A stretch of DNA of 64,000 bases from Candidatus Moranbacteria bacterium RIFCSPHIGHO2_01_FULL_55_24 (lineage in GTDB: Bacteria; Patescibacteriota; Minisyncoccia; Moranbacterales; UBA1568): NCBI GenBank assembly GCA_001786575.1, contig MFRW01000005.1, positions 23,581 through 87,580 on the forward strand, written 5' to 3'. This document shows positions 1-64,000 of the stretch, in pieces. Position numbers and translations under genes: made by a program. Below the pieces are notes generated by a model, which was not told where the DNA came from, did no database searches, and was given only the letters and a program-made list of their open reading frames with translations. The first letter of the stretch is position 1. Each line of letters opens with the position of its first letter.

Positions 1-2232
1 TTTTGGGAAGAAGGGCTGAACCCCGAGCAGCTGCGAGCGGTACTCCAGACGGAGGGGCCGGTCTTGATTCTGGCTGGCGCGGGAAGCGGCAAGACCAAGA
101 CGCTGACGCACCGGATCGCGTATCTGATCGCCGAGAAAGGCGTCTCGCCGGTCAACATTCTGGCGGTGACTTTCACCAATAAGGCGGCGCAGGAAATGCG
201 CGAGCGCATCGAACGCTTGCTGGGCTCGGGAGAGGCGGGAACGATTTTCCATGCGGGCTCGCTCCCCCAAGTCGGGACATTCCACAATATCTGCGCCAAG
301 ATCCTGCGGCGCGAAATCGCCGTCTTGGGCTATGGCCAGAGTTTCCATATCCTAGACGATCAGGACCAGCAGGCGGTAGTGAAGCGCGCCATGAAGGAGC
401 TCGAGATAAGCACCGATCAGGTGCGCCCGCGCTCCATCCTCGAGGCCATATCGCGCGCCAAGAACGCCTTCATCGATGAAGAACAGTTCGTGCTCCAGGC
501 CGGAAGCTACTACGAGGAGATCGTCGCGAAGGTCTATGCCCGCTATCAGCGGGAGCTCCGGACCAACAACGCCCTGGATTTCGATGACCTCATCCGCTTG
601 TGCGTGAAGATCTTCCAGGAATACCCGGAAGTCCTCGAGCGCTACCAGAACCTTTTCCGCTACATCATGGTGGACGAATACCAGGACACCAACCATCCCC
701 AGTACCTCTTGATCCACCTGCTCGCCAAGAAACACCGCAATGTCTTCGTGATCGGCGATGATTACCAGTCGATCTACGGCTGGCGTCAGGCGGATATCCG
801 GAACATCCTCGATTTCGAGAAAGACTATCCGGATGCCGCCGTCATCACGCTCGACCGGAACTACCGCTCGACGCAGATCATCCTCGATGCGGCACAGGGC
901 GTGATTTCCAAGAATAGGGACCAGCGCCACAAGAAGCTCTGGACGGAGAGCAAGGAGGGAGAGCTCGTGACGCTCTGCCCCGCGAGCGACGAAGAGGGCG
1001 AAGCGCGCGCCGTCGCGGAAATCGTGCGCGCCGGGAAGGATGTCGGCAGGCGCTTCAGCGACTTCGCGGTCCTCTACCGCACCAATGCCCAATCGCGGGC
1101 GCTGGAAGAGATGTTTCTCCGCACCTCTATCCAGTACCGGATCGTCGGCGGGCTCAAATTCTACCAGCGCAAGGAAGTGAAGGATATGGTGGCGTATGTG
1201 CGTCTCTTGGAGAACCCGCGCGACTTTCTGGCGCTGGAGCGCATCGTGAACGAGCCGAAACGCGGCATCGGCAAGACGACTTTGGCCAAGTGGGAAGCGT
1301 ATGCGCGCGAGCGCGCCGTGAATTTCCTGGACGCAGCGTACCAGATGGGTCCGGACGATGGGCCCAACGAATCCAAGCGCAAGGCGATCAAGGATTTTGC
1401 GGATATTTTCTTGCGTCTCCAGGCCGAGCGCGAAACGCGGCCGGACATGCGCTTAGCGGAACTCCTCTACAAGATCTCCCAGGAGAGCGGCTACATGGAT
1501 GCGCTCGCGGACGGAACGCAGGAAGGCGAGACCCGGCAGGAAAACGTGCGCGAACTCTTTACGGTGGCGGAGAAGTTCCGCACTATGCCGCTCGATGAGG
1601 CGCTTCACAGCTTCCTCGAGGAAGTGGCGCTTTCATCCGATACGGATGAGATCAATGCCGATGCCGATGCAGTCCAGCTGATGACGGTGCATAGCGCGAA
1701 GGGACTGGAGTTCCCTGTGGTCTTCATCGTCGGATTGGAAGAAGGAGTCTTCCCGCATTCGCGGAGCGCGCTTTCGCCGCAAGAGATGGAGGAGGAGCGG
1801 CGCCTCATGTATGTAGCGCTCACGCGAGCCAAGGAGAAACTGTACCTTCTCTATGCTGAAACGCGCATGATTTTCGGAAATACCCAGGTGAACCCGCCAT
1901 CGCGTTTCTTGAGCGAGATTCCCGAACACCTCACGCACGAAACAGAAAAGAAATCTTCCGGCCTGCTCGGCAAGCGCTCGTTCGCGCGCACCCCGTACCG
2001 TTTCGCTTCGCGTCTCAAGGCAGCTTCTGCACCGGCAATGAAAGAGGATTCATCTTCGGAAAAAAGAAAGCCGCTCATGCCGGAAGAAGTACGTCCCGGA
2101 GATATGGTGGAACACCCGCAGTTCGGGTCAGGCCTCATCGTCTCTCTCGACGGAACCCTGGCGACCATCGCCTTCAAGCGCTCGGGAGTGAAGAAAATGA
2201 TGCTTGGCGTCGCGCCGCTCCAGAAGAGCTAA
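1..2232 (+). CDS. uvrD: ATP-dependent DNA helicase UvrD/PcrA family (5' end outside window)
   Basis: Frame 1 reads from base 1 (FWEEGLNPEQLRAVLQTEGPVLILAGAGSGKTKTLTHRIAYLI, Walker A). Contains DEYQDTN, VIGDDYQSIYGWRQA, TLDRNYRST and VHSAKGLEFPVVFIV helicase motifs plus a UvrD C-terminal tail. The TTG at 64 is only the first in-frame start inside the window. Confidence 0.9.
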   Translation, partial: FWEEGLNPEQLRAVLQTEGPVLILAGAGSGKTKTLTHRIAYLIAEKGVSPVNILAVTFTNKAAQEMRERIERLLGSGEAGTIFHAGSLPQVGTFHNICAKILRREIAVLGYGQSFHILDDQDQQAVVKRAMKELEISTDQVRPRSILEAISRAKNAFIDEEQFVLQAGSYYEEIVAKVYARYQRELRTNNALDFDDLIRLCVKIFQEYPEVLERYQNLFRYIMVDEYQDTNHPQYLLIHLLAKKHRNVFVIGDDYQSIYGWRQADIRNILDFEKDYPDAAVITLDRNYRSTQIILDAAQGVISKNRDQRHKKLWTESKEGELVTLCPASDEEGEARAVAEIVRAGKDVGRRFSDFAVLYRTNAQSRALEEMFLRTSIQYRIVGGLKFYQRKEVKDMVAYVRLLENPRDFLALERIVNEPKRGIGKTTLAKWEAYARERAVNFLDAAYQMGPDDGPNESKRKAIKDFADIFLRLQAERETRPDMRLAELLYKISQESGYMDALADGTQEGETRQENVRELFTVAEKFRTMPLDEALHSFLEEVALSSDTDEINADADAVQLMTVHSAKGLEFPVVFIVGLEEGVFPHSRSALSPQEMEEERRLMYVALTRAKEKLYLLYAETRMIFGNTQVNPPSRFLSEIPEHLTHETEKKSSGLLGKRSFARTPYRFASRLKAASAPAMKEDSSSEKRKPLMPEEVRPGDMVEHPQFGSGLIVSLDGTLATIAFKRSGVKKMMLGVAPLQKS

Positions 2233-2289
2233 CGTTTGCTTTTTCCTGGGATTTACGGGAAAGTAAAGGATACCTCTGTATTTTTTTCT

Positions 2290-3615
2290 ATGGGCGCGAT
2301 CAAGGTCAATCTGAAGCCGGTACTAGGTGCGATTCTCGTTGCAGGCTTTCTTTTCGCCTCTCTTCCTTGGACTGTCTCTGGCGCCGAAACCACCCAGAAT
2401 CTGGATAAAGCGCTCAAATCAGGGAAGAAAAATATCCAATTTTCCGGGAAAGAGAATGATGATGTGAAGATCCGCAAAGGGGTCGCAGTGATCGGCTCGA
2501 GCCCGGACAAAGCGATCATCAACGGCGACATCGAAATGGAGAACGGTTCGTCGCTTCAGAATGTGACAGTGAACGGGAATGTTGTTCCGATCACGGTCGA
2601 TAAAGGCGCAAGCGTCACCCTCATCAATGTGACGGTACGCGGCGGCAAGGATACGGGCATTTACGCTCCGAAGGGCGGAGGGACGCTTACCGTGAGAAAT
2701 TCACGGATAACCAAGAATCGCAAAGGTCTCTTTATCCTCGAAGGGAAAGCTCTACGGCTTTCCGGCAACCAGATTTCCGGGAACGGCGAGGAGGGCTTGG
2801 ATGTGCATGCGTTCGCGAGCGGTTCTATCGCGGGGAATACGTTTTCGGGAAACGGCGAGGGCGGCGCGGAGATCATCATCAACGGCTCATCGCTTACAGT
2901 TTCCGGAAATACTTTCAATGGAAACAAGTCGAGCGGACTCGCGCTTCAGACATACGGCGGGAGCAGCAAAGCGGGAAAAATTTCTATTAACAATAATACT
3001 TTCGTCGGAAACGGAAATTTCGGCATCGACTGCAAGAACCCGAGCGGCAGCGGGGGTCTCCAATATTTCCGGCAAACGGCGCGGGCAGTCGGGAACAAAT
3101 TTTCAGGGAACGGTCTCGGTCCGATCAGTCAGCGCTGCAGTTTCGGAAACCAGGCAGAAATTCCCAAGGAAGATATCGCGGAGAATGATAGTGAGACCGA
3201 GGAGTCACTGGAGACAGAAGAAGGAGAATTAGCGGAAGAAGCGGAAGTAGAGCAGATGGCTAAGGCAGGATCATTCCCCCAGCCAGGCATAGCAGAGAGC
3301 CTGTTGGTGGCAGCAGCCCGTTTCGAGGAGGATCTCGAAGCGGCGAATACTCCGAAAGCCAAATACGAGCGGGTCGTCTCCGGAGTTGATCGGGCATTCA
3401 TACGGGAAAAAGAGGCCGAACTGGAAGCGCTTCGCTTGGAGAAGAATAGCTGTTACGCCTCCGATGCGCTTGCCCAAAGGGATGCATGCACCGCGGATGA
3501 GGTGCGCATCATCGACGAGACGCTGGACTACGGAGAAATGCTTCTCCGAGAATCCCGAGACCGTTTCGGACTCTTCTCTTGGGAAACCCTTCGGGAAATC
3601 TTCTCTTCACGCTGA
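2290..3615 (+). CDS. secreted right-handed parallel beta-helix repeat protein with acidic C-terminal tail
   Basis: ATG at 2290 followed by a hydrophobic signal/anchor (LKPVLGAILVAGFLFASLPWTVSGAE). Repeated SGN/GNG beta-helix rungs (ISGNGEEGLDV, FSGNGEGGAEIII, FNGNKSSGLAL, FVGNGNFGIDC, FSGNGLGP). E/D-rich C-terminus. Confidence 0.55.
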   Translation: MGAIKVNLKPVLGAILVAGFLFASLPWTVSGAETTQNLDKALKSGKKNIQFSGKENDDVKIRKGVAVIGSSPDKAIINGDIEMENGSSLQNVTVNGNVVPITVDKGASVTLINVTVRGGKDTGIYAPKGGGTLTVRNSRITKNRKGLFILEGKALRLSGNQISGNGEEGLDVHAFASGSIAGNTFSGNGEGGAEIIINGSSLTVSGNTFNGNKSSGLALQTYGGSSKAGKISINNNTFVGNGNFGIDCKNPSGSGGLQYFRQTARAVGNKFSGNGLGPISQRCSFGNQAEIPKEDIAENDSETEESLETEEGELAEEAEVEQMAKAGSFPQPGIAESLLVAAARFEEDLEAANTPKAKYERVVSGVDRAFIREKEAELEALRLEKNSCYASDALAQRDACTADEVRIIDETLDYGEMLLRESRDRFGLFSWETLREIFSSR

Positions 3616-3616
3616 A

Positions 3617-4597
3617 TCAAGCTGACTTCTTCCGCTTGGCGTGGAAGGAGCGGTGGACTTCTTTGAGCCGCTCATTGGTGATGTGGGTGTAGACCTGGGT
3701 CGTGGTGATCGAGGCGTGCCCGAGCATCGCCTGGACGCTTCGGATATCGGCGCCATTTATGAGGAGATCGGTGGCGAAACTGTGGCGGAGCGTATGTGGG
3801 TGCACATCCTTCACGATGCCTGCTTTCTTGGCATAGTGCTTCACGAGGCGCTGGACGGTGCGGGGGGTGAGACGTTCCGTATCACGCTCTTTCGCCTTCT
3901 TTGTCTGCAAGCCCTTCTTCGGATAGCCGACGAAGAGCGCCGGGTCGATATCGGTCCGCTTATCGAGATAGGCTTTGAGGGCGAGCCTGGCATCGGGTGA
4001 GAGGAAGACGATACGCAGCTTGCTTCCTTTTCCGCGCACGCTGAATTCCTCCTTGTCGAGATTCACATGGTTCCGGTCGAGACCGATAAGTTCCGATACG
4101 CGGAGCCCGGAAGAGAACAGGAGCTCGACAATAGCGCGATCGCGCAGGCTTTTCGCGTCGATTCCTTGGGTCGCGGCGATGAGGCGCTCTACCTCATCGA
4201 ATTCCAGGAAGTCTACCTGGCGGTCCGGGATCTTGCCGACCTCGACCTTCTCGGCGGCGAGGGTGCTTATGTCCTGTTTGGCCAGGTATTTGAGAAATGT
4301 CCGGATGACGATCGCGTGGTAGGCCTGGGTATTCTTCTTGAGGGTCTCCCCGCGCCCGTTTTCCTTGCGATTCAGGTAGAGGCGGTATTCGCGGACTCGC
4401 CCGAAGGTGATATCTGCCGGGATTACGAGCTCTCCCCACTGGAAAAAATGTGAGAGCACCCTCCCGTAGCTCTCGAGCGTCCGGCGGGAGCGGTTCATCT
4501 CGATTTCCAGGTGGTCCAGGAACTCTTGGGCGAGCCTTTCGAGCTCGGTCCGGGGCTTCTTTTGTTTTTCTTTTTCCATGGTAGTATTATGCGACAT
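3617..4597 (-). CDS. tyrosine site-specific recombinase, XerC/XerD/phage-integrase family
   Basis: C-terminal catalytic motifs HTLRHSFATDLLINGADIRSVQAMLGHASITTTQVYTHI (R..H..R..Y). Core-binding N-terminal domain. ATG at 4597, with an alternative at 4579. Confidence 0.85.
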   Translation of the reverse strand: MSHNTTMEKEKQKKPRTELERLAQEFLDHLEIEMNRSRRTLESYGRVLSHFFQWGELVIPADITFGRVREYRLYLNRKENGRGETLKKNTQAYHAIVIRTFLKYLAKQDISTLAAEKVEVGKIPDRQVDFLEFDEVERLIAATQGIDAKSLRDRAIVELLFSSGLRVSELIGLDRNHVNLDKEEFSVRGKGSKLRIVFLSPDARLALKAYLDKRTDIDPALFVGYPKKGLQTKKAKERDTERLTPRTVQRLVKHYAKKAGIVKDVHPHTLRHSFATDLLINGADIRSVQAMLGHASITTTQVYTHITNERLKEVHRSFHAKRKKSA

Positions 4598-4677
4598 TAT
4601 TGTAACATGGAGCTCGGCTTTTCTTCATAAGTATGCTTCAAATAAGCCATAAATAAGAAAATTAGCTCTTTTTTTCC

Positions 4678-4706
4678 TTGACGGGAATCGGTCTCGGGGC
4701 TATACT
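4678..4706 (+). promoter_or_regulatory. sigma70-like promoter (TTGACG-17nt-TATACT) in the divergent intergenic region
   Basis: -35 TTGACG at 4678-4683 and -10 TATACT at 4701-4706, spacer 17 nt, AT-rich surroundings. Directed toward the LysM-CHAP gene. Confidence 0.45.
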
Positions 4707-4985
4707 TACCTTTGTAAAAATTAGGGTAAAAGCCTGATGGGTAGGAAATAAGCTTTTTTCGAAAAGCTCCTATTCTAAAGCTTTTTCCAATTGAAAGGCG
4801 CGATTCATATCCGCAATTTTCACCCGTTTTCCCATCGTGAGAGCGAGCAGGAAAACGATCTTCAGCACGGTACCAAAGGAAAGGAAAAAGTAGCCCTTGG
4901 GGACCGCTTGCATGGTTGGCATACCAAGTCGCACTACCTGCAGAGACGTCTGCTGACCTTCTTGAAGGATGTTTCGGGGTATCGG

Positions 4986-6071
4986 GTGGTCCGGGTCTTC
5001 CGGAATTACTCGGCTTTTTCTATCGTGGCGTCGAGCGCCCTTCTGGTCTCGGCAAGCAATTTCGCCCAGGGCCAGGATTCTTCCAGCGTTCTTTTGAGCT
5101 ACATCGGCGAAGATACCGCGACTGAAGACACGCTTTCTGCCAAGCATCGGATCGCCGCCCAGAGCGGCAAGAAAGAGAATCTGGCGCTGGTGCCCCTCGC
5201 TGACGCGTCTACGTCTGTCGATCCGGAACAGAAAGACAACACTTCTCTCTTCGATGTCGAAGCGCTGGCTTTCCAGAATCAAGTGATGCTCTCGACCCAG
5301 ACGGTCGATATGGCCAAGGATCCCGAAGAAGAGGGTGGTGTCACGATCTATACCGTCAAATCCGGGGACAATCTCGGCTCGATCGCAGAGAAGCATGGCA
5401 TTACGGTCAATACCATCCTCTGGGCGAACGACTTGGCGAATGCCGACGAGATCAAGCCTGGGGACCAGATCTTCATCCTGCCGGTAGCCGGCCTTTCCCA
5501 TGTGGTGAAGAGCGGCGAAACCATCGACTCTATCGCCAAGGAATACAAGGCCGATGCCGAGAAGATCATCGCTTTCAACAGCCTGCCGGCCAATGGCGAG
5601 CTCAAGATCGGCGACTCGATCATCATTCCGGATGGCAAAAAGGATGCTCCGAAGCCGGCTCCGAGCGATGAAACTGGGCTCGAACGCCGCCAGTATGCGA
5701 CTTCGACCGGCGGAACCGCTACGGATGTTTCCGGCTATCGGAAGCTCGAAGGCAAGGCGGGGGCCGGGCACCGCTTCCCTTACGGCTATTGCACCTGGTA
5801 CGTGGCGCAGAAACGCTATGTGCCATGGGGCGGCAATGCCGGAACCTGGCTCTACAATGCCAAGGCCATGGGCTACAGGACCGGCAAGGCTCCGGCTGTC
5901 GGCTCGATTGTCGTAACGACCGAGAACCGCTACTATGGCCACGTCGCTATAGTAGAGAAGGTGAGCGGCGGGATGATTACCGTGAGCGATATGAACTACG
6001 TGGGCTGGGGCAAAACCAGTCGCCGCACGCTCCCGGCAAATAGCCGCGTCATCAAGGGGTATATCTACTAG
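4986..6071 (+). CDS. peptidoglycan hydrolase: signal peptide, 2x LysM, C-terminal CHAP domain (candidate T4SS cell-wall hydrolase, PrgK/TcpG-like role)
   Basis: Two LysM repeats (YTVKSGDNLGSIAEKHGITVNTILWANDL...GDQIFIL and HVVKSGETIDSIAKEYKADAEKIIAFNSL...GDSIIIP). CHAP signature (YGYCTWYVAQKR...GNAGTWLYNAKAMGY...YGHVAIVEKV, Cys and His present). There is no in-frame ATG. GTG at 4986 gives a signal peptide (VRVFRNYSAFSIVASSALLVSASNFAQG). The first possible start is TTG at 4791. Confidence 0.7.
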   Translation: MVRVFRNYSAFSIVASSALLVSASNFAQGQDSSSVLLSYIGEDTATEDTLSAKHRIAAQSGKKENLALVPLADASTSVDPEQKDNTSLFDVEALAFQNQVMLSTQTVDMAKDPEEEGGVTIYTVKSGDNLGSIAEKHGITVNTILWANDLANADEIKPGDQIFILPVAGLSHVVKSGETIDSIAKEYKADAEKIIAFNSLPANGELKIGDSIIIPDGKKDAPKPAPSDETGLERRQYATSTGGTATDVSGYRKLEGKAGAGHRFPYGYCTWYVAQKRYVPWGGNAGTWLYNAKAMGYRTGKAPAVGSIVVTTENRYYGHVAIVEKVSGGMITVSDMNYVGWGKTSRRTLPANSRVIKGYIY

Positions 6072-6101
6072 GTAGATTCCTCATCTAAAGCGTGATTTTC
6101 C

Positions 6102-6129
6102 AGCCCGAGGCTTATCCTCGGGCTTTTCC
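6102..6129 (+). terminator. rho-independent terminator after the LysM-CHAP gene
   Basis: 9-bp perfect stem AGCCCGAGG/CCTCGGGCT, loop CTTAT, then TTTCC. Confidence 0.5.
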
Positions 6130-6150
6130 GCCTCTTTTATGCTGGAGGGC

Positions 6151-6179
6151 TTTACAAAAGTCGAAAAATATGCTATAAA
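6151..6179 (+). promoter_or_regulatory. sigma70-like promoter TTTACA-17nt-TATAAA
   Basis: -35 TTTACA at 6151-6156 and -10 TATAAA at 6174-6179, exact 17-nt spacer. Lies upstream of the small secreted protein gene. Confidence 0.45.
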
Positions 6180-6238
6180 GGGGGTACAAAGGTTCTTTTT
6201 CATGCTCTATCATGAGCACCAAGCCAAAGGAGGCTATC

Positions 6239-6562
6239 ATGAAACTGCGTGCAAGCTCATTGAGCGTCATCATTTCTTTCGGCCTCGCTGCAGCTGCTGT
6301 GGCCGGCGGTGCCAGCCTTTCCTCGAAAGATAAGGGTGGTCCTGCTTCTGCACAGAAGATCTCTTTCGTTTACAGCCAGGAAGAAGCAGAAAGGTATCGC
6401 TACAGAAGCGAACACTGTACGGAAGTGAATCAGGGTGTGAATTCTTCCCGGAGATACGGAGAAAAGCCTTCACGCTATGATTCGGATGAACAAGAGAAGT
6501 GCGCGTTCTATCAGGAGATCGAGCTGAAAGGTCTCCCTGTGGAAGCAGCAGTGAGTGAATAG
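6239..6562 (+). CDS. small secreted protein (signal peptide, 2 Cys), unknown function
   Basis: MKLRASSLSVIISFGLAAAAVAGGASLSS signal peptide. Has its own promoter and a strong downstream terminator. Longest ORF begins at 6212. Confidence 0.45.
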   Translation: MKLRASSLSVIISFGLAAAAVAGGASLSSKDKGGPASAQKISFVYSQEEAERYRYRSEHCTEVNQGVNSSRRYGEKPSRYDSDEQEKCAFYQEIELKGLPVEAAVSE

Positions 6563-6581
6563 GGACGGTCAACACGTCCGT

Positions 6582-6620
6582 AAGGAGGTAACTTGATTCT
6601 TCAAGAGACCTCCTTTTTTC
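6582..6620 (+). terminator. strong rho-independent terminator
   Basis: 8-bp perfect stem AAGGAGGT/ACCTCCTT around an 18-nt loop that is itself palindromic (CTTGATTCTTCAAG), followed by TTTTTTC. Confidence 0.55.
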
Positions 6621-6687
6621 TTTGCTTAACTATGGTATACTTGGTGTTGAGGTGCTCCATATCGGAAGGCGCTTTTCCTGGTTTGCT

Positions 6688-8895
6688 ATGACCATTTTCG
6701 AAAATAAAAAGAAAAGGAACGGAGTTCTCGCGCTAACGCTTGCTTTGATATTCTTTGCAGGCGTTTTTGTATTTTTTGGAGCAGGAATAGTACATGCTGA
6801 ATCAGGATCGGTGGGGTATAACTCTGCTGTGCAACTTGGAGAGGCGGCAGCGAGCAATAGCGGAGGGGGCATGTTTGGATGGATAAGAGATGGCGTGATC
6901 TATGCTTTTAAAACCGTTCTTTACTGGGTTTTTCAATTGATGGGATGGGGGGTGTCCGTGGCGGTCACAATCTTCGGTTGGGCGATCAATCCGGAATACG
7001 TCTCCGGCCCGAACGGTTTCTTCAATCTGCCGGCAGTATATGACATGTGGAAATTCGTGCGAGATTTCCTGAACCTCTTCTTTATTCTCGCGCTCCTTTT
7101 CGCGGCCTTCGCAACGATTTTCCAGATAGACAAGTACAGCTACAAGAAGATCCTCTTGAAACTCGTTATCGCAGCGCTCATGGTGAACTTCAGTTTCCCT
7201 ATCTCCCGAGCGCTCATCGATGTGACGAATGTCCCGATGTATTTTTTCGCGAATTCTTTGATAGCGGATACCAATAATCCGAGCGCAGCTTTTGGGTCAG
7301 CGTTAAGCGCTTCGAAATTAGAGAATATTTTAGTTCCGCCAGCAGCCCAAGATGATCTGGACAAGATTGATACGTCACGATTGCTCGCAGCAATCGTGTT
7401 CATGTTTCTGTTCGCAGTCACGCTTCTGGTGCTGGCTGTGCAGTTTATCATCCGTCTCATCGCGCTTATCATTCTCGTTATTCTTTCGCCGATCGGGTTC
7501 GTGATGCCGGCTGTTCCGGGACTCCAGAAGTATGGAGGGCAATGGTGGGATAATTTCCTGAAGTATGCATTCTTCGGCCCGGCGGCGATGTTCATGCTGG
7601 TGCTTGCGACTCACTTCTTTGATGCTATCGGCGGAGCGAATAGCGGCACGTATAAGAACTTTCAGGCGGCAAGCCAGACTTCTGCTGCTGTCAACAGTGA
7701 CTTCATCGCTTCCATGGCGATGTTCTCCATCCCGATCGTGATGCTCTGGTTCACTATCGGTATTTCCGGGAAATTCGCTATTGCTGGCGCATCGGCCTCT
7801 ACCGCTTGGGGATACAAGGCAGGCAATTGGGGCAAGCGAAAATTATATGACAACCGCATAGGCCGGGGATTGTACCGTGGCGGAAAGAAGGCTGTTAGCG
7901 AAGGGAAGATCGCCGGCTTTGACTACGGGAACAAGAGGCTGGGCAAATATCTGTCGGGCAACTATTGGAAGCAGCCGAGCAAGATTGAAGCTGGTATTGC
8001 CGGCGGTGTCTACGGAGGCAAGGCCGGTGCTCGCCAGGAAATCGATAACGAAAGACATAAAGCCGTACTTAAAAGGGCGAAAGAGATTAAGGAAAGCAAT
8101 GAGAGCAATGAAACGAATAGGATCGGTCTCAAATCTTCGAGTCTGGTCGAAAGACAGGCTCGCGCCCGGGCTTTGGCCGAGGCTGGAGCCATCAAGACTC
8201 CGGAACTTCTCCTCCAGGCTCTCGAAGCCAATAAGGATAATCAGGGAATTGTCGATAAGGAACTGCATGAGTTCGTGCAAGACAAGGCTCATTCCGATGC
8301 CTGGGACGGCGTATCCGACAGGTACAAGAAAGATCCGGAATTCAAGCAGAAATACGATGCAATGGTTGAGAATCCTTCTATGTATCTGCGGGATGAAAAA
8401 ACCGGAAAATATGTCGATCATAATGGCAAAGAAGTTGATGCGGAGAAGAGAGTCGCTAGCAGCGCGCTGGAAGGATTCTATAGCAAGATCAAGAAAGAAG
8501 GCGAACTTCAGGTACGCGTGGATTATGATGCCCAGCAGTTTATGAAGGCAGGCAAGTCCGAGAGTGAAGCCAAGAGCCTGGCGTATGAGAAGCACATCGC
8601 GAAATTGAGCGCTGATGACTTGGCAAAGCAGGGAAGCATACTGTCTGTCCTGAAGAAGATGGATGATAAGGGTGAGCCCAATAAGAATTATGATCCGGAG
8701 CTTGTCGACTACTTCAAAGGTAAAACCAAGGATGACCCGCAGTACTACCAGGAGGCTCTGAAGAAGATGAAGAAGGGGAGCCGTGAAATTTGGCGGCAAG
8801 CGATCGATGGAGTTCAAAAAGAACAAAAGGAGGGACTAAAAGAAGGGTCGCGCGAATGGGCAGAGGCTGAATGGAAAAAGAAGCAAGGGGCTTAA
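6688..8895 (+). CDS. VirB6/TrbL-like polytopic membrane protein with long charged C-terminal coiled-coil extension (PrgH/TcpH-like)
   Basis: ATG at 6688 with signal/anchor MTIFENKKKRNGVLALTLALIFFAGVFVFFGAG. At least 6 predicted TM helices (FLNLFFILALLFAAFATIF, LLKLVIAALMVNFSF, LLAAIVFMFLFAVTLLVLAVQFIIRLIALIILVILSPIGFVMPA, YAFFGPAAMFMLVLATHFF, MAMFSIPIVMLWFTIGISG). About 350 aa of K/E-rich hydrophilic tail. Extended -10 TGGTATACT lies just upstream (6633-6641). Confidence 0.6.
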   Translation: MTIFENKKKRNGVLALTLALIFFAGVFVFFGAGIVHAESGSVGYNSAVQLGEAAASNSGGGMFGWIRDGVIYAFKTVLYWVFQLMGWGVSVAVTIFGWAINPEYVSGPNGFFNLPAVYDMWKFVRDFLNLFFILALLFAAFATIFQIDKYSYKKILLKLVIAALMVNFSFPISRALIDVTNVPMYFFANSLIADTNNPSAAFGSALSASKLENILVPPAAQDDLDKIDTSRLLAAIVFMFLFAVTLLVLAVQFIIRLIALIILVILSPIGFVMPAVPGLQKYGGQWWDNFLKYAFFGPAAMFMLVLATHFFDAIGGANSGTYKNFQAASQTSAAVNSDFIASMAMFSIPIVMLWFTIGISGKFAIAGASASTAWGYKAGNWGKRKLYDNRIGRGLYRGGKKAVSEGKIAGFDYGNKRLGKYLSGNYWKQPSKIEAGIAGGVYGGKAGARQEIDNERHKAVLKRAKEIKESNESNETNRIGLKSSSLVERQARARALAEAGAIKTPELLLQALEANKDNQGIVDKELHEFVQDKAHSDAWDGVSDRYKKDPEFKQKYDAMVENPSMYLRDEKTGKYVDHNGKEVDAEKRVASSALEGFYSKIKKEGELQVRVDYDAQQFMKAGKSESEAKSLAYEKHIAKLSADDLAKQGSILSVLKKMDDKGEPNKNYDPELVDYFKGKTKDDPQYYQEALKKMKKGSREIWRQAIDGVQKEQKEGLKEGSREWAEAEWKKKQGA

Positions 8896-8913
8896 GAGAA
8901 TTTCAGGATACTT

Positions 8914-10104
8914 ATGGGAGGAAACAAAATAACAAAACGGATTTACTATCCCCTTCTCTCTTCAGAATCTCTGTCGGGAGGGGTTCAGGCTACGGAAGAG
9001 ATGTTGTCCGTATGGGATGCGTTCGATAAGATTGCTCCTGAAAAGCAGGATGTTTTGACGAGCGAAGAAATGCCTCAAAGAATCTCTGATTTTCAGGGCC
9101 AGCTGGGCGTGAGCGACCAGGAAATAGAGAAGTTGAGCATTCTGATCCGCAAGTATTTTTTCGGGACGTTGGATGGAGCGCAGTTTTCCGGAGAAGTTCG
9201 GACTCTTTTCGGCCAAAAAACAGAAGCGGAAAAAGAGAATGCTATAAAATATATCCAAAAAGAAATTTTGGAACTGAAACCGAAACCGAAAATTGTCGAG
9301 AAGGAAAACTTGCAAGAAACCCCGCAGAATAATTCCGTAGTGATATACCCACTTCTCCAAGCGCTTTCCAAATATGAAGGGCTTGGCAACCAGATGGTGA
9401 CGAACGAGCGCATTCACATCAAATCCCAGCCGGAGCCGGTCCGCCCGTCGCTTTTCAATTGGCTCAAATGCTACCGCGATGAGCTCGGTATCGGCCAGCA
9501 CAACAGCGTGCAGCGCGGGCAGTTCCTCTTCCGTTCCGAGAACGGCCGCCGCTTGAATCCCGAGGAGCGCGAGCGTATCAATCTGATACTGAAGTCTGTC
9601 GAAGAGAATTTCCCGCTCCAGATCGATGCACGCCGGCAGGAAATCATCTTCCCGAAGTTCGAGTTCGAGTCGGTCTCGGAGCGCCCGGCCCAGGAATCGA
9701 GAGACGCCTCTCCTCGGATAGAGCTCGCTTTCGGCGGGGCGACCTTCGCCAAAGGCCCGAGTTTCGATGCGCATGGAGAGAATGCAGAGAAAGCACCGGC
9801 ACCGCTTCCTCCTCGGGAAACAAAGAGCTCTGTACCGAACGGCAACCGGTTCACCGTTACGCGCGAGGCTCCGATGGGGAAGCTCCTCGGAGTGAAAGCT
9901 TTCCAAGAGACGGAGGAATCCCCAGCCGGAACCATGAGTTTCTCGTCGAGCCATACGCTCCCGGCAGAACAGGAAGAAAAAGTGCAAGCGACGGGTCAGA
10001 ATCAGGGAGCGAAATTGAAGCCACGGGAGATCAACCCCTTCCATATCCGCCCAGTCAGCCTAGGAGAGGAAAAGAAAAGCCGTAAAGAAACCTCACGCCT
10101 ATGA
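8914..10104 (+). CDS. hypothetical protein in T4SS-like operon
   Basis: ATG at 8914. Protein-like K/E-rich composition, unlike the R/L-rich antisense ORF 8962-10044. Its stop TGA overlaps the next start (ATGA at 10101). Confidence 0.5.
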   Translation: MGGNKITKRIYYPLLSSESLSGGVQATEEMLSVWDAFDKIAPEKQDVLTSEEMPQRISDFQGQLGVSDQEIEKLSILIRKYFFGTLDGAQFSGEVRTLFGQKTEAEKENAIKYIQKEILELKPKPKIVEKENLQETPQNNSVVIYPLLQALSKYEGLGNQMVTNERIHIKSQPEPVRPSLFNWLKCYRDELGIGQHNSVQRGQFLFRSENGRRLNPEERERINLILKSVEENFPLQIDARRQEIIFPKFEFESVSERPAQESRDASPRIELAFGGATFAKGPSFDAHGENAEKAPAPLPPRETKSSVPNGNRFTVTREAPMGKLLGVKAFQETEESPAGTMSFSSSHTLPAEQEEKVQATGQNQGAKLKPREINPFHIRPVSLGEEKKSRKETSRL

Positions 10105-10511
10105 TGTTCAATGTTCCGCAATTCATCGATGTCGAAGACAAGATCGCCGGTCCGCTTACCTGGCGCCAGATCCTCTGGATGATCGGGATGGGCGCGACGC
10201 TCCTCACGTTCTACAACCTTTTCGATAGCACGCTCTTCTTCATCATCTCTGTTCCGACGGTGCTTCTCTTCGCGGCTTTCGCATTCTATCGGCCCAATGG
10301 CATGTCGATGACCGCATTCTTCCTTCACGCGGTATTTTTCTTCTTCCGGCCGAAGGTTTCCGTGTGGGAGAGACCCGCGACTGTCCGGCGGATGCCGCAA
10401 GCGCCGAAGACATCGGAAAACGGGACCCAAGCGCCGCCAGCCGCGAAAGATTTGAGCGAAGATCGGCTGCACGAGTTGGCAAAAATCCTCGATCGGCATG
10501 GAAGAGTATGA
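10101..10511 (+). CDS. PrgI/VirB3-like small membrane protein (two TM helices) immediately upstream of VirB4
   Basis: Two TM helices (ILWMIGMGATLLTFYNLF; FFIISVPTVLLFAAFAFY). Size and position match VirB3/PrgI analogs. Translationally coupled to the upstream gene. Confidence 0.5.
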   Translation: MMFNVPQFIDVEDKIAGPLTWRQILWMIGMGATLLTFYNLFDSTLFFIISVPTVLLFAAFAFYRPNGMSMTAFFLHAVFFFFRPKVSVWERPATVRRMPQAPKTSENGTQAPPAAKDLSEDRLHELAKILDRHGRV

Positions 10512-10543
10512 CGGCAATAACCTGCGGATGCTAGAATAACGAT

Positions 10544-11224
10544 ATGGAATTCCTCAAACCAAAACAAAAAGCTGGCGCATCCAGCACGCAGCGCTACGTT
10601 GACGTCGAAGAAATCCGCGACGGCATCATCGTGCTCAAAAGCGGAGCGCTCCGTTCGGTGCTTCTCGTCTCTTCGCTCAATTTCGATCTCAAGTCGAGCG
10701 AGGAGCAGGATGCGATTATCAGCCAGTACCAAGCTTTTCTGAATTCGCTCGACTTCCCGATCCAGATCGTTGCGAGCTCGCGACGCTTCAATGTGGAGCC
10801 GTATCTGGAGCTCTTGAACGACAAAGAGGCCGTCCAGGAAAACGAGCTTTTGCGTTTCCAAATCGCGGAATACAAGAATTTCATCAAGAATCTGACGGAT
10901 GTCTCGAACATCATGTCCAAGTATTTCTATGTCGTCGTGCCGTTCTCGCCGTCGGAAGATGAGAGGAGCAGCTTCCTCGGGAAGCTGACAGGAATCTTCA
11001 ATCCGCAGAAAACCGTGAATCTCCACGGAGAGCTTTTCGAGACCTATCGGAGCCAGCTCTTCCAGCGTGTCGAACAGGTGACAGCAGCGCTTTCGGGTAC
11101 CGGAGTGCGGGCGACAGCACTCACGACCGAAGAGATCATCGAACTCCTTTATAACAGCTACAATCCATCGCTCTTCGCCACATCGATCATCAAGAACGTC
11201 GATGCGCTGGAACTGATAAAATAA
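10544..11224 (+). CDS. VirB4/TrbE/CagE family N-terminal domain (split from the ATPase domain by an in-frame TAA)
   Basis: RYVDVEEIRDGIIVLKSGALRSVLLVSSLNFDLKSSEEQDAIISQYQAFLNSLDFPIQIV matches the VirB4 N-terminal region. Same reading frame as 11231-13078, with a single TAA at 11222-11224. Confidence 0.6.
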   Translation: MEFLKPKQKAGASSTQRYVDVEEIRDGIIVLKSGALRSVLLVSSLNFDLKSSEEQDAIISQYQAFLNSLDFPIQIVASSRRFNVEPYLELLNDKEAVQENELLRFQIAEYKNFIKNLTDVSNIMSKYFYVVVPFSPSEDERSSFLGKLTGIFNPQKTVNLHGELFETYRSQLFQRVEQVTAALSGTGVRATALTTEEIIELLYNSYNPSLFATSIIKNVDALELIK

Positions 11225-11230
11225 ACACCC

Positions 11231-13078
11231 ATGGAGCCAGGAATCGTATTCACCGCCAAGGAAGAAGAGAAGCCCCCAAGCGACAAGAAGGGCTTGTTCC
11301 ATGCGGAAAAAGCGAGCGAGAGCGATCTCCTCTACCAGAAAGGCTTGGCGACGATCCGGGATCTCATCGCGCCGCCGGCGATCAAGATCACGCCGAACAC
11401 CATGCAGATCGGCGAAGTGGTGTCGCGCACCTTTTTCGTCATCGCGTACCCGCGCTACTTGAGCACCAACTGGTTTTCGCCGATCATCAACATCGACTTC
11501 CCGATGGACATCTCTCTCTTCATCCATCCGATCGATACGGCCGAGATCTTAAAGAACCTGCGCAAATCCGCGACCCAGGTGCAGTCGCAGATCCACATCG
11601 AGGCGGAGGGGGGCAAGATCCGCAACCCGGTCCTCGAAACCGCTCTCGAAGATATCGAAGGACTGCGGGACAAGCTCCAGCAGGGAACGGAAAAATTCTT
11701 CCGGTTCGGCCTCTACATCACGCTCTATGGAGCCGATGAGAAAGACTTAAACGAGAAGAGCCAGGCGATCGAGGCGCTTCTCGAAGCCCAGCTCGTCTAT
11801 ACCAAGCCGGCCGTCCTGCGGATGGACCAGGGATTCGCGGCGACGCGCCCGCTCGCCAACGATGTCTTGGATGTGGCAAACAACCTGAACACCGAGCCGC
11901 TTTCCACGACCTTTCCGTTCGTCTCCTCGGACCTTTCCTCGAACCAGGGCATCCTCTACGGCATCAACCGGCACAACAACAGCCTGGTCTTGTATGACCG
12001 TTTCAATCTGGAGAATGCCAACATGGTCGTGTTCGCCAAGTCCGGTGCCGGTAAGAGCTATATGGTGAAGCTCGAAGTGCTGCGTTCGATGATGTTCGGG
12101 ACGAGCGTTATCATCATCGACCCGGAAAACGAATACAAGCATCTCTGCGAGGCGGTCGGCGGCACGTTCCTCAAGATCTCGCTCAATTCCGAAGCGCGTC
12201 TGAACCCGTTCGATCTTCCGAAGCGCGTGGACGATGAGGACGGCGAGAGCGTGTTTCGGAGCAGCGTGGCGAATCTCATCGGCCTGCTCCACCTCATGCT
12301 CGGGACGGTCACACCGGAAGAAGACTCGATCCTCGACCGCGCCATCCGCGAGACCTATGCGCTCCGCGATATCACCGAGCACAGCGACTACCAGGGCCTG
12401 ACGCCCGAGGCGTTTCCTACGATGTCGGACCTGTACCAGGTACTCCAGAATATGGACGGTGCAGAATCGCTTGCCATGCGGCTCGAGCGCTATACCGAAG
12501 GAATCTTCGGCGGGTTCCTCAACCAACAGACCAATGTGTCTACCGAGAATCAGCTGATCGTTTTCAACATCCGCGACTTGGAGGACGAGCTCCGGCCGAT
12601 CGCCATGTACATCGTGCTTCAGTTCATCTGGAATGAGATCCGCTCGCAGATGAAGAAGCGCCTCGTCGTGGTGGATGAGGCCTGGGTCATGATGCAGAAC
12701 GAAGATGCGGCTTCGTTCCTCTTCGGAATCGCGAAGCGCTGCCGCAAATACTATGCGGGCCTGACCACGATTACCCAGGATATCAGCGACTTCATGGCAT
12801 CCCGCTACGGCAAGCCGATCATCACGAACTCATCGCTCCAGCTCCTCCTGCGCCAGTCGCCGGCGACTATCGATGCGGTGTCCGAGACCTTCTATCTGAC
12901 CGATCACGAGAAATTCCTGCTCCTGGAGAGCAACGTCGGAGAGGGGATATTCTTCGCCGGGACCAAGCATGCCGCGATCAAGGTGATCGCTTCCTATAGC
13001 GAAGACCAGATCATCACTTCCGACCCGCGCCAGCTCTTGGAAATCGAGGAAGCGAAGCGGGATTTCGGGTCTTCATGA
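11231..13078 (+). CDS. VirB4/TraC-type T4SS ATPase (middle and C-terminal ATPase domains)
   Basis: Walker A VVFAKSGAGKSYMVK. Walker B LVVVDEAWVMM. VirB4 middle-domain region IKITPNTMQIGEVVSRTFFVIAYPRYLSTNWFSPIINIDFPMDISLFIHP. Combined with the upstream fragment the length is about 843 aa, typical for VirB4. Confidence 0.85.
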   Translation: MEPGIVFTAKEEEKPPSDKKGLFHAEKASESDLLYQKGLATIRDLIAPPAIKITPNTMQIGEVVSRTFFVIAYPRYLSTNWFSPIINIDFPMDISLFIHPIDTAEILKNLRKSATQVQSQIHIEAEGGKIRNPVLETALEDIEGLRDKLQQGTEKFFRFGLYITLYGADEKDLNEKSQAIEALLEAQLVYTKPAVLRMDQGFAATRPLANDVLDVANNLNTEPLSTTFPFVSSDLSSNQGILYGINRHNNSLVLYDRFNLENANMVVFAKSGAGKSYMVKLEVLRSMMFGTSVIIIDPENEYKHLCEAVGGTFLKISLNSEARLNPFDLPKRVDDEDGESVFRSSVANLIGLLHLMLGTVTPEEDSILDRAIRETYALRDITEHSDYQGLTPEAFPTMSDLYQVLQNMDGAESLAMRLERYTEGIFGGFLNQQTNVSTENQLIVFNIRDLEDELRPIAMYIVLQFIWNEIRSQMKKRLVVVDEAWVMMQNEDAASFLFGIAKRCRKYYAGLTTITQDISDFMASRYGKPIITNSSLQLLLRQSPATIDAVSETFYLTDHEKFLLLESNVGEGIFFAGTKHAAIKVIASYSEDQIITSDPRQLLEIEEAKRDFGSS

Positions 13079-13091
13079 TTAAGAAAATGTT

Positions 13092-13613
13092 ATGGCTTTC
13101 GTGTCTGATTACGCTTCCGGGGAATCCCAAGATGAGGCACTTGCCCAAGAGCTCGAGTACCATACGCGCCTGACGGCGGAACTCCGCGCCCGGGCAGCGG
13201 CGCAGTCTTCTTACGAGACGGTTTCCTCCCAGATCGAACGGGTGAAAAAGAGCAAAGCGAGCCTTTTCGCGTACGCCCCGGCACTCCTCTTAGCCGCTCT
13301 GAAGGACACGCTCGATCTCGTCGCTATAGGCTCTATCCCGGTTATCGGGACGATAATCACGATCTGTGTCTCCTTTCTTATCTTCCTGTCTCTGCTTATC
13401 ACGCGAGCCAACAAAGATCTGATCGATTCGAGATTCGTTCTCCGCATGGGTATCGCCGTCATCGCCGGCTTCATCGTGGAGGGATTCTTCTTCGGGATAA
13501 ATTTCCTGCCGATCGAAGTATTCACGGTACTCGCTGTCCTCTGGATGGATAGACACTTGTCCGATGAGCAGATCCAGGCTTTTTCTGAAAAGGCGAAAAG
13601 CATGAAAAGGTAG
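13092..13613 (+). CDS. hypothetical membrane protein (3-4 TM) in T4SS-like operon
   Basis: ATG at 13092. Hydrophobic segments LLLAALKDTLDLVAIGSIPVIGTIITICVSFLIFLSLLI and MGIAVIAGFIVEGFFFGINFLPIEVFTVLAVLW. Confidence 0.5.
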   Translation: MAFVSDYASGESQDEALAQELEYHTRLTAELRARAAAQSSYETVSSQIERVKKSKASLFAYAPALLLAALKDTLDLVAIGSIPVIGTIITICVSFLIFLSLLITRANKDLIDSRFVLRMGIAVIAGFIVEGFFFGINFLPIEVFTVLAVLWMDRHLSDEQIQAFSEKAKSMKR

Positions 13614-13662
13614 GCGCGGATAGCTGTTTCCCTTCCGATATTTTTGGTATACTAGAGGAAAT

Positions 13663-14319
13663 ATGAGAACATTCTCGCTCGCAGAAAAAAAGTTTATCGG
13701 GACCAGCGCCCTGATTCTTTTCTGTCTCCTTTTCTTCGCTTTTTTCGAGGAGAGTTCGCAGTTGAGCGGGGTGCTCCAGGGTTTCATTATCGGTATCGTT
13801 TTCTTCTTGGTCATTCCGCTCGCGTACTGCAGGATGGTCTTGCGGGAGCCGCTTTCCAATATGGGGTGGCAAAGAGGAGAAGGTATCTTCGGGTTCTTTT
13901 GGCCGCTTCTCTCTGTCGCGATCGCCTTTGCGGGCATTTTCTTCCTTACGTGGCAGTTCCCGGCATTCGCAGAGGCGTATACGTTCCCGGTCGCGGTGGA
14001 GACGAACTTCCTCTGGTTCGTGCTTTATGAGCTCTTCATGGTCCCGTTCATCGTCCTCATCTACGAGTCATTCTTCCGCGGATTGGTGCAGATGCTCTGG
14101 CTCCAAGCGCTCGGCGCATGGGCGATTCTGGTACAGGCGGCGCTTTTCACAGGCCTGGTCTATGTGAGCGACGGCTTCACCTGGGAGACGCTCCCGCTTC
14201 TCGTCTTTGCGCCTTTTGCGGGGTATATCGCCTATAAGACGCACTCGCTCTGGTATGCATTTCTCGGAAGCTGGACATTTCTCTTTCTGACTGACGTACT
14301 CTTTTTGATTCTCCGTTAG
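13663..14319 (+). CDS. CPBP/Abi-like polytopic membrane protein (degenerate CAAX-protease motifs)
   Basis: 6-7 TM helices. IYESFFRGLVQ resembles CPBP motif 1 (EExxxR). Later motifs are not canonical. Preceded by extended -10 TGGTATACT (13644-13652). Confidence 0.4.
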   Translation: MRTFSLAEKKFIGTSALILFCLLFFAFFEESSQLSGVLQGFIIGIVFFLVIPLAYCRMVLREPLSNMGWQRGEGIFGFFWPLLSVAIAFAGIFFLTWQFPAFAEAYTFPVAVETNFLWFVLYELFMVPFIVLIYESFFRGLVQMLWLQALGAWAILVQAALFTGLVYVSDGFTWETLPLLVFAPFAGYIAYKTHSLWYAFLGSWTFLFLTDVLFLILR

Positions 14320-14336
14320 CCTCTAGCCTCAAAAAT

Positions 14337-17129
14337 ATGTTTACATTCGGAAAACGAAAAAAGACCCTTCTCGCTATCCTCATGGTCGGCCAGATGTTCA
14401 TAGGGAGCGCCCTGCCGGCTGCAGCGCTCTTCGGCGGGATCAAGATCCCGTCGGCATCCAAGGTGGTCTCGGACATCGAGAAGCGCTATCATATCGATCT
14501 TGAGAATGTCCAAGATCAGGGAGAGTTGTTCAATGTCCTTTCGAATAAACAGCCTGCTCCGGAGGTCTCTTTATTTTTCTCGCCGTCCGACCCTCGCCTC
14601 GGGGAGAAGATTTCTGCCAAGGCTTTTCCGGTTTATTTTATCAACAATGAAGAATCTCTCTATTACACATGGTACCTGAAGCGCGCTGATTGCGGACTGA
14701 CGAACTCCCCAAGCGCTGCGGTCAGGAGCGCTTGCGATCGGAATAATGATAACCGCATCACCGTAGAAGACTGGAAGATCGAGGCGGTGCGTATCATCGC
14801 CCAGAACGGCTATGACAATACCGCTACCAGCTACTCCTCGGACTCCGATGATGACGGCTATCGTGCGCGTTTCGGCGGCGATAACAGGGCGAATACGCCG
14901 GATTATTGCTACATCCACGACAATTCTTCGGGGAAGAATTACGAGCTGACAGACAGTTCTTCCGACACGAGTTTCTCCTGTCCGGCCGGGACAACTGCAG
15001 TGTGCGTGATCGAGGATGAAGGAGTCGAGCCGGGAGAGATCCCAGAGGGCACATTGGGAACCAGCAGCGCAAGCGATACGTTCGTTGTCGGCAATACCGA
15101 TGAGTGCAGCGTTTCGGGGCTTCCGGCCTGTACAACGAGCGGAACGCCTTCTTGCGGAACAGGAACGCCGCGCTGCGTCGCGAATCCGGAAAGCAATACT
15201 ACTTCCTGCGGTACGGCTTTGAGCACCTGCAGCACGACTTCTTCCGGTAATGCAGATCCTTCCTGCAAGCACCTTTTCCCGAAGGCTTCCGGCGCGACGA
15301 CTGGCGACGGGTCATTCAATGCGAGTGAAGAACGCTTCTGGGGAACCGACCCGAATGATCCGGACACAGCCGACAACGGCAACAAGGACGAAGCGAATGT
15401 CACCGGTCTCGGCCGTTCTACCTTCACCTGGAACTATGCGACAGGCGACCAGGTGGGCGTAGCGGTAGAAGGCACCTCGATGATCGCTACCAAGCATGAC
15501 AATTCTTCGGTGATGATCATGTGGGCCTTCGCCAAGAAGGACTGCCCAGTAGAGGATACCGGATCATATACCCAGTCCATCAAGAATTACAGCGTCGAGA
15601 TAGAGACGGCCGACATGGATCTCAATAATTGTCTGGAACGCAACCTCGTCGACCCGGCCCAAGGCGGCCAGGCGACGAATCTGGAAGTGGAAGTTTCGGC
15701 AACCCCGAATGAGCCGGTGAACGATGAGACCGGGGACGAGTCGGGCGATCTCGTCATCGCCCAGGCGAGCGTGAGCAATGGAGTCCAGGATTTGTCGAGC
15801 ATACTCTTCGATTGGAAGGTAGATATCAGCAATAATATCCAATTCAGTTCCTCGATCGGGCCAACCGCCGATGTCACTGCGGATCTTCGCAGTCTCTCGC
15901 TTTTGAGCAACGCGAAGGGGAATGCTCTGGACGCTGTCCGGCTGAAGCTTGATATTCCGCGGAGCGCGAGCTTGGGCGGCCGGCCGCTTTCGAGCTATCT
16001 TTCCGGAGATGTGGGGTATCTCCGCTTCACTTCCCGGGTGAGCGAGAATTTCTCGCAGGGAATCGCTCGCCAGGGGAGGAGCGATGTGATCGTGAAGTTC
16101 ACTTCCACCCAGAGGAAGATCGTCGCCTATAAGGCAGAACCGGCTCTCGTAGCAGGAAAGATGCAAGTGAGACTCCCTGCCAATGCCGGAGCCATCTGCA
16201 ATGATGATGCCTTGGATCGCAATGTCTGCCGTGTCGTCGAGAACGAAATCGTCGGCTTGAGCGTCGATGAGAATGATCTCACGAATTTCAATTGGACAAT
16301 CAATGGATCGCCGCTCCGCTGTTCCGCAAGCGCCGTATCGCCGGACTGCACCGACGGCCAGCAGAATGCGGTGAATTTCTTCCCGGTCACGGGGAACGTG
16401 GGCGATACCTACACGGTCACGCTCACGGCAAACGACGTGACGAATGGCAAGACCGTCACGCTCTCGCGCTCATTCAATATCGTCTCGCCGCAAGTACGGA
16501 TCGTTTCCGGCGATGAGAACGCCGCGTGGCCGAAATTCCTCGGCCAGTACAGGGATGTGACGGGGACAGCGACGGATTGCCCCGGAGGCCTCTGCGATGA
16601 TGTGAGCAAGAATGTCTTCGAAGCATTCTCCGGCGACAGCCTCACGCTCCAGGCGAAGTTTATCCCGAGCTTCCTCGCGAGTTCCGCCGAAAGGCAGTGG
16701 ACCATCGATAACGAAAACGTATCCGAGACCAGCCCGAACGAACTTGTCTTCCCGGCCGATAAAGCGCCCTTCATGGTCTACAATATCGGGCTCGCGGCCC
16801 GCGTGATGCAGTCCAACGATACCCGGAGGGCTCTCCTGGATATCTGGAATATTTCCCCGCTCGATTCGCCAGAAGTGCATTTCTCTTCAGGGATACAGAT
16901 CGAGCTCCAGGATCCGACTCTTGTCCGCGGCGATGAAACCCCGGTTCAGAAGTATCTGGCCGCTCTGGTATCGTATGTCCCGGCATCGCTTCTTTTCTCC
17001 TTCCGTATCCTTCTAAGCGGAGCGCTCATCCTCTTCGCCACCGGATTCGTGATGGCCATCCTGCCAGGCGGAAGAGCGGCCGAGGCGATTGCTCCAAGTC
17101 CGGGCAGATCCGGCAGAAACGATTGGTAA
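14337..17129 (+). CDS. large secreted Cys-rich/Ser-Thr-rich surface protein with C-terminal membrane anchor (candidate adhesin)
   Basis: Signal peptide MFTFGKRKKTLLAILMVGQMFIGSALPAAALFGG. Cys-rich block (CSVSGLPACTTSGTPSCGTGTPRCVANPESNTTSCGTALSTCSTTSSGNADPSC). Hydrophobic C-terminus (LLFSFRILLSGALILFATGFVMAIL). Confidence 0.6.
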   Translation: MFTFGKRKKTLLAILMVGQMFIGSALPAAALFGGIKIPSASKVVSDIEKRYHIDLENVQDQGELFNVLSNKQPAPEVSLFFSPSDPRLGEKISAKAFPVYFINNEESLYYTWYLKRADCGLTNSPSAAVRSACDRNNDNRITVEDWKIEAVRIIAQNGYDNTATSYSSDSDDDGYRARFGGDNRANTPDYCYIHDNSSGKNYELTDSSSDTSFSCPAGTTAVCVIEDEGVEPGEIPEGTLGTSSASDTFVVGNTDECSVSGLPACTTSGTPSCGTGTPRCVANPESNTTSCGTALSTCSTTSSGNADPSCKHLFPKASGATTGDGSFNASEERFWGTDPNDPDTADNGNKDEANVTGLGRSTFTWNYATGDQVGVAVEGTSMIATKHDNSSVMIMWAFAKKDCPVEDTGSYTQSIKNYSVEIETADMDLNNCLERNLVDPAQGGQATNLEVEVSATPNEPVNDETGDESGDLVIAQASVSNGVQDLSSILFDWKVDISNNIQFSSSIGPTADVTADLRSLSLLSNAKGNALDAVRLKLDIPRSASLGGRPLSSYLSGDVGYLRFTSRVSENFSQGIARQGRSDVIVKFTSTQRKIVAYKAEPALVAGKMQVRLPANAGAICNDDALDRNVCRVVENEIVGLSVDENDLTNFNWTINGSPLRCSASAVSPDCTDGQQNAVNFFPVTGNVGDTYTVTLTANDVTNGKTVTLSRSFNIVSPQVRIVSGDENAAWPKFLGQYRDVTGTATDCPGGLCDDVSKNVFEAFSGDSLTLQAKFIPSFLASSAERQWTIDNENVSETSPNELVFPADKAPFMVYNIGLAARVMQSNDTRRALLDIWNISPLDSPEVHFSSGIQIELQDPTLVRGDETPVQKYLAALVSYVPASLLFSFRILLSGALILFATGFVMAILPGGRAAEAIAPSPGRSGRNDW

Positions 17130-17165
17130 GAGGCTTGTCTGCAAGAAAAATAAAGAAAAATAAAA

Positions 17166-17194
17166 CCGAGGCACCGTAACGCCTCGGTTTTTTT
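17166..17194 (+). terminator. rho-independent terminator at end of T4SS-like operon (abuts tRNA-Leu 3' end)
   Basis: Stem CCGAGGC/GCCTCGG with an 8-nt loop, followed by TTTTTTT. Confidence 0.6.
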
Positions 17195-17195
17195 G

Positions 17196-17278
17196 TGGGC
17201 AGGGAGGGACTCGAACCCTCATTTCACAAGGAAACTAGTTCCTAAGACTAGCGCGTATACCAATTCCGCCACCTGCCC
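17196..17278 (-). tRNA. tRNA-Leu (anticodon TAG)
   Basis: Reverse complement folds as GGGCAGG acceptor, anticodon stem CTAGT / loop CTTAGGA / ACTAG, long variable arm, and T-arm GGTTCGAGTCC. Confidence 0.8.
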
Positions 17279-17382
17279 GAAATTATAGCGTCTACTGATT
17301 CCCTGCCCGAAACGCTCCGCTCGCTAGGGGGATAGAGTATCTGTCAGGGTATCGGTGCGGGTGTGCACCATCCCGGCAAGAA

Positions 17383-17694
17383 CTACACTATTGTAGCGTT
17401 TTCGCCGAAAAGTTCAAGGAGGCGGGCTGCTTCCTCACGGAGCGGGAGCGAATCCTCATACTCGCCATGATGGCGGGTGTACTCGCCATACGTATGCTTT
17501 TTCTGATCCAGGTGGATATTGATGGAGAATTCGAGACCCGCCTGTTTCGTATAGCAGTGGAAGCGGGGATAGCCAGCTCGGGCAAGAGGCCGGATGAAGC
17601 TTTTTTCGCCTTGCTCCTCGCGCTGGAAGGTGTAGCCAGCCCGGCGCATGAGCGTGAGGGAATTCTCCGTAAGCGGTGAGATGCGGATTTTCAT
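17383..17694 (-). CDS. hypothetical protein (about 104 aa)
   Basis: Internal ATG (MKIRISPL...). The longer ORF's N-terminus overlaps tRNA-Pro and was trimmed. Confidence 0.35.
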   Translation of the reverse strand: MKIRISPLTENSLTLMRRAGYTFQREEQGEKSFIRPLARAGYPRFHCYTKQAGLEFSINIHLDQKKHTYGEYTRHHGEYEDSLPLREEAARLLELFGENATIV

Positions 17695-17709
17695 GAATTT
17701 GTTCTGTAG

Positions 17710-17780
17710 TCGGGGTACCGGGAATCGAACCCAGACTTCACGCACCCGAAGCGCGCGTACTACCACTATACTATACCCCG
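17710..17780 (-). tRNA. tRNA-Pro (anticodon CGG)
   Basis: Reverse complement CGGGGTA...anticodon stem CGCGC, loop TTCGGGT, GCGTG...GGTTCGATTCC...TACCCCG A. Confidence 0.8.
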
Positions 17781-17789
17781 TGTTTTTTC

Positions 17790-19286
17790 TTACTCTACCC
17801 AGTGCCGTTTCCGGATAGCCTGGTCTTCCGCTTCCCGCTTTTCCTCGATCTTCTCTTGCGCGAGCGCGCGGAGCTCGCCTATGTCGCTTGCGGCGAGTGT
17901 CCGGGCGCGCCCGAGGAGAATCTCGCGCGTATTCTTCTCTTTGTCATCGATCACTTCCGCGAGAAGCACATCGAGGATCGCGCCGATCTTCGGGCCGGCA
18001 GGGATACCGACCGTCTCTATGAGATCCGTGCCTTTGATGGCGAGCATCTTCACCGAGAGCGGATCCCGGGAGACTTTCTCGATCATGTATTCCAAATGCC
18101 GGAGCTTGTACGGCTTGGCTTTCGGCACACCCGAACCCAAGCGGTCGCCGACGCGGACTGCCATGAGATCATCCATGTTTTCGAGCCCTACCCGTTTCAC
18201 CAAACGCCGCACAGAGGCTTCGGTGACTTCGCCGACATTGTAATAGAAGAGATGATTATCCACAAGGAGGGAGGCCTTTTTCACGATCGCTTGCGGATAT
18301 TTGAGACGCTCGAGGATTTTGGTCGTCATGCGCGCTCCGACATGGTCGTGGTTGTAGAAGGTGGAGCGGTAACCCTCACCGCGCTTGGTGCATGGCTTGG
18401 CGACGTCATGGAGGAGGGTCGCCAGGCGGACGGAAAGCTTCTGCGACGGGCAAGTTTGGAGGGCGCGCAGGTTGTGCTCCCAGACAGTATAGATATGATG
18501 CAGATTCTGGGTCACCCCGATCCCTTCGCGAAGCTCGGGAATGATGTATTCCAAGAGACCCGAGTATTCCAGCATCTCGATGCCTTCTTTCGAGCTTGGG
18601 GAAAGGACGATCTTCGAGAACTCATCGCGGATGCGTTCCTGCGAGATGTGGGCCAGATTGCCCGAAAGTTTTTTGATAGCCAGAAGCGTTCCTTCCTCGA
18701 TGCGCCAGTTTTTCCCGTCATCTTTTTCTTGCGGGTCGCGGAGCTCCGCGAAGAGGCGCACGGCGCGCATGAGGCGCAGAGCGTCTTCGCCGAAGCGTTC
18801 TTCCGGAACGCCTACCGTCCGGATGATCTTTTTTTCCAGATCCTCTTGGCCGTGGAATGGATCGATGAGCTGTTCTTTGTCTTCCTTTTTCCCATACGCC
18901 AGCGCATTGACAGTGAAGTCCCGTCGCGCCAGATCTTCCTCGAGCGACGCGGTGAAGCGGACTTCATCGGGGCGGCGCTTGTCCTCATAACCGGATTCTA
19001 CCCGGTAGGTAGTGACTTCGATGATGTCGTGTTCGTGCTTCGGAGGAGTGGTCTTCAGGAAGCGGGGGACTTTGACGCCGACCGTCCCGAAGCGGTTCTC
19101 ATAGACGCTTCCCGGAAAGACTGCCAGGATCTCTTCGGGAGTGGCGTTGGTCGTGATGTCCCAATCTTTCGGCACGCGTTCGAGGAGCAGGTCACGGACG
19201 CAGCCCCCGACGATGAATGCTTCGAAACCGGCTTGTTCCAAAGCCGTCATGGTTTCTCGGACTGGGGTAGGTATATGTATCTTCAT
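17790..19286 (-). CDS. cca: CCA-adding tRNA nucleotidyltransferase (PolyA-pol head + HD domain)
   Basis: GGCVRDLLLERVPKDWDITTNATPEEI, RRDFTVNALAY, HD motif LLHDVAKP. Confidence 0.8.
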   Translation of the reverse strand: MKIHIPTPVRETMTALEQAGFEAFIVGGCVRDLLLERVPKDWDITTNATPEEILAVFPGSVYENRFGTVGVKVPRFLKTTPPKHEHDIIEVTTYRVESGYEDKRRPDEVRFTASLEEDLARRDFTVNALAYGKKEDKEQLIDPFHGQEDLEKKIIRTVGVPEERFGEDALRLMRAVRLFAELRDPQEKDDGKNWRIEEGTLLAIKKLSGNLAHISQERIRDEFSKIVLSPSSKEGIEMLEYSGLLEYIIPELREGIGVTQNLHHIYTVWEHNLRALQTCPSQKLSVRLATLLHDVAKPCTKRGEGYRSTFYNHDHVGARMTTKILERLKYPQAIVKKASLLVDNHLFYYNVGEVTEASVRRLVKRVGLENMDDLMAVRVGDRLGSGVPKAKPYKLRHLEYMIEKVSRDPLSVKMLAIKGTDLIETVGIPAGPKIGAILDVLLAEVIDDKEKNTREILLGRARTLAASDIGELRALAQEKIEEKREAEDQAIRKRHWVE

Positions 19287-19352
19287 GGAGATAAGGAGAG
19301 CATCTGAAGCGCAGGCTTTTCAGAATACTCGGAAAGTTGAGAAGTCTCTGGT

Positions 19353-21125
19353 CTACAAGCTGCGTTTTTTCTCTTCTTCTTTGTAGGCAACGAGCGTGTC
19401 TCCGACTTGGATCTTGACGGATCCTTCGAAGACGACACCGCATTCATTCCCTTGGCCGACCTCGTCCGCATTCTGCTTGTTCTGCTGGAGATTCGTCATG
19501 CGGCCGCTTCCGACGGATTCGCCGTCACGGAGCACTTCGATGAGCGATCCGCGCAGGAGCTTGCCTTCGCTGACGCGTCCGCCGACGATCATGTCGCGCT
19601 TGCCGGTCTTGAAAATCGCCATGACCGAGAGGCGGCCGGAATCGGTGCGGACGATTTCCGGCGGCAGGAGGGAAGCCATCTTCTCTTTCACGGCCTCGAC
19701 CAGCTTGTAGATGATGTTGTAGGTTTCGATCATAACACCGCTGTTTTCGGCCAGACGCTTCGCGACGGAGGTGGGTTCGGCATTGAATCCGAGGATCAGC
19801 GCGTCGCCGCTTTCTGCCATCCTCACGTCGGACTCGGTGATATTACCGACCCCGGAAGAGATGATCTGGAGATTCACCTCGGAGGATTCGATAGAGCCGA
19901 GGATCTGTTCGATAGCCTCGAGCGACCCCTGGACGTCAGCCTTGAGGACGACAGCGAGCTTCTTGATCTCCTCTTCTCCCTCGCCTTGGATCTTGGAAGT
20001 TTTGCTCTTGGCAGTATCTTTCAGGAGCGCTTCCTTGGATTTGAGCCGGGCCAAGCCTTTGCCACCGACGACTTGGACGACATCATTCACCTGGGGAGCC
20101 GTATTGAAACCGTAGACCGTCGTCGGCGCGGAAGGACCAGCGCTTTCCAGATTGCGGCCAGCGAAATCCTCGATGCGGCGGATGCGCCCGAAGGCGGCTC
20201 CGGAGACCACATCTTGGCCGACTTTGAGCATTCCGGTGCGCACGAGAACGGTTGCGACCGGACCCTTCTGGGGGTCGAGATGGGATTCGAGAACGACGGA
20301 GAGCCCATCCCGTTTCTGATCGGCCCGGAAATCCTCGACTTCGGCTACCAGGAGGATGTTATCGAGAAGGGTGTCGATATTGATATTGTTCTTAGCGCTG
20401 ATTTCCGTGCACATAGTGTCACCGCCCCATTCTTCGAAGAGGATGCCGTGCTCCGCCAATTCCTGCTTGACGCGCTCCGGCTTGGCATCGGGCTTGTCGA
20501 TCTTGTTTATCGCCACGATTACCGGGAGCTTGCGCTCTTTCAGGTAGGCGATCACTTCCTTGGTCTGGGGGCGGACGCCATCGTCTGCCGCTACGACGAG
20601 GATGGCGATATCGGCGATCGAAAGACCGCGCTTCCGCATCGCAGCGAAGGCTTCATGGCCGGGAGTATCCACGAAGGTGATCAGCTGCTTGTGCTTCTTC
20701 ACTTGGTAAGCGCTGATGTGCTGGGTGATGCCGCCTGCTTCGCCGGAAGCGACGCTCGCTTTGCGGATGGTATCGAGAAGCGTTGTCTTGCCGTGGTCGA
20801 CGTGACCGAGGATAGTGACGACCGGCGGGCGGGGAGAAAGATTCTTGCCGGAAGTCTTCTCTTCGGCGAGGATCTTGTTGAGCCCTTCGAGGGTGAGCGC
20901 TCCTTCACCGGACTCCTCGACGCTTTCCTGCGTCTCGAAGCCGAGGTCTGCCGCGATGACGCTCGCTGTCTCGAAATCGATCTCCTCATTGATCGTCGCC
21001 AGGATACCGTTCTTCATGAGTTCGGTGATAAGCGCCGGCACCGGCACGCCCAAAAGCTCCGCGAGTTTCTTGACGGTCACGGAAGATGGGAGCTGGACGA
21101 TTTTCGGAGCGGTTTCATTTGTCAT
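19353..21125 (-). CDS. infB: translation initiation factor IF-2 (short form, about 591 aa)
   Basis: G-domain [35 protein letters not shown], plus C-terminal beta-barrels. Start chosen at the ATG ([12 protein letters not shown]) at 21125. The upstream part of the longest ORF is R/C-rich junk. Confidence 0.9.
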
Positions 21126-21163
21126 AGCGGAAGTTTTCTTAGGAAATAATATGAGAAGAGAGG

Positions 21164-21679
21164 CTAAACGGTAGTTGATTTTCCGCTGATCGCTTGGGAG
21201 ATGGCGGTCTTTTCCTCTTCGGTGAAGGGAAAACCGTCGGCATTTCCGTTTACGACAGGCTTGGCATAGACACGGGTGCCTTCGCGGGTATGGAGCGAGG
21301 AGATGACGAGGCCGCAATTCCGGCCATCCAGGAGGGCGACCGAAAAGCTCTGATTGCCGCCGACTTCCTTGAAAGGGTTGAAACGGAGCACGCTGGTCTT
21401 GTGGACGCTCTTCATGCCCAATTCCCGGAGACGGTTCGAAATCTCGAAAAGCTCTTGGATTTCCTGGTCAAGCGTTTTGGTTTCCTCGAGCTGTTCCAGA
21501 AGCACTTTTTCGAGGTCGCGGGCTTCTTTCCCGGAAAAGAAAACCTGAAGCTTCTTGGCAGTACGTCTCTGCCGTACCCAGACGGTAACGAGACCGGCCA
21601 ATATAAGCATTTCCCCGGCGAAAAGGCCGATGAGAGTATAGAGTGCTGCGGGAGAAAGCTCTTGGAAAAATCCGAACAT
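21164..21679 (-). CDS. hypothetical membrane-anchored protein with coiled coil
   Basis: ATG at 21679 (MFGFFQELSPAALYTLIGLFAGEMLILAGLVTVWV TM anchor). Confidence 0.4.
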   Translation of the reverse strand: MFGFFQELSPAALYTLIGLFAGEMLILAGLVTVWVRQRRTAKKLQVFFSGKEARDLEKVLLEQLEETKTLDQEIQELFEISNRLRELGMKSVHKTSVLRFNPFKEVGGNQSFSVALLDGRNCGLVISSLHTREGTRVYAKPVVNGNADGFPFTEEEKTAISQAISGKSTTV

Positions 21680-21769
21680 AAGAAAAAGGCGTCTTGTTCG
21701 AAACGGTATCACGGATTTTCTCTTTTGTAAAGCCTTTTAAAAGCGAAAAAAAGCCAAGGCAAGGGATTT

Positions 21770-22033
21770 TTATCGGGCCGTCCAGAGCGCTTGCGGGTGA
21801 GCTACCAGGTCTTCTGGGGTGAAAGGGCGGACGAACTGGAAGCGCGGGCCGGAATAGCCTGCTTCGGGGATGTCCACCTGCTCTTCGAAGACTTCCCGCT
21901 TGCGGGCCCAGAGGGTGTAGTCGTCGTAGAGCGCCTGGTAGATGACCATGTCTTCGAGGTTTTCCTCATACTTGGCGATTCCGATTACCAGATACTCGCG
22001 GCCTTTGTAGTGCCTGTAGATGCCTAGCTGCAT
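21770..22033 (-). CDS. DUF1653-family small protein
   Basis: MQLGIYRHYKGREYLVIGIAKYEENLEDMVIYQALY...WARKREVF matches the DUF1653 pattern. Start trimmed to ATG 22033 because the longest ORF overlaps tRNA-Ser. Confidence 0.55.
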   Translation of the reverse strand: MQLGIYRHYKGREYLVIGIAKYEENLEDMVIYQALYDDYTLWARKREVFEEQVDIPEAGYSGPRFQFVRPFTPEDLVAHPQALWTAR

Positions 22034-22058
22034 AGGTTTTTGTTTATGAAAATAATGA

Positions 22059-22144
22059 GGAGAGGGAGGGATTCGAACCCTCGGTACCCTTGCAGGTACA
22101 ACAGTTTTCGAGACTGTCCTATTCGACCACTCTAGCACCTCTCC
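22059..22144 (-). tRNA. tRNA-Ser (anticodon CGA)
   Basis: 86 nt with long variable arm. Anticodon stem ACAGT, loop CTCGAAA, ACTGT. T-arm GGTTCGAATCC. Confidence 0.8.
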
Positions 22145-22266
22145 TGGTTCCGGTTTTCTTATCTCTCCACTCTTTGTACAAGAAAGCGTCTGGCGAGGCA
22201 AGGGAGAGGCTTTGTTGTTCGCTTTTTTCGTTGTACAATAAAAGGCGAAATACCAACAAGAAAAAT

Positions 22267-22815
22267 ATGGCTGCGCCCCTTGCTTTGACGTTTGTCGACC
22301 CATCCCATGTCCTGCGTGATCTGCCCGTAGCGGCAGGGCAGAAAGTCGCCGATTTCGGCTGCGGCTCGGGTTATTTTTCCCTAGAATTCGCCAAGCGTGT
22401 CGGTGCGGACGGGAGCGTCCACGCCTTCGATGTGCTGCCTTCCGCCCTCGAGGCGGTCGCGAGCCGCGCGAAAACGATGGGAATCCAAAATATCACGACC
22501 AAGCGCGTGAACCTGGAGAACGCCGATGGTTCCACGCTCCTCGCAGAAAGCGTCGACTGGGTAGTGATCAAGGACATGCTTTTCCAGAATCAGAAGAAAG
22601 AAGCCATCCTCCACGAAGCGGCCCGCGTACTGCGGCCCGGAGGCTACATGCTCATCATGGAGTGGAGCCCGGAAGAATCGCTTGTCGGACCGGGGAGAGA
22701 ACTGCGCATCGCTCCGGAGAAGCTGCAGTCCATGACGGAAGCCGCCGGATTTTCCTTGGAGAAGGAAATCCCGGTTGGAGGATTCCACTACGCTTTTTTA
22801 GTGAAGAAAAAATAG
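22267..22815 (+). CDS. class I SAM-dependent methyltransferase
   Basis: Motif I VADFGCGSGYFSLEFA, acidic loop HAFDV, LRPGGYMLIMEW. ATG at 22267 after trimming the tRNA overlap. Confidence 0.75.
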   Translation: MAAPLALTFVDPSHVLRDLPVAAGQKVADFGCGSGYFSLEFAKRVGADGSVHAFDVLPSALEAVASRAKTMGIQNITTKRVNLENADGSTLLAESVDWVVIKDMLFQNQKKEAILHEAARVLRPGGYMLIMEWSPEESLVGPGRELRIAPEKLQSMTEAAGFSLEKEIPVGGFHYAFLVKKK

Positions 22816-22819
22816 GCTT

Positions 22820-24217
22820 ATGAAGCGCTGGCAGAAAAGCATCATGCTCGGAATGGGGATATGCGGGATCGCGCTCCTTTCAGGCTGCGGATTCAAGACG
22901 ACTGCACCCGAGAGCTATAGCGTGGATCTGGAAGTCTGGGGAGTTTTCGACGACAGTGATGCCTACACGGAAATCTTCAACGAGTACCAGAAGCTCAATC
23001 CGTACGTGAAGAATATCCGCTACCGCAAGCTGCCGGTAGAGACGTATAAGGAGGATCTCCTGAACGCTTTGGCGGCGAACAAGGGGCCGGATATCTTCAT
23101 GATCCGCAATGTCTGGCGGACGTCGTTCGAGGACAAGCTTTCCCCGGCACCGGAAAGTTTCGCGGAACGGAGCTTCCGGGACGCGTTTGTCGATGTAGCC
23201 GCCGCCGACTTTATCGGGGACGACAAGAAGATCTATGCCGTGCCGCTCTCGGTGGATTCTCTCGCGCTCTACTACAACAAAGACCTCTTCAACGCGGCCG
23301 GCATCGCTGCGCCGCCGACGACCTGGGAAGAGCTTGCTGCCGATGCGGAGAAACTGAATAGCCTCGATGAATACGGCAATTTCCGCCAGTCGGGCGTCGC
23401 GCTCGGGACAGCCCGGAATATCAACCGCTCGACTGACATCCTTTCGGCTATGATGTTCCAGCTCGGAGCGAATCTGGGTCAGGAAAACGCTTCCGGCCAA
23501 GTGAACCTTAATGACGAAGCAAGCAGCAAAGCGACGGAATTCTATACCCAATTCGCGCGTATCGGTTCCCCATCCTATTCTTGGAATCCGCGCCAGCATT
23601 ACTCGATCGATGCTTTCTACGAGGGCACCCTCGGCATGATGATCAACTATTCCTGGCAGTACCCGACGATCAAGCAGAAGAACGCCAAGCTAAACATCGG
23701 CGTGGCACCCCTGCCCCAGTTCATCGGCGGGAAGACCAGCAATTATGCCAATTATTGGGGCTACGGAGTTTCCAAAAACAAAGAGTATACTGCGCCAGTG
23801 GGGCAGCAAGCGACGGTTGATCCGGCCAAGCAGAATGAGCTTCGCATCCATGAATCCTGGCAGCTTCTCCGCTTCATGGCGTACCCGCACCCCGAAAAGA
23901 CGATTACGCTCGTAAACGGGGCTGAAGGCACTTCCAAAGACTTTCCGCTCGCGTTCGATCCGGCGGAGAAGTATCTGGAGAAAACAAGGAAGCCGGCCGC
24001 CCGTCGCGACCTCATAGAGAAACAGAAGAACGATGTGGTGCTCTCGCCTTTCGCTCTGGGGAATCTCATCGCGAAGAACTGGGAACAGAGCAATCCGGAA
24101 GCGATCGAGACAATCCTCGCGGATATGATAGAGAGTTTCGTCAGCGGAGAAAAGAGTATTTTCGACGCATTGAGCACTGCCACGAACCGGATCAACGTGC
24201 TTTCGAACAAGCGCTGA
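22820..24217 (+). CDS. ABC transporter substrate-binding lipoprotein (family 1 sugar/solute-binding protein-like)
   Basis: Lipoprotein signal MKRWQKSIMLGMGICGIALLSGC (lipobox). Type-1 SBP-like length and composition. Confidence 0.55.
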   Translation: MKRWQKSIMLGMGICGIALLSGCGFKTTAPESYSVDLEVWGVFDDSDAYTEIFNEYQKLNPYVKNIRYRKLPVETYKEDLLNALAANKGPDIFMIRNVWRTSFEDKLSPAPESFAERSFRDAFVDVAAADFIGDDKKIYAVPLSVDSLALYYNKDLFNAAGIAAPPTTWEELAADAEKLNSLDEYGNFRQSGVALGTARNINRSTDILSAMMFQLGANLGQENASGQVNLNDEASSKATEFYTQFARIGSPSYSWNPRQHYSIDAFYEGTLGMMINYSWQYPTIKQKNAKLNIGVAPLPQFIGGKTSNYANYWGYGVSKNKEYTAPVGQQATVDPAKQNELRIHESWQLLRFMAYPHPEKTITLVNGAEGTSKDFPLAFDPAEKYLEKTRKPAARRDLIEKQKNDVVLSPFALGNLIAKNWEQSNPEAIETILADMIESFVSGEKSIFDALSTATNRINVLSNKR

Positions 24218-24318
24218 TATTGACAGAAGGCTTTTTTCCCTGTAGAATTCAGTCAATAAGAAAAGGCGTGCACGCGCCTTTTTTCAGTGTTACAGCCTTT
24301 TTATCCCTCTCCATAACT

Positions 24319-26106
24319 ATGCAGATCAGAAACATCGCTATCATCGCGCACGTTGACCACGGCAAGACCACCTTGACGGATGCTTTGATGCGCCAGACAG
24401 GCATGGTGACCGCTGAAGGGGTCTCTATGGACTCGAACCAGCTGGAGCGCGAGCGCGGCATCACCATCTATGCCAAAAACGCCGCTCTCTTCTACAAGGA
24501 CACGAAGATCAATATCGTGGATACTCCGGGCCATGCCGATTTCGGCTCCGAAGTGGAACGGGTGCTCCGCTCTATCGACAGCGTCGTGCTCGTCGTGGAT
24601 GCCCAGGAAGGACCGATGCCGCAGACGCGTTTCGTCCTGAAGAAGTCCCTCGAGCTGGGGCTGAAGCCGATCGTGGTCTTGAACAAGATCGACAAGCCGG
24701 CCGCCCGGCCGAAAGAAGTCGCAGAGATGGTGTACGAACTCTTCTTGGATCTCGGCGCGAACGATGAGCAGCTGGATTTCAAAATCGTCTATGCGATCGC
24801 ACGCGAGGGCGTGGCGAGCCTCTCTCTCGAAACCAAGGGTGAGAACCTCTTCCCGCTTCTCGACACGCTGCTTGAAGTGGTGCCTCCGGCCGAACAGGCC
24901 GTAGACAAGCCGCTTTCCGCACAGCCCTTCAACCTGGGCTATGACAACTTCGTCGGACGTCTGGCGGTTGCCCGCGTCTACGAAGGCAAGGTTTCCGTGA
25001 ATGATTCCGTGCTCGTACGGAACGTTTCCGGAAAGAGCGAATCAGGCAGGATCGTAAAGCTGTTCACCTTCCGCGGACAGGAACGCGTCGAGACGAATCA
25101 GGTGGAGGCAGGGGATATCGTCATGATCGCCGGACTGCCGAATATCGAGATTGGCGATACTATCTGCGTGAATTCCGACCAGGAGCTTCTGCCCGCTATC
25201 GCGATCGACGAGCCGACTATCTCGCTCAACTTCTTCGTGAACGATTCTCCGTTCGCCGGACGCGAAGGAAAATTCGTGACGAACAAGCAGATCCGCGAAC
25301 GTTTGGAGAAAGAATTGGAAGTGAACGTGGGACTCCGTATCGACTTCGGCGATGCCTCCTACAAGGTCTATGGCCGCGGCGAACTGCACGTAGCAATCCT
25401 TCTGGAGAACATGCGCCGCGAAGGCTATGAGGTCCAGGTATCCCAGCCGCAGGTGATCATCAAGGAAGTGGACGGCCAGAAAGTCGAGCCGTTCGAAGAA
25501 GTGACCGTCGAGTGTCCGCAGGAGGCCTCGGGAACCGTCATCGAGAAGCTCGGCAAGCGCAAGGGCATCATGACCGATATGCGCGAAGGGAGTGGAGGCT
25601 ATACCCGCATGCTCTTCGATGTTCCGACTCGCGGGCTTTTGGGCTACCGCGGCGAGTTCATGATCGATACCCGCGGCGAGGGCACCCTCTATACCCGGGT
25701 GCTCGGTTTCCGTCCGCATGCCGGAGAAATCAAGAAACGCGATGAGGGATCGATGATCTCTATGGTTACCGGCAAAACCGCAGCCTTCGCACTGTACAAT
25801 CTGCAAGACCGCGGGGTTCTGTATGTAGGTGCCGCCGTAGAGGTCTACGAAGGCATGGTTATCGGCAATGTCACCAAGGGGTCTGACATGGCAGTAAACC
25901 CGATCAAGGGGAAGCAGCTGACCAACATGCGTTCTTCCGGCACTGATGATGCGATCAAGCTCATCCCAGCCTGGGAGCTTTCTATCGAGCGGGGATTGGA
26001 AACCATAGCGGAGGATGAATACCTCGAAGTCACGCCGGAAAGCGTCCGCCTCCGCAAGCAGTTTTTGAAAGAGACTGATCGGACAAAAGCCGGCCGCAAG
26101 AAGTAA
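24319..26106 (+). CDS. typA: translational GTPase TypA/BipA
   Basis: [56 protein letters not shown]-like domains and BipA C-terminal domain. ATG at 24319. Confidence 0.9.
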
Positions 26107-26127
26107 CGTTCGCGATCGATATAGCTC

Positions 26128-26159
26128 GGGCCAGGAGGAGACTCCTGGCCCTCTTTTTT
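26128..26159 (+). terminator. rho-independent terminator after typA, overlapping an extended -10 promoter (TGATACAAT at 26172-26180)
   Basis: 9-bp stem GGGCCAGGA/TCCTGGCCC, loop GGAGAC, then TCTTTTTTG. Directly followed by TGaTACAAT. Confidence 0.6.
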
Positions 26160-26204
26160 GCTGTTTTTCTGTGATACAATAGAGAAAACAAAAACAGGCT
26201 CCAT

Positions 26205-27290
26205 ATGTATCAGAAAACTGCAAGAATCTTCTTTCTCGGGATGTTCTTGTTTTCTTTTTTCTCGCCGCTGCCGGCGGACGGCGCGGGTTTGGTGCCCTGC
26301 GGCCAGAATGTGAACGATCCTGCCACCGATATCGATGAGTCGGCAAAATGCACCATGTGCCATCTCGTGGTGGCCGGAAACGGGATCATCAACTGGCTCA
26401 TGGGGATCATGACGATCCTCGCGATCGCGATCGTCTTCGCTATGGCGATCTATTACATCATCTCGGCCGGGAACCAGGGGATGATGGAGACCGCCAAAAG
26501 CGGCATCAAGGCGGCACTCATCGGGTTTGCGGTCATGCTTTCGGCCTGGCTTATCGTCAATACCACGCTCCGGATCTTCGGCGCTACTATTCCGGGACTT
26601 ACTAGCTCTAGCGGAGGCTTCACCTTCACTTGCGATATCTCGTCTTCTGCCGGCACATCCAGCGCAGGCGCCGGAGCAGGTGCCGGAGCAGGCGTCGGAG
26701 CAGGTGCGCCAGCCGGAGGCGGTGCGGCCTGCGAGAACATCGATGCTGCCAAGGCGCGGCTTTCGGCAGGCGGTACGGTCTGCAACGGGACCGGTTCCTG
26801 CCCGTCTTGCAATACCCAGCCGTTCGATTCCTTGATCGAGAGGTATGCCAAGCAGTACAAAGTCTCTCCTGGACTGATCCGCGGAGTGATCGCTCGGGAA
26901 TCAAGCTGTGATCGGATTAAGGAGAAGAAGGAGAGCGACGGCAGTTCAAGCTGCGGGCTGATGCAGGTGAATACGCGTTCTTCTACATACTCCTGCGCCC
27001 AATTGAAAGATTCAGCCACGGGGATCATGGAGGGGACGCGTATCCTGGCAGCGGCTTACTCTACAGCACAAAGCCTGAAAGCCAAGTATGGCAATAGGGT
27101 GACCGTGAACGAACTCGCAGCAGCGATTCATAACGCGGGAGCGGGAGAGAGCGCGGCGAGCGTCGACTGTTCGTCGGCGAGCGGTTGGCCCACTATCCCG
27201 AAATGGGGATGCCCTATCAATCCAGGGAACGCTCAATTCAATGCGTGCGCCATCAGGGATTACGCTTGCAATGTCGGAGCGTGTAAATAG
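26205..27290 (+). CDS. fusion protein: signal peptide + VirB2/TrbC-like pilin domain + Gly/Ala linker + VirB1-like SLT lytic transglycosylase
   Basis: N-terminal part has two TM helices around YIISAGNQG, the motif shared with the downstream pilins. GAGAGAGAGVGAGA linker. SLT motifs: ARESSCD (catalytic E-S), GLMQVN, IHNAGAGE (AYNAG-like). Confidence 0.65.
   Translation: MYQKTARIFFLGMFLFSFFSPLPADGAGLVPCGQNVNDPATDIDESAKCTMCHLVVAGNGIINWLMGIMTILAIAIVFAMAIYYIISAGNQGMMETAKSGIKAALIGFAVMLSAWLIVNTTLRIFGATIPGLTSSSGGFTFTCDISSSAGTSSAGAGAGAGAGVGAGAPAGGGAACENIDAAKARLSAGGTVCNGTGSCPSCNTQPFDSLIERYAKQYKVSPGLIRGVIARESSCDRIKEKKESDGSSSCGLMQVNTRSSTYSCAQLKDSATGIMEGTRILAAAYSTAQSLKAKYGNRVTVNELAAAIHNAGAGESAASVDCSSASGWPTIPKWGCPINPGNAQFNACAIRDYACNVGACK
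26663..26710 (+). repeat. in-frame tandem 12-nt repeat (GGAGCAGGNGNC x3-4) encoding the GAGAGAGVGAGA linker
   Basis: gcaggcgcc ggagcaggtgcc ggagcaggcgtc ggagcaggtgcg. Confidence 0.5.
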
Positions 27291-27302
27291 CTTTTAGGAA
27301 CG

Positions 27303-27587
27303 ATGATGTTTCACGCAGCACTTGTCTCTGTGGCCCATGCCGGAGCGATCACGGACGCGACACCGGTCGCCGGCATCCTTCAGAATGTTTTGGAATTTCT
27401 GTTGTCAATCGTTGGCGTGCTTGGTATAATCGGGTTAGTTATCGCTGGATTCCTGTATCTGTCGGCCGCCGGGAATATGAGGCAGACGAATCTTGCCAAG
27501 ACGATGACAGTCGCTTCGCTCATCGGCATCATAATCGCCTTGGGAGCGCTGGTCATCGTTTCACAGTTAAGCAAATTCTTCAGTTAA
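27303..27587 (+). CDS. VirB2/TrbC-like pilin-family small membrane protein
   Basis: Two TM helices flanking FLYLSAAGNMRQTNLAKTMT. C-terminal VIVSQLSKFF is shared with the last pilin. Confidence 0.6.
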   Translation: MMFHAALVSVAHAGAITDATPVAGILQNVLEFLLSIVGVLGIIGLVIAGFLYLSAAGNMRQTNLAKTMTVASLIGIIIALGALVIVSQLSKFFS

Positions 27588-27658
27588 GAGCAGAACGTAA
27601 AAATAAAAACAGAGCGCCTCGCAGGGAGGCCTCGTACATGGAAGGAGGTGAGAGAAGT

Positions 27659-28027
27659 ATGACACAAATCAAAAAAGCTTTGTACGGCGCATACGCTACC
27701 GCGTTGGCTTTGTCTCCTTTGGCGGCATCCGCACAATGGGGCCAGGGCATCAGTAATGCTGGCGAAGCAGATCTCCCGAGCGGAAGCATCATCGGTATCA
27801 TCGAACAGACCATGTACTGGCTTCTGGCCATCTTGGGTTTCATCGGTATTATCGGTTTCGTTATCGCTGGTATTCTCTATCTCACCGCAGCTGGCGATGA
27901 GAGCCAGATCGAGAAGGCCAAGAATGCTATGACGTATTCCATCATCGGCGTCATCGTCGCTCTGATCGGTTTCGTTATCATCCAGGCTGTCACGCAGTGG
28001 CTCGGTGGAGGAACCTCCAGTTTCTAA
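27659..28027 (+). CDS. VirB2/TrbC-like pilin-family small membrane protein
   Basis: Strong SD GGAGGTG 8 nt before the ATG at 27659. Signal peptide. ILYLTAAGDESQIEKAKNAMTYSIIGVIVALIGFVIIQAV. Confidence 0.6.
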   Translation: MTQIKKALYGAYATALALSPLAASAQWGQGISNAGEADLPSGSIIGIIEQTMYWLLAILGFIGIIGFVIAGILYLTAAGDESQIEKAKNAMTYSIIGVIVALIGFVIIQAVTQWLGGGTSSF

Positions 28028-28050
28028 GGACCACTTGTCCGGACCAAAGC

Positions 28051-28079
28051 AATCCGCCTGCAAGGCGGATTGTTTTTTT
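28051..28079 (+). terminator. rho-independent terminator
   Basis: Stem AATCCGCC/GGCGGATT with loop TGCAA, then GTTTTTTT. Confidence 0.55.
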
Positions 28080-28120
28080 ATGCGGAAAAGAGTAGTATGG
28101 AGGCAGTAATAAAAGGATTT

Positions 28121-28519
28121 ATGTCCAAAAAACAAATACAAAGAAGCCTTCTATCCGTATTCTCAATTCTCCTGTTCGCGGGCGCGGTGCCTGTCCTTCA
28201 GGCGGTGACCACTTGCCCCACAGGCTATAATTTAGTTTCCGGAGTCTGTATTCCGAGTAACACCGGATTGCCTGACACGCCCGTCATCGACATTATCGGC
28301 GAGTTCATGTTCTGGCTCCTTTCCATCTTCGGAATGCTGGCGGTCATCGCTTTCGTGATTTCCGGTATCCAGTACATCACTTCGGCCGGCGATGAGGGCC
28401 AGGCCGAGACAGCCAAGAACAACATGAAGTACGCTATCATCGGCGTCATCGTCGCATTGAGCGGACTCGTTATCATCCAGGCTGTAGAGGGGGTACTTAC
28501 TGCGACGCCTGGTTTCTAA
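28121..28519 (+). CDS. VirB2/TrbC-like pilin-family protein with Cys-containing N-terminal segment
   Basis: ATG at 28121 with signal peptide MSKKQIQRSLLSVFSILLFAGAVPVLQAV. TTCPTGYNLVSGVCIP. IQYITSAGDEGQAETAKNNMKYAIIGVIVALSGLVIIQAV. Confidence 0.6.
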   Translation: MSKKQIQRSLLSVFSILLFAGAVPVLQAVTTCPTGYNLVSGVCIPSNTGLPDTPVIDIIGEFMFWLLSIFGMLAVIAFVISGIQYITSAGDEGQAETAKNNMKYAIIGVIVALSGLVIIQAVEGVLTATPGF

Positions 28520-28528
28520 TACGGGACT

Positions 28529-29434
28529 ATGCAAAACACAAAAAAATTCTCACGGAACCTCCTAGCGGCAATATTGTTTTTCTTGGTGAGCGCAGGATTC
28601 GCCGGCATAGCGGAGGCCCAGCAGCCAGGCACAACAGCCACTTGTCGAGCAGTAAGCGGGACCTGTATTCCTGGTAGTCCCCATCCGCAATATTCTAGTT
28701 GCGGTCATGATTGGGGGCGGCTGGATTGTGCGGAGAGTTACAAGTGCTGCACGCTGAAAACCAGTACGACATCTGCCAACACTAACGCTAACGCCAATAC
28801 CACAGGAGGCACTACTTCTCCGACAGGTGGCGGAGGAGGCGCTCCCAAAGCAGGCAACGGCGGCGGAGCAACTGCACCGAATGCTCTCGGCGGCGGAAAT
28901 GCCACATCGACATCGATAAACATTACGAATCCCCTCAAGTTCGAAACAGTCGAGGAAGTGGTGACGAGCCTTCTGGGGACGCTCCAGGGCATCGTCGTGA
29001 TTCTCGCCTTGGTATTCATCGTCATCGGTGCGCTTCTCTATATCACTTCGGCTGGGGATGAGGGCCGGATAAAGACCGCCAAAGCGGCTATCACGGCGGC
29101 GCTTATCGGTCTGGCTATCGCGCTGGCCGCGCCATCGTTCTTGAAGGAAATAGGAGGAATCCTGGGCTGGGGCGCAGTCGATAGCAGCGCCGCGGCGGGA
29201 GCGCAGACGCTCTCGGAGATCGCGATGAATGTCTTGAATTTCCTCCTCTCGATTGTCGGCGTACTGGCGATCATCATGCTCATCGTAGGCGGCATCATGT
29301 ACCTCACCGCTGCCGGAGACGAGGACCGGGTCGATACCGGCAAGAACATCGTGAAGTATGCGATCATCGGTATTATCGTGGCTTTCGCCTCTCTCGTGAT
29401 TGTCAGCCAATTGGCAAAATTCTTCGCACCGTAA
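28529..29434 (+). CDS. secreted protein with Cys-rich N-domain, Gly/Thr/Asn-rich linker and two tandem VirB2/TrbC-like pilin domains
   Basis: Signal peptide. ATCRAVSGTCIPGSPHPQYSSCGHDWGRLDCAESYKCC. Two motif copies: LLYITSAGDEGRIKTAKAAITAALIGLAIALAA and IMYLTAAGDEDRVDTGKNIVKYAIIGIIVAFASLVIVSQLAKFF. Confidence 0.6.
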   Translation: MQNTKKFSRNLLAAILFFLVSAGFAGIAEAQQPGTTATCRAVSGTCIPGSPHPQYSSCGHDWGRLDCAESYKCCTLKTSTTSANTNANANTTGGTTSPTGGGGGAPKAGNGGGATAPNALGGGNATSTSINITNPLKFETVEEVVTSLLGTLQGIVVILALVFIVIGALLYITSAGDEGRIKTAKAAITAALIGLAIALAAPSFLKEIGGILGWGAVDSSAAAGAQTLSEIAMNVLNFLLSIVGVLAIIMLIVGGIMYLTAAGDEDRVDTGKNIVKYAIIGIIVAFASLVIVSQLAKFFAP

Positions 29435-29460
29435 AATTTGAGACGAGCGCAAAGAAAAAA

Positions 29461-29490
29461 GCGGTGAGTACAGATGTACTCGCCGCTTTT
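29461..29490 (+). terminator. rho-independent terminator at end of pilin array
   Basis: Stem GCGGTGAGTAC/GTACTCGCCGC (one mismatch), loop AGAT, then TTTT. Confidence 0.55.
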
Positions 29491-29509
29491 AGTTGGGTTG
29501 AAGCAGAAT

Positions 29510-30103
29510 CTAATCCGCTTTCTGTGTGATCCTCATCACGATTTCTCCCTGGTTGCCCTCGAAGGCTCCGGGACTCGGGACGACATTGATGCTTATCCCG
29601 ATGCGCGATGGTTCATCCAGCACGAAGCTTCTTTTTCTTGGATCGAAGGCTTCGCCATGGTCGATACGCGCTATAGGCGCTGCCACGAGACGCATCTTCC
29701 TCACCGGTGCCTGATCGAGGAATTGCTTCTCGTACGGCTGGCCAGACCAGCTCTCGAGACTCATCCCTTGAGGAGGGATGGGCTGGGAGCTGATGATCCG
29801 GGTATGGTTATCATCCCAGATTGCCAGCTGTATATTTGCGCTCTGGAGCTTGAGCTTATAGGTTCCGGGCTCCAATTCTTCGGACATGCACCACCCGGCG
29901 CTTTTCTTCCAGAGTGTTTCATTCGGACTGCACGTGATGGTAGCGACCGTTTGGTAGCTAGTATCACTTTCCGAAGAAATCTTGGAAGCGATGCTTTGTA
30001 TGAGCGCGATCGCGATTATGCCGATAATGAACCACTTCAGGACGCCAACTTCGTTGAATTTCCCAGTGACTAGGGTAGCCACGGATCCTTTCGGGTTAGA
30101 CAT
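29510..30103 (-). CDS. hypothetical membrane-anchored protein (downstream partner of the SPFH gene)
   Basis: TM anchor WFIIGIIAIALIQSIASKI. Its start overlaps the stop of the upstream SPFH gene (ATGA). The + strand ORF 29474-30073 is judged to be its antisense shadow. Confidence 0.45.
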   Translation of the reverse strand: MSNPKGSVATLVTGKFNEVGVLKWFIIGIIAIALIQSIASKISSESDTSYQTVATITCSPNETLWKKSAGWCMSEELEPGTYKLKLQSANIQLAIWDDNHTRIISSQPIPPQGMSLESWSGQPYEKQFLDQAPVRKMRLVAAPIARIDHGEAFDPRKRSFVLDEPSRIGISINVVPSPGAFEGNQGEIVMRITQKAD

Positions 30104-31173
30104 TATTTTTTCTCCTGTTTCTGTCGCCGACGCTGGCGCAGATTCTTCTGAAGTTGATCCTCATCAGTTTTCTGTTCCTGCGTCAGATTGTTCATGAGTC
30201 CTGCAGCAGCGCCTGCTTGAGCAAGCGGGCTGCCGCCTTCCAGTGTGACAACGGTTCTCTCGCCTCGAGATGCCTGGACAGCAGCCAAAGCTTCTTGAAC
30301 CGAAAGATTTCCGCCACCTGCTTCCATAAGGTGCTTGACCTGTCTTGCAAGGGTAGCAGTATCGGCCATATCTGAATCAGCCTCTGCCTTTTCCTCTGCG
30401 ATCTTGGTTTTTGCAGCTTCCAATTTTTCAGGCAAGCGGATGCCGGCAATCTGGATATCACAGATGAGGATACCTGTTCCGGTTTTTTCCATCTGCTTTT
30501 GTAATTTCTCTTGCAAGTTATTCGCGAAGTCCTGGCGCTTTTTGGCTAAGTCATCATACGGCATATCTGCCACGTCGTCTCGGATCTGATCTTCAGCCTC
30601 GAGTTGGAGCAGCTTGACCGGATCCTCCACATTGAGGAAAAGCGAAATACTCTCCACTTTGTAGGTCAGGCTGATATTGACGGTAATCGGCAGGCCTTCC
30701 TTATCGAGTACTTCTGAAGGGTTGATATCCAAGTTTCTCTTTTCGATAGAAACTTCGAGGACTTTTCCAAGCGGTTCCGGCCAATGCCAGCACCACCCTT
30801 CGCGGAAGATCTTCTTCTCTTCGCGGCGCCCGAGGAAAATCGGTATGCCGCGGTGCGCGATCTTTACTATCCGGAGTCCGCGCCGGAAAAAGTTTGAACC
30901 GATAAACAAACCGAAGAGAGCGACAAAAATATACTGGAGGCTCATGCCGAATAGCTTGAGATCGTGCAGTCCGCCGGTCAAGAGGGAAATGATTCCATTG
31001 ACGAGGAGGGCGACCGCAATCGCTACACCGAGCGACCACCAGAAACCGATAAGCAGATTGTCTTCTTCTGCAACTTGGATAACAATCGCTCGTTCCTCCC
31101 CGATATTCGAGGCTCTACGAATGAGAGCATCATCGGACAAAGGAGGGGTCACGGGATTTTCTGTAGGTGACAT
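30103..31173 (-). CDS. SPFH/band-7 (stomatin/prohibitin/HflK-like) domain membrane protein
   Basis: TM anchor (LLIGFWWSLGVAIAVALLVNGIISLL) followed by an SPFH core and a charged coiled-coil tail. ATG at 31173 preceded by AAGGAGA. Confidence 0.7.
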   Translation of the reverse strand: MSPTENPVTPPLSDDALIRRASNIGEERAIVIQVAEEDNLLIGFWWSLGVAIAVALLVNGIISLLTGGLHDLKLFGMSLQYIFVALFGLFIGSNFFRRGLRIVKIAHRGIPIFLGRREEKKIFREGWCWHWPEPLGKVLEVSIEKRNLDINPSEVLDKEGLPITVNISLTYKVESISLFLNVEDPVKLLQLEAEDQIRDDVADMPYDDLAKKRQDFANNLQEKLQKQMEKTGTGILICDIQIAGIRLPEKLEAAKTKIAEEKAEADSDMADTATLARQVKHLMEAGGGNLSVQEALAAVQASRGERTVVTLEGGSPLAQAGAAAGLMNNLTQEQKTDEDQLQKNLRQRRRQKQEKK

Positions 31174-31333
31174 TCGAATTCTCCTTGAAAAGTTGTTAAG
31201 GTGCCTATTTTGGACGGCTTTTGGCCGCGTCACAGATCTAGGCACCGCCTAAACTTGTAACGTGTCACTATAGCATAAAAACGAATAAAAGTCAATAATG
31301 GGCTTGTATAAGCTAAAAAGGCGGCAGAGCGGT

Positions 31334-31362
31334 TGACAAGAGCTCGTTTTCCGGCTAGAATG
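31334..31362 (+). promoter_or_regulatory. sigma70-like promoter TTGACA-17nt-TAGAAT upstream of nusA
   Basis: -35 TTGACA at 31334-31339 and -10 TAGAAT at 31357-31362. Confidence 0.45.
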
Positions 31363-31467
31363 GGCTTGTCCAGTCATGAGAGGTATGAAAGTTCGCGGAA
31401 GCGAGCTTTTCTTTTTTTCTCGGGGCACGGATATTTTTTATACGTAATCAAGCTAATCAAGAATCCT

Positions 31468-32805
31468 ATGCCACGCAAAAAAGTGCAGAAGGAAGAAAAG
31501 GAAGAAGATGTGCAGGAATCCGGGAGCCTCTCGGGACGCCTGGGCGAATTCGGCAGCGCAGTGATGCAGATCGCTGACGAGAAGAGTCTCTCCAAGGAGC
31601 GTGTCCTGGAAGTAGTGGAAGCCGCTCTCGCCGCTGCTTATAAGAAGGACTACGGCAAGAAGGGTCAGGTGATCCGCGCCCAGTTCGACGAAGTCTCCAA
31701 GAGCGCGTCGTTTTTCCTCGTGAAGGAAGTCGTTGATGAGACGACTCGCGAGTTCGTCGAAGAAGGTGTCGAAGAGGAGGAAGAAGCGGCTCCGGCCGAA
31801 GAAGCGGCTGACGAGGACCGCCTGCCTCGCTACAATCCGGAACGCGATATCACTCTGGAAGAGGCGAAGAAGATCCGCAAGGATGCCAAAGTCGGTGAAA
31901 CCATCGAGATCGCTCTCCCGAGCGAAGAGAATTTCGGCCGCGTCGCCGCGCAGACCGCCAAGCAGGTGATCATCCAGCGCATCCGCGAAGCCGAACGCGA
32001 GACGATGTTCGAAGAATACAAGGAGAAGGAAGGCCAGGTCGTGAACGGCATCGTCCAGCGCGTCGAGGGCCGGAACGTCTTTGTCGATCTCGGCAAATCC
32101 ATCGGCATCCTGTTCCCGTCGGAGCAGATCGAAGGCGAGCACTACCGCATCGGCCAGCACCTGAAGGTGTACCTGGTGCGCGTCGAGTCCGATACCAAGG
32201 GTCCCGGACTCCTCCTTTCCCGTACGCATCCGGAAATGGTGCGTCACCTGTTCACGCTCGAAGTGCCGGAAATCTTTGCCGGAACGGTAGAGATCAAGGC
32301 GATCGCCCGCGAAGCGGGTTCCCGTACCAAGATCGCTGTTTCCTCCACTGAAGAAGGCGTCGATCCGATCGGCTCCTGCGTGGGCCAGAAGGGGACGCGT
32401 GTCCAGGCCATCATCGATGAGCTCGGCGGCGAGAAGATCGATATCATCGAATGGAACGAAGACCCGATCAAGTTCATCAGCGCGGCTCTTTCCCCTGCGA
32501 AAGTCCTGGGCGCCGAACTGTTCGAGGAGGAGAAGCGGGCCGTGGTGACCGTTCCGAACGACCAGCTGTCGCTCGCGATCGGCAAGCGCGGCCAGAACGT
32601 GCGCTTGGCAGCCAAGCTTTCCGGCTGGAAGCTGGATGTGACCAGCAATGGCGAGCCGGAAGCGGCGAAGGAAGAAGGCGCTCCGGAAGAAAAGGAAGAA
32701 GAGAAGGAAGCGCCGAGCGAGGAAGCTCCTCTCGTCGAAGCGGAACCCGTAACGGAAGCGCCTCTCCCTGAAGCGGCTCCGGAAACGGAAGAGAAGGAAG
32801 CGTAA
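31468..32805 (+). CDS. nusA: transcription termination/antitermination factor NusA (with K/E-rich N- and C-terminal extensions)
   Basis: NusA N-terminal domain (ERVLEVVEAALAAAYKK), S1 domain (VVNGIVQRVEGRNVFVDLGKSIGILF), two KH domains (GSCVGQKGTRVQAIIDELGGEKIDII; IGKRGQNVRLAAKLSGWKLDV). ATG at 31468, with an alternative at 31564. Confidence 0.85.
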   Translation: MPRKKVQKEEKEEDVQESGSLSGRLGEFGSAVMQIADEKSLSKERVLEVVEAALAAAYKKDYGKKGQVIRAQFDEVSKSASFFLVKEVVDETTREFVEEGVEEEEEAAPAEEAADEDRLPRYNPERDITLEEAKKIRKDAKVGETIEIALPSEENFGRVAAQTAKQVIIQRIREAERETMFEEYKEKEGQVVNGIVQRVEGRNVFVDLGKSIGILFPSEQIEGEHYRIGQHLKVYLVRVESDTKGPGLLLSRTHPEMVRHLFTLEVPEIFAGTVEIKAIAREAGSRTKIAVSSTEEGVDPIGSCVGQKGTRVQAIIDELGGEKIDIIEWNEDPIKFISAALSPAKVLGAELFEEEKRAVVTVPNDQLSLAIGKRGQNVRLAAKLSGWKLDVTSNGEPEAAKEEGAPEEKEEEKEAPSEEAPLVEAEPVTEAPLPEAAPETEEKEA

Positions 32806-32831
32806 ATCAAAACTCTAACTGTTCCAAACAT

Positions 32832-33365
32832 ATGAATCTTTGGCACGAAATCTCTCCTGGCAAGAATGTCCCGAACGTGATCAATGTGATCATCGAATGT
32901 CCCAAGGGAACGAAGAACAAGTATGAGATCGACAAGGAAACCGGCCTCATCAAGCTGGATCGCGCGATGAAGACGAGCCAGGATTACCCGTTCGATTACG
33001 GTTTCGTTCCCCAGAGCCTCTGGGAGGATAACGACCCGCTCGACGTGGTGCTCCTCACCACCTATCCGCTCGCACCGGGCATCCTGGTGGAAGCCCGCCC
33101 GGTCGGCATCATGAACATGATCGACGGCGGCGAAGGCGATGACAAGATCATCGCTGTCCCGAAGGACGACCCGCGTTTCGACAACGTGAAGAACTTAAAC
33201 GATCTGAACCCGTACACGCTCAAGGAAATGCAGCATTTCTTCGAGACGTACAAGACGATCGACGGCAAGAAAGTCGTCGTGAAAGGATTCAAGAAGAAGG
33301 ACGAGGCGCTCAAAGCCGTGAAGCGCGGCCTCAAGATATATCAGGACAAGTACGGCAAGAAGTAA
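32832..33365 (+). CDS. ppa: inorganic pyrophosphatase (family I)
   Basis: ECPKGTKNKYEIDKETG, DYPFDYGFVPQSLWEDNDPLDVVLL, MIDGGEGDDKIIAV. Confidence 0.9.
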   Translation: MNLWHEISPGKNVPNVINVIIECPKGTKNKYEIDKETGLIKLDRAMKTSQDYPFDYGFVPQSLWEDNDPLDVVLLTTYPLAPGILVEARPVGIMNMIDGGEGDDKIIAVPKDDPRFDNVKNLNDLNPYTLKEMQHFFETYKTIDGKKVVVKGFKKKDEALKAVKRGLKIYQDKYGKK

Positions 33366-33427
33366 GCCTTTAAGTTGACGGTTCCGACCGGCGGGAAATT
33401 CCCGGCCGGAGCCCATTTGAAAATGCT

Positions 33428-34720
33428 ATGGAAGTCAAAGTGAAGAATCTGCCGGAATCTCGCGTCGAATTGGAAATCTCTCTCCCATGGGAAGAATGGA
33501 AGGGTGAGATGGACCATGCGGCAGAGAGTCTCGCAAAACAGGTGAAGATGGAAGGGTTCCGTCCGGGCAAGGCGCCGCGTGCCGTATTGGAGCAGCGCTT
33601 CGGACGCGGAGCTCTCCTCGCGGAAGCAGCCGAACACGCTGTGTCACATTCCTACCCGAAAGCCCTCGAAGAGAAAGCGCTGGATGCGATCGGCCGTCCG
33701 GAAGTGGAGCTCGGAACCGTCAAGGAAGAAGAGACACTCACGTACACCATCCGTACCGATGTCATGCCGGAAGCCAAGCTTAGCGACTGGAAAAGCGCGG
33801 TGAAGAAGATCAATAAGGAAGCCGGGAAGGAGCCGGTAGCCGTAAGCGACCAGGATGTCGCAGATGAGCTCGCGCGCATCGCCGAGATGCGAGCGCCGAT
33901 CATCACGGTTCCGAGAAAAGCGCTCGATGGCGATACGGTCCTCGTGGACTTCACCGTGCGCCAGGACGGCGTCGTGATCGAAGGCGGCAAGAGCGAGAAT
34001 CACCCGCTAGTTCTCGGGAGCAATGCCTTCATCCCCGGTTTCGAGGGCGAAGTAGCCGGCATGGAGGCGGGCGAAGAGAAAATCTTCACCCTCACCTTCC
34101 CGGCGGATTACCATGTGAAGCACCTGGCAGGCAAGCCGGCGGAGTTCACCGTGAAGGTACGTGCCGTCCAGGAGAAGCAGATCCCGGAGATCAACGATGA
34201 GTTCGCGAAGATGGTAGGAAACTTCGAAAGCCTCGCCAAGCTTGAGGAAAATATCCGTTCCGGCATGGCAGAAGAGCAGAAGACGAAGCGCAAGGAAGAG
34301 CAGCGCACCAAGATTCTGGATGTGCTCATCGACGGGGCGACGATCGAATTCCCGCGCTCGCTCATCGAGGAAGAGCTGGGCCGGATGCTCCGCGAATTCG
34401 AATCCCAGGTCCAGATGATGGGCATGGATTTCCAGGGGTATCTGAACCAGGTCGGAAAGAGCGAGGAAGATGTGAAGAAGGATTGGGAACCGCAGGCCAA
34501 GAAGCGCCTGGCGGCCCATCTGGTCCTGGATGCCGTGGCGAAGGAGTTGGAAATCTCCATAGAAAGCGATGAGATCGAGGCCGAGATGAACAAGACAATC
34601 CAGTACTACAAGAACGTGAAGGATATCGAGAAGAACATCGATCTTTCCCGGCTCTACACGGCTGTCCGCGGCCAGATCCAGAACGAACGGGCGATTGCCG
34701 AACTCGAAAAGATCAGCTAG
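33428..34720 (+). CDS. tig: trigger factor
   Basis: Ribosome-binding N-terminal domain (FRPGKAPR motif), FKBP-type PPIase domain (GDTVLVDFTVRQDGVVIEGG...LVLGSNAFIPGFE), C-terminal domain. Confidence 0.85.
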   Translation: MEVKVKNLPESRVELEISLPWEEWKGEMDHAAESLAKQVKMEGFRPGKAPRAVLEQRFGRGALLAEAAEHAVSHSYPKALEEKALDAIGRPEVELGTVKEEETLTYTIRTDVMPEAKLSDWKSAVKKINKEAGKEPVAVSDQDVADELARIAEMRAPIITVPRKALDGDTVLVDFTVRQDGVVIEGGKSENHPLVLGSNAFIPGFEGEVAGMEAGEEKIFTLTFPADYHVKHLAGKPAEFTVKVRAVQEKQIPEINDEFAKMVGNFESLAKLEENIRSGMAEEQKTKRKEEQRTKILDVLIDGATIEFPRSLIEEELGRMLREFESQVQMMGMDFQGYLNQVGKSEEDVKKDWEPQAKKRLAAHLVLDAVAKELEISIESDEIEAEMNKTIQYYKNVKDIEKNIDLSRLYTAVRGQIQNERAIAELEKIS

Positions 34721-34820
34721 CCGCCATTGACGTTTCGGAAATCCCAGAGTAAGATAAAGGACACTTCAGATAAGAGTGTCCTTTTCTTTTCAGTATAAAT
34801 CCGAATAACAATATCTCTCT

Positions 34821-35405
34821 ATGCAAAACAACTATCTCATCCCGATGGTGGTAGAGAAATCGCAGTACGGCGAACGTTCCTACGACATCTACTCCCGCCT
34901 CCTGAAGGACCGCATCATTTTCATCGGCTCTCCCATCGATGACGGCGTGGCCAACGCGGTGATCGCCCAGCTCCTCTTCTTGGAATCCCAGAATGCCAAG
35001 GAGGACATCAAGATGTACATCAATTCCCCGGGCGGACAGGTGACCTCCGCACTCGCGATCTACGACACCATGCAGTACGTGAAGCCGGAAGTCCAGACCA
35101 TCTGCATCGGCATGGCCGCTTCGGCTGCGTCCGTGCTCCTGGCTGCCGGCAAGAAGGGGAAGCGCATGGCGCTCCCGAACGCCGAGGTGATGATCCATCA
35201 AGTCTTGGGCGGCGTGCAGGGCCAGGCGACCGATATCGATATCCACGCCAAGCACATCTTGAAGACCCGCGACCGGCTCAACAAGATCCTGGTGAAGCAC
35301 ACCGGCCAGAAATTGGCGAAGATCGAGCTGGATACCGAACGCGATTACTTCATGGCGGCTGAAGAGGCCGTGAAGTACGGCATTGTCGACAAGGTGATCA
35401 GCTAA
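34821..35405 (+). CDS. clpP: ATP-dependent Clp protease proteolytic subunit
   Basis: [49 protein letters not shown], catalytic Ser/His/Asp context. No clpX follows. Confidence 0.9.
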
Positions 35406-35414
35406 CCGTTAAGC

Positions 35415-35445
35415 AAAAACCGCCATTAAGGCGGTTTTTGCTTTG
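35415..35445 (+). terminator. hairpin terminator after clpP
   Basis: 10-bp stem AAAAACCGCC/GGCGGTTTTT with loop ATTAA. Confidence 0.5.
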
Positions 35446-35473
35446 TATAAAGCCAGAAACAGTCTTATAGTCT

Positions 35474-35501
35474 TGACAAAAGACTCTTTTAGGAGTATAA
35501 T
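35474..35501 (+). promoter_or_regulatory. near-consensus sigma70 promoter TTGACA-16nt-TATAAT with flanking inverted repeat (AGTCTT...AAGACT)
   Basis: -35 TTGACA at 35474-35479 and -10 TATAAT at 35496-35501. The inverted repeat overlaps the -35. Confidence 0.5.
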
Positions 35502-35633
35502 AATAAGTTATTTAAAAATAGGTATCTCGTGACCGGATGGAGCCGCTTGCAGGAAAGCTTTTTCTGTAAGCGTACTCCCTCTGGGAGCCAAGTTTTCTGC
35601 TCAATAGTGAGCTATAACTATGGGAGAAATAGT

Positions 35634-36275
35634 ATGACCCGCTTTCAGTCCGTTTCCGGTGTCGCCAAGATGCAGGATGTCGGGAATTACGAACGCGAAC
35701 GCAGCGCGGCTTATGAGCGCAGGGCGCAGTATCACCGCGAAGAATACCTTCGGGATGTCGATACTACCATAGATATGCTGAAGGAGCGCCGGAGCAATGG
35801 AGAGAACGTGTACGCGCACATCCAGGCTACGGTCGGCGTGGTCTTCAAGCGCTTCATCGACGAACTTGCAGGGTGTCAGAACTTCTACGGGATTCAGGAT
35901 ATTTCCTTCAAGCTCTGCAAATATGTCGGGCTTAACATGCGCGAGTTCGAGAAGATCCATGCAGCTATCCTGGCCGCCTGGAAACGTCTTGACCGGCCGC
36001 TGCCGCCGAAACTCCAGGAGCGCCTCGAGACGCTCGAAGATCGGCAGCGGCACTATCTTGCTAATCGTAACAGGCCTCGCGTAAGCAGCGCTCCCTTGAA
36101 TAAGGGTTCGCTCCAGCACGTCACACCGGTCACCGGCAAGACGGCTAAAGCTCGGGCCAACGGTGTGGCCAAGCGTGTGGCCGAGAATCGTGCAGCGCGC
36201 CTCGCAGCCCAGCCGCCGAAGGGGTCGAGCGGCAGTAGCGGCCGCCCTGGCGCCAAGGACCAGAAGAAGAAGTAG
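35634..36275 (+). CDS. hypothetical protein with basic C-terminal tail
   Basis: ATG at 35634 preceded by GGGAGA. Longest ORF starts at GTG 35529. About 130-nt leader from the consensus promoter. Confidence 0.4.
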   Translation: MTRFQSVSGVAKMQDVGNYERERSAAYERRAQYHREEYLRDVDTTIDMLKERRSNGENVYAHIQATVGVVFKRFIDELAGCQNFYGIQDISFKLCKYVGLNMREFEKIHAAILAAWKRLDRPLPPKLQERLETLEDRQRHYLANRNRPRVSSAPLNKGSLQHVTPVTGKTAKARANGVAKRVAENRAARLAAQPPKGSSGSSGRPGAKDQKKK

Positions 36276-36337
36276 GGATACGTTCCCAAAACCCGAATAC
36301 GGGCGTCGTAGGATAAAACCTGCGGCGCCCTTTTTCT

Positions 36338-37903
36338 TTACGTCAGAAGAGAGAGCAGGCTGGTGCCGTTCATCTCGGCAGGCTTCTCGAGACTCATGAT
36401 CTCGAGGATGGTCGGGGCGACATCGGAGAGGAGGCCGTTCACTTCGTTCTGCTCGCGCGTCATCTGTTCGGCGTTTTTCTCGCGCTGGTTGTCCGGCGTG
36501 ATGTACCAGAGGGGAATCGGATTGGTGGAGTGTTCCGTATCGATCTCGCCCGTCGCATGCTTCTTCAACTCCTCGACGTTGCCGTGGTCGGAGGTGATGA
36601 TGATCGCCGCACCGGCTTTCAAGAGTGCGGGAATGAGGATGGAGAGACTCTTGTCAGTGGCTTCGACGGCTTCGATAGAAGCTTCTTCGTTCCCGGTGTG
36701 CGCCACCATGTCCGGGTTGGCATAATTGACCAGGATGAAATCATACTCGTTCTTCTCTACGGCTGCGATGAGCGCTTCGGTAATCTGGGGCGAACTCATT
36801 TCCGGGATTTCATCGAAGCGCGCGACTGACGGCGAAGGGATGAGCATGCGGTCTTCTCCGGCAAAGGCTTTTTCATTGCCGCCGTTGAAGAAGTAGGTGA
36901 CGTGCGCGTACTTCTCGGTTTCGGCGATACGAAGCTGCTTCTTGTTGTTTCGGCTCAAGACCTCGCCCAAGCTGTTCTGGATGTCTTCCGGCGGGAAAGC
37001 GACAGCTACCGGCAGTCCGCGTTCGTACTCGGTCATGGTCGCGAAGAAAAGGCCGCGCTTTTCGCGAGTGAAGCCGCTGAAACTGTCCAGAACGAAAGCC
37101 TGGGTCAGTTCGCGAGCCCGGTCTTCACGGAAATTGAAGAAGATGACCGAGTCGTTGTTTTCGATAAGGGCGACCGGGTGCCCCTTTTCCGTGATGACCG
37201 TCGGTTCGATGAATTCATCGGTGATGTTTTTGGCGTAGGACTGTTCGAGGAAAAGAAGAGGGTCATCGGATTGGTCCCCTTTTCCTTCGGTCAGCATGCG
37301 GTATGACTTCTCGATGCGGTCCCAATTGTTGTTCCGGTCCATGGCGAAGTTCCGGCCGGAGAGGCTCGCGATCTTGCCTACGCCGACGAGGCGCATCTCG
37401 CGGATGAGTTCCTTCAGCTGCTGGATGGCGGCCGTCGGTGCCGAATCGCGGCCGTCGGTGAAGATATGGACGTAGACATCTTCGAAGTTCTCTTTCTTGG
37501 CGAGTTTCAGGAGCGCCAGCAGGTGGTCCCTGTGGGAATGCACGCTTCCGGAGCTGACGAGTCCCATCAGATGGAGCTTGCTCTTCTTTTCTTTGGCTTG
37601 GTTGATGGCTTCGAGAAGGACGGCGTTCTGGTAGAAACTTTCATCCTGGATGGCAAGCGAAATGCGCGGCATGTTCTGGTAGATGACGCGCCCGGCACCC
37701 ATGGTCATATGGCCGACTTCGCTGTTGCCGGAGGTATTCCAAGGAAGGCCCACGGAGATTCCGGAGGCCTGCAGAGTGGTCATCGGGTAGTAGCGATTCA
37801 GGGCATCGAAGGTAGGGAGCGTCGCTTCGCGGATCGGATTGCCTTGGACGGTATTGCTCAACCCCCAGCCATCAAGCACGATCAATACGACAGGTCGGTA
37901 CAT
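36338..37903 (-). CDS. gpmI: 2,3-bisphosphoglycerate-independent phosphoglycerate mutase
   Basis: VVLIVLDGWGLS, metal-binding Ser region SGNSEVGHMTMGAGRV, full iPGM length. Confidence 0.9.
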   Translation of the reverse strand: MYRPVVLIVLDGWGLSNTVQGNPIREATLPTFDALNRYYPMTTLQASGISVGLPWNTSGNSEVGHMTMGAGRVIYQNMPRISLAIQDESFYQNAVLLEAINQAKEKKSKLHLMGLVSSGSVHSHRDHLLALLKLAKKENFEDVYVHIFTDGRDSAPTAAIQQLKELIREMRLVGVGKIASLSGRNFAMDRNNNWDRIEKSYRMLTEGKGDQSDDPLLFLEQSYAKNITDEFIEPTVITEKGHPVALIENNDSVIFFNFREDRARELTQAFVLDSFSGFTREKRGLFFATMTEYERGLPVAVAFPPEDIQNSLGEVLSRNNKKQLRIAETEKYAHVTYFFNGGNEKAFAGEDRMLIPSPSVARFDEIPEMSSPQITEALIAAVEKNEYDFILVNYANPDMVAHTGNEEASIEAVEATDKSLSILIPALLKAGAAIIITSDHGNVEELKKHATGEIDTEHSTNPIPLWYITPDNQREKNAEQMTREQNEVNGLLSDVAPTILEIMSLEKPAEMNGTSLLSLLT

Positions 37904-37953
37904 GGTATTTGTTTTCGGCTTAATGATTGCATCATAGCATCCATTTTAGGCTT

Positions 37954-37982
37954 TTGACAAAAGCATTTTCCGGGATTATCAT
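37954..37982 (+). promoter_or_regulatory. sigma70-like promoter TTGACA-17nt-TATCAT upstream of rny
   Basis: -35 TTGACA at 37954-37959 and -10 TATCAT at 37977-37982. Confidence 0.4.
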
Positions 37983-38176
37983 CCTTATACAGGCTTAAAT
38001 TACTCATTTTTGCATGTACCGGAATATTTCGGGAAACGACCTGGTTTATATCAGTCTTATGACGCATCTTTTCTCACTCAATCAAATAAATCAGCAGAGA
38101 AAACTCGCCTCCGGCAAGGGGAGCGAGCGTGCCTGGTCGGCTTCCTTGGGTTTCTGGTCCGTTGCAGAGCACACCT

Positions 38177-39706
38177 ATGGAATCACTTATCCCTATCCTG
38201 CTTTCAGCGGTCGCGCTGGGGGTGGGTATCTTTTTGGGCTATCTTGTCCGTCAGAATCTCGCTAAGAAGCAGCTTTCGACCGCCGAAGGTCAGGCGGCCA
38301 AAATGATCGAAGAGGCCGAGAAGAAGGTCCAAGAGATGACTCTTGAGGCCAAGAATCAGGCTGTCCAAATCCTCGAGGACGCCAAGAAAGAAGAGAAGAT
38401 CCGCGAGGAGAAACTCTTGAACCAGGAAGCGCGGATCGAGAAGCGCGAAGAGCAGGCCGAACAGCTCCACCAGGAGAACGAGACCGAGAAGAAGCGCATC
38501 TTGGAAAAGGCAGAGGAAATAAAGGCGATTCAGAAGGATACGGAAGCGCTCCGGAGCCAGGAGATGGAGAAGCTCGAAAAGATTGCTGCCCTTCCGAAGG
38601 AGGAGGCCGCGCAAGAGCTCTTCCGTCTGGTAGAAGAAGAAAGCAAGGAGGCGCTGGTGAAGCGCATGTCGAAGCTGGAACGCGAGAGCCACGAGGAACT
38701 GGAAAAGCGCTCTCTCAATATCATGGCGACGGTTATCCAGAAGTATTCCCGTTCGCATGTCTCTGAATTTACGACCACGACCGTCCAGATCCCTTCGGAC
38801 GAAGTGAAAGGGAAGATCATCGGCAAGGAAGGGCGGAATATCCGCGCCTTGGAGAAGGAGACAGGCGTCGAGCTGATCGTAGACGATACGCCGGAGACGG
38901 TGATCATCTCGGGCTTCGATCCGGTGCGGCGCGAGATCGCGAGGATCGCGCTTGAGAAGCTGGTCAGCGACGGCCGTATCCACCCGGCTCGCATCGAAGA
39001 AGCGGTAGAGGAGGGAAAGAAAGAAATCGACCAGAAAATCAAGGAAGCCGGCGAGGCCGCGGCCTATGACGCCGGTATCGCGGGGCTCCACCCGAAGCTT
39101 CTCTATATATTGGGACGCCTGCGTTACCGCTATAGCTACAAGCAGAATGTGCTCCTGCACTCGCTCGAAGTATCGTACCTGGCCGGAGCGCTCGCAGCCG
39201 AGCTCGGAGCGGACGTCGCCTGCGCCAAGAAGGCGGGACTCCTCCACGATATCGGCAAGGCGGTGGACCATGAGATCGAGGGCACGCACGTGAAGATCGG
39301 CATGCGCATCCTGGAGAAGTTCGGCTTGGGCCAGAACGTCATCGATGCGATGAAGTGCCACCACGACGAATACCCTCATCAGACCATCGAATCGTTCATC
39401 GTGACGGCCGCTGACGCTATTTCTGCCGCTCGTCCGGGCGCTCGCAAGGAAACGGCAGAGAAGTACATCAAGCGCCTGCAGGAACTGGAAGCGCTCATCA
39501 ATACCTTTCCGGAGGTAGAGAAGTCCTATGCTATCCAGGCCGGCCGCGAAGTGCGCATCTTCGTCAATCCGGAGAAGACCGACGACTTGGGCGCTATGAA
39601 GCTCGCTCGCGATATCGCCAAGCGCATCGAGGAAGAACTCAAGTATCCGGGTGAAATCAAAGTGAATGTGTTCCGCGAGACTCGCGCCGTGGAGTACGCC
39701 AGATAA
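38177..39706 (+). CDS. rny: ribonuclease Y
   Basis: N-terminal TM helix ([21 protein letters not shown]), long coiled coil, KH domain ([26 protein letters not shown]), HD domain (LLHDIGKA...H). ATG at 38177. Confidence 0.85.
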
Positions 39707-39858
39707 GGACCATTCCAAGAAATGGCTTATCTATTGCATTCTCTGGAAAAAAGGCTTAGAATCAGGGACAGGAGGATAACTTGCACTTTCGGCTCTTCTC
39801 GCTGTTCCGTACGGGGCAGGAAGAAAGAAAGTCTAAACTAGAAAGGCAGGTGGGAAGC

Positions 39859-40140
39859 ATGAAAAACATAAATAAGGACGCTCTCGTACACGCTCTCGTT
39901 GAAAAGACGGATCTTTCGAAGAAAGATGTTGAAGCAGTACTCGAGTGCATAATCGACCAGATCACGAGCGAACTCCGTCAGGGGAACAAGGTGACTCTCA
40001 CCGGTTTCGGAACTTTCAAGGTTTCGAATCGCGCCGCTCGCGAAGGTATCAACCCGCAAACCAAGGCCAAGATCACCATCCCGGCCATGACTGTACCGAA
40101 GTTTACTGCTGGCAAGACTCTGAAAGAAGCAGTAAAGTAG
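39859..40140 (+). CDS. hup: DNA-binding protein HU
   Basis: MKNINKDALVHALVEKTDLSKKDVEAVLECIIDQITSELRQGNKVTLTGFGTFKVSNRAAREGINPQTKAKITIPA. ATG at 39859. Confidence 0.9.
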   Translation: MKNINKDALVHALVEKTDLSKKDVEAVLECIIDQITSELRQGNKVTLTGFGTFKVSNRAAREGINPQTKAKITIPAMTVPKFTAGKTLKEAVK

Positions 40141-40183
40141 CCAACGCCGTCTTTTGAAAGACGGTAAAACAAAAGATAGGGCT

Positions 40184-40214
40184 GGAACCTGCCATACGGC
40201 AGGTTCTTGCTTTT
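40184..40214 (+). terminator. rho-independent terminator after hup
   Basis: Stem GGAACCTGCC/GGCAGGTTC with loop ATAC, followed by TTGCTTTT. A smaller hairpin (CCGTCTTT/AAAGACGG) precedes it. Confidence 0.5.
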
Positions 40215-40280
40215 CCTGATTGACTGGAGGCTTTCTTTCGGCTAGACTTGGGAAAGTCTTTCCGAAAACCGGGACTTTAA

Positions 40281-40351
40281 CGGGGCGTAGTATAGTGGCA
40301 GTACGAGTGGTTTGGGACCATTTAGTCTGGGTTCGATTCCCAGCGCCCCGA
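40281..40351 (+). tRNA. tRNA-Pro (anticodon TGG)
   Basis: CGGGGCG acceptor. Anticodon stem AGTGG, loop TTTGGGA, CCATT. GGTTCGATTCC T-arm. The next gene's ATG is 2 nt downstream. Confidence 0.8.
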
Positions 40352-40352
40352 C

Positions 40353-41375
40353 ATGAAAAAGGTAGTCACCATCGGCGGAGGAACCGGGAGCTTCATGCTC
40401 TTGTCAGGGCTCAAGAAATATCCGATTGAGCTCTCGGCCATCGTCTCCATGGCGGATGATGGCGGATCGACAGGAATCCTGCGGGATGAGCTCGGTGTCC
40501 TCCCGCCTGGCGACGTGCGCCAGTGCCTGGTAGCGCTTTCGGATTCTTCCGACATGCTTCGGAAGCTCATGAACTACCGTTTTGCCGATGGCGGGCTTTC
40601 CGGGCATAGCTTCGGGAATCTCTTCCTCTCGGCTCTGGAGAAGATTACCGGGGATTTCACGGATGGCGTCTTGGAAGCGGCACAGATCTTGAATGTCAAA
40701 GGCGAGGTGGTTCCGGTGACGTCCGCTGACACGAATCTGAAGGTGGAACTCCGGAACGGAACGGTCCTTGCCGGCGAGCACGAGATCAATACGAACAAAA
40801 AGATCGGGAAAACAGGCATCAAGAAGGTATTCCTCGCACCCCGAGCCAAAGCGAACAAACAAGCGATAAAGAAGATCCTCGAGGCCGACCTCATCGTCAT
40901 CGGTCCGGGAAACCACTATTGCAGCATCCTGCCGAATCTCCTGGTGGCAGGCATCCCGGAAGCGATCCGCAAGTCCCGGGCCAAAGTCGTGTATAATTGC
41001 AACCTGGTAAACAAGCGCGGCCATACGGACGGGTTCTCTCTCCATGACTATGTGCGCGAGATCAACGGGTTCTTGGGTGGGGAGCGCATCGACTTCGTGA
41101 CATTCAATACCAAGGAGCCTTCCCCGGCCCTCGTGCGCCGCTACAGCGAGGAGGACGGGGAACTGGTTACTTTCGAGAGCGAAAGCGATCCGAGCCGCCG
41201 GTACCGGGTAATCCGGGCAGACCTGTTGAGCCGCTCGCGGACCCGTTTCGACAAGGCAGACAAGATTGCAGCCGCGCGCTCTTTTATCCGTCATGATGCG
41301 GATCGTTTGGCAAAAGTGCTCGTCATGCTCTTGGAGCTCGGGGAATACGAGAGCATCATCCGGGAAATCGTCTAG
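40353..41375 (+). CDS. yvcK: YvcK/UPF0052 family gluconeogenesis factor (CofD-like)
   Basis: VTIGGGTGSFMLLSGLKKY, IVSMADDGGSTGILRDELGVLPPGDVRQCLVALS. Confidence 0.8.
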   Translation: MKKVVTIGGGTGSFMLLSGLKKYPIELSAIVSMADDGGSTGILRDELGVLPPGDVRQCLVALSDSSDMLRKLMNYRFADGGLSGHSFGNLFLSALEKITGDFTDGVLEAAQILNVKGEVVPVTSADTNLKVELRNGTVLAGEHEINTNKKIGKTGIKKVFLAPRAKANKQAIKKILEADLIVIGPGNHYCSILPNLLVAGIPEAIRKSRAKVVYNCNLVNKRGHTDGFSLHDYVREINGFLGGERIDFVTFNTKEPSPALVRRYSEEDGELVTFESESDPSRRYRVIRADLLSRSRTRFDKADKIAAARSFIRHDADRLAKVLVMLLELGEYESIIREIV

Positions 41376-41434
41376 AGAGAGGCTTTGACGAGGGGAGAAT
41401 TGCCCCGTACAATAGGAGGGAACTGAAAACACCT

Positions 41435-42166
41435 ATGCAGACACTTACATTCAAGAAGCGCGAAGATGCCGCTGCCGGAACCGCGACATTTTTTTTTGAA
41501 AAGCCGGAGAACTTCGTTTTTCTCGCCGGCCAGTATGTAGCCATCAAGCTCGATAACCTCGTGGCTCCGGATACGCGAAGCGGCGCCCGTTCCCTCTCCA
41601 TTTCTTCCGCGCCGTTCGAGGAAGACCTCGCTTTTACGGTAAGAGGCGGCGACAGCGGCTTCAAGCAGACTCTTTGGAAACTCGAGCCGGGCGATACGGT
41701 TTCGATCACTCCTCCGGTCGGACGGTTCGTACTCGAGCCGGGCGATACCCGTCCGGTCGTATTCTTGGTCGGCGGGGTCGGCATCACACCCGCCCGGAGT
41801 ATCCTCAAGCAGGCGGAGCACGAGGGTGATACCCGCCCGTTCGTCCTCCTGTATGCCAATCGCACGCTGCCGGACGCGCCATTCGCCGAGGAGCTTCGCA
41901 GCCTTAAGCTCGGGAATTTCCGGTATGCCGATGTCTTGAGCCAGGAGTCCTCTCCGAGCCAAGGCGAGTTCGATGAGCGCGGATACATCACCACAGAGGT
42001 ACTGAAGCGTCATGTGGACAAGATCGCTGATTCCCTGTACTATATCGTGGGTTCACCGAGCTTTATCGAGGCTATGGAAAAGATGCTTGATAGCGTCGGA
42101 GTGACCAAAGAACAGCGGCATAAGGACCCGTTTACGGGTCTCGGCTCCGCAAATCTGAAAGCGTAA
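41435..42166 (+). CDS. FAD/NAD(P)-binding oxidoreductase (ferredoxin-NADP reductase-like fold)
   Basis: FAD-binding R-x-(Y/L)-S motif RSLSISSAP. GGxGITP-type NAD-binding motif VFLVGGVGITPARSIL. Confidence 0.55.
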   Translation: MQTLTFKKREDAAAGTATFFFEKPENFVFLAGQYVAIKLDNLVAPDTRSGARSLSISSAPFEEDLAFTVRGGDSGFKQTLWKLEPGDTVSITPPVGRFVLEPGDTRPVVFLVGGVGITPARSILKQAEHEGDTRPFVLLYANRTLPDAPFAEELRSLKLGNFRYADVLSQESSPSQGEFDERGYITTEVLKRHVDKIADSLYYIVGSPSFIEAMEKMLDSVGVTKEQRHKDPFTGLGSANLKA

Positions 42167-42230
42167 AGAAGCGGGCGTCGTGCTCATAATCAGCGGCTCA
42201 TTATATCAGCCAAGGATCCAGAGCGACAGT
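42167..42230 (+). repeat. degenerate partial duplicate of the 5' half of the downstream tRNA-Gly(TCC) plus 5 nt of its upstream flank
   Basis: aagaagcgggcgtcgt...ggctcattatatcagcc recurs at 42254 (intact tRNA). The copy has gctc/cagc insertions and diverges after the anticodon stem. Confidence 0.6.
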
Positions 42231-42258
42231 CAAAAATAAAATTGAATATTTCTAAGAA

Positions 42259-42331
42259 GCGGGCGTCGTATAATGGCTCATTATATCAGCCTTCCAAGCT
42301 GAGGACGTGGGTTCGATTCCCATCGCCCGCT
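42259..42331 (+). tRNA. tRNA-Gly (anticodon TCC)
   Basis: GCGGGCG acceptor. Anticodon stem TCAGC, loop CTTCCAA, GCTGA. GGTTCGATTCC T-arm. CGCCCGC 3' acceptor. Confidence 0.7.
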
Positions 42332-42462
42332 CAATAAGTAACAAAAGGCGTCTTCAGAGACGCTCTTTGTTATTTTTCGGGCGATAAGGGAATCGAATGC
42401 CGCGAGTCAAAAAAGAAGCTTTTTCTTTCCGAATCGAGGGTGTATACTGGATACCCAAGAGT

Positions 42463-43728
42463 ATGTCTTCCTTAATCGCTTTTTTCAGCCGTTTTCCCCG
42501 CAAGAGCCGCGCCGTCTTCGGGACGGGAGCTCTTCTTTTGGCGCTTAGCAGCTGGTATGTTTTCGATCCTGCATCTTCCGGGGAAGGGTTCGTAGCAAGC
42601 GTCCAGAGAGAGGAAGAAAATACGAGTACTCTCTCTGATTGGGTCGACGAGAAGCCGATCGTAACAGACGAGGCGAATGGTGTCCCGCAGCCGGAAGGCG
42701 AGGAAGCGTTCCCGGTCCTGCCTCCGCCACCGGCGCCATCGCTTGCGCGGATGAAAACCCAAGGCTGTGTGGCCGACGGATTCCTTTCCGGTTACGGCGG
42801 CGATGTGAACAGTTCGATCGCGCTCATCAACCGCTCGCAGTGCTACTATCTCCACCGCGCGCTCGAGACTTGGCTCCGACCGCCGGATTTCAAACTCGCC
42901 AGAAAGATCCAGTCCAAAGTCACGAAGCCCAATACCGTCTACGGGATGTTCATTGCGGAAGCGATCGATACCAAGTCGAATTACTTTTATCCGGCCGAGA
43001 AGCGGGATTTCGAATTTGCCGAGATGTGCCGCCAGGGCAGCAAGAATTTCTGGGGCGAACATACCTGCAAACCGTCCCTGGAGCGCGAGGAGTACCGGAA
43101 ATATCTGCGCTCCATCACCGAGTCTGCGATGGATATGAATGTGCAGGTGTTCCTCTTCGGCCAGGTCTTCTACCAGGATGCCGGAGATCTTTCGCATTCG
43201 ATCATGCCGGAGGTTATCCGCGAGATGCGCGAGTATGCGGATTTCCGCGGGATAGACATCCTGATCGGCGCGCAGACCAACGATATCGCCGATGAGGCCT
43301 ATCTTCGCCAATTCGACTTCATCGAGGGCGGCGTGGGGCTTTCTCAAGAAGGCCGCGTCGAGGAAGGGCCGTGCTTCTCCCGCTGGTACGAGAAGCCTGG
43401 CGACTGGTGCTGGGCGCTTCTCTGGAATCAGCGTTTCAAGAGCAAGGCGAACAATGTCTTCGTGCACTTCGACTGGAGCGGGAAAGTCGGCGATGACATG
43501 AGCGTCTTCACGCGGATGACGCAGGATGAGCGCGCCCGGACGCTCCGCGATCTGCGTGCGTACTTCCTGCACCGCGATGTCGGATTCCTCATGCCGGTGC
43601 TTGCGACGCTCCATCGCGACAACAACGGCTGCCACGGAGCCAAGGAGAGATTCTACTCCGCGAGCCGGAAATATACCTGTCAGGACGAAGACGCGATAAA
43701 TGAAATCCTGAAATCCCAGAAGCCGTAA
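42463..43728 (+). CDS. hypothetical membrane-anchored/secreted protein (Cys-containing), unknown function
   Basis: ATG at 42463 with TM/signal LIAFFSRFPRKSRAVFGTGALLLALSSWYVF. Balanced protein-like composition, whereas the antisense ORF 42472-43635 is R/A/L-rich. Confidence 0.45.
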   Translation: MSSLIAFFSRFPRKSRAVFGTGALLLALSSWYVFDPASSGEGFVASVQREEENTSTLSDWVDEKPIVTDEANGVPQPEGEEAFPVLPPPPAPSLARMKTQGCVADGFLSGYGGDVNSSIALINRSQCYYLHRALETWLRPPDFKLARKIQSKVTKPNTVYGMFIAEAIDTKSNYFYPAEKRDFEFAEMCRQGSKNFWGEHTCKPSLEREEYRKYLRSITESAMDMNVQVFLFGQVFYQDAGDLSHSIMPEVIREMREYADFRGIDILIGAQTNDIADEAYLRQFDFIEGGVGLSQEGRVEEGPCFSRWYEKPGDWCWALLWNQRFKSKANNVFVHFDWSGKVGDDMSVFTRMTQDERARTLRDLRAYFLHRDVGFLMPVLATLHRDNNGCHGAKERFYSASRKYTCQDEDAINEILKSQKP

Positions 43729-43754
43729 TCGGAAACCTTTGGTATAATACGAGC

Positions 43755-44090
43755 ATGACAGAAATATTCTCGACGAAAAAATTCCAGCGGCGGGACGAGG
43801 ATTTTGCCTGTGAGCGCTGCGGCGAAACCGTAGCGGGGAATGGCTATACCAATCATTGTCCGAGCTGTCTCTTTAGCAAGCATGTGGATGTCTATCCTGG
43901 CGATCGGTTGGCGACTTGCCAGGGTCTCATGCGGCCGGCAGAGATCGAACTTTCCCAGAACGAATACCGCATTTTGCATCAATGCCTCGAATGCGGATAC
44001 ACAAAGAAAAATAAAATCAGCGAGCAGGATGATATGGAGGCAGTGATCCGGCTCGCCAAAGACAGCGCTTCACGGGCCGTCCAGGCCTAG
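43755..44090 (+). CDS. RNHCP-domain small Cys-rich protein
   Basis: CERCGE...YTNHCPSCLFSKHVD...CLECGY, i.e. paired CxxC motifs around the N-H-C-P signature. Confidence 0.5.
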   Translation: MTEIFSTKKFQRRDEDFACERCGETVAGNGYTNHCPSCLFSKHVDVYPGDRLATCQGLMRPAEIELSQNEYRILHQCLECGYTKKNKISEQDDMEAVIRLAKDSASRAVQA

Positions 44091-44111
44091 GAAGAAGCCC
44101 TGTTCATATCT

Positions 44112-46655
44112 ATGGATTGGAAACGTTTCGCACTTGAAGACCGGGAGGGCATGTTTGCCGAGTACGGCAGCGGTTCTTCTGGGTTGAGCTTGAAAGAGGC
44201 TCATCTGCGTTTGGAACGCTATGGCAAGAATGCTCTCGAGCCGAAACACTCGATTTTTCTGGAAATACTGAAACGGCGTTTCCGTTCGGCTTTCCTCTAC
44301 CTCCTCCTTGCGGCAGCAGCACTCTCCTTTTTCCTGGGGCAGTTCTTCGAAGCGCTGCTGATCCTCGTGTTCGTCGGCATAAACGTGTCTTTGGAAGTGT
44401 ATCAGGAGTACCACTCGGAAGAAGCGGCCAAGCTTCTGAAGCGTTACCTGGTTATCCGCTCCCGAGTGCGCCGTGCCGGAAAAGTGATGACGATAGAAAG
44501 TTCCCAGATCGTGCCGGGGGATATCATCCTGCTTGAGGTCGGGGATCGTCTGCCGGCAGATGTGCGTTTCTTGGAAACGGCGTTTCTGGAGATAGATGAG
44601 AGCCTCATAACAGGGGAATCCATCGCGGTTTCCAAGACGGATAAGCTCCTGCCGGTGCCGCCTCTCGAGATGTACGAAGCCGCGAATATCGGCTTTGCCG
44701 GAACGGTCGTGACGCATGGGCGCGGCGAAGGCATCGTGTTCGCGACGGGAGATGAGACAGCGCTCGGCGATATCGCGCACCTTGCCGAAACGACCGAGCG
44801 CGAAACGGTATTCGAGAAGGAGATAACGCAATTCAGCCGCTTCATCCTGAAACTGGTTTTCTTCACGCTTGCCATTATCTTCATCGCGAACATCTTCATC
44901 AAGGGCAGCGAAGTGAATGCCATCGAGTTCCTCGTCTTCACGCTGGCCCTCGCGGTATCCGTCGTTCCCGAGGCGCTTCCAGTGATCCTGACGGTTGCAC
45001 TCTCGCGCGGAGCGCTCCGTTTGGCGCAGAAAAAAGTGATCGTCAAGCGCCTGTCGGCCATCGAAGATCTCGGAAGCATCGAAGTGCTCTGCACGGACAA
45101 GACCGGGACGCTGACGGAGAATCTCCTTTCCGTGAGAGATGTCTTTTCAGAAAAGAAGGAACATTGCCTGGAAGCGGCGTTCCTGGCCTGTCTCGAAGTA
45201 CCGGAGAAGCGGGGACTGCTCCACGATGCCTTCGATCTCGCGCTCTGGCAGAAGCTTTCGCACGCGAAGCGCGAAGAACTCGCTTCACAGGAACGCTACG
45301 AAGTGCTTCCCTTCGATCCTGCACGGCGGCGGAATGGCGTGGTGGCAGACGTTCAGGGGGAAACGAGGCTTATCGTCCGAGGCGCTCCGGAAGAAGTGTT
45401 CCGGCTCTGTCGCGATGTGGATCTCTACCACGAACGGAGCCTCATGCAGTGGGTGAAGGAAGCCGGCCGCAGGGGAGAGCGGGTGCTCGCAGTCGCTTCC
45501 AAGACGCTTCCCCGGTATGAGCGCGGGAAGGTCCACGAAGACCATCTGGAATTCCTGGGACTCATCAGTTTTTCGGATAGCCTGAAGCCGACAGCGATCC
45601 AGACGATAGAGCGGGCCCGCGCGCTCGGCGTCCAAGTGAAGATCCTGACCGGTGATGGCCGGGAAGTGGCAGGCGCGGTCGGATATGCTATCGGACTCCT
45701 TTCCGATCCGGAGCAGGCGCTGACCTGGAAGGATCTGGAGGCCATGTCCCCCATCGAGCGCCGGGAAGCGGTGTTTCGGGGATCCGTTTTCGCTCGGGTC
45801 TCGCCTCGGGAAAAATACGAAATCCTGAAGATTCTCAAAGAGAAGCACGAGGTCGGATTCTTAGGCGAGGGAATCAATGACGCTCCAGTACTCAAGCTCG
45901 CGAATGTCGCCCTGGTGGTTTCGCACGCGTCGGATATCGCCCGGGAAGCCGCCGACGTGGTTCTGCTTGATAAGAATCTCGAGACGATCATCGATGGCAT
46001 CGGCGAGGGCCGCAAGATCTTCGCGAATATCCTGAAGTATCTGAAGATCACGCTCACTTCGAATTTCGGGAATTTCTATTCAGTCGCGCTCGCGTCTCTC
46101 ATGCTTCCCTTCGTACCGCTTCTCCCGACCCAGATCCTCCTTCTGAACCTGCTTTCGGATTTCCCGATGATCGCCATCGCGACCGATAACGTAGATACCG
46201 AAGAGTTGGAGATGCCGAAGAATTACCAGGTGCATTCTATCGTGCTCTTCGCTACTTTTTTCGGAATCATCAGTTCCGTCTTCGATTTCACATTGTTCGG
46301 GATCTTCGCGCAGTTCTCGGAAGCGACACTCCAGACCGCCTGGTTCCTCTTGAGCATCGCGACAGAGATCGTCCTCATCTTCTCGCTCCGCTCGAGGAAG
46401 CCTTTTTTCCGGGCAAAGCGGCCGCCGTTCCTCCTGCTCTACCTCTCTCTCGTCGTATTCGCCATAGCGTTCGCGCTGCCATTCACGCCGTTCGGCGACC
46501 GGCTCGGCTTCATCCAGCCGAATCCGTTCTTCCTGCTTCTGGTGGTGGCGCTGGTTGCCGCCTACTTCTTCGCGACCGAGGCCCTGAAGCGTTTCTATTA
46601 CCAGCATTTCCAGGAAGGCCGCTTCGCTTTCGATCCGAAAGCCGATTCCCGTTAG
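44112..46655 (+). CDS. cation-transporting P-type ATPase (P2/P3-like; Mg2+/Ca2+ type)
   Basis: Phosphorylation site CTDKTGTLTEN. TGD (KILTGDGREVA). Hinge GEGINDAPVLKLANVALV. 10 TM helices. Cation_ATPase_N-like N-terminus. Confidence 0.85.
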   Translation: MDWKRFALEDREGMFAEYGSGSSGLSLKEAHLRLERYGKNALEPKHSIFLEILKRRFRSAFLYLLLAAAALSFFLGQFFEALLILVFVGINVSLEVYQEYHSEEAAKLLKRYLVIRSRVRRAGKVMTIESSQIVPGDIILLEVGDRLPADVRFLETAFLEIDESLITGESIAVSKTDKLLPVPPLEMYEAANIGFAGTVVTHGRGEGIVFATGDETALGDIAHLAETTERETVFEKEITQFSRFILKLVFFTLAIIFIANIFIKGSEVNAIEFLVFTLALAVSVVPEALPVILTVALSRGALRLAQKKVIVKRLSAIEDLGSIEVLCTDKTGTLTENLLSVRDVFSEKKEHCLEAAFLACLEVPEKRGLLHDAFDLALWQKLSHAKREELASQERYEVLPFDPARRRNGVVADVQGETRLIVRGAPEEVFRLCRDVDLYHERSLMQWVKEAGRRGERVLAVASKTLPRYERGKVHEDHLEFLGLISFSDSLKPTAIQTIERARALGVQVKILTGDGREVAGAVGYAIGLLSDPEQALTWKDLEAMSPIERREAVFRGSVFARVSPREKYEILKILKEKHEVGFLGEGINDAPVLKLANVALVVSHASDIAREAADVVLLDKNLETIIDGIGEGRKIFANILKYLKITLTSNFGNFYSVALASLMLPFVPLLPTQILLLNLLSDFPMIAIATDNVDTEELEMPKNYQVHSIVLFATFFGIISSVFDFTLFGIFAQFSEATLQTAWFLLSIATEIVLIFSLRSRKPFFRAKRPPFLLLYLSLVVFAIAFALPFTPFGDRLGFIQPNPFFLLLVVALVAAYFFATEALKRFYYQHFQEGRFAFDPKADSR

Positions 46656-46716
46656 CGCGGGCAAAGAAAAACAGGAGAGCTATCTCCTGTTTTTTTTATT
46701 CCTTCCTTTCCGGAAT

Positions 46717-47985
46717 CTAGAGCCGTTCCCGGGTTTCCTTTTCCAGGAGCATCCGCGTTTCTTCGAGAGAGAGCGTACCGAGAGATCCCCGGTCCCGATG
46801 CTCGACGGCGAGCGCGCTCGCTTCGACTTCCTTGTCGCCGATCACGAGAAGGTAGGGGATTTTCGCAAGCTTCGCATTTCGGACCCGCTTCCCGAGGGAT
46901 TCGTCGCTCTGGTCCAGTTCAGTGCGGATACCGGCGGTGCGAAGCTTCTTGTCTATGTCTTCTGCGAAGCCGCGATGCTTTTCTCCTATGGGGAGGATGA
47001 CTGCCTGCACCGGCGCGAGCCAGAGCGGGAAAGCTCCGGCATAGTGTTCGATCAGGAAGGCCATGACGCGCTCTACGGCACCGATAGATGAGCGGTGGAT
47101 GACAATCGGACGCTTCTCTTGGCCATCCGCATCGATGTAGGTGAGATCGAAGCGGTCCGGCATGCAGAAATCATACTGGACGGTGAATGCCGTGTTTTCT
47201 TTGCCGCGAGCGTCTTTCATCTGGATGTCGATTTTCGGCCCGTAAAAAGCAGCCTCTCCGGATGCTTCAGTAAAGGTGCCTTGGCGCTTCTTCAAGACTG
47301 AACGGAGCAAGGCTTCACCTTCGTCCCAGGCTGCATCGTTCTTGTAGTATTTTTTGTCGTCAGTCCTATCGCCCAGAGAGAGACGGTACCAGTAATCTTC
47401 TCCCAGCTTGAGCCCGAAGACGGAAGATATGTGTTCGATAAGATCGAGCGCGCCTCCGACTTCTTCGGCGGCTTGTTCTTTGTCTTTGCAGATAATGTGC
47501 GCATCGGCGAGACAGAAGCTGCGGACCCGGACGAGGCCGGACAGCTCGCCGGAGCCTTCATAGCGGTAGAGTTTGGCGAGCTCGGCGATCCGCATGGGAA
47601 GTTCCCGGTAGCTCCTCGGCCGGTCGAGGTAGAGCTGGAAGTGGTGCGGGCATGTCATGGGACGGAGCATGAACTCGTGCTCGTCGATCACGATCGGCGC
47701 ATACATCGAATCCTTGTAGTACGGGTAATGGCCGGAAGTCTTGTAGAGGTCGAGTTTGGCGATGTCCGGGGTATAGACATGACTGTACCCCCAGGCGATT
47801 TCGGTGTCGACGATGAAACGCTCTAAGATACGGCGGATCGTGGCGCCCTTCGGGAGCCAGAGAGGGAGGCCGGATCCGACCAGATCGGAGAATGTGAAAA
47901 GCTCGAGCTCTTTCCCGAGACGGCGATGGTCGTTCGGAGCGAGCGAATCAGCTTCTTCGAGTTTTTTCTCGTCATGAGAGGACAT
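46717..47985 (-). CDS. thrS: threonine--tRNA ligase, short form lacking the N-terminal TGS/editing domains
   Basis: DHRRLGKELELF, GLPLWLPKG, SGHYPYYKDSMY, LRPMTCPHH, class II motifs 2/3 (RVRSFCLADAHIIC), C-terminal anticodon-binding domain. Protein begins about 20 aa before the catalytic core. Confidence 0.85.
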   Translation of the reverse strand: MSSHDEKKLEEADSLAPNDHRRLGKELELFTFSDLVGSGLPLWLPKGATIRRILERFIVDTEIAWGYSHVYTPDIAKLDLYKTSGHYPYYKDSMYAPIVIDEHEFMLRPMTCPHHFQLYLDRPRSYRELPMRIAELAKLYRYEGSGELSGLVRVRSFCLADAHIICKDKEQAAEEVGGALDLIEHISSVFGLKLGEDYWYRLSLGDRTDDKKYYKNDAAWDEGEALLRSVLKKRQGTFTEASGEAAFYGPKIDIQMKDARGKENTAFTVQYDFCMPDRFDLTYIDADGQEKRPIVIHRSSIGAVERVMAFLIEHYAGAFPLWLAPVQAVILPIGEKHRGFAEDIDKKLRTAGIRTELDQSDESLGKRVRNAKLAKIPYLLVIGDKEVEASALAVEHRDRGSLGTLSLEETRMLLEKETRERL

Positions 47986-48013
47986 AAGTGTTCGGTCAGC
48001 GGATTATTCTGGA

Positions 48014-49423
48014 TTACTTCTTCGCGTCTACGGTCTGGAAGGTGAAGTTGAGGTCTTTCACGAGGTCGGTCTCGTAGTCGTAAGTCTTGCCTTTGGTGAT
48101 GACGTGAACTTTGGTCGGGATAGTGCCGACACCGGACTGCTTCTGGATGAGGAGAGTGTAGTTTTCCGGCTTGATAGTATCGGGGAGCTCGTATTTGAGC
48201 GTAGTGTGGACGTCGCTCTGGCCGATCTCTACGTCGACGAATCCGCCGAAGTACGTCTTGCCGAGATCTTCATTGGTGAGGACGGCATTGATCATGAAGC
48301 GTTCCAGGAATTTGGAGCCCTTCGGGACGAAGGCACGGAGATAGGTGTGATAGTCGCTGGTGCGCCAGTCGCCGTAGGGGGCGGTATTCTGGTAGGTCTG
48401 GACGACAGTCGCTATCGGCTTCTCGCCCGTGAAATCCACGGTGTACTCCAGCGAGCGCTTGATGTAGTAGTCGGTCTTGAGCGCGCCCATGTTGGCATCG
48501 ACGAGCATCAGGTAGTCGCCGTTCCAATCGGTCACGACAGACCCGTCCCAGTGCACGCTTTTCACGAGCGCTTGGAGATTCTCGTCCTTGAAGTGGAGCA
48601 TGACGTTCTTGTTGCGAAGCTCGGTCAGTCCCAGCTCGGCCACTTTGGGGATGTTCCCGATGGTGGCGAGGCGGCTTAGCATCTCGGCTGCGAGTTTCTT
48701 CATGATGGCCTTGCGGTTCTGCTTGAGTTCCGCTGGGACGTCTTCGCCTAGGTAGGACTTCTCAACGACCTCCTCGAGCTTCAGCGCTCCGCCCTCGCTT
48801 GAAAACGTCGTCGAATAGCCGGCCGGAGTGATCGGCCCGGTCAATCCCAAGAGATGGTCGAAAACATCGCTGTTGACCGCGATAGTGCCGTCGAATTGTT
48901 CCCGGCCGCCGGCGAGACGGTAGAAGTACTCGGCCTTCTCCGCATTCGTAGGGAAATCCGGAGAGAAATTGGAGTCGCGGAATTTCCATTTCTTCAGCTG
49001 CATCTTGCGGGTGAAGGGATAGGGAGGAGTAATCTTCGCTTCGATGCGCTGATCGAGGAGGTTGGCGTCTTCGACCAAGTGGTAGATGACTTCGCCGTTC
49101 TTGATCTTGATGACGGCGTATTGGCCGAGGAAACCGCCGCCCGGCCGCAGCTCGTAGTTGTTCTGAAGCATCACCAGGTACGTGCGGGTGACATCGTCTT
49201 TCTTGGTCAGCTCGGAAACCAGCTTGTCGATCACCTCTATCTCCTTCTTCGTGTCCGGGGAAATCGGGAGGAGCTGGGAGACTTTCTGGAAGAGATTCAG
49301 TCCGCCTGCGGCGAATTCCGTCTTATGGCTTTTGGCATAGAAAAAGAACGAGACACCGGCCACGATGAGAGCGGCAACGATGCCTAGCACAATAAGGCGT
49401 TTCTTCGTGAAAAACGATTGCAT
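48014..49423 (-). CDS. DUF4012-family membrane-anchored extracytoplasmic protein
   Basis: N-terminal TM (LIVLGIVAALIVAGVSFFFY). Signature LVMLQNNYELRPGGGFLGQYAVIKIKNGEV. Start trimmed to ATG 49423 to avoid tRNA-Gly. Confidence 0.55.
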   Translation of the reverse strand: MQSFFTKKRLIVLGIVAALIVAGVSFFFYAKSHKTEFAAGGLNLFQKVSQLLPISPDTKKEIEVIDKLVSELTKKDDVTRTYLVMLQNNYELRPGGGFLGQYAVIKIKNGEVIYHLVEDANLLDQRIEAKITPPYPFTRKMQLKKWKFRDSNFSPDFPTNAEKAEYFYRLAGGREQFDGTIAVNSDVFDHLLGLTGPITPAGYSTTFSSEGGALKLEEVVEKSYLGEDVPAELKQNRKAIMKKLAAEMLSRLATIGNIPKVAELGLTELRNKNVMLHFKDENLQALVKSVHWDGSVVTDWNGDYLMLVDANMGALKTDYYIKRSLEYTVDFTGEKPIATVVQTYQNTAPYGDWRTSDYHTYLRAFVPKGSKFLERFMINAVLTNEDLGKTYFGGFVDVEIGQSDVHTTLKYELPDTIKPENYTLLIQKQSGVGTIPTKVHVITKGKTYDYETDLVKDLNFTFQTVDAKK

Positions 49424-49535
49424 GAAAGTATGACAAGAAAAATTATACTTTTCAATCCTACCAAATTTCCCCGTCATTGGAAAGCTTTGCGAAGAAAGTT
49501 TTTTGGAGTACAATGGCTTCAATAAAGGAAGGAAT

Positions 49536-49606
49536 GCGGAATTAGTACAATGGCAGTACACTAGCTTCCCAAGCTAGGGACGCGAGTTCGATTCTCGTAT
49601 TCCGCT
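49536..49606 (+). tRNA. tRNA-Gly (anticodon CCC)
   Basis: GCGGAAT acceptor. Anticodon stem CTAGC, loop TTCCCAA, GCTAG. GTTCGATTC T-loop. ATTCCGC 3' acceptor. Confidence 0.75.
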
Positions 49607-49702
49607 CAAGGTTTTCGGGTTCTCCGCCTGCAGCGCTCTGCGTAGCAGCGCGGGCAGGGGTTCCCGTTACCCGCTCTATAATTCGTTATCTTACATAAGG
49701 CT

Positions 49703-50401
49703 ATGAACAGCACCGCTCTCATCAAAAGCGCTTGGGAGACCTTGAAGAAGCATATTTTTTTCGTGTGGATAGTCTTGGGAATCACCTGGGGCATCTCGCT
49801 TTTCTTCAGTCTTTTGGAAAAGAACTTCCAACACTCGGCGCTTGAGCCGTTCTTCGGGATACTCTCGTTCTTCGCCATGTTCTTTCTTCAGCTGGGATCG
49901 ATCCATATGTTCCTCCATCTGGTACGGACCGGCGAGGAACTGTCGCTGGAGCATCTCTTCTCGCAGAGAGAGATTTTCTGGAGGGCAATTCTCTCGAACA
50001 TCCTCTATTATCTGATGGTGATTATCGGTTTGATTTTCCTCATCGTTCCCGGCATTTACCTCGGCCTTCGCTACTATTTCCTCTCATACGTCTTCGTGGA
50101 CAAGAAAACCTCTATCGGAGAAGCGTTTTCCCAGAGCAGCAAATTGACAGAGGGGAAGAAGTGGGATCTGTTCGGTTTCTTCCTGCTGCTCATCGCCTTG
50201 AATATCTTGGGAGCACTTCTCTTTCTCGTGGGTCTCGTCGTGACCATCCCGCTTACCACGCTTGCGATCGTCTACGCCTATGTTTCTCTGGCTGGCGGAC
50301 CGAAAGAAGAGGAAAAGGTAGAAGAGGCCGAGCCGGCACCGAAAGAAGAAGTACTGCCAGAAGAGCCGGGAATAGGGCTCGAGTCGCCGGTGAAGATCTA
50401 A
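49703..50401 (+). CDS. hypothetical polytopic membrane protein with acidic C-terminal tail
   Basis: 5-6 TM helices (IFFVWIVLGITWGISLFFSLL...). C-terminal EEEKVEEAEPAPKEEVLPEE. Confidence 0.45.
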   Translation: MNSTALIKSAWETLKKHIFFVWIVLGITWGISLFFSLLEKNFQHSALEPFFGILSFFAMFFLQLGSIHMFLHLVRTGEELSLEHLFSQREIFWRAILSNILYYLMVIIGLIFLIVPGIYLGLRYYFLSYVFVDKKTSIGEAFSQSSKLTEGKKWDLFGFFLLLIALNILGALLFLVGLVVTIPLTTLAIVYAYVSLAGGPKEEEKVEEAEPAPKEEVLPEEPGIGLESPVKI

Positions 50402-52317
50402 CGGGTTTCGAGGCGGTTTATCAGAGCATTGAGCCTTTCATTGAGCGCTTCCAGAAGGAAACTTCCGGGAGCGCTTTTTGCATGTTCCACATCTGATACT
50501 CTTTCTGCCGCTTCCGGCTGATAGGAAACACCTTGAGGAAGCTTGAGGCCTGTACCGGAGGAGAGAAGCGCTTCAGGATTTTTGGTCCGGAACGGGTCGA
50601 TCTCTATCCGGAGCACCGGTTCCATTTCTGGGGATTCTGCCGCTACTCCGAGGACGGCGCTCGTGAAACTTTCCTCGGAATCTTCAAGGCTTTCCTCCTG
50701 GGTCTCTTCAGTTGCTGCGAGCCGGACAGCATCCGAAGCGGCTCCCTTCTGCCAGCTCCAGCGTTTCTCGGCGTCTTTCACATATACGATACCTTCTTCG
50801 ATATTCTTTGCGGATGCGTAGCGTACCTTGTCTATGGTTTCGCCATTCGGTGCGCGGAGTTCGACACGACCTTTCTTGTTGGGGAGGGTAAAGAGAGCTG
50901 TTTCTCTGGTGAGGGTGATCTCGCTTTTCGGGCTGATGACGATATCCTCGCGGATAGGGTGATTCACGATTTTTTTCGAACTCGCTCCGGTCGCGATGCC
51001 GAAGCCTTTGAGATTCACCGATTTCTTCTCTTTGTTCTCTACGCGGAGCCATTCATTCTCGCTGTCCTTTCCTTCCGGGTTGGGGGCGATGGCGGTCAGG
51101 CGGAGCTTCGGCGGATCATAGGTTCCGATTTCTAGAGGGAACATCTCGACGGTCTCGTCCTGGCCATCGGAAACGGACAATCGGACCAGATAAGCGCCTT
51201 TTTTCTCGTACCTGTGTTCGGTTTTTTCTTTGTAGCTTTTGCGGCCATCTCCGAAATCCCAGACAACATTGAGCTTCCCTTCGTCAGGATCCTCGGCGCG
51301 CGCATCGAAGAGTACCGGGATATCCACGTATCCTTTCCGCGGTACTTTCTCATGGGTTTCCGGAAGCGCGTTGTACCGGTTCGGCGCACCGGGCGTCGGG
51401 GTCCCTCCGCGCCAGCTTCCATCGAGGAAATTCAGGGAAACGCCTGCTCTGGTTTTCGTGTAAGCCATCCGATCAATCGGGTTTCCTGCCGGATCCGAGA
51501 GTAGGACGGTCTCATTGCTGTTATTCAAAGCGAAGGAGAAGTCTTTGCGCCAAATGACGAGGTAGCGCCCCGGTTCAAGTACGCTCCCGCTCGGGAAAAC
51601 ATACTTGCCGGTTTTGGAAGCGTCCTTCAGGGTAAAGCCCGAAAGGTCGAGAGGAGCTTCGCTCGCAGAGTAGAGCTCGATGAATTCTTGCGAGCCCTCG
51701 TCTCCTTCCGGATCAGGAAGGATTTCGTTGATCCGGATGCCGGAGACATCTTGCGGTGCGGAAGGAATATCCTCCGGATCTTCCGGAGGGCAGCCGGAGC
51801 TTCCGGCGGGGGTCGGCGTACTCGAGAGGGACCAATCGAGCGTTTCGCGGTTACGGACGAGACTCTGGTTCGCGAGCGGGTTCGGCAGCGGCGCGTCTTT
51901 TCCCCAGGCCAGGGAATCGACGAGGGCCCCGCCTGATTTCTCCGGAGCGAAAAGAAGGAGAGCATAGTCTGAAGAGAGTGTCGCGCCGGTCGCAGTATCG
52001 GCAAGCGGGGCGAAGACTCCTTTGCTATTGGCCCAGAGGAAATATCCGCCGGGAGGGACGCAACTTCCCGCATCGAATACCTTGATGGAATTCTCGGTAC
52101 CCTTGCTGTTCCGAGAACGGAGGCGGAATCCGGATATATCCGCAGCCGCTTCATTCGGATTATGAAGCTCGACGAAGTCATCGTCGCTCTTGCCTTGGCC
52201 TCCGGTTATATGGACTTCAGAGATGATTACGGGATTTCCGGCTGTGGCTGCTTGCGGCAGAAAGAAAAAAAGCAAAAAGAAGAAGATGTCCCTCCGCATA
52301 CGTTTATTTTTCATCAT
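50398..52317 (-). CDS. secreted protein with three lamin-tail (LTD) domains and a PKD domain
   Basis: Signal peptide MMKNKRMRRDIFFFLLFFFLPQAATAG. LTD-like blocks (IISEVHITGG...DDFVELHNPNEAAADISGFRL; IRINEILPDPEGDEGSQEFIELYSASEAPLDLSGFTL; LRLTAIAPNPEGKDSENEWLRVENKEKKSVNLKGFGI). PKD-like VVWDFGDGRKSYKEKTEHRYEKKGAYLVRLSVSDG. Confidence 0.55.
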   Translation of the reverse strand: MMKNKRMRRDIFFFLLFFFLPQAATAGNPVIISEVHITGGQGKSDDDFVELHNPNEAAADISGFRLRSRNSKGTENSIKVFDAGSCVPPGGYFLWANSKGVFAPLADTATGATLSSDYALLLFAPEKSGGALVDSLAWGKDAPLPNPLANQSLVRNRETLDWSLSSTPTPAGSSGCPPEDPEDIPSAPQDVSGIRINEILPDPEGDEGSQEFIELYSASEAPLDLSGFTLKDASKTGKYVFPSGSVLEPGRYLVIWRKDFSFALNNSNETVLLSDPAGNPIDRMAYTKTRAGVSLNFLDGSWRGGTPTPGAPNRYNALPETHEKVPRKGYVDIPVLFDARAEDPDEGKLNVVWDFGDGRKSYKEKTEHRYEKKGAYLVRLSVSDGQDETVEMFPLEIGTYDPPKLRLTAIAPNPEGKDSENEWLRVENKEKKSVNLKGFGIATGASSKKIVNHPIREDIVISPKSEITLTRETALFTLPNKKGRVELRAPNGETIDKVRYASAKNIEEGIVYVKDAEKRWSWQKGAASDAVRLAATEETQEESLEDSEESFTSAVLGVAAESPEMEPVLRIEIDPFRTKNPEALLSSGTGLKLPQGVSYQPEAAERVSDVEHAKSAPGSFLLEALNERLNALINRLETR

Positions 52318-52402
52318 AATAGCGCAAAGACGCTGAAAAAGCTTGCTTTGAAGCCAATTTTATGCTATTATAGGTATGTGAAGCTCTTAACAAAGCGGAA
52401 AT

Positions 52403-52744
52403 ATGCCGATTTTCGGTAAAAAGAAAAACGAAGAGACAGAAGAGGGAAGCGCCCTCGGCAAACTCCTTATCGGGGTTGTCACGACGTTCTTCTTCGGCCG
52501 CATCAGCAGTTTCTTCGCAGAGCTTCTGGAAACCGCGAAGGATGTGACGGATGAGTATATCCGTCGTCTCGTACGCAGTCTCACCCTTGCGATCGCCGCA
52601 TTGACCGGAGTCGTCTTCCTCTTGATCGGCGTCGCGCAGTACTTGAGCAGCCTCTATAGGCAGCCGGGAAGCGGTGAGATGATCGTCGGGGTGACGCTCC
52701 TCCTCATCTCGCTCGTATGGTTCTCCATTCCGGGAAGAAAATAA
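52403..52744 (+). CDS. small 3-TM membrane protein (holin-like topology)
   Basis: 113 aa with a charged N-terminus, then three hydrophobic helices. Confidence 0.35.
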   Translation: MPIFGKKKNEETEEGSALGKLLIGVVTTFFFGRISSFFAELLETAKDVTDEYIRRLVRSLTLAIAALTGVVFLLIGVAQYLSSLYRQPGSGEMIVGVTLLLISLVWFSIPGRK

Positions 52745-52777
52745 GTAAAAATAATAATTTCATAATAGAAAAGCGTT

Positions 52778-53029
52778 ATGGCTATTCTGGGAAAGGCGAC
52801 AGCTAAAGAAGTGAAGGACAAGGTGGCTTCTGAAATCGAGAAGAACAAGGCGAAGGCCGAAAAGGAAATCGCAAAAGTACGGAAACAAGTCGAGGCAACT
52901 ATCAAGAAGACCGACGACTATATCAAAAAGAACCCGGAAAAAGCCGCTCTCATCTCGGCTGGTATCGGCGCCGCGCTCGGTGCTGCGACCGCTCTCCTTC
53001 TCGGAGGCAATAACAAGAAGAAGCGCTAA
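52778..53029 (+). CDS. small coiled-coil protein with C-terminal TM anchor (DUF883/YqjD-ElaB-like)
   Basis: K/E-rich helix followed by ALISAGIGAALGAATALLLGG. Confidence 0.4.
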   Translation: MAILGKATAKEVKDKVASEIEKNKAKAEKEIAKVRKQVEATIKKTDDYIKKNPEKAALISAGIGAALGAATALLLGGNNKKKR

Positions 53030-53097
53030 ACATCCTCTGATTTTCTCAAACCCCCTCATAAACCAGGGGGTTTTCTTTTTCGCGGTATACTAGGGAT

Positions 53098-53865
53098 ATG
53101 CAAAAGAAAGTTACTGTCATTCTCGGAAGCGTCGTTTCTCTCGCCGTTCTTGCGGCGGGCGGCTTCTTTCTCTTCTCCGGTGCGCGGCAAGGGAAGGCGC
53201 TGGTCTATGAGAATACTTCTGGAGGCTTGGAAACAGAGGTCGCAGAAGCGGAAGACAGCGGAGCGGAAGAGGAGAAGGCTCTGCCTGCGGAAGCAGTAGA
53301 ATCAGTTTCGAAAAAAGATGAGGCGAAGACCGAAGAAAGCGCGCCGCCTTCAGTTGAGGAAAACGTAAAGGAAACGCAGCCGGCTTCCCGAAATGGGGCC
53401 AAACCGTCCATTACTGACCGCCTTATGCATTCCGGGTTTTCTTCGAAAAGCGGCCGCTCGATCGATACGATCGTCCTTCATTCCTCGTATGACGCGCTCG
53501 GGAATGACCCGTATTCGGTGTCGGGGCTCATCAAGGAATATGAAGAGTACGGCGTGAGCGCGCATTACCTCGTTGATCGCAAGGGGAACATCTACCGGCT
53601 GGTGAAGGAGGAGAACGTCAGCTATCATGCGGGCGTGAGCAAGATGTCAGATGGCCGGACCGATGTGAACGGCTTCTCGCTCGGGATCGAGCTCATGAAC
53701 CAGATGGACGGGAATTACACGGATGCCCAGTATCAGGCGGTAAACAGGCTGGTCGCCTGGCTCAAAAGCGAGTATCCGATACGGCATGTGGTCGGGCATG
53801 ATGATATCGCGCCGGACAGAAAGAGTGATCCGTGGAATTTCGATTGGAAGAAACTGAAGAAATAA
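53098..53865 (+). CDS. membrane-anchored N-acetylmuramoyl-L-alanine amidase (Amidase_2/PGRP fold)
   Basis: N-terminal TM, low-complexity acidic linker, then DTIVLHSSYD...SAHYLVDRKGNIYRLVKEENVSYHAGVS...FSLGIELMN...AVNRLVAWLKSEYPIRHVVGHDDIAPDRKSDPW. Confidence 0.8.
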   Translation: MQKKVTVILGSVVSLAVLAAGGFFLFSGARQGKALVYENTSGGLETEVAEAEDSGAEEEKALPAEAVESVSKKDEAKTEESAPPSVEENVKETQPASRNGAKPSITDRLMHSGFSSKSGRSIDTIVLHSSYDALGNDPYSVSGLIKEYEEYGVSAHYLVDRKGNIYRLVKEENVSYHAGVSKMSDGRTDVNGFSLGIELMNQMDGNYTDAQYQAVNRLVAWLKSEYPIRHVVGHDDIAPDRKSDPWNFDWKKLKK

Positions 53866-53866
53866 T

Positions 53867-54175
53867 ATGGCTTATATTTTCGAACTTTCCGTAAATCAGG
53901 ATCGCTCCAGTCTCGAGCTCGTGCAGGACGGAGAGAGCGTGGCCCGGAGGGAATGGAAGGAAGAACGCGACATGGGGCGACAGCTCCTGGAAGCGCTCCA
54001 GGGCATCTTGGAAGAGACTGGTATCGCTCCGGACCAGGTAGAGACATTCCGGATAAGCGGGGAAACCCCCGAGAACTTCACTTCGCGGCGTATTGCCGAA
54101 ACGGTCGCCCGGGTGTATACTTTCGCTGTGACATCCAAAGAATCCGCCGGAAGTCCAAAACCCGAAGGCACGTGA
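53867..54175 (+). CDS. hypothetical 102-aa protein; weak resemblance to the N-terminal part of TsaB/YeaZ
   Basis: Start overlaps the amidase stop (TAATATGG). MAYIFELSVNQDRSSLELVQDGESV...LLEALQGILEETGIAPDQVETFRIS...FTSRRIAETVARVY is reminiscent of TsaB but is about half its length. Confidence 0.3.
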   Translation: MAYIFELSVNQDRSSLELVQDGESVARREWKEERDMGRQLLEALQGILEETGIAPDQVETFRISGETPENFTSRRIAETVARVYTFAVTSKESAGSPKPEGT

Positions 54176-54243
54176 TGTTTCACCCTCTATAAAAAGAAAA
54201 AAATCCCCAAAAAAGCGTAACAGCTTTGTTTTTTGCATTACAT

Positions 54244-54272
54244 TTGACAAGCTTGACAAGGGCTGTTACAAT
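54244..54272 (+). promoter_or_regulatory. consensus sigma70 promoter TTGACA-17nt-TACAAT (with TGn extended -10) about 210 nt upstream of rpoB
   Basis: -35 TTGACA at 54244-54249. A second TTGACA at 54253. TGtTACAAT at 54264-54272. Confidence 0.55.
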
Positions 54273-54483
54273 CCCAACACTTGTTTTGAAGAAGTGGCTG
54301 ACTTTTGGAAGCATCCGGAGCGCTCTCTACTCCTGTCCCTGTCCTCCGAAAGCTAATATTTTCCAAGCAGAATGGAGCGAAACTTCGCCCAGAGAACAAT
54401 TAAATAGTTTATCCGGTAATCTCACGGACCCTACTTGTTTCAATCTTGGCTGAAGCAAGGAGTGCACATGTGAGTGTCTTTTT

Positions 54484-57400
54484 ATGTCTACAGCACAGAA
54501 AGCGCTGCGAGTGAAAGATTCCTTTAGTAAAGAGTCATCTCTCGCAAAACGTCGGTTTTTCAATAATCGTATTACGGTGTCCCTTCCGGACCTCATCGAG
54601 GTGCAGAAGGACTCGTACCAGTGGTTCTGGGACAAGGGCTTGAAGGAGCTCTTGGCCGAGATCAATCCGATCGCGGATTTCACCGGAAAAGACCTGGAGC
54701 TCAAGCTCTCCGACTACTATTTGGACGAACCCAAATACAGCGCTCTCGTTGCCAAGAATAAGAATATCTCCTACGAAGCCCCGCTGCGCGCCAAGGCCCA
54801 GCTCATCATGAAGACGACCGGCGAGGTAAAGGAGCAGGAGATCTACCTCGGAGATTTCCCGCTCATGACCGAGCGCGGCACCTTCATCATAAACGGCGTC
54901 GAACGCGTCGTCGTCTCCCAGCTGATCCGCTCCCCGGGAGTCTTCTTTACTATGGAATATCAGAAGGGCAAGAAGCTCTTCGGCGCGAAAATCATCCCGA
55001 ACCGCGGTGCCTGGCTCGAGATCGAGACCGACCTCGACGGCGTGATTTCCGTGAAGATCGACCGCAAGCGCAAGCTTCCGATCACGGCCCTCTTCAAGGC
55101 ATTCGGCTACGATGAGAAGCGCATCCGCAAGGAATTCGCCGATGACGATAACGGAGCGACCAAATATATCGAGACAACCCTCATGAAGGACCCGTCCAGC
55201 AATCAGGGCGAGGCCTACCGCGAGGTCTACAAGAGACTGCGCCCAGGGGATCTGGCGACCGAAGAGAACGCCAAGCAGATGATCGATGCCATGTTCTTCA
55301 ACTTCGAGCGCTATGACTTCGGCTCTGTCGGACGTTACCGCCTGAACCAGCGTTTGAGCGTGGAACGTGAAGACAAGGAAGAGAACCGCATCCTCAATGT
55401 GGATGATTTGGTATTGATCGTGAAAGAAGTCATCCGTCTGAACAATGATCCGGAAGGCCGCGCCGATGACATCGACCACTTGGGGAACCGCCGCGTGCGC
55501 GCCGTGGGCGAGCTCATCCAGAACAAGCTCCGCGTCGGTCTCTACCGCATGGTGCGGAACATCAAAGACCGTATGTCGACCTGCGACCCGGACACCGTCG
55601 TTCCGGGCCAGCTCATCAACCCGCGCCCGGTCGCTGCGAGCGTCAAGGAATTCTTCTCGAGCTCCCAGCTTTCGCAGTTCATGGACCAGGTGAATCCGCT
55701 TGCCGAGCTTGAGCACAAGCGCCGCTTGTCGGCGATGGGTCCGGGCGGTCTGACCCGCGAGCGCGCCGGCTTCGAAGTCCGCGACGTGCACCACTCACAC
55801 TACGGCCGCATCTGTCCGATCGAGACTCCGGAAGGACCGAACATCGGTCTCGTCGGCCACTTGGCGACGTATGCCCGCGTCAATGAATACGGCTTCCTCG
55901 AAACCCCGTACCTTATCGTAAAGAAAGAAGTCGCTGCCAAGAAAGAAGAGCTGGAGAACCGCATCCTTGCCGAAGCGGTTGCCGGCTTCAAGACAGGAGA
56001 GAAGCTGACCGCAGAAACGGCCAAGAAGGTCGCTGACGCCAAGAAAGGCGAGACCGTGAAGGTCCTCCCGTTCGTGACGCTCGACATCGAATACTTAAAC
56101 GCCATCGTCGAAGACCGGAAGATCATCGCGCACGCCGGCATCACGCTTGACGAGCACCGGAACGTTACCGAGCCTATGGTTGAGGCTCGCGTGAAGGGGC
56201 ACCCGGAAACCATCGAAGCCGAATCTCTCGACTTCATCGATGTTTCCGTGAAGCAGTGTATCTCTATCGCGACCGCGCTCATCCCGTTCCTCGAGCACGA
56301 TGATGCGAACCGCGCCCTCATGGGATCGAACATGCAGCGCCAGGCTGTTTCCTGCGTCGTTCCGGAATCTCCGATCGTCGGAACCGGTATCGAAGACAAG
56401 GCGGCCCGCGATTCCGGACAGGTCGTGCTTGCGACTGAAGCCGGCGAGGTCATCGCCGTCGACGGCAACAAAGTCATCGTCCGCTCCAAGGCTCCGGCCG
56501 GCGCGAAGAAAGAGCACATCGACCACGAATACGGACTTCAGACCTTCGAGAAGTCGAACGCGTTCACTTCCATGAATCAGATCCCGCGCGTCGCGAAGGG
56601 CCAGAAAGTAGCGAAGGGAGACCTCCTTGCTGACGGCGCTTCGACCGATCACGGCGAATTGGCGCTCGGCCAGAACATGGTCGTCGCCTTCGTCCCATGG
56701 GACGGTTACAACTTCGAAGACGCTATCATCGTTTCCGAACGCGTCGTTCAGAAGGACCGCTGGAGCTCGATCCACATCGAAGATTTCTCTATCGATGTGC
56801 GTGACACCAAGCTCGGTCCGGAAGTCGTGACTCGCGATATCCCGAACATCGGCGAAGACCGCCTGAAGAATCTCGACGAATCCGGCATCATCCGCATCGG
56901 CGCCGAGGTCTCTTCCGGTGACATCCTCGTCGGCAAGATCACCCCGAAAGGCGAGGGCGACCTCACCGCGGAAGAGCGCTTGCTCCGCGTGATCTTCGGC
57001 GAGAAGTCCCGCGATGTCAAAGACTCTTCTCTCTACCTCCCGCACGGCGAGCACGGCAAAGTGGTGGATGTGAAGATCTTCTCCCGCGAGCGCGGCGACA
57101 AGCTCCCGATGGGTGTCTTCCAGCAGATCCAGGTATCCGTAGCCCAGATGCGCAAGATCTCTGTCGGTGACAAGCTTGCCGGACGCCACGGAAACAAGGG
57201 TGTCATCTCTATCATCGCCTCCGTCGAAGATATGCCGTACCTGCCGGACGGAACTCCGGTCGACATCATCTTGAATCCGCTCGGTGTCGCTTCCCGTATG
57301 AACATCGGCCAGATCCTGGAAACCCATCTCGGATGGGCCGCCAAGGAGCTCGGCTACAAAGTCGCGAGCTCGTCTCTCGACGGTGTCTCGGAAGATGATA

Positions 57401-57888
57401 TCAAGGGAGAGCTCAAGAAAGCAGGGCTTCCGGAAAACGGCAAGATCCGCCTCGTCAACGGCAAGACCGGCGAAGCCTACGATAACGAGTCCACGGTCGG
57501 CGTCATGTACATCATGAAGCTCAATCACTTGATCGAAGACAAGATCCACATGCGCTCGATCGGTCCGTACTCGCTCATCACCCAGCAGCCGCTCGGCGGT
57601 AAGGCGCAGTTCGGAGGCCAGCGCTTCGGTGAAATGGAAGTATGGGCGCTCGAAGGTTATGGCGCCGCCTACACACTGCAAGAAATGCTCACAATCAAGT
57701 CCGATGATGTATTGGGCCGTTCCAAGGCCTATGAGTCGATCATCAAGGGCGAGCCGATCAAGAGTCCGAATCTCCCAGCTTCCTTCCACGTGCTCGTGAA
57801 CGAGCTCAAGGGCCTGTGCCTCAATGTGGAACTGAAGGGGGCGAAGACAGAGGTACTCGACGAACACGGGGATATCGAAACTGTCTAA
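54484..57888 (+). CDS. rpoB: DNA-directed RNA polymerase subunit beta
   Basis: Full-length RpoB with all conserved regions, e.g. GDKLAGRHGNKGVIS and NMQRQAV. Confidence 0.95.
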   Translation: MSTAQKALRVKDSFSKESSLAKRRFFNNRITVSLPDLIEVQKDSYQWFWDKGLKELLAEINPIADFTGKDLELKLSDYYLDEPKYSALVAKNKNISYEAPLRAKAQLIMKTTGEVKEQEIYLGDFPLMTERGTFIINGVERVVVSQLIRSPGVFFTMEYQKGKKLFGAKIIPNRGAWLEIETDLDGVISVKIDRKRKLPITALFKAFGYDEKRIRKEFADDDNGATKYIETTLMKDPSSNQGEAYREVYKRLRPGDLATEENAKQMIDAMFFNFERYDFGSVGRYRLNQRLSVEREDKEENRILNVDDLVLIVKEVIRLNNDPEGRADDIDHLGNRRVRAVGELIQNKLRVGLYRMVRNIKDRMSTCDPDTVVPGQLINPRPVAASVKEFFSSSQLSQFMDQVNPLAELEHKRRLSAMGPGGLTRERAGFEVRDVHHSHYGRICPIETPEGPNIGLVGHLATYARVNEYGFLETPYLIVKKEVAAKKEELENRILAEAVAGFKTGEKLTAETAKKVADAKKGETVKVLPFVTLDIEYLNAIVEDRKIIAHAGITLDEHRNVTEPMVEARVKGHPETIEAESLDFIDVSVKQCISIATALIPFLEHDDANRALMGSNMQRQAVSCVVPESPIVGTGIEDKAARDSGQVVLATEAGEVIAVDGNKVIVRSKAPAGAKKEHIDHEYGLQTFEKSNAFTSMNQIPRVAKGQKVAKGDLLADGASTDHGELALGQNMVVAFVPWDGYNFEDAIIVSERVVQKDRWSSIHIEDFSIDVRDTKLGPEVVTRDIPNIGEDRLKNLDESGIIRIGAEVSSGDILVGKITPKGEGDLTAEERLLRVIFGEKSRDVKDSSLYLPHGEHGKVVDVKIFSRERGDKLPMGVFQQIQVSVAQMRKISVGDKLAGRHGNKGVISIIASVEDMPYLPDGTPVDIILNPLGVASRMNIGQILETHLGWAAKELGYKVASSSLDGVSEDDIKGELKKAGLPENGKIRLVNGKTGEAYDNESTVGVMYIMKLNHLIEDKIHMRSIGPYSLITQQPLGGKAQFGGQRFGEMEVWALEGYGAAYTLQEMLTIKSDDVLGRSKAYESIIKGEPIKSPNLPASFHVLVNELKGLCLNVELKGAKTEVLDEHGDIETV

Positions 57889-57920
57889 ATCCTTCTTTCT
57901 CACTTGATTACAACAATCTT

Positions 57921-60900
57921 ATGGAAAACATCACGAAAGTAAGCGACTTCGACAGCGTACGACTCACCCTCGCGAGCCCGGACCAGATCATGGAGTGGTC
58001 TCATGGCGAAGTCACCAAGCCGGAAACTATCAACTACCGCACCCAGCGTTATGAACCGGACGGACTCTTCTGCGAGAAGATCTTCGGCCCTTCCAAGGAC
58101 TGGGAGTGTTATTGCGGCAAGTACAAGCGCATCCGCTACAACGGCATCGTCTGCGATAAGTGCGGCGTCGAAGTGACGCGCGCTATCGTGCGCCGCGAGC
58201 GCATGGGCCACATCAAGCTGGCGACTCCGGTTTCCCACATCTGGTTCCTCCGTGGCGTACCGTCGAAAATCGGCCTCGTCTTGGGCATTTCGCCGCAGGA
58301 CCTGGAGCGCGTCATCTACTTCTCCTCGTACATCATCATGAGCGTGAACGAGAAGCTGAAGAAACAGTCGCTCGAAGCGCTTGAGAAGGAATACAAGACC
58401 AAGCAGAAGGAACTGAAGACCGGAGAGAAGGACGCGAAAGCGCTCGAAGCCCGCTTGGATGAATTGAAAGACCAGTATCGCGGGACGAAGGACGAGATCA
58501 AGAATCTCCGTCCGTACCAGATCCTCTCCGAAGTCGAATACTTCAATCTCTCGAGCCGTTTCGGTCAGATCTTCACCGCCGGCATCGGCGCGGAAGCGAT
58601 CCGGAAGATCCTCGAGACGATCGACATCGAGGCCCAGCTCGAAGTACTGAAACAAGAGCTCGCCGAAAACGAGAGTGCCGATCAGAAGAAGCTCCTCCAG
58701 CGTCTGAAGATCTACCAGGGATTTCAGAAAGCGGAACTCAACTTCGAGTGGATGCTCCCGACCGTGCTCCCAGTCATCCCGCCGGATCTCCGGCCGATGG
58801 TAGCTCTCGACGGAGGCCGCTTCGCGACGTCCGACCTGAATGATCTCTACCGCCGCATCATCAATAGAAACAACCGCCTGAAGAAACTCATGGGCATCGG
58901 CGCTCCGGAAGTCATCACCCGGAACGAGAAGCGCATGCTCCAGGAAGCCGTAGACGCTCTCTTCGACAACTCTGCCCGCCGCGGCCAAGCCTCGACGGCT
59001 GCTTCGACCGGCCAGCGCCGCGCACTTCGCTCGCTCGCTGACGCTTTGAAGGGCAAGCAGGGACGCTTCCGCCAGAACCTCCTCGGAAAGCGCGTCGACT
59101 ACTCGGGACGCTCCGTGATCGTGGTCGGCCCGAAGCTGAAGCTCCACCAGTGCGGACTCCCGAAGAAGATGGCGCTCGAACTCTTCAAGCCGTTCATCAT
59201 CAACAAACTCATCGAGAAGGAATACGCGCATAACGTGCGTACCGCCGGACGCATGGTGGATGCCGAAACCGAAGAAGCCTACGAGATCCTCGACGAGATC
59301 ATCGAACACCACTACGTGCTCTTGAACCGCGCACCGACGCTCCACCGCCTCTCGATCCAGGCCTTCCAGCCGGTGCTTATCGAAGGCAAGGCAATCCGCC
59401 TCCACCCGATGGTATGTAGCGCCTTCAATGCCGACTTCGACGGTGACCAGATGGCGGTCCATGTGCCGCTCACCGATCAGGCTCGCCACGAGAGCGCGAC
59501 CATCATGCTTTCCTCCAAGAACCTCCTGAAGCCGGCCTCCGGCGAACCGATCGTCTCCGCGACGCTCGATATGGTGCTCGGCGCCTATTATCTGACTCAC
59601 ATCAAGCCGGAAGGCAAGGGGAAGGGGAAGATATTCGGCACGATGGACGAAGCGATTCTCGCTCACCAGAACGGCCATGTCGACGTGAATGTCGCCATCA
59701 AGCTTTCTTGGAATGGGGAAATCATCGAGACTTCTGTCGGCCGCATCCTCTTGAATGACATCCTGCCGGAACACCTGCGCTTCGTGAACGAAGAGATGGT
59801 GAAGAAGGATCTCAAGATTCTCATGTCACGCATTCTGGAGACCCTCGGACAGGAAGAGGCAGCACTCTTCGCTGACCGTCTCAAGGATCTCTCCTTCTCG
59901 GCGGTTTCCAAGTCCGGTATCAGCTGGGGCATGAACGACCTCCAGGTGCCGAAGGAGAAGAAAGCGCTCGTAGCGCAAGCAGAAACCAAAGTGAAGGAAG
60001 TCCAGGGCCAGTTCAATATGGGACTCCTCACGAACGAAGAGCGCCGTAACCGCGTCATCGAGATCTGGAACGACACCAAGAACCAGATTACCGATGCGGT
60101 CCGCGCTTCGCTCGACAAGGAAGGCCCGGTCTATTCCATGGTCTACTCCAAGGCTCGCGGTTCCGAATCCGTCGTCGTGCAGATGACCGGTATGAAAGGC
60201 CTCATGGCCGGACCGACCGGAGAAACGATCGAACTCCCGGTGAAGAGCTCCTTCAAGGAAGGCTTCAACGTGCTGGAATACTTCATCTCGACCCACGGTG
60301 CGCGTAAAGGTATGGCTGACACCGCTCTCCGTACGGCGACTGCCGGTTACCTCACCCGTCGCTTGGTGGACGTGGCCCAGGATATCATCGTCCGCGATGA
60401 GAACTGCGGCGACACCGAAGGCACATACCTCTACCGCGCGGATTCTGACGTCATCGGAGCGAGCTTCGCTGCCCGTGTCGAAGGTCGTGTGACCCTCGAA
60501 GCGGTGAAGCATCCGGAAACCAAGGAAGTGATCGCGAAGAAGGGTGTGCTCGTCAACAAGGAACAGGCCAAAGTGATCGAAGAAACCCATGTCGAAAAGA
60601 TCAAGATCCGCAGCCTGGTCTCCTGCAAGGCTCGCCGCGGCGTCTGCCGCCTCTGTTACGGCCTCGACCTCGGCCGGAACGAACTGGTAAGCCTTGGCGC
60701 CTCTGTCGGCGTCGTGGCAGCCCAGGCGATCGGTGAGCCGGGTACCCAGCTTACGATGCGTACCTTCCACATCGGCGGTGTGGCCGGATCCGACATCACC
60801 CAGGGTCTCCCGCGTGTGGAAGAGATCTTCGAAGCCCGCAATCCGAAGACGGAAGCGATCCTCTCGGAAGTGGATGGTCAGGTGAAAAGCATTACCAAGG

Positions 60901-61511
60901 ACATCAAAGCAGTGAAAATCGGTATCGAGGGGAACGATAAGACGATGCATGAATACCAGGTGCCGACGAACGTCGCTCTCAAAGTGAAGGAGAATGACCT
61001 TGTCGGAGTCGGGACTATTCTTTCCGAAGGACACATCGATCTGCGCAAGCTCTACACCATCATGGGCCAGGAATCGGTGCATCGCTACATCATCCGCGAG
61101 ATCGAAGAGATCTATGCGTCACAGGGCGAAGGCATCAACGACAAGCACATCGAAGTGATCATCCGTCAGATGCTTTCCCGCATCCGCGTGGTGGATCCGG
61201 GCGACACGATTCTCCTCCCGGGCGATGTCGTGGAGCGCGACCAGTTCGAGGAAGCCAACGAAGAAGTGGCTGCCAAGAAGGGGAAGATCGCGACCGGTGA
61301 GTCGATGGTCTTGGGTATCACCAAGGTAGCTCTCTCGACCGAATCCTTCCTCTCCGCCGCTTCCTTCATGGAAACGGCCCGCGTGCTCATCAACGCTGCG
61401 GTCCAGGGCAAGGAAGACCGCCTGCGCGGACTCAAGGAAAACGTCATCATCGGACGCTTGATTCCGGCCGGTACCGGTTACCGCGGTCTCGGAACAGAAG
61501 AACAGGCTTAG
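57921..61511 (+). CDS. rpoC: DNA-directed RNA polymerase subunit beta'
   Basis: Zn-finger [21 protein letters not shown], catalytic [12 protein letters not shown], trigger loop and clamp. ATG at 57921. The upstream 35 codons of the longest ORF overlap the rpoB end. Confidence 0.95.
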
Positions 61512-61544
61512 TCGCTTGCATGTGCCGCACAGCCTGAAAGCAAA

Positions 61545-61572
61545 ACACCCCTCTTTCGAGGGGTGTTTTCGT
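61545..61572 (+). terminator. rho-independent terminator after rpoC
   Basis: Stem ACACCCCTC/GAGGGGTGT, loop TTTC, then TTTCGTATT. Confidence 0.5.
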
Positions 61573-61695
61573 ATTCCGCCGGGATCCGTCTGTCGCCTCG
61601 GGAGCGTCTTCCCGGAAACCGGATCCCCAGAGGAGGATTTTCCTTTGAGGAAAGGGCGTCGCCTGTGATATACTTTCCCTATACATGCTTTGATT

Positions 61696-64000
61696 ATGGG
61701 GAGAAAAAAGAAAGAAAAGGCAGATCCGGAAGCGGAAAAGCCGGCTTTTCAATTCGATCAGATTCTGGGGAGCGATGCGAAGCGGAGCATCGCTGCCGTG
61801 TTTCTATTCACGTTAAGCATCCTGATCATTCTCGGGTTCTTCGGGGCGTCCGGGCTTTTGGGCGAGTGGCTTGATGCGGGCCTCGGGTCGATATTCGGCT
61901 GGGGAAAATGGCTTTTCCCGCTGGTCCTCATGACTGCTTCCGCGATGCTCTTGCGGCGCCGTGAGACGACCCTTTCCGATATCGTGAAATTCATCGGCCT
62001 CGGCCTCGCCTTTGCGGCCTGTCTCGGTCTGCTTCATCTCTTCAGCGGAGATACATCCAAGGAATATATGAAACTCGCCAAAGCGGGCGAGGGAGGGGGA
62101 TATATCGGCTACGGGCTTGCGGCATCTTTTCTCATGTTCACCGGCAAGGCAGCGGGAGCTATTCTCCTCGTCGCGCTTTTCCTGGCCGGAGTGATCTCCG
62201 CTTTCAATGTCTCGCTCATCCATTTCGCAGAGAAGCTCTTCCGTCGGGTTCCTTCCGGGGGTGAACCCCCGGCAGGAGAGGAGAGCGAGGGTCCGGCTCT
62301 GGCTGGCCAAGAAACGCCTCCTGCCTCCGAGGAGGAAGCATTCTCGCTCTCGCTCGATGCCAAAGCGGCTGATGAGTCGCAGGCTCTTCCGGAAGATGCG
62401 CTTCATGCGAACAATATCCGCAACGTGGAATTCCGCGACGAGGAAGATATCGAACTGCCCCAGTCCGAAGAAACCGATTCTTCTACGCCTGCCGGTGCGG
62501 CTACTTCGGCGAAGCGCCGCCGCCGGCGTTCCAAGTATGCTTGGGAACTGCCCCCGGTAGACCTTCTCGAGTCGACCACCGGCCAGGCAGTCGGGGGCGA
62601 TACGGAACGCAACAAGCATATTATTCAGAATACTCTCAAGTACTTCGGCATCGACGTGACGCCGGGCGAAGTGAAGGTCGGACCGACCGTAACCCAGTAT
62701 ACGTTTACGCCGGGAATGGGAGTGAAACTTTCCAAGATTACGACGCTCAACAACGACTTGGCGCTGGCGCTGGCCGCGCATCCGATCCGCATCGAGGCGC
62801 CGATACCGGGGCAGTCGCTCATCGGCATCGAGGTGCCGAACAAGTCTGTAGCGACCGTGCGTCTGCGCGCGATCGTCGAGAGCCGCGAGTTCAAGGATCG
62901 CAAGTCCAACCTGACGCTGGTCATGGGCCAGGATGTTTCGGGGAAGAACCTGCTTGCGGACCTGCGCAAGATGCCCCATCTTCTCATCGCTGGACGGACC
63001 GGGTCCGGAAAATCCGTGTGTATCAATACGCTCATCCTCTCGCTTCTCTATCAGAATTCTCCGGAAGACCTGAAGCTCCTTCTGGTGGACCCGAAACGCG
63101 TCGAACTCTCGGCATACAAGAATATCCCGCACCTCCGGGCAGACGTGATCGTCGACAACAAGAAGGTGGTGAACGTCCTCAAGTGGGCGGTCGGCGAGAT
63201 GGAGCGCCGCTACAAGATTCTCGAGGAAGCGCATACGCGCGACCTCATGTCCTATCGCGAGAAGTGTGCCCGGGGCGAGACCAAGACCGTGATCGATCCG
63301 GATACCAATAAAGTGCGCGAAGAAGAATTGGAGCCGCTCCCGTACATCGTGATCGTGATCGACGAGATGGCGGATCTCATGGTGGCGCACGGCAAAGAAG
63401 TGGAGAGTCTCGTCATCCGCCTGGCGCAGATGTCGCGCGCGATCGGCATCCATCTGGTTCTCGCTACCCAGCGTCCGAGCGTCGAGGTGCTGACAGGCCT
63501 GATCAAGGCGAATGTCCCGACTCGGGTCGCCTTCCAGGTGACGACCCAGATCGATTCTCGTACGATCCTCGATACCGGCGGCGCCGAAAAGCTTCTCGGG
63601 AACGGCGATATGCTCTACGCACCGAGCGAAGGGACGGATATGAAACGTCTCCAGGGCGTGTTCGTCTCGGATGATGAAGTGAAGCGGGTGACCTCATTTC
63701 TCAAGAAACAGAAGGAAGAGATGGGCGACGAAGAAGATGAGGAAGATGTGGCCGGCGACGAAGCGAAGGACGATATTATGCGGGCCCTGGATGCCGTCGA
63801 TGAGGGAGCCAAGGAAGACGATCTTTATGAGCGCGCGAAGCAGATCGTGATCGATACCGGACGGGCTTCGACGACCTATCTCCAGACCGCGCTCGGCGTA
63901 GGCTACCCGCGCGGGGCGCGTCTCATGCATCTTCTGGAACAGAACGGTATCGTCGGAATGATCGATGGCAAGAAGAAAGTGCTGGTCGGAAAGGCCGTAC
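61696..64000 (+). CDS. ftsK: DNA translocase FtsK/SpoIIIE (3' end outside window)
   Basis: Frame-1 ORF starting at ATG 61696 (MGRKKKEKADPEAEKPAFQFDQILGSDAKRSIAAVFLFTLSILIILGFFG). N-terminal TM helices, P/E-rich linker, motor domain with Walker A LIAGRTGSGKSV and Walker B IVIVIDEMADL, gamma-domain-like C-terminus. Not in the ORF track because no stop occurs before the window end. Confidence 0.85.
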   Translation, partial: MGRKKKEKADPEAEKPAFQFDQILGSDAKRSIAAVFLFTLSILIILGFFGASGLLGEWLDAGLGSIFGWGKWLFPLVLMTASAMLLRRRETTLSDIVKFIGLGLAFAACLGLLHLFSGDTSKEYMKLAKAGEGGGYIGYGLAASFLMFTGKAAGAILLVALFLAGVISAFNVSLIHFAEKLFRRVPSGGEPPAGEESEGPALAGQETPPASEEEAFSLSLDAKAADESQALPEDALHANNIRNVEFRDEEDIELPQSEETDSSTPAGAATSAKRRRRRSKYAWELPPVDLLESTTGQAVGGDTERNKHIIQNTLKYFGIDVTPGEVKVGPTVTQYTFTPGMGVKLSKITTLNNDLALALAAHPIRIEAPIPGQSLIGIEVPNKSVATVRLRAIVESREFKDRKSNLTLVMGQDVSGKNLLADLRKMPHLLIAGRTGSGKSVCINTLILSLLYQNSPEDLKLLLVDPKRVELSAYKNIPHLRADVIVDNKKVVNVLKWAVGEMERRYKILEEAHTRDLMSYREKCARGETKTVIDPDTNKVREEELEPLPYIVIVIDEMADLMVAHGKEVESLVIRLAQMSRAIGIHLVLATQRPSVEVLTGLIKANVPTRVAFQVTTQIDSRTILDTGGAEKLLGNGDMLYAPSEGTDMKRLQGVFVSDDEVKRVTSFLKKQKEEMGDEEDEEDVAGDEAKDDIMRALDAVDEGAKEDDLYERAKQIVIDTGRASTTYLQTALGVGYPRGARLMHLLEQNGIVGMIDGKKKVLVGKAV

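Follow-up and report, generated by a model that had tools for sequence, protein, structure and literature searches.

A pilin-like two-helix module fused to a predicted SLT muramidase domain at the head of a patescibacterial pilin array

The fused gene and its surroundings

We analyzed a stretch of 64,000 nucleotides, referred to here as the window, from Candidatus Moranbacteria bacterium RIFCSPHIGHO2_01_FULL_55_24. An open reading frame at 26205-27290 on the + strand begins with ATG and encodes 361 aa in an uninterrupted frame, with no internal stops. As the first-pass annotation had proposed, a pilin array begins with it: four more T4SS_pilin ORFs follow. The five genes are separated by gaps of 9-50 nt, with 12 nt between the fused gene and array pilin 2. 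Array pilin 2 (27303..27587, + strand, 94 aa) is a minimal VirB2-type protein (T4SS_pilin 30.0 bits, TrbC/VirB2 PF04956 28.1 bits). It is followed on the same strand by array pilin 3 (27638..28027, 129 aa, T4SS_pilin 37.5 bits), array pilin 4 (28070..28519, 149 aa, T4SS_pilin 44.7 bits) and array pilin 5 (28529..29434, 301 aa). The last one combines a Cys-rich N-terminal domain with a low-complexity linker and a tandem pair of pilin modules (T4SS_pilin 78 bits in 2 stretches, TrbC 33.7 bits). A double-module pilin gene ends nearly every related array.

The ORF upstream of the array (24220-26106) encodes an EF-G-like GTPase, judged by its translation, and the syntenic upstream gene in the related locus L004 carries BipA_C. 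An intrinsic terminator of this typA/bipA gene lies at 26128..26161 on the + strand (10-bp stem with 8 GC pairs, then a T-run). Past this terminator the pilin operon starts as a separate transcription unit. The operon is flanked by the housekeeping genes typA, nusA, ppa, tig and clpP.

We further identified a PrgI/VirB3-like T4SS component (10101..10511, + strand, Pfam PrgI 47.6 bits), 15.7 kb upstream of the fused gene, and a VirB4-like T4SS ATPase (11231..13078, + strand, Pfam P-loop_TraG 102.6 bits, AAA_10, TraC_F_IV). A gene for a CPBP/Rce1-like intramembrane protease (13663-14319) lies beside the VirB4 cluster. Judged by these profile matches, the genome encodes a monoderm-type T4SS (PrgI/VirB3 + VirB4) 13-16 kb upstream of the pilin operon; the distance from VirB4 to the operon is 13 kb and is occupied by housekeeping genes. 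Pfam detected no wall hydrolase among eight proteins surrounding VirB4. When the ORFs of the window were searched with the profile of the GH23 family described below, the fused gene was the only match.

The fused protein begins with a predicted Sec-type signal peptide (26205..26288, + strand, aa 1-28, MYQKTARIFFLGMFLFSFFSPLPADGAG), which reads as a basic n-region followed by a hydrophobic core. Its putative cleavage position lies where, in the alignment, a conserved A-A is followed by an invariant (L/F)VPCG. The head-pilin module (26289..26642, + strand, aa 29-146), supported by Pfam T4SS_pilin, hhalign and AF2, consists of a Cys-containing N-terminal ecto-segment, TM helix 1, the loop GNQGMMETAKSG, TM helix 2 and FTFTC143D. 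YIISAGNQG lies at aa 84-92 (nt 26454-26480), and A97-K98 of the loop is invariant in the alignment. The ecto-segment contains C32 and C49-T-M-C52-H53. In module numbering C4, C21, C24 and C115 were invariant across the head modules of 46 loci. We considered a heme-c reading of the CXXCH and set it aside as unlikely, because to our knowledge cytochrome c maturation is generally absent from CPR bacteria. Hydropathy gave two hydrophobic helices centred at approximately aa 63-81 and 108-113, and AlphaFold2 modelled the full protein with a helical hairpin (H51-86 and H91-128). An AF2 model of the hairpin had a pLDDT of 80.7.

The linker (26643..26729, + strand, aa 147-175, ~30 residues) is a low-complexity Gly/Ala/Ser segment. 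It includes GAGAGAGAGVGAGA (aa 155-168, nt 26667-26708) and is partly encoded by a 12-nt tandem repeat found by TRF at 26664-26704 (3.4 copies). In the AlphaFold2 model aa 139-172 were disordered (pLDDT <50), and the C-terminal domain was confident (pLDDT >90). This GH23 (SLT / goose-lysozyme-like) muramidase domain occupies 26730..27290 on the + strand (aa 176-361, stop codon included). It contains the predicted catalytic E232 within R-E232-S-S (nt 26895-26906), G251-L-M-Q at aa 251-254 and N310-A-G312 within AIHNAG (aa 307-312). Its Cys-rich C-terminal extension, GWPTIPKWGCPINPG...ACNVGAC, is unlike known T4SS/T3SS lytic transglycosylases. Pfam assigned T4SS_pilin PF18895 to aa 59-119 (32.2 bits vs cut-off 26.6) and SLT PF01464 to aa 210-316 (26.1 bits vs cut-off 21.3). 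Since both matches exceed curated thresholds, they are more than chance. The pilin-like two-TM module, the flexible linker and the C-terminal SLT domain with its E-S, GLMQ and NAG motifs, all of which had first been read from the letters, were thus borne out.

The two modules and their relatives

The head module aligned with the small pilins of its own array in hhalign (98.3% probability, E 2.6e-14). Two other array pilins scored above the PF04956 cut-off of 27.9 (28.1 and 33.7 bits), and the head module itself scored below this Pfam cut-off. Thus, of the profile annotation suggested earlier, SLT and PF18895 were obtained above their cut-offs and TrbC/VirB2 was not. The profile match places the head module in the T4SS_pilin / VirB2-TrbC superfamily, and so does its build: a signal peptide, two hydrophobic helices and a short polar loop. 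Profiles of the pilin module searched against the PDB gave nothing or spurious repeat matches (designed "Pizza" proteins, ~4 bits per stretch). The N-terminus lacks the prepilin-peptidase motif of type IV pilins (G/A then F/M-T-L-x-E), and no T4P pilin Pfam family matched the fused protein. The gene product is probably a bimodular ("modular") VirB2-type T4SS pilin.

In an alignment of 37 sequences E232, C250, G251, M253, N310 and G312 of the GH23 domain were invariant, and S233 and L252 were conserved in at least 90%. The profile of this domain matched PDB entries 3gxk, 153l, 2y8p and 1qsa; the best matches were g-type lysozyme (3gxk, 8.5e-9) and MltE (2.8e-7), and Slt70 (4e-5) and EtgA (6e-4) were weaker. 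Foldseek returned LtgA, g-lysozyme and MltE for the model of the domain, each with a probability of 1.00. Profile, lysozyme-like fold and catalytic motifs all place it in the GH23/SLT superfamily. In the HMMER alignment to 153l the goose Asp of MQVD corresponds to Asn256 (GLMQVN), and the earlier goose Asp (GWGD) corresponds to Asp245, a position that varies between N and D within the family. Lytic transglycosylases are not known to have a conserved second acid.

The domain had been called VirB1-like. No NCBIfam family matched above its cut-off, the sole match being IagB (13.8 bits vs cut-off 208), and a tblastn search of 72,556 plasmids (PLSDB) with the SLT domain gave no match. Together with the PDB profiles, these searches do not place it among enzymes of the VirB1/IagB/P19 type. 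It does share with VirB1 its association with T4SS genes, as it is operonic with four VirB2-type pilins and lies 13-16 kb from PrgI and VirB4. By sequence the domain is nearer to goose-type lysozyme and MltE/EmtA than to any VirB1 model. Therefore "VirB1-like" holds as a functional analogy and describes a probable role, not orthology; neither a VirB1-specific model nor a plasmid-borne relative supports it.

We compared the gene with its relatives. All 36 full-length homologues, which come from independent assemblies and are 39-99% identical, are fused alike. Of 192 proteins compared, 78 carried both modules, among them dozens more representatives of 50%-identity clusters. In related Moraniibacteriota, fused genes with 55% and 35% identity to this one occupy the first position of the syntenic operon. 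The GH23 subfamily occurs almost only on pilin-like hairpins. In another lineage the pilin-like hairpin that bears it is a divergent one (hhalign 96%), and the protein lies inside a VirB4 cluster adjoining dnaA. We found no split version of pilin and enzyme in 59 genome loci, and in these loci no separate ORF of the same GH23 family lay within ~6 kb of the head gene.

The linker is a slippage-prone 12-nt repeat, so we considered whether an assembly error or a frameshift had joined two separate genes. The frame is continuous through 26640-26720 and the homologues are fused down to 39% identity. Linker length differs between them, always in frame, and the nearest homologue (99% identical) differs in this region only by an in-frame 4-aa deletion in the repeat. 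We regard the probability of an artefact as negligible. The claim of a single polypeptide is therefore upheld. Judged by comparison of sequences, the fusion is real and selected.

The question of whether orthologues are fused or split found a different answer from the two expected. The fusion was conserved, with 0/59 loci split, and the remaining heads were bare or carried another passenger. In a census of 36 array heads from species-representative genomes, 14 carried SLT, 12 had no passenger and 10 had another one, at least 3 of these with weak, below-cut-off SLT_3 lysozyme-like matches. The bare heads stop just past the FxFxCD motif, and none of the 12 had a match to the GH23 family of the fused protein within ~6 kb. 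Two head pilins that are 90% identical differ only in the presence or absence of the SLT domain. This pair and the bare heads imply that the array can do without the enzyme or that a substitute comes from elsewhere. Copies of the head module outside arrays carry large unrelated domains, and its database representatives also carry subtilase, fn3, CARDB and Calx-beta. In the sequences compared, the SLT fusion is thus one state of a modular head pilin and not a fixed feature, so orthologues are "fused or lacking" and never "split". The head pilin belongs to a widespread and apparently undescribed family of "modular" secretion pilins with swappable outside-facing domains.

Possible roles of the fused protein

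We consider it probable, from sequence and models, that the protein is a membrane- or pilus-tethered muramidase which opens peptidoglycan for the patescibacterial T4SS pilus. After Sec export and cleavage of the signal peptide the hairpin would insert N-out/C-out, as in VirB2. With this topology the enzyme's 12 Cys and the four that flank the hairpin would be extracytoplasmic, and the muramidase would be placed on the outer face of the membrane. It may be held there at the site of pilus assembly, or in a minor or first-assembled subunit, and local cleavage of glycan strands would let the T4SS pilus through the cell wall. In other T4SSs this task belongs to a separate VirB1, PrgK, TraG or CwlT. 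The pilin module would act as a general carrier, with SLT as one among several interchangeable passengers. The tethering of the enzyme to the pilus base or filament, suggested in the first-pass annotation, would follow from this arrangement. T4SS-associated wall hydrolases help channel assembly through local degradation of peptidoglycan (PMC12102498).

The same variety of passengers may be read in another way. The head pilin might be displayed at the tip, as the first subunit, or along the pilus, and the muramidase might breach the peptidoglycan of the host bacterium instead of, or besides, that of its own cell. As passengers, subtilase, fn3, CARDB, Calx-beta and two lysozyme-like families are of a kind typical of surface or attack functions, and they are swapped over short evolutionary scales. 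The linker is long and flexible, and the head position together with the special Cys-stapled module distinguishes the head pilin from the other array pilins. Type IV pili have modular pilins whose grafted modules are probably displayed at the tip (PMC8179133), and patescibacterial T4SS pilins are needed for epibiotic growth (PMC10633639). An optional display function also fits the pattern of bare heads better than an obligatory VirB1 role. This explanation presupposes, however, that the pilins polymerise and that a VirB2-type filament tolerates a 20-kDa passenger, and host-directed action of this head pilin would have to be assumed throughout. We therefore consider it a possible but rather unlikely account. 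With similar reserve we suggest that the Cys-stapled head pilin could be the first-assembled tip subunit presenting cargo that can be swapped (GH23 or SLT_3 muramidases, subtilase, Ig-like adhesion domains), the muramidase serving as a drill bit for its own wall and then for that of the host. If true, this would be a new mechanism for host penetration by episymbiotic ultrasmall bacteria and would account for the VirB1 that many Patescibacteria seem to lack.

Two further accounts would detach the enzyme from the pilus. TrbC-type pilins undergo C-terminal processing in which extensions are removed, as in RP4 TrbC. If the SLT were likewise cut off after TM2 at pilin maturation, a soluble muramidase would be released into the wall at the pace of pilin production. 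The conserved FxFxCD-(T/S)SS directly after TM2, followed by the variable linker, the ends of the bare heads just beyond this motif, and the CPBP/Rce1-like protease gene adjoining the VirB4 cluster are all consistent with such a cut. The FxFxCD motif is equally explicable as a structural disulfide or metal staple, and we consider the processing improbable. It is slightly harder still to believe that the protein is a housekeeping enzyme of wall remodelling, for which the pilin-derived hairpin is merely a membrane anchor with no T4SS or pilus role. The operon does lie among typA, nusA, ppa, tig and clpP and does not adjoin VirB4. The fused gene, however, ends 12 nt before the next of four pilin genes and its own start is set off by a terminator, the array-head position is conserved, and the GH23 subfamily, almost confined to pilin-like hairpins, is found elsewhere inside a VirB4 cluster.

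We return to the tethered muramidase as the preferred reading. In the one patescibacterial system that has been tested, the epibiotic lifestyle requires the T4SS and its pilin arrays (PMC10633639), and here part at least of the predicted wall-cutting function sits in the first pilin of the array. A head pilin that carries interchangeable extracellular modules would mean that the "modular pilin" principle of type IV pili holds for T4SS pilins too. A pilin-tethered enzyme with a predictable assay offers a testable handle on how pili cross cell walls, and natural pairs with and without SLT, 90% identical, are available for comparison.

Comparison with known systems

The first-pass annotation knew of no described example of such a fusion. 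We likewise found no description of a pilin-hydrolase fusion in the literature on PF18895/T4SS_pilin, PF18896/SLT_3 and Patescibacteria VirB2, and none is reported in the patescibacterial T4SS survey, supplements included (PMC12102498). Yet proteins auto-annotated with PF18895 and PF01464 are common in sequence databases. The architecture is undescribed rather than unseen.

The array resembles those of other Patescibacteria, such as SEML1_0014-0019 of Ca. Southlakia epibionticum, in which VirB2-like pilin arrays are essential for epibiotic growth (PMC12102498, PMC10633639). Both have PF18895 with or without PF04956, and 2-11 divergent tandem pilins belong to a monoderm-type T4SS with PrgI/VirB3 and VirB4. 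In contrast to that species, the array described here lies 13 kb from VirB4. The wall hydrolase SEML1_0006 of S. epibionticum (phage-tail lysozyme, glucosaminidase, Cys protease) is a separate protein, whereas the first pilin here contains the hydrolase. Quinonero-Coronel et al. (2025) found that most VirB2-bearing patescibacterial genomes lack VirB1 (PMC12102498).

With VirB1, P19, EtgA and IagB the enzyme shares the GH23 SLT fold, the Glu-Ser, GLMQ and NAG motifs and an association with secretion-pilus genes. Those enzymes are soluble, periplasmic and encoded apart from VirB2, whereas this one is fused to a pilin. PrgK (pCF10), TraG (pIP501) and CwlT (ICEBs1) are likewise T4SS-dedicated wall hydrolases of cells with no outer membrane. 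PrgK and TraG of pIP501 are membrane-anchored by an N-terminal transmembrane segment. As a group, these proteins have a single N-terminal TM segment or a lipobox, usually with a CHAP or NlpC/P60 peptidase, and no VirB2-type hairpin. VirB2 is generally absent from Gram-positive T4SSs (PMC12857230).

The closest likeness in design is to the modular pilins of type IV pili (PilB and PilC of Streptococcus sanguinis, CofB, ComZ), in which a pilin carrier is joined through a linker to a grafted module, with many alternative architectures that include enzymes (PMC8179133). Type IV pili, however, are unrelated filaments: their pilins carry a class III signal peptide and only one helix, at the N-terminus, and PilB-type ATPases assemble them. 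The carrier described here would be a VirB2-type T4SS pilin with two helices and a Sec signal peptide, and the two are analogous in design only.

Fusion of a pilin module with a GH23 domain

We translated the fused gene (26205-27290, +) and observed an uninterrupted frame of 361 aa with an ATG start, at the coordinates given in the first-pass annotation. It contained all the motifs named there: YIISAGNQG (aa 84-92), the linker motif GAGAGAGAGVGAGA (aa 155-168), the catalytic R-E232-S-S and the SLT motifs G251-L-M-Q and A307-I-H-N-A-G312, with the catalytic motifs intact. The claim that a pilin module and an SLT domain share a single polypeptide was borne out, as both Pfam domains exceeded their cut-offs (T4SS_pilin, PF18895, aa 59-119, 32.2 bits vs 26.6; SLT, PF01464, aa 210-316, 26.1 bits vs 21.3).

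A search of approximately 5.8 billion proteins identified 49 relatives, one of which is called "transglycosylase SLT domain-containing protein" at its source. Coverage extended over the whole length in about 40 of the 49 (34-98% identity, BLASTP), mainly from Candidatus Moran(i)bacteria. Among 37 aligned full-length sequences, A97 and K98 of the loop, the catalytic E232, C250-G251 and M253 of the GLMQ motif, N310 and G312 were invariant; the four hairpin-flanking cysteines and 11 of the 12 enzyme-domain cysteines were conserved in at least 90%. Linker length differed among these homologues, and the changes were always in frame. In the window a 12-nt tandem repeat (26664-26704; GCAGGCGCCGGA, 3.4 copies) codes for the Gly/Ala linker. 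P0001, the closest homologue at 99% identity in the alignment, has 4 aa fewer at the repeat, which indicates an in-frame slippage polymorphism. The first-pass annotation had named a frameshift or stop in the linker as a possible objection; the frame was unbroken there and relatives were likewise fused over their full length. Since homologues are fused and linker indels are in frame, a frameshift or assembly artefact was ruled out for practical purposes. Judged from sequence, the two domains are genuinely fused and the fusion is selected for.

When 1.84 billion cluster representatives were searched by profile, 343 proteins were found at E<=1e-30. Sorting of 192 proteins by sub-profiles assigned both modules to 78, the pilin only to 100 and GH23 only to 14. 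A divergent two-helix hairpin was present at the start of 13 of these 14, and 12 of them, aligned together, matched the small pilins (hhalign 96%, E 2.8e-9).

The best PDB matches of the C-terminal domain by sequence profile were goose-type lysozymes (3gxk, 8.5e-9; 153l, 4.8e-8), followed by EmtA/MltE (2.8e-7), MltC and Slt70 (4e-5), with a weaker match to the T3SS enzyme EtgA (6e-4). Foldseek matched the modelled domain with LtgA, g-type lysozymes and MltE. In the alignment, the Asp of the goose lysozyme MQVD motif corresponds to Asn256 and its earlier Asp to a variable N/D position of the fused family; these positions would fit lytic-transglycosylase chemistry. The description "VirB1-like" held as regards a GH23 domain with intact catalytic motifs but not as regards VirB1 orthology, which none of the available tests supported.

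Comparison by hhalign showed homology between the N-terminal head module (aa 29-146) and the small pilins of the array that it heads (98.3%, E 2.6e-14), and two of these pilins passed the TrbC/VirB2 cut-off of Pfam. By these profile comparisons the module is a T4SS pilin family member, with putative filament formation. AlphaFold2, run on the 37-sequence alignment, predicted two helices forming a hairpin (51-86 and 91-128); the linker was modelled as disordered (139-172, pLDDT <50), and confidence was high for the C-terminal domain (pLDDT >90). In its sequence pattern the N-terminus resembles a Sec signal peptide. VirB2-type N-out/C-out insertion would put all 16 cysteines (4 hairpin-flanking, 12 enzyme) outside, and this predicted extracytoplasmic location is where a peptidoglycan enzyme and disulfides would be expected. 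C32, C49-T-x-C52-H53 (formally CXXCH) and C143 in FxFxCD were invariant across 46 loci; the segments bearing them are 26289-26363 (aa 29-53) and 26619-26636 (aa 139-144), both +. The array's other pilins lack this Cys/His set. Through two disulfides, or through a metal site, these residues could staple the post-TM2 segment to the N-terminal ecto-segment; such a staple, if present, would resemble the cyclisation of T-pilin. In CPR bacteria this CXXCH is unlikely to be a heme-c site.

Pilin array and T4SS genes

The fused gene was correctly described as the first of a pilin array, as four further T4SS_pilin ORFs (Pfam) follow in the same operon at 27303-27587, 27638-28027, 28070-28519 and 28529-29434 (all +), with gaps of 9-50 nt. 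In the last, two tandem pilin modules follow a Cys-rich N-terminal domain and a linker; P0094, P0096 and P0166 belong to the same observation, and some database proteins hold 6-7 such modules per polypeptide. The typA-like gene upstream ends at a strong intrinsic terminator (26128-26151, plus T-run), which makes the fused gene the start of a separate transcription unit.

Genes of a monoderm-type T4SS core, PrgI/VirB3 (10101-10511, +) and VirB4 (11231-13078, +), were detected by Pfam on the same genome segment. The large ORFs around them (6622-8895, 8914-10104, 10544-11224, 13092-13613 and 14337-17129) had no significant Pfam match and are presumably divergent VirB6/TrsD-like and other patescibacterial T4SS components. 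The VirB4 cluster is closely followed by the gene for a CPBP/Rce1-like intramembrane protease (13663-14319, +; PF02517, 26.9 bits), a candidate pilin-processing enzyme. None of the eight scanned proteins around VirB4 matched a wall hydrolase in Pfam, and the fused gene was the sole match of its own-family GH23 profile among all window ORFs.

Between the VirB4 cluster and the pilin operon lie genes for CCA-adding enzyme, IF-2, a methyltransferase, a solute-binding protein and TypA; an SPFH protein, NusA, pyrophosphatase, trigger factor and ClpP follow downstream. Relatives at 55% identity have the same synteny (CCA, IF-2, SBP, pilin-SLT, 5-6 pilins, NusA, PPase). In one relative, the array is preceded at a distance of a few genes by a DsbD/CcdA-type thiol-disulfide transporter gene (L001:6920-7678), as would suit pilins with so many extracytoplasmic cysteines; no equivalent was identified in the window. 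Elsewhere in the window, a 639-aa protein with three Lamin Tail Domains and a PKD domain (50398-52317, -) is probably a surface protein.

Variation of the head pilin among relatives

One genome was scanned per GTDB species, which gave 59 loci, nearly all labelled Moran(i)bacteria. Some MAGs (L006-L009, L011, L021, L027 and others) are titled "uncultured Bdellovibrionales bacterium"; their loci are syntenic with Moraniibacteriota pilin arrays and 43-59% identical to them, and the titles are probably taxonomic mislabels. Re-annotation with sub-profiles revealed a stereotyped order: the Cys-stapled head pilin in its conserved first position, pilins of ~93 aa and ~125 aa, a pilin of 130-200 aa (with 1-2 extra of the same kind in some arrays) and, last in nearly every related array, a double-module pilin.

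The C-terminal passenger of the head pilin was modular. At array heads, 14 carried SLT, 12 were bare (<=180 aa) and 10 had another passenger, at least three of these with sub-threshold matches to the lysozyme-like SLT_3 (PF18896); the corresponding numbers for solo or contig-end head pilins were 2, 2 and 17. Solo heads reached 827 aa, with passengers several hundred residues long. Database representatives carried SLT_3 (7), SLT (3), subtilase (2), fn3 (2), CARDB, Calx-beta, or beta-rich or Cys-knot-like tails without a Pfam match; some had large N-terminal extensions. The positional orthologue in Moranbacteria GCA_001784695.1 has the same head module and only a short Cys-rich tail.

In a neighbour-joining tree of head modules the SLT, bare and other states were intermingled. 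The bare L035:2365-2823 (152 aa) and the SLT-bearing L063:5410-6486 (358 aa) were 90% identical over their first 148 residues. L035 ends right behind the FTFTCD motif, with the next pilin gene beginning 26 nt on, whereas L063 continues into linker and SLT, so that these two Moranbacteria proteins form a natural pair with and without the domain. Given these states, the interleaved tree and the L035/L063 pair, the SLT domain is, from sequence comparison, a passenger recently and repeatedly gained or lost. As to whether orthologues are fused or split, fused forms were found but the fusion is not fixed: other orthologues lack SLT, and no split form was seen among the 59 loci.

Possible roles and comparison with known systems

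We consider it fairly probable that the fused protein is a membrane- or pilus-tethered muramidase opening peptidoglycan for the T4SS pilus. N-out/C-out insertion would hold the enzyme extracytoplasmic on a flexible tether of ~30 residues, and it would cut peptidoglycan locally at the pilus assembly site as a VirB1 equivalent. The main rival, display of the muramidase by the pilin against a host wall, seems to us rather unlikely. Display or carriage by the pilin is favoured by the dispensability of SLT in close relatives and by the kinds of alternative passengers, and modular type IV pilins follow the same carrier logic (PMC8179133). A role in machine assembly is favoured by a second lineage, a 43%-GC patescibacterial contig. 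There a divergent pilin-like hairpin carries a domain of the same GH23 subfamily, complete with its Cys-rich C-terminal extension (L065:5809-6816), and the gene is located within a T4SS cluster (TraC-like, VirB4, three ORFs, hairpin-SLT) directly adjoining yidC-rnpA-dnaA. This links the hairpin-GH23 combination directly with VirB4 clusters. The hairpin recurs, with another tail, in a second protein of the cluster (L065:3570-4427). The fused pilin may be retained in the membrane, may enter the pilus (as the first-assembled subunit at its tip, or in its shaft) or may undergo processing that frees the enzyme.

VirB2-like arrays are a described feature of patescibacterial T4SSs, and for Ca. S. epibionticum the pilins are essential (PMC12102498, PMC10633639, PMC12857230). 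Its hydrolase, SEML1_0006, and its pilins, SEML1_0014-0019, are separate proteins, whereas in the window the hydrolase is on the head pilin. According to one survey, most genomes with VirB2 lack VirB1, and the extra domains on VirB1 homologues were M23 and LysM only (PMC12102498). Type IV pilins have a class III signal peptide; the fused protein has none and is therefore not a type IV pilin. The first-pass annotation knew of no described example, and our literature search likewise turned up no account of a muramidase joined to a VirB2-type pilin, although the pilin and SLT architecture is abundant, auto-annotated, in databases. In summary, the first-pass interpretation of the fusion is supported with qualifications: a T4SS pilin is combined with a T4SS-associated wall hydrolase, and the more interesting generalisation is that modular VirB2-type pilins exist.
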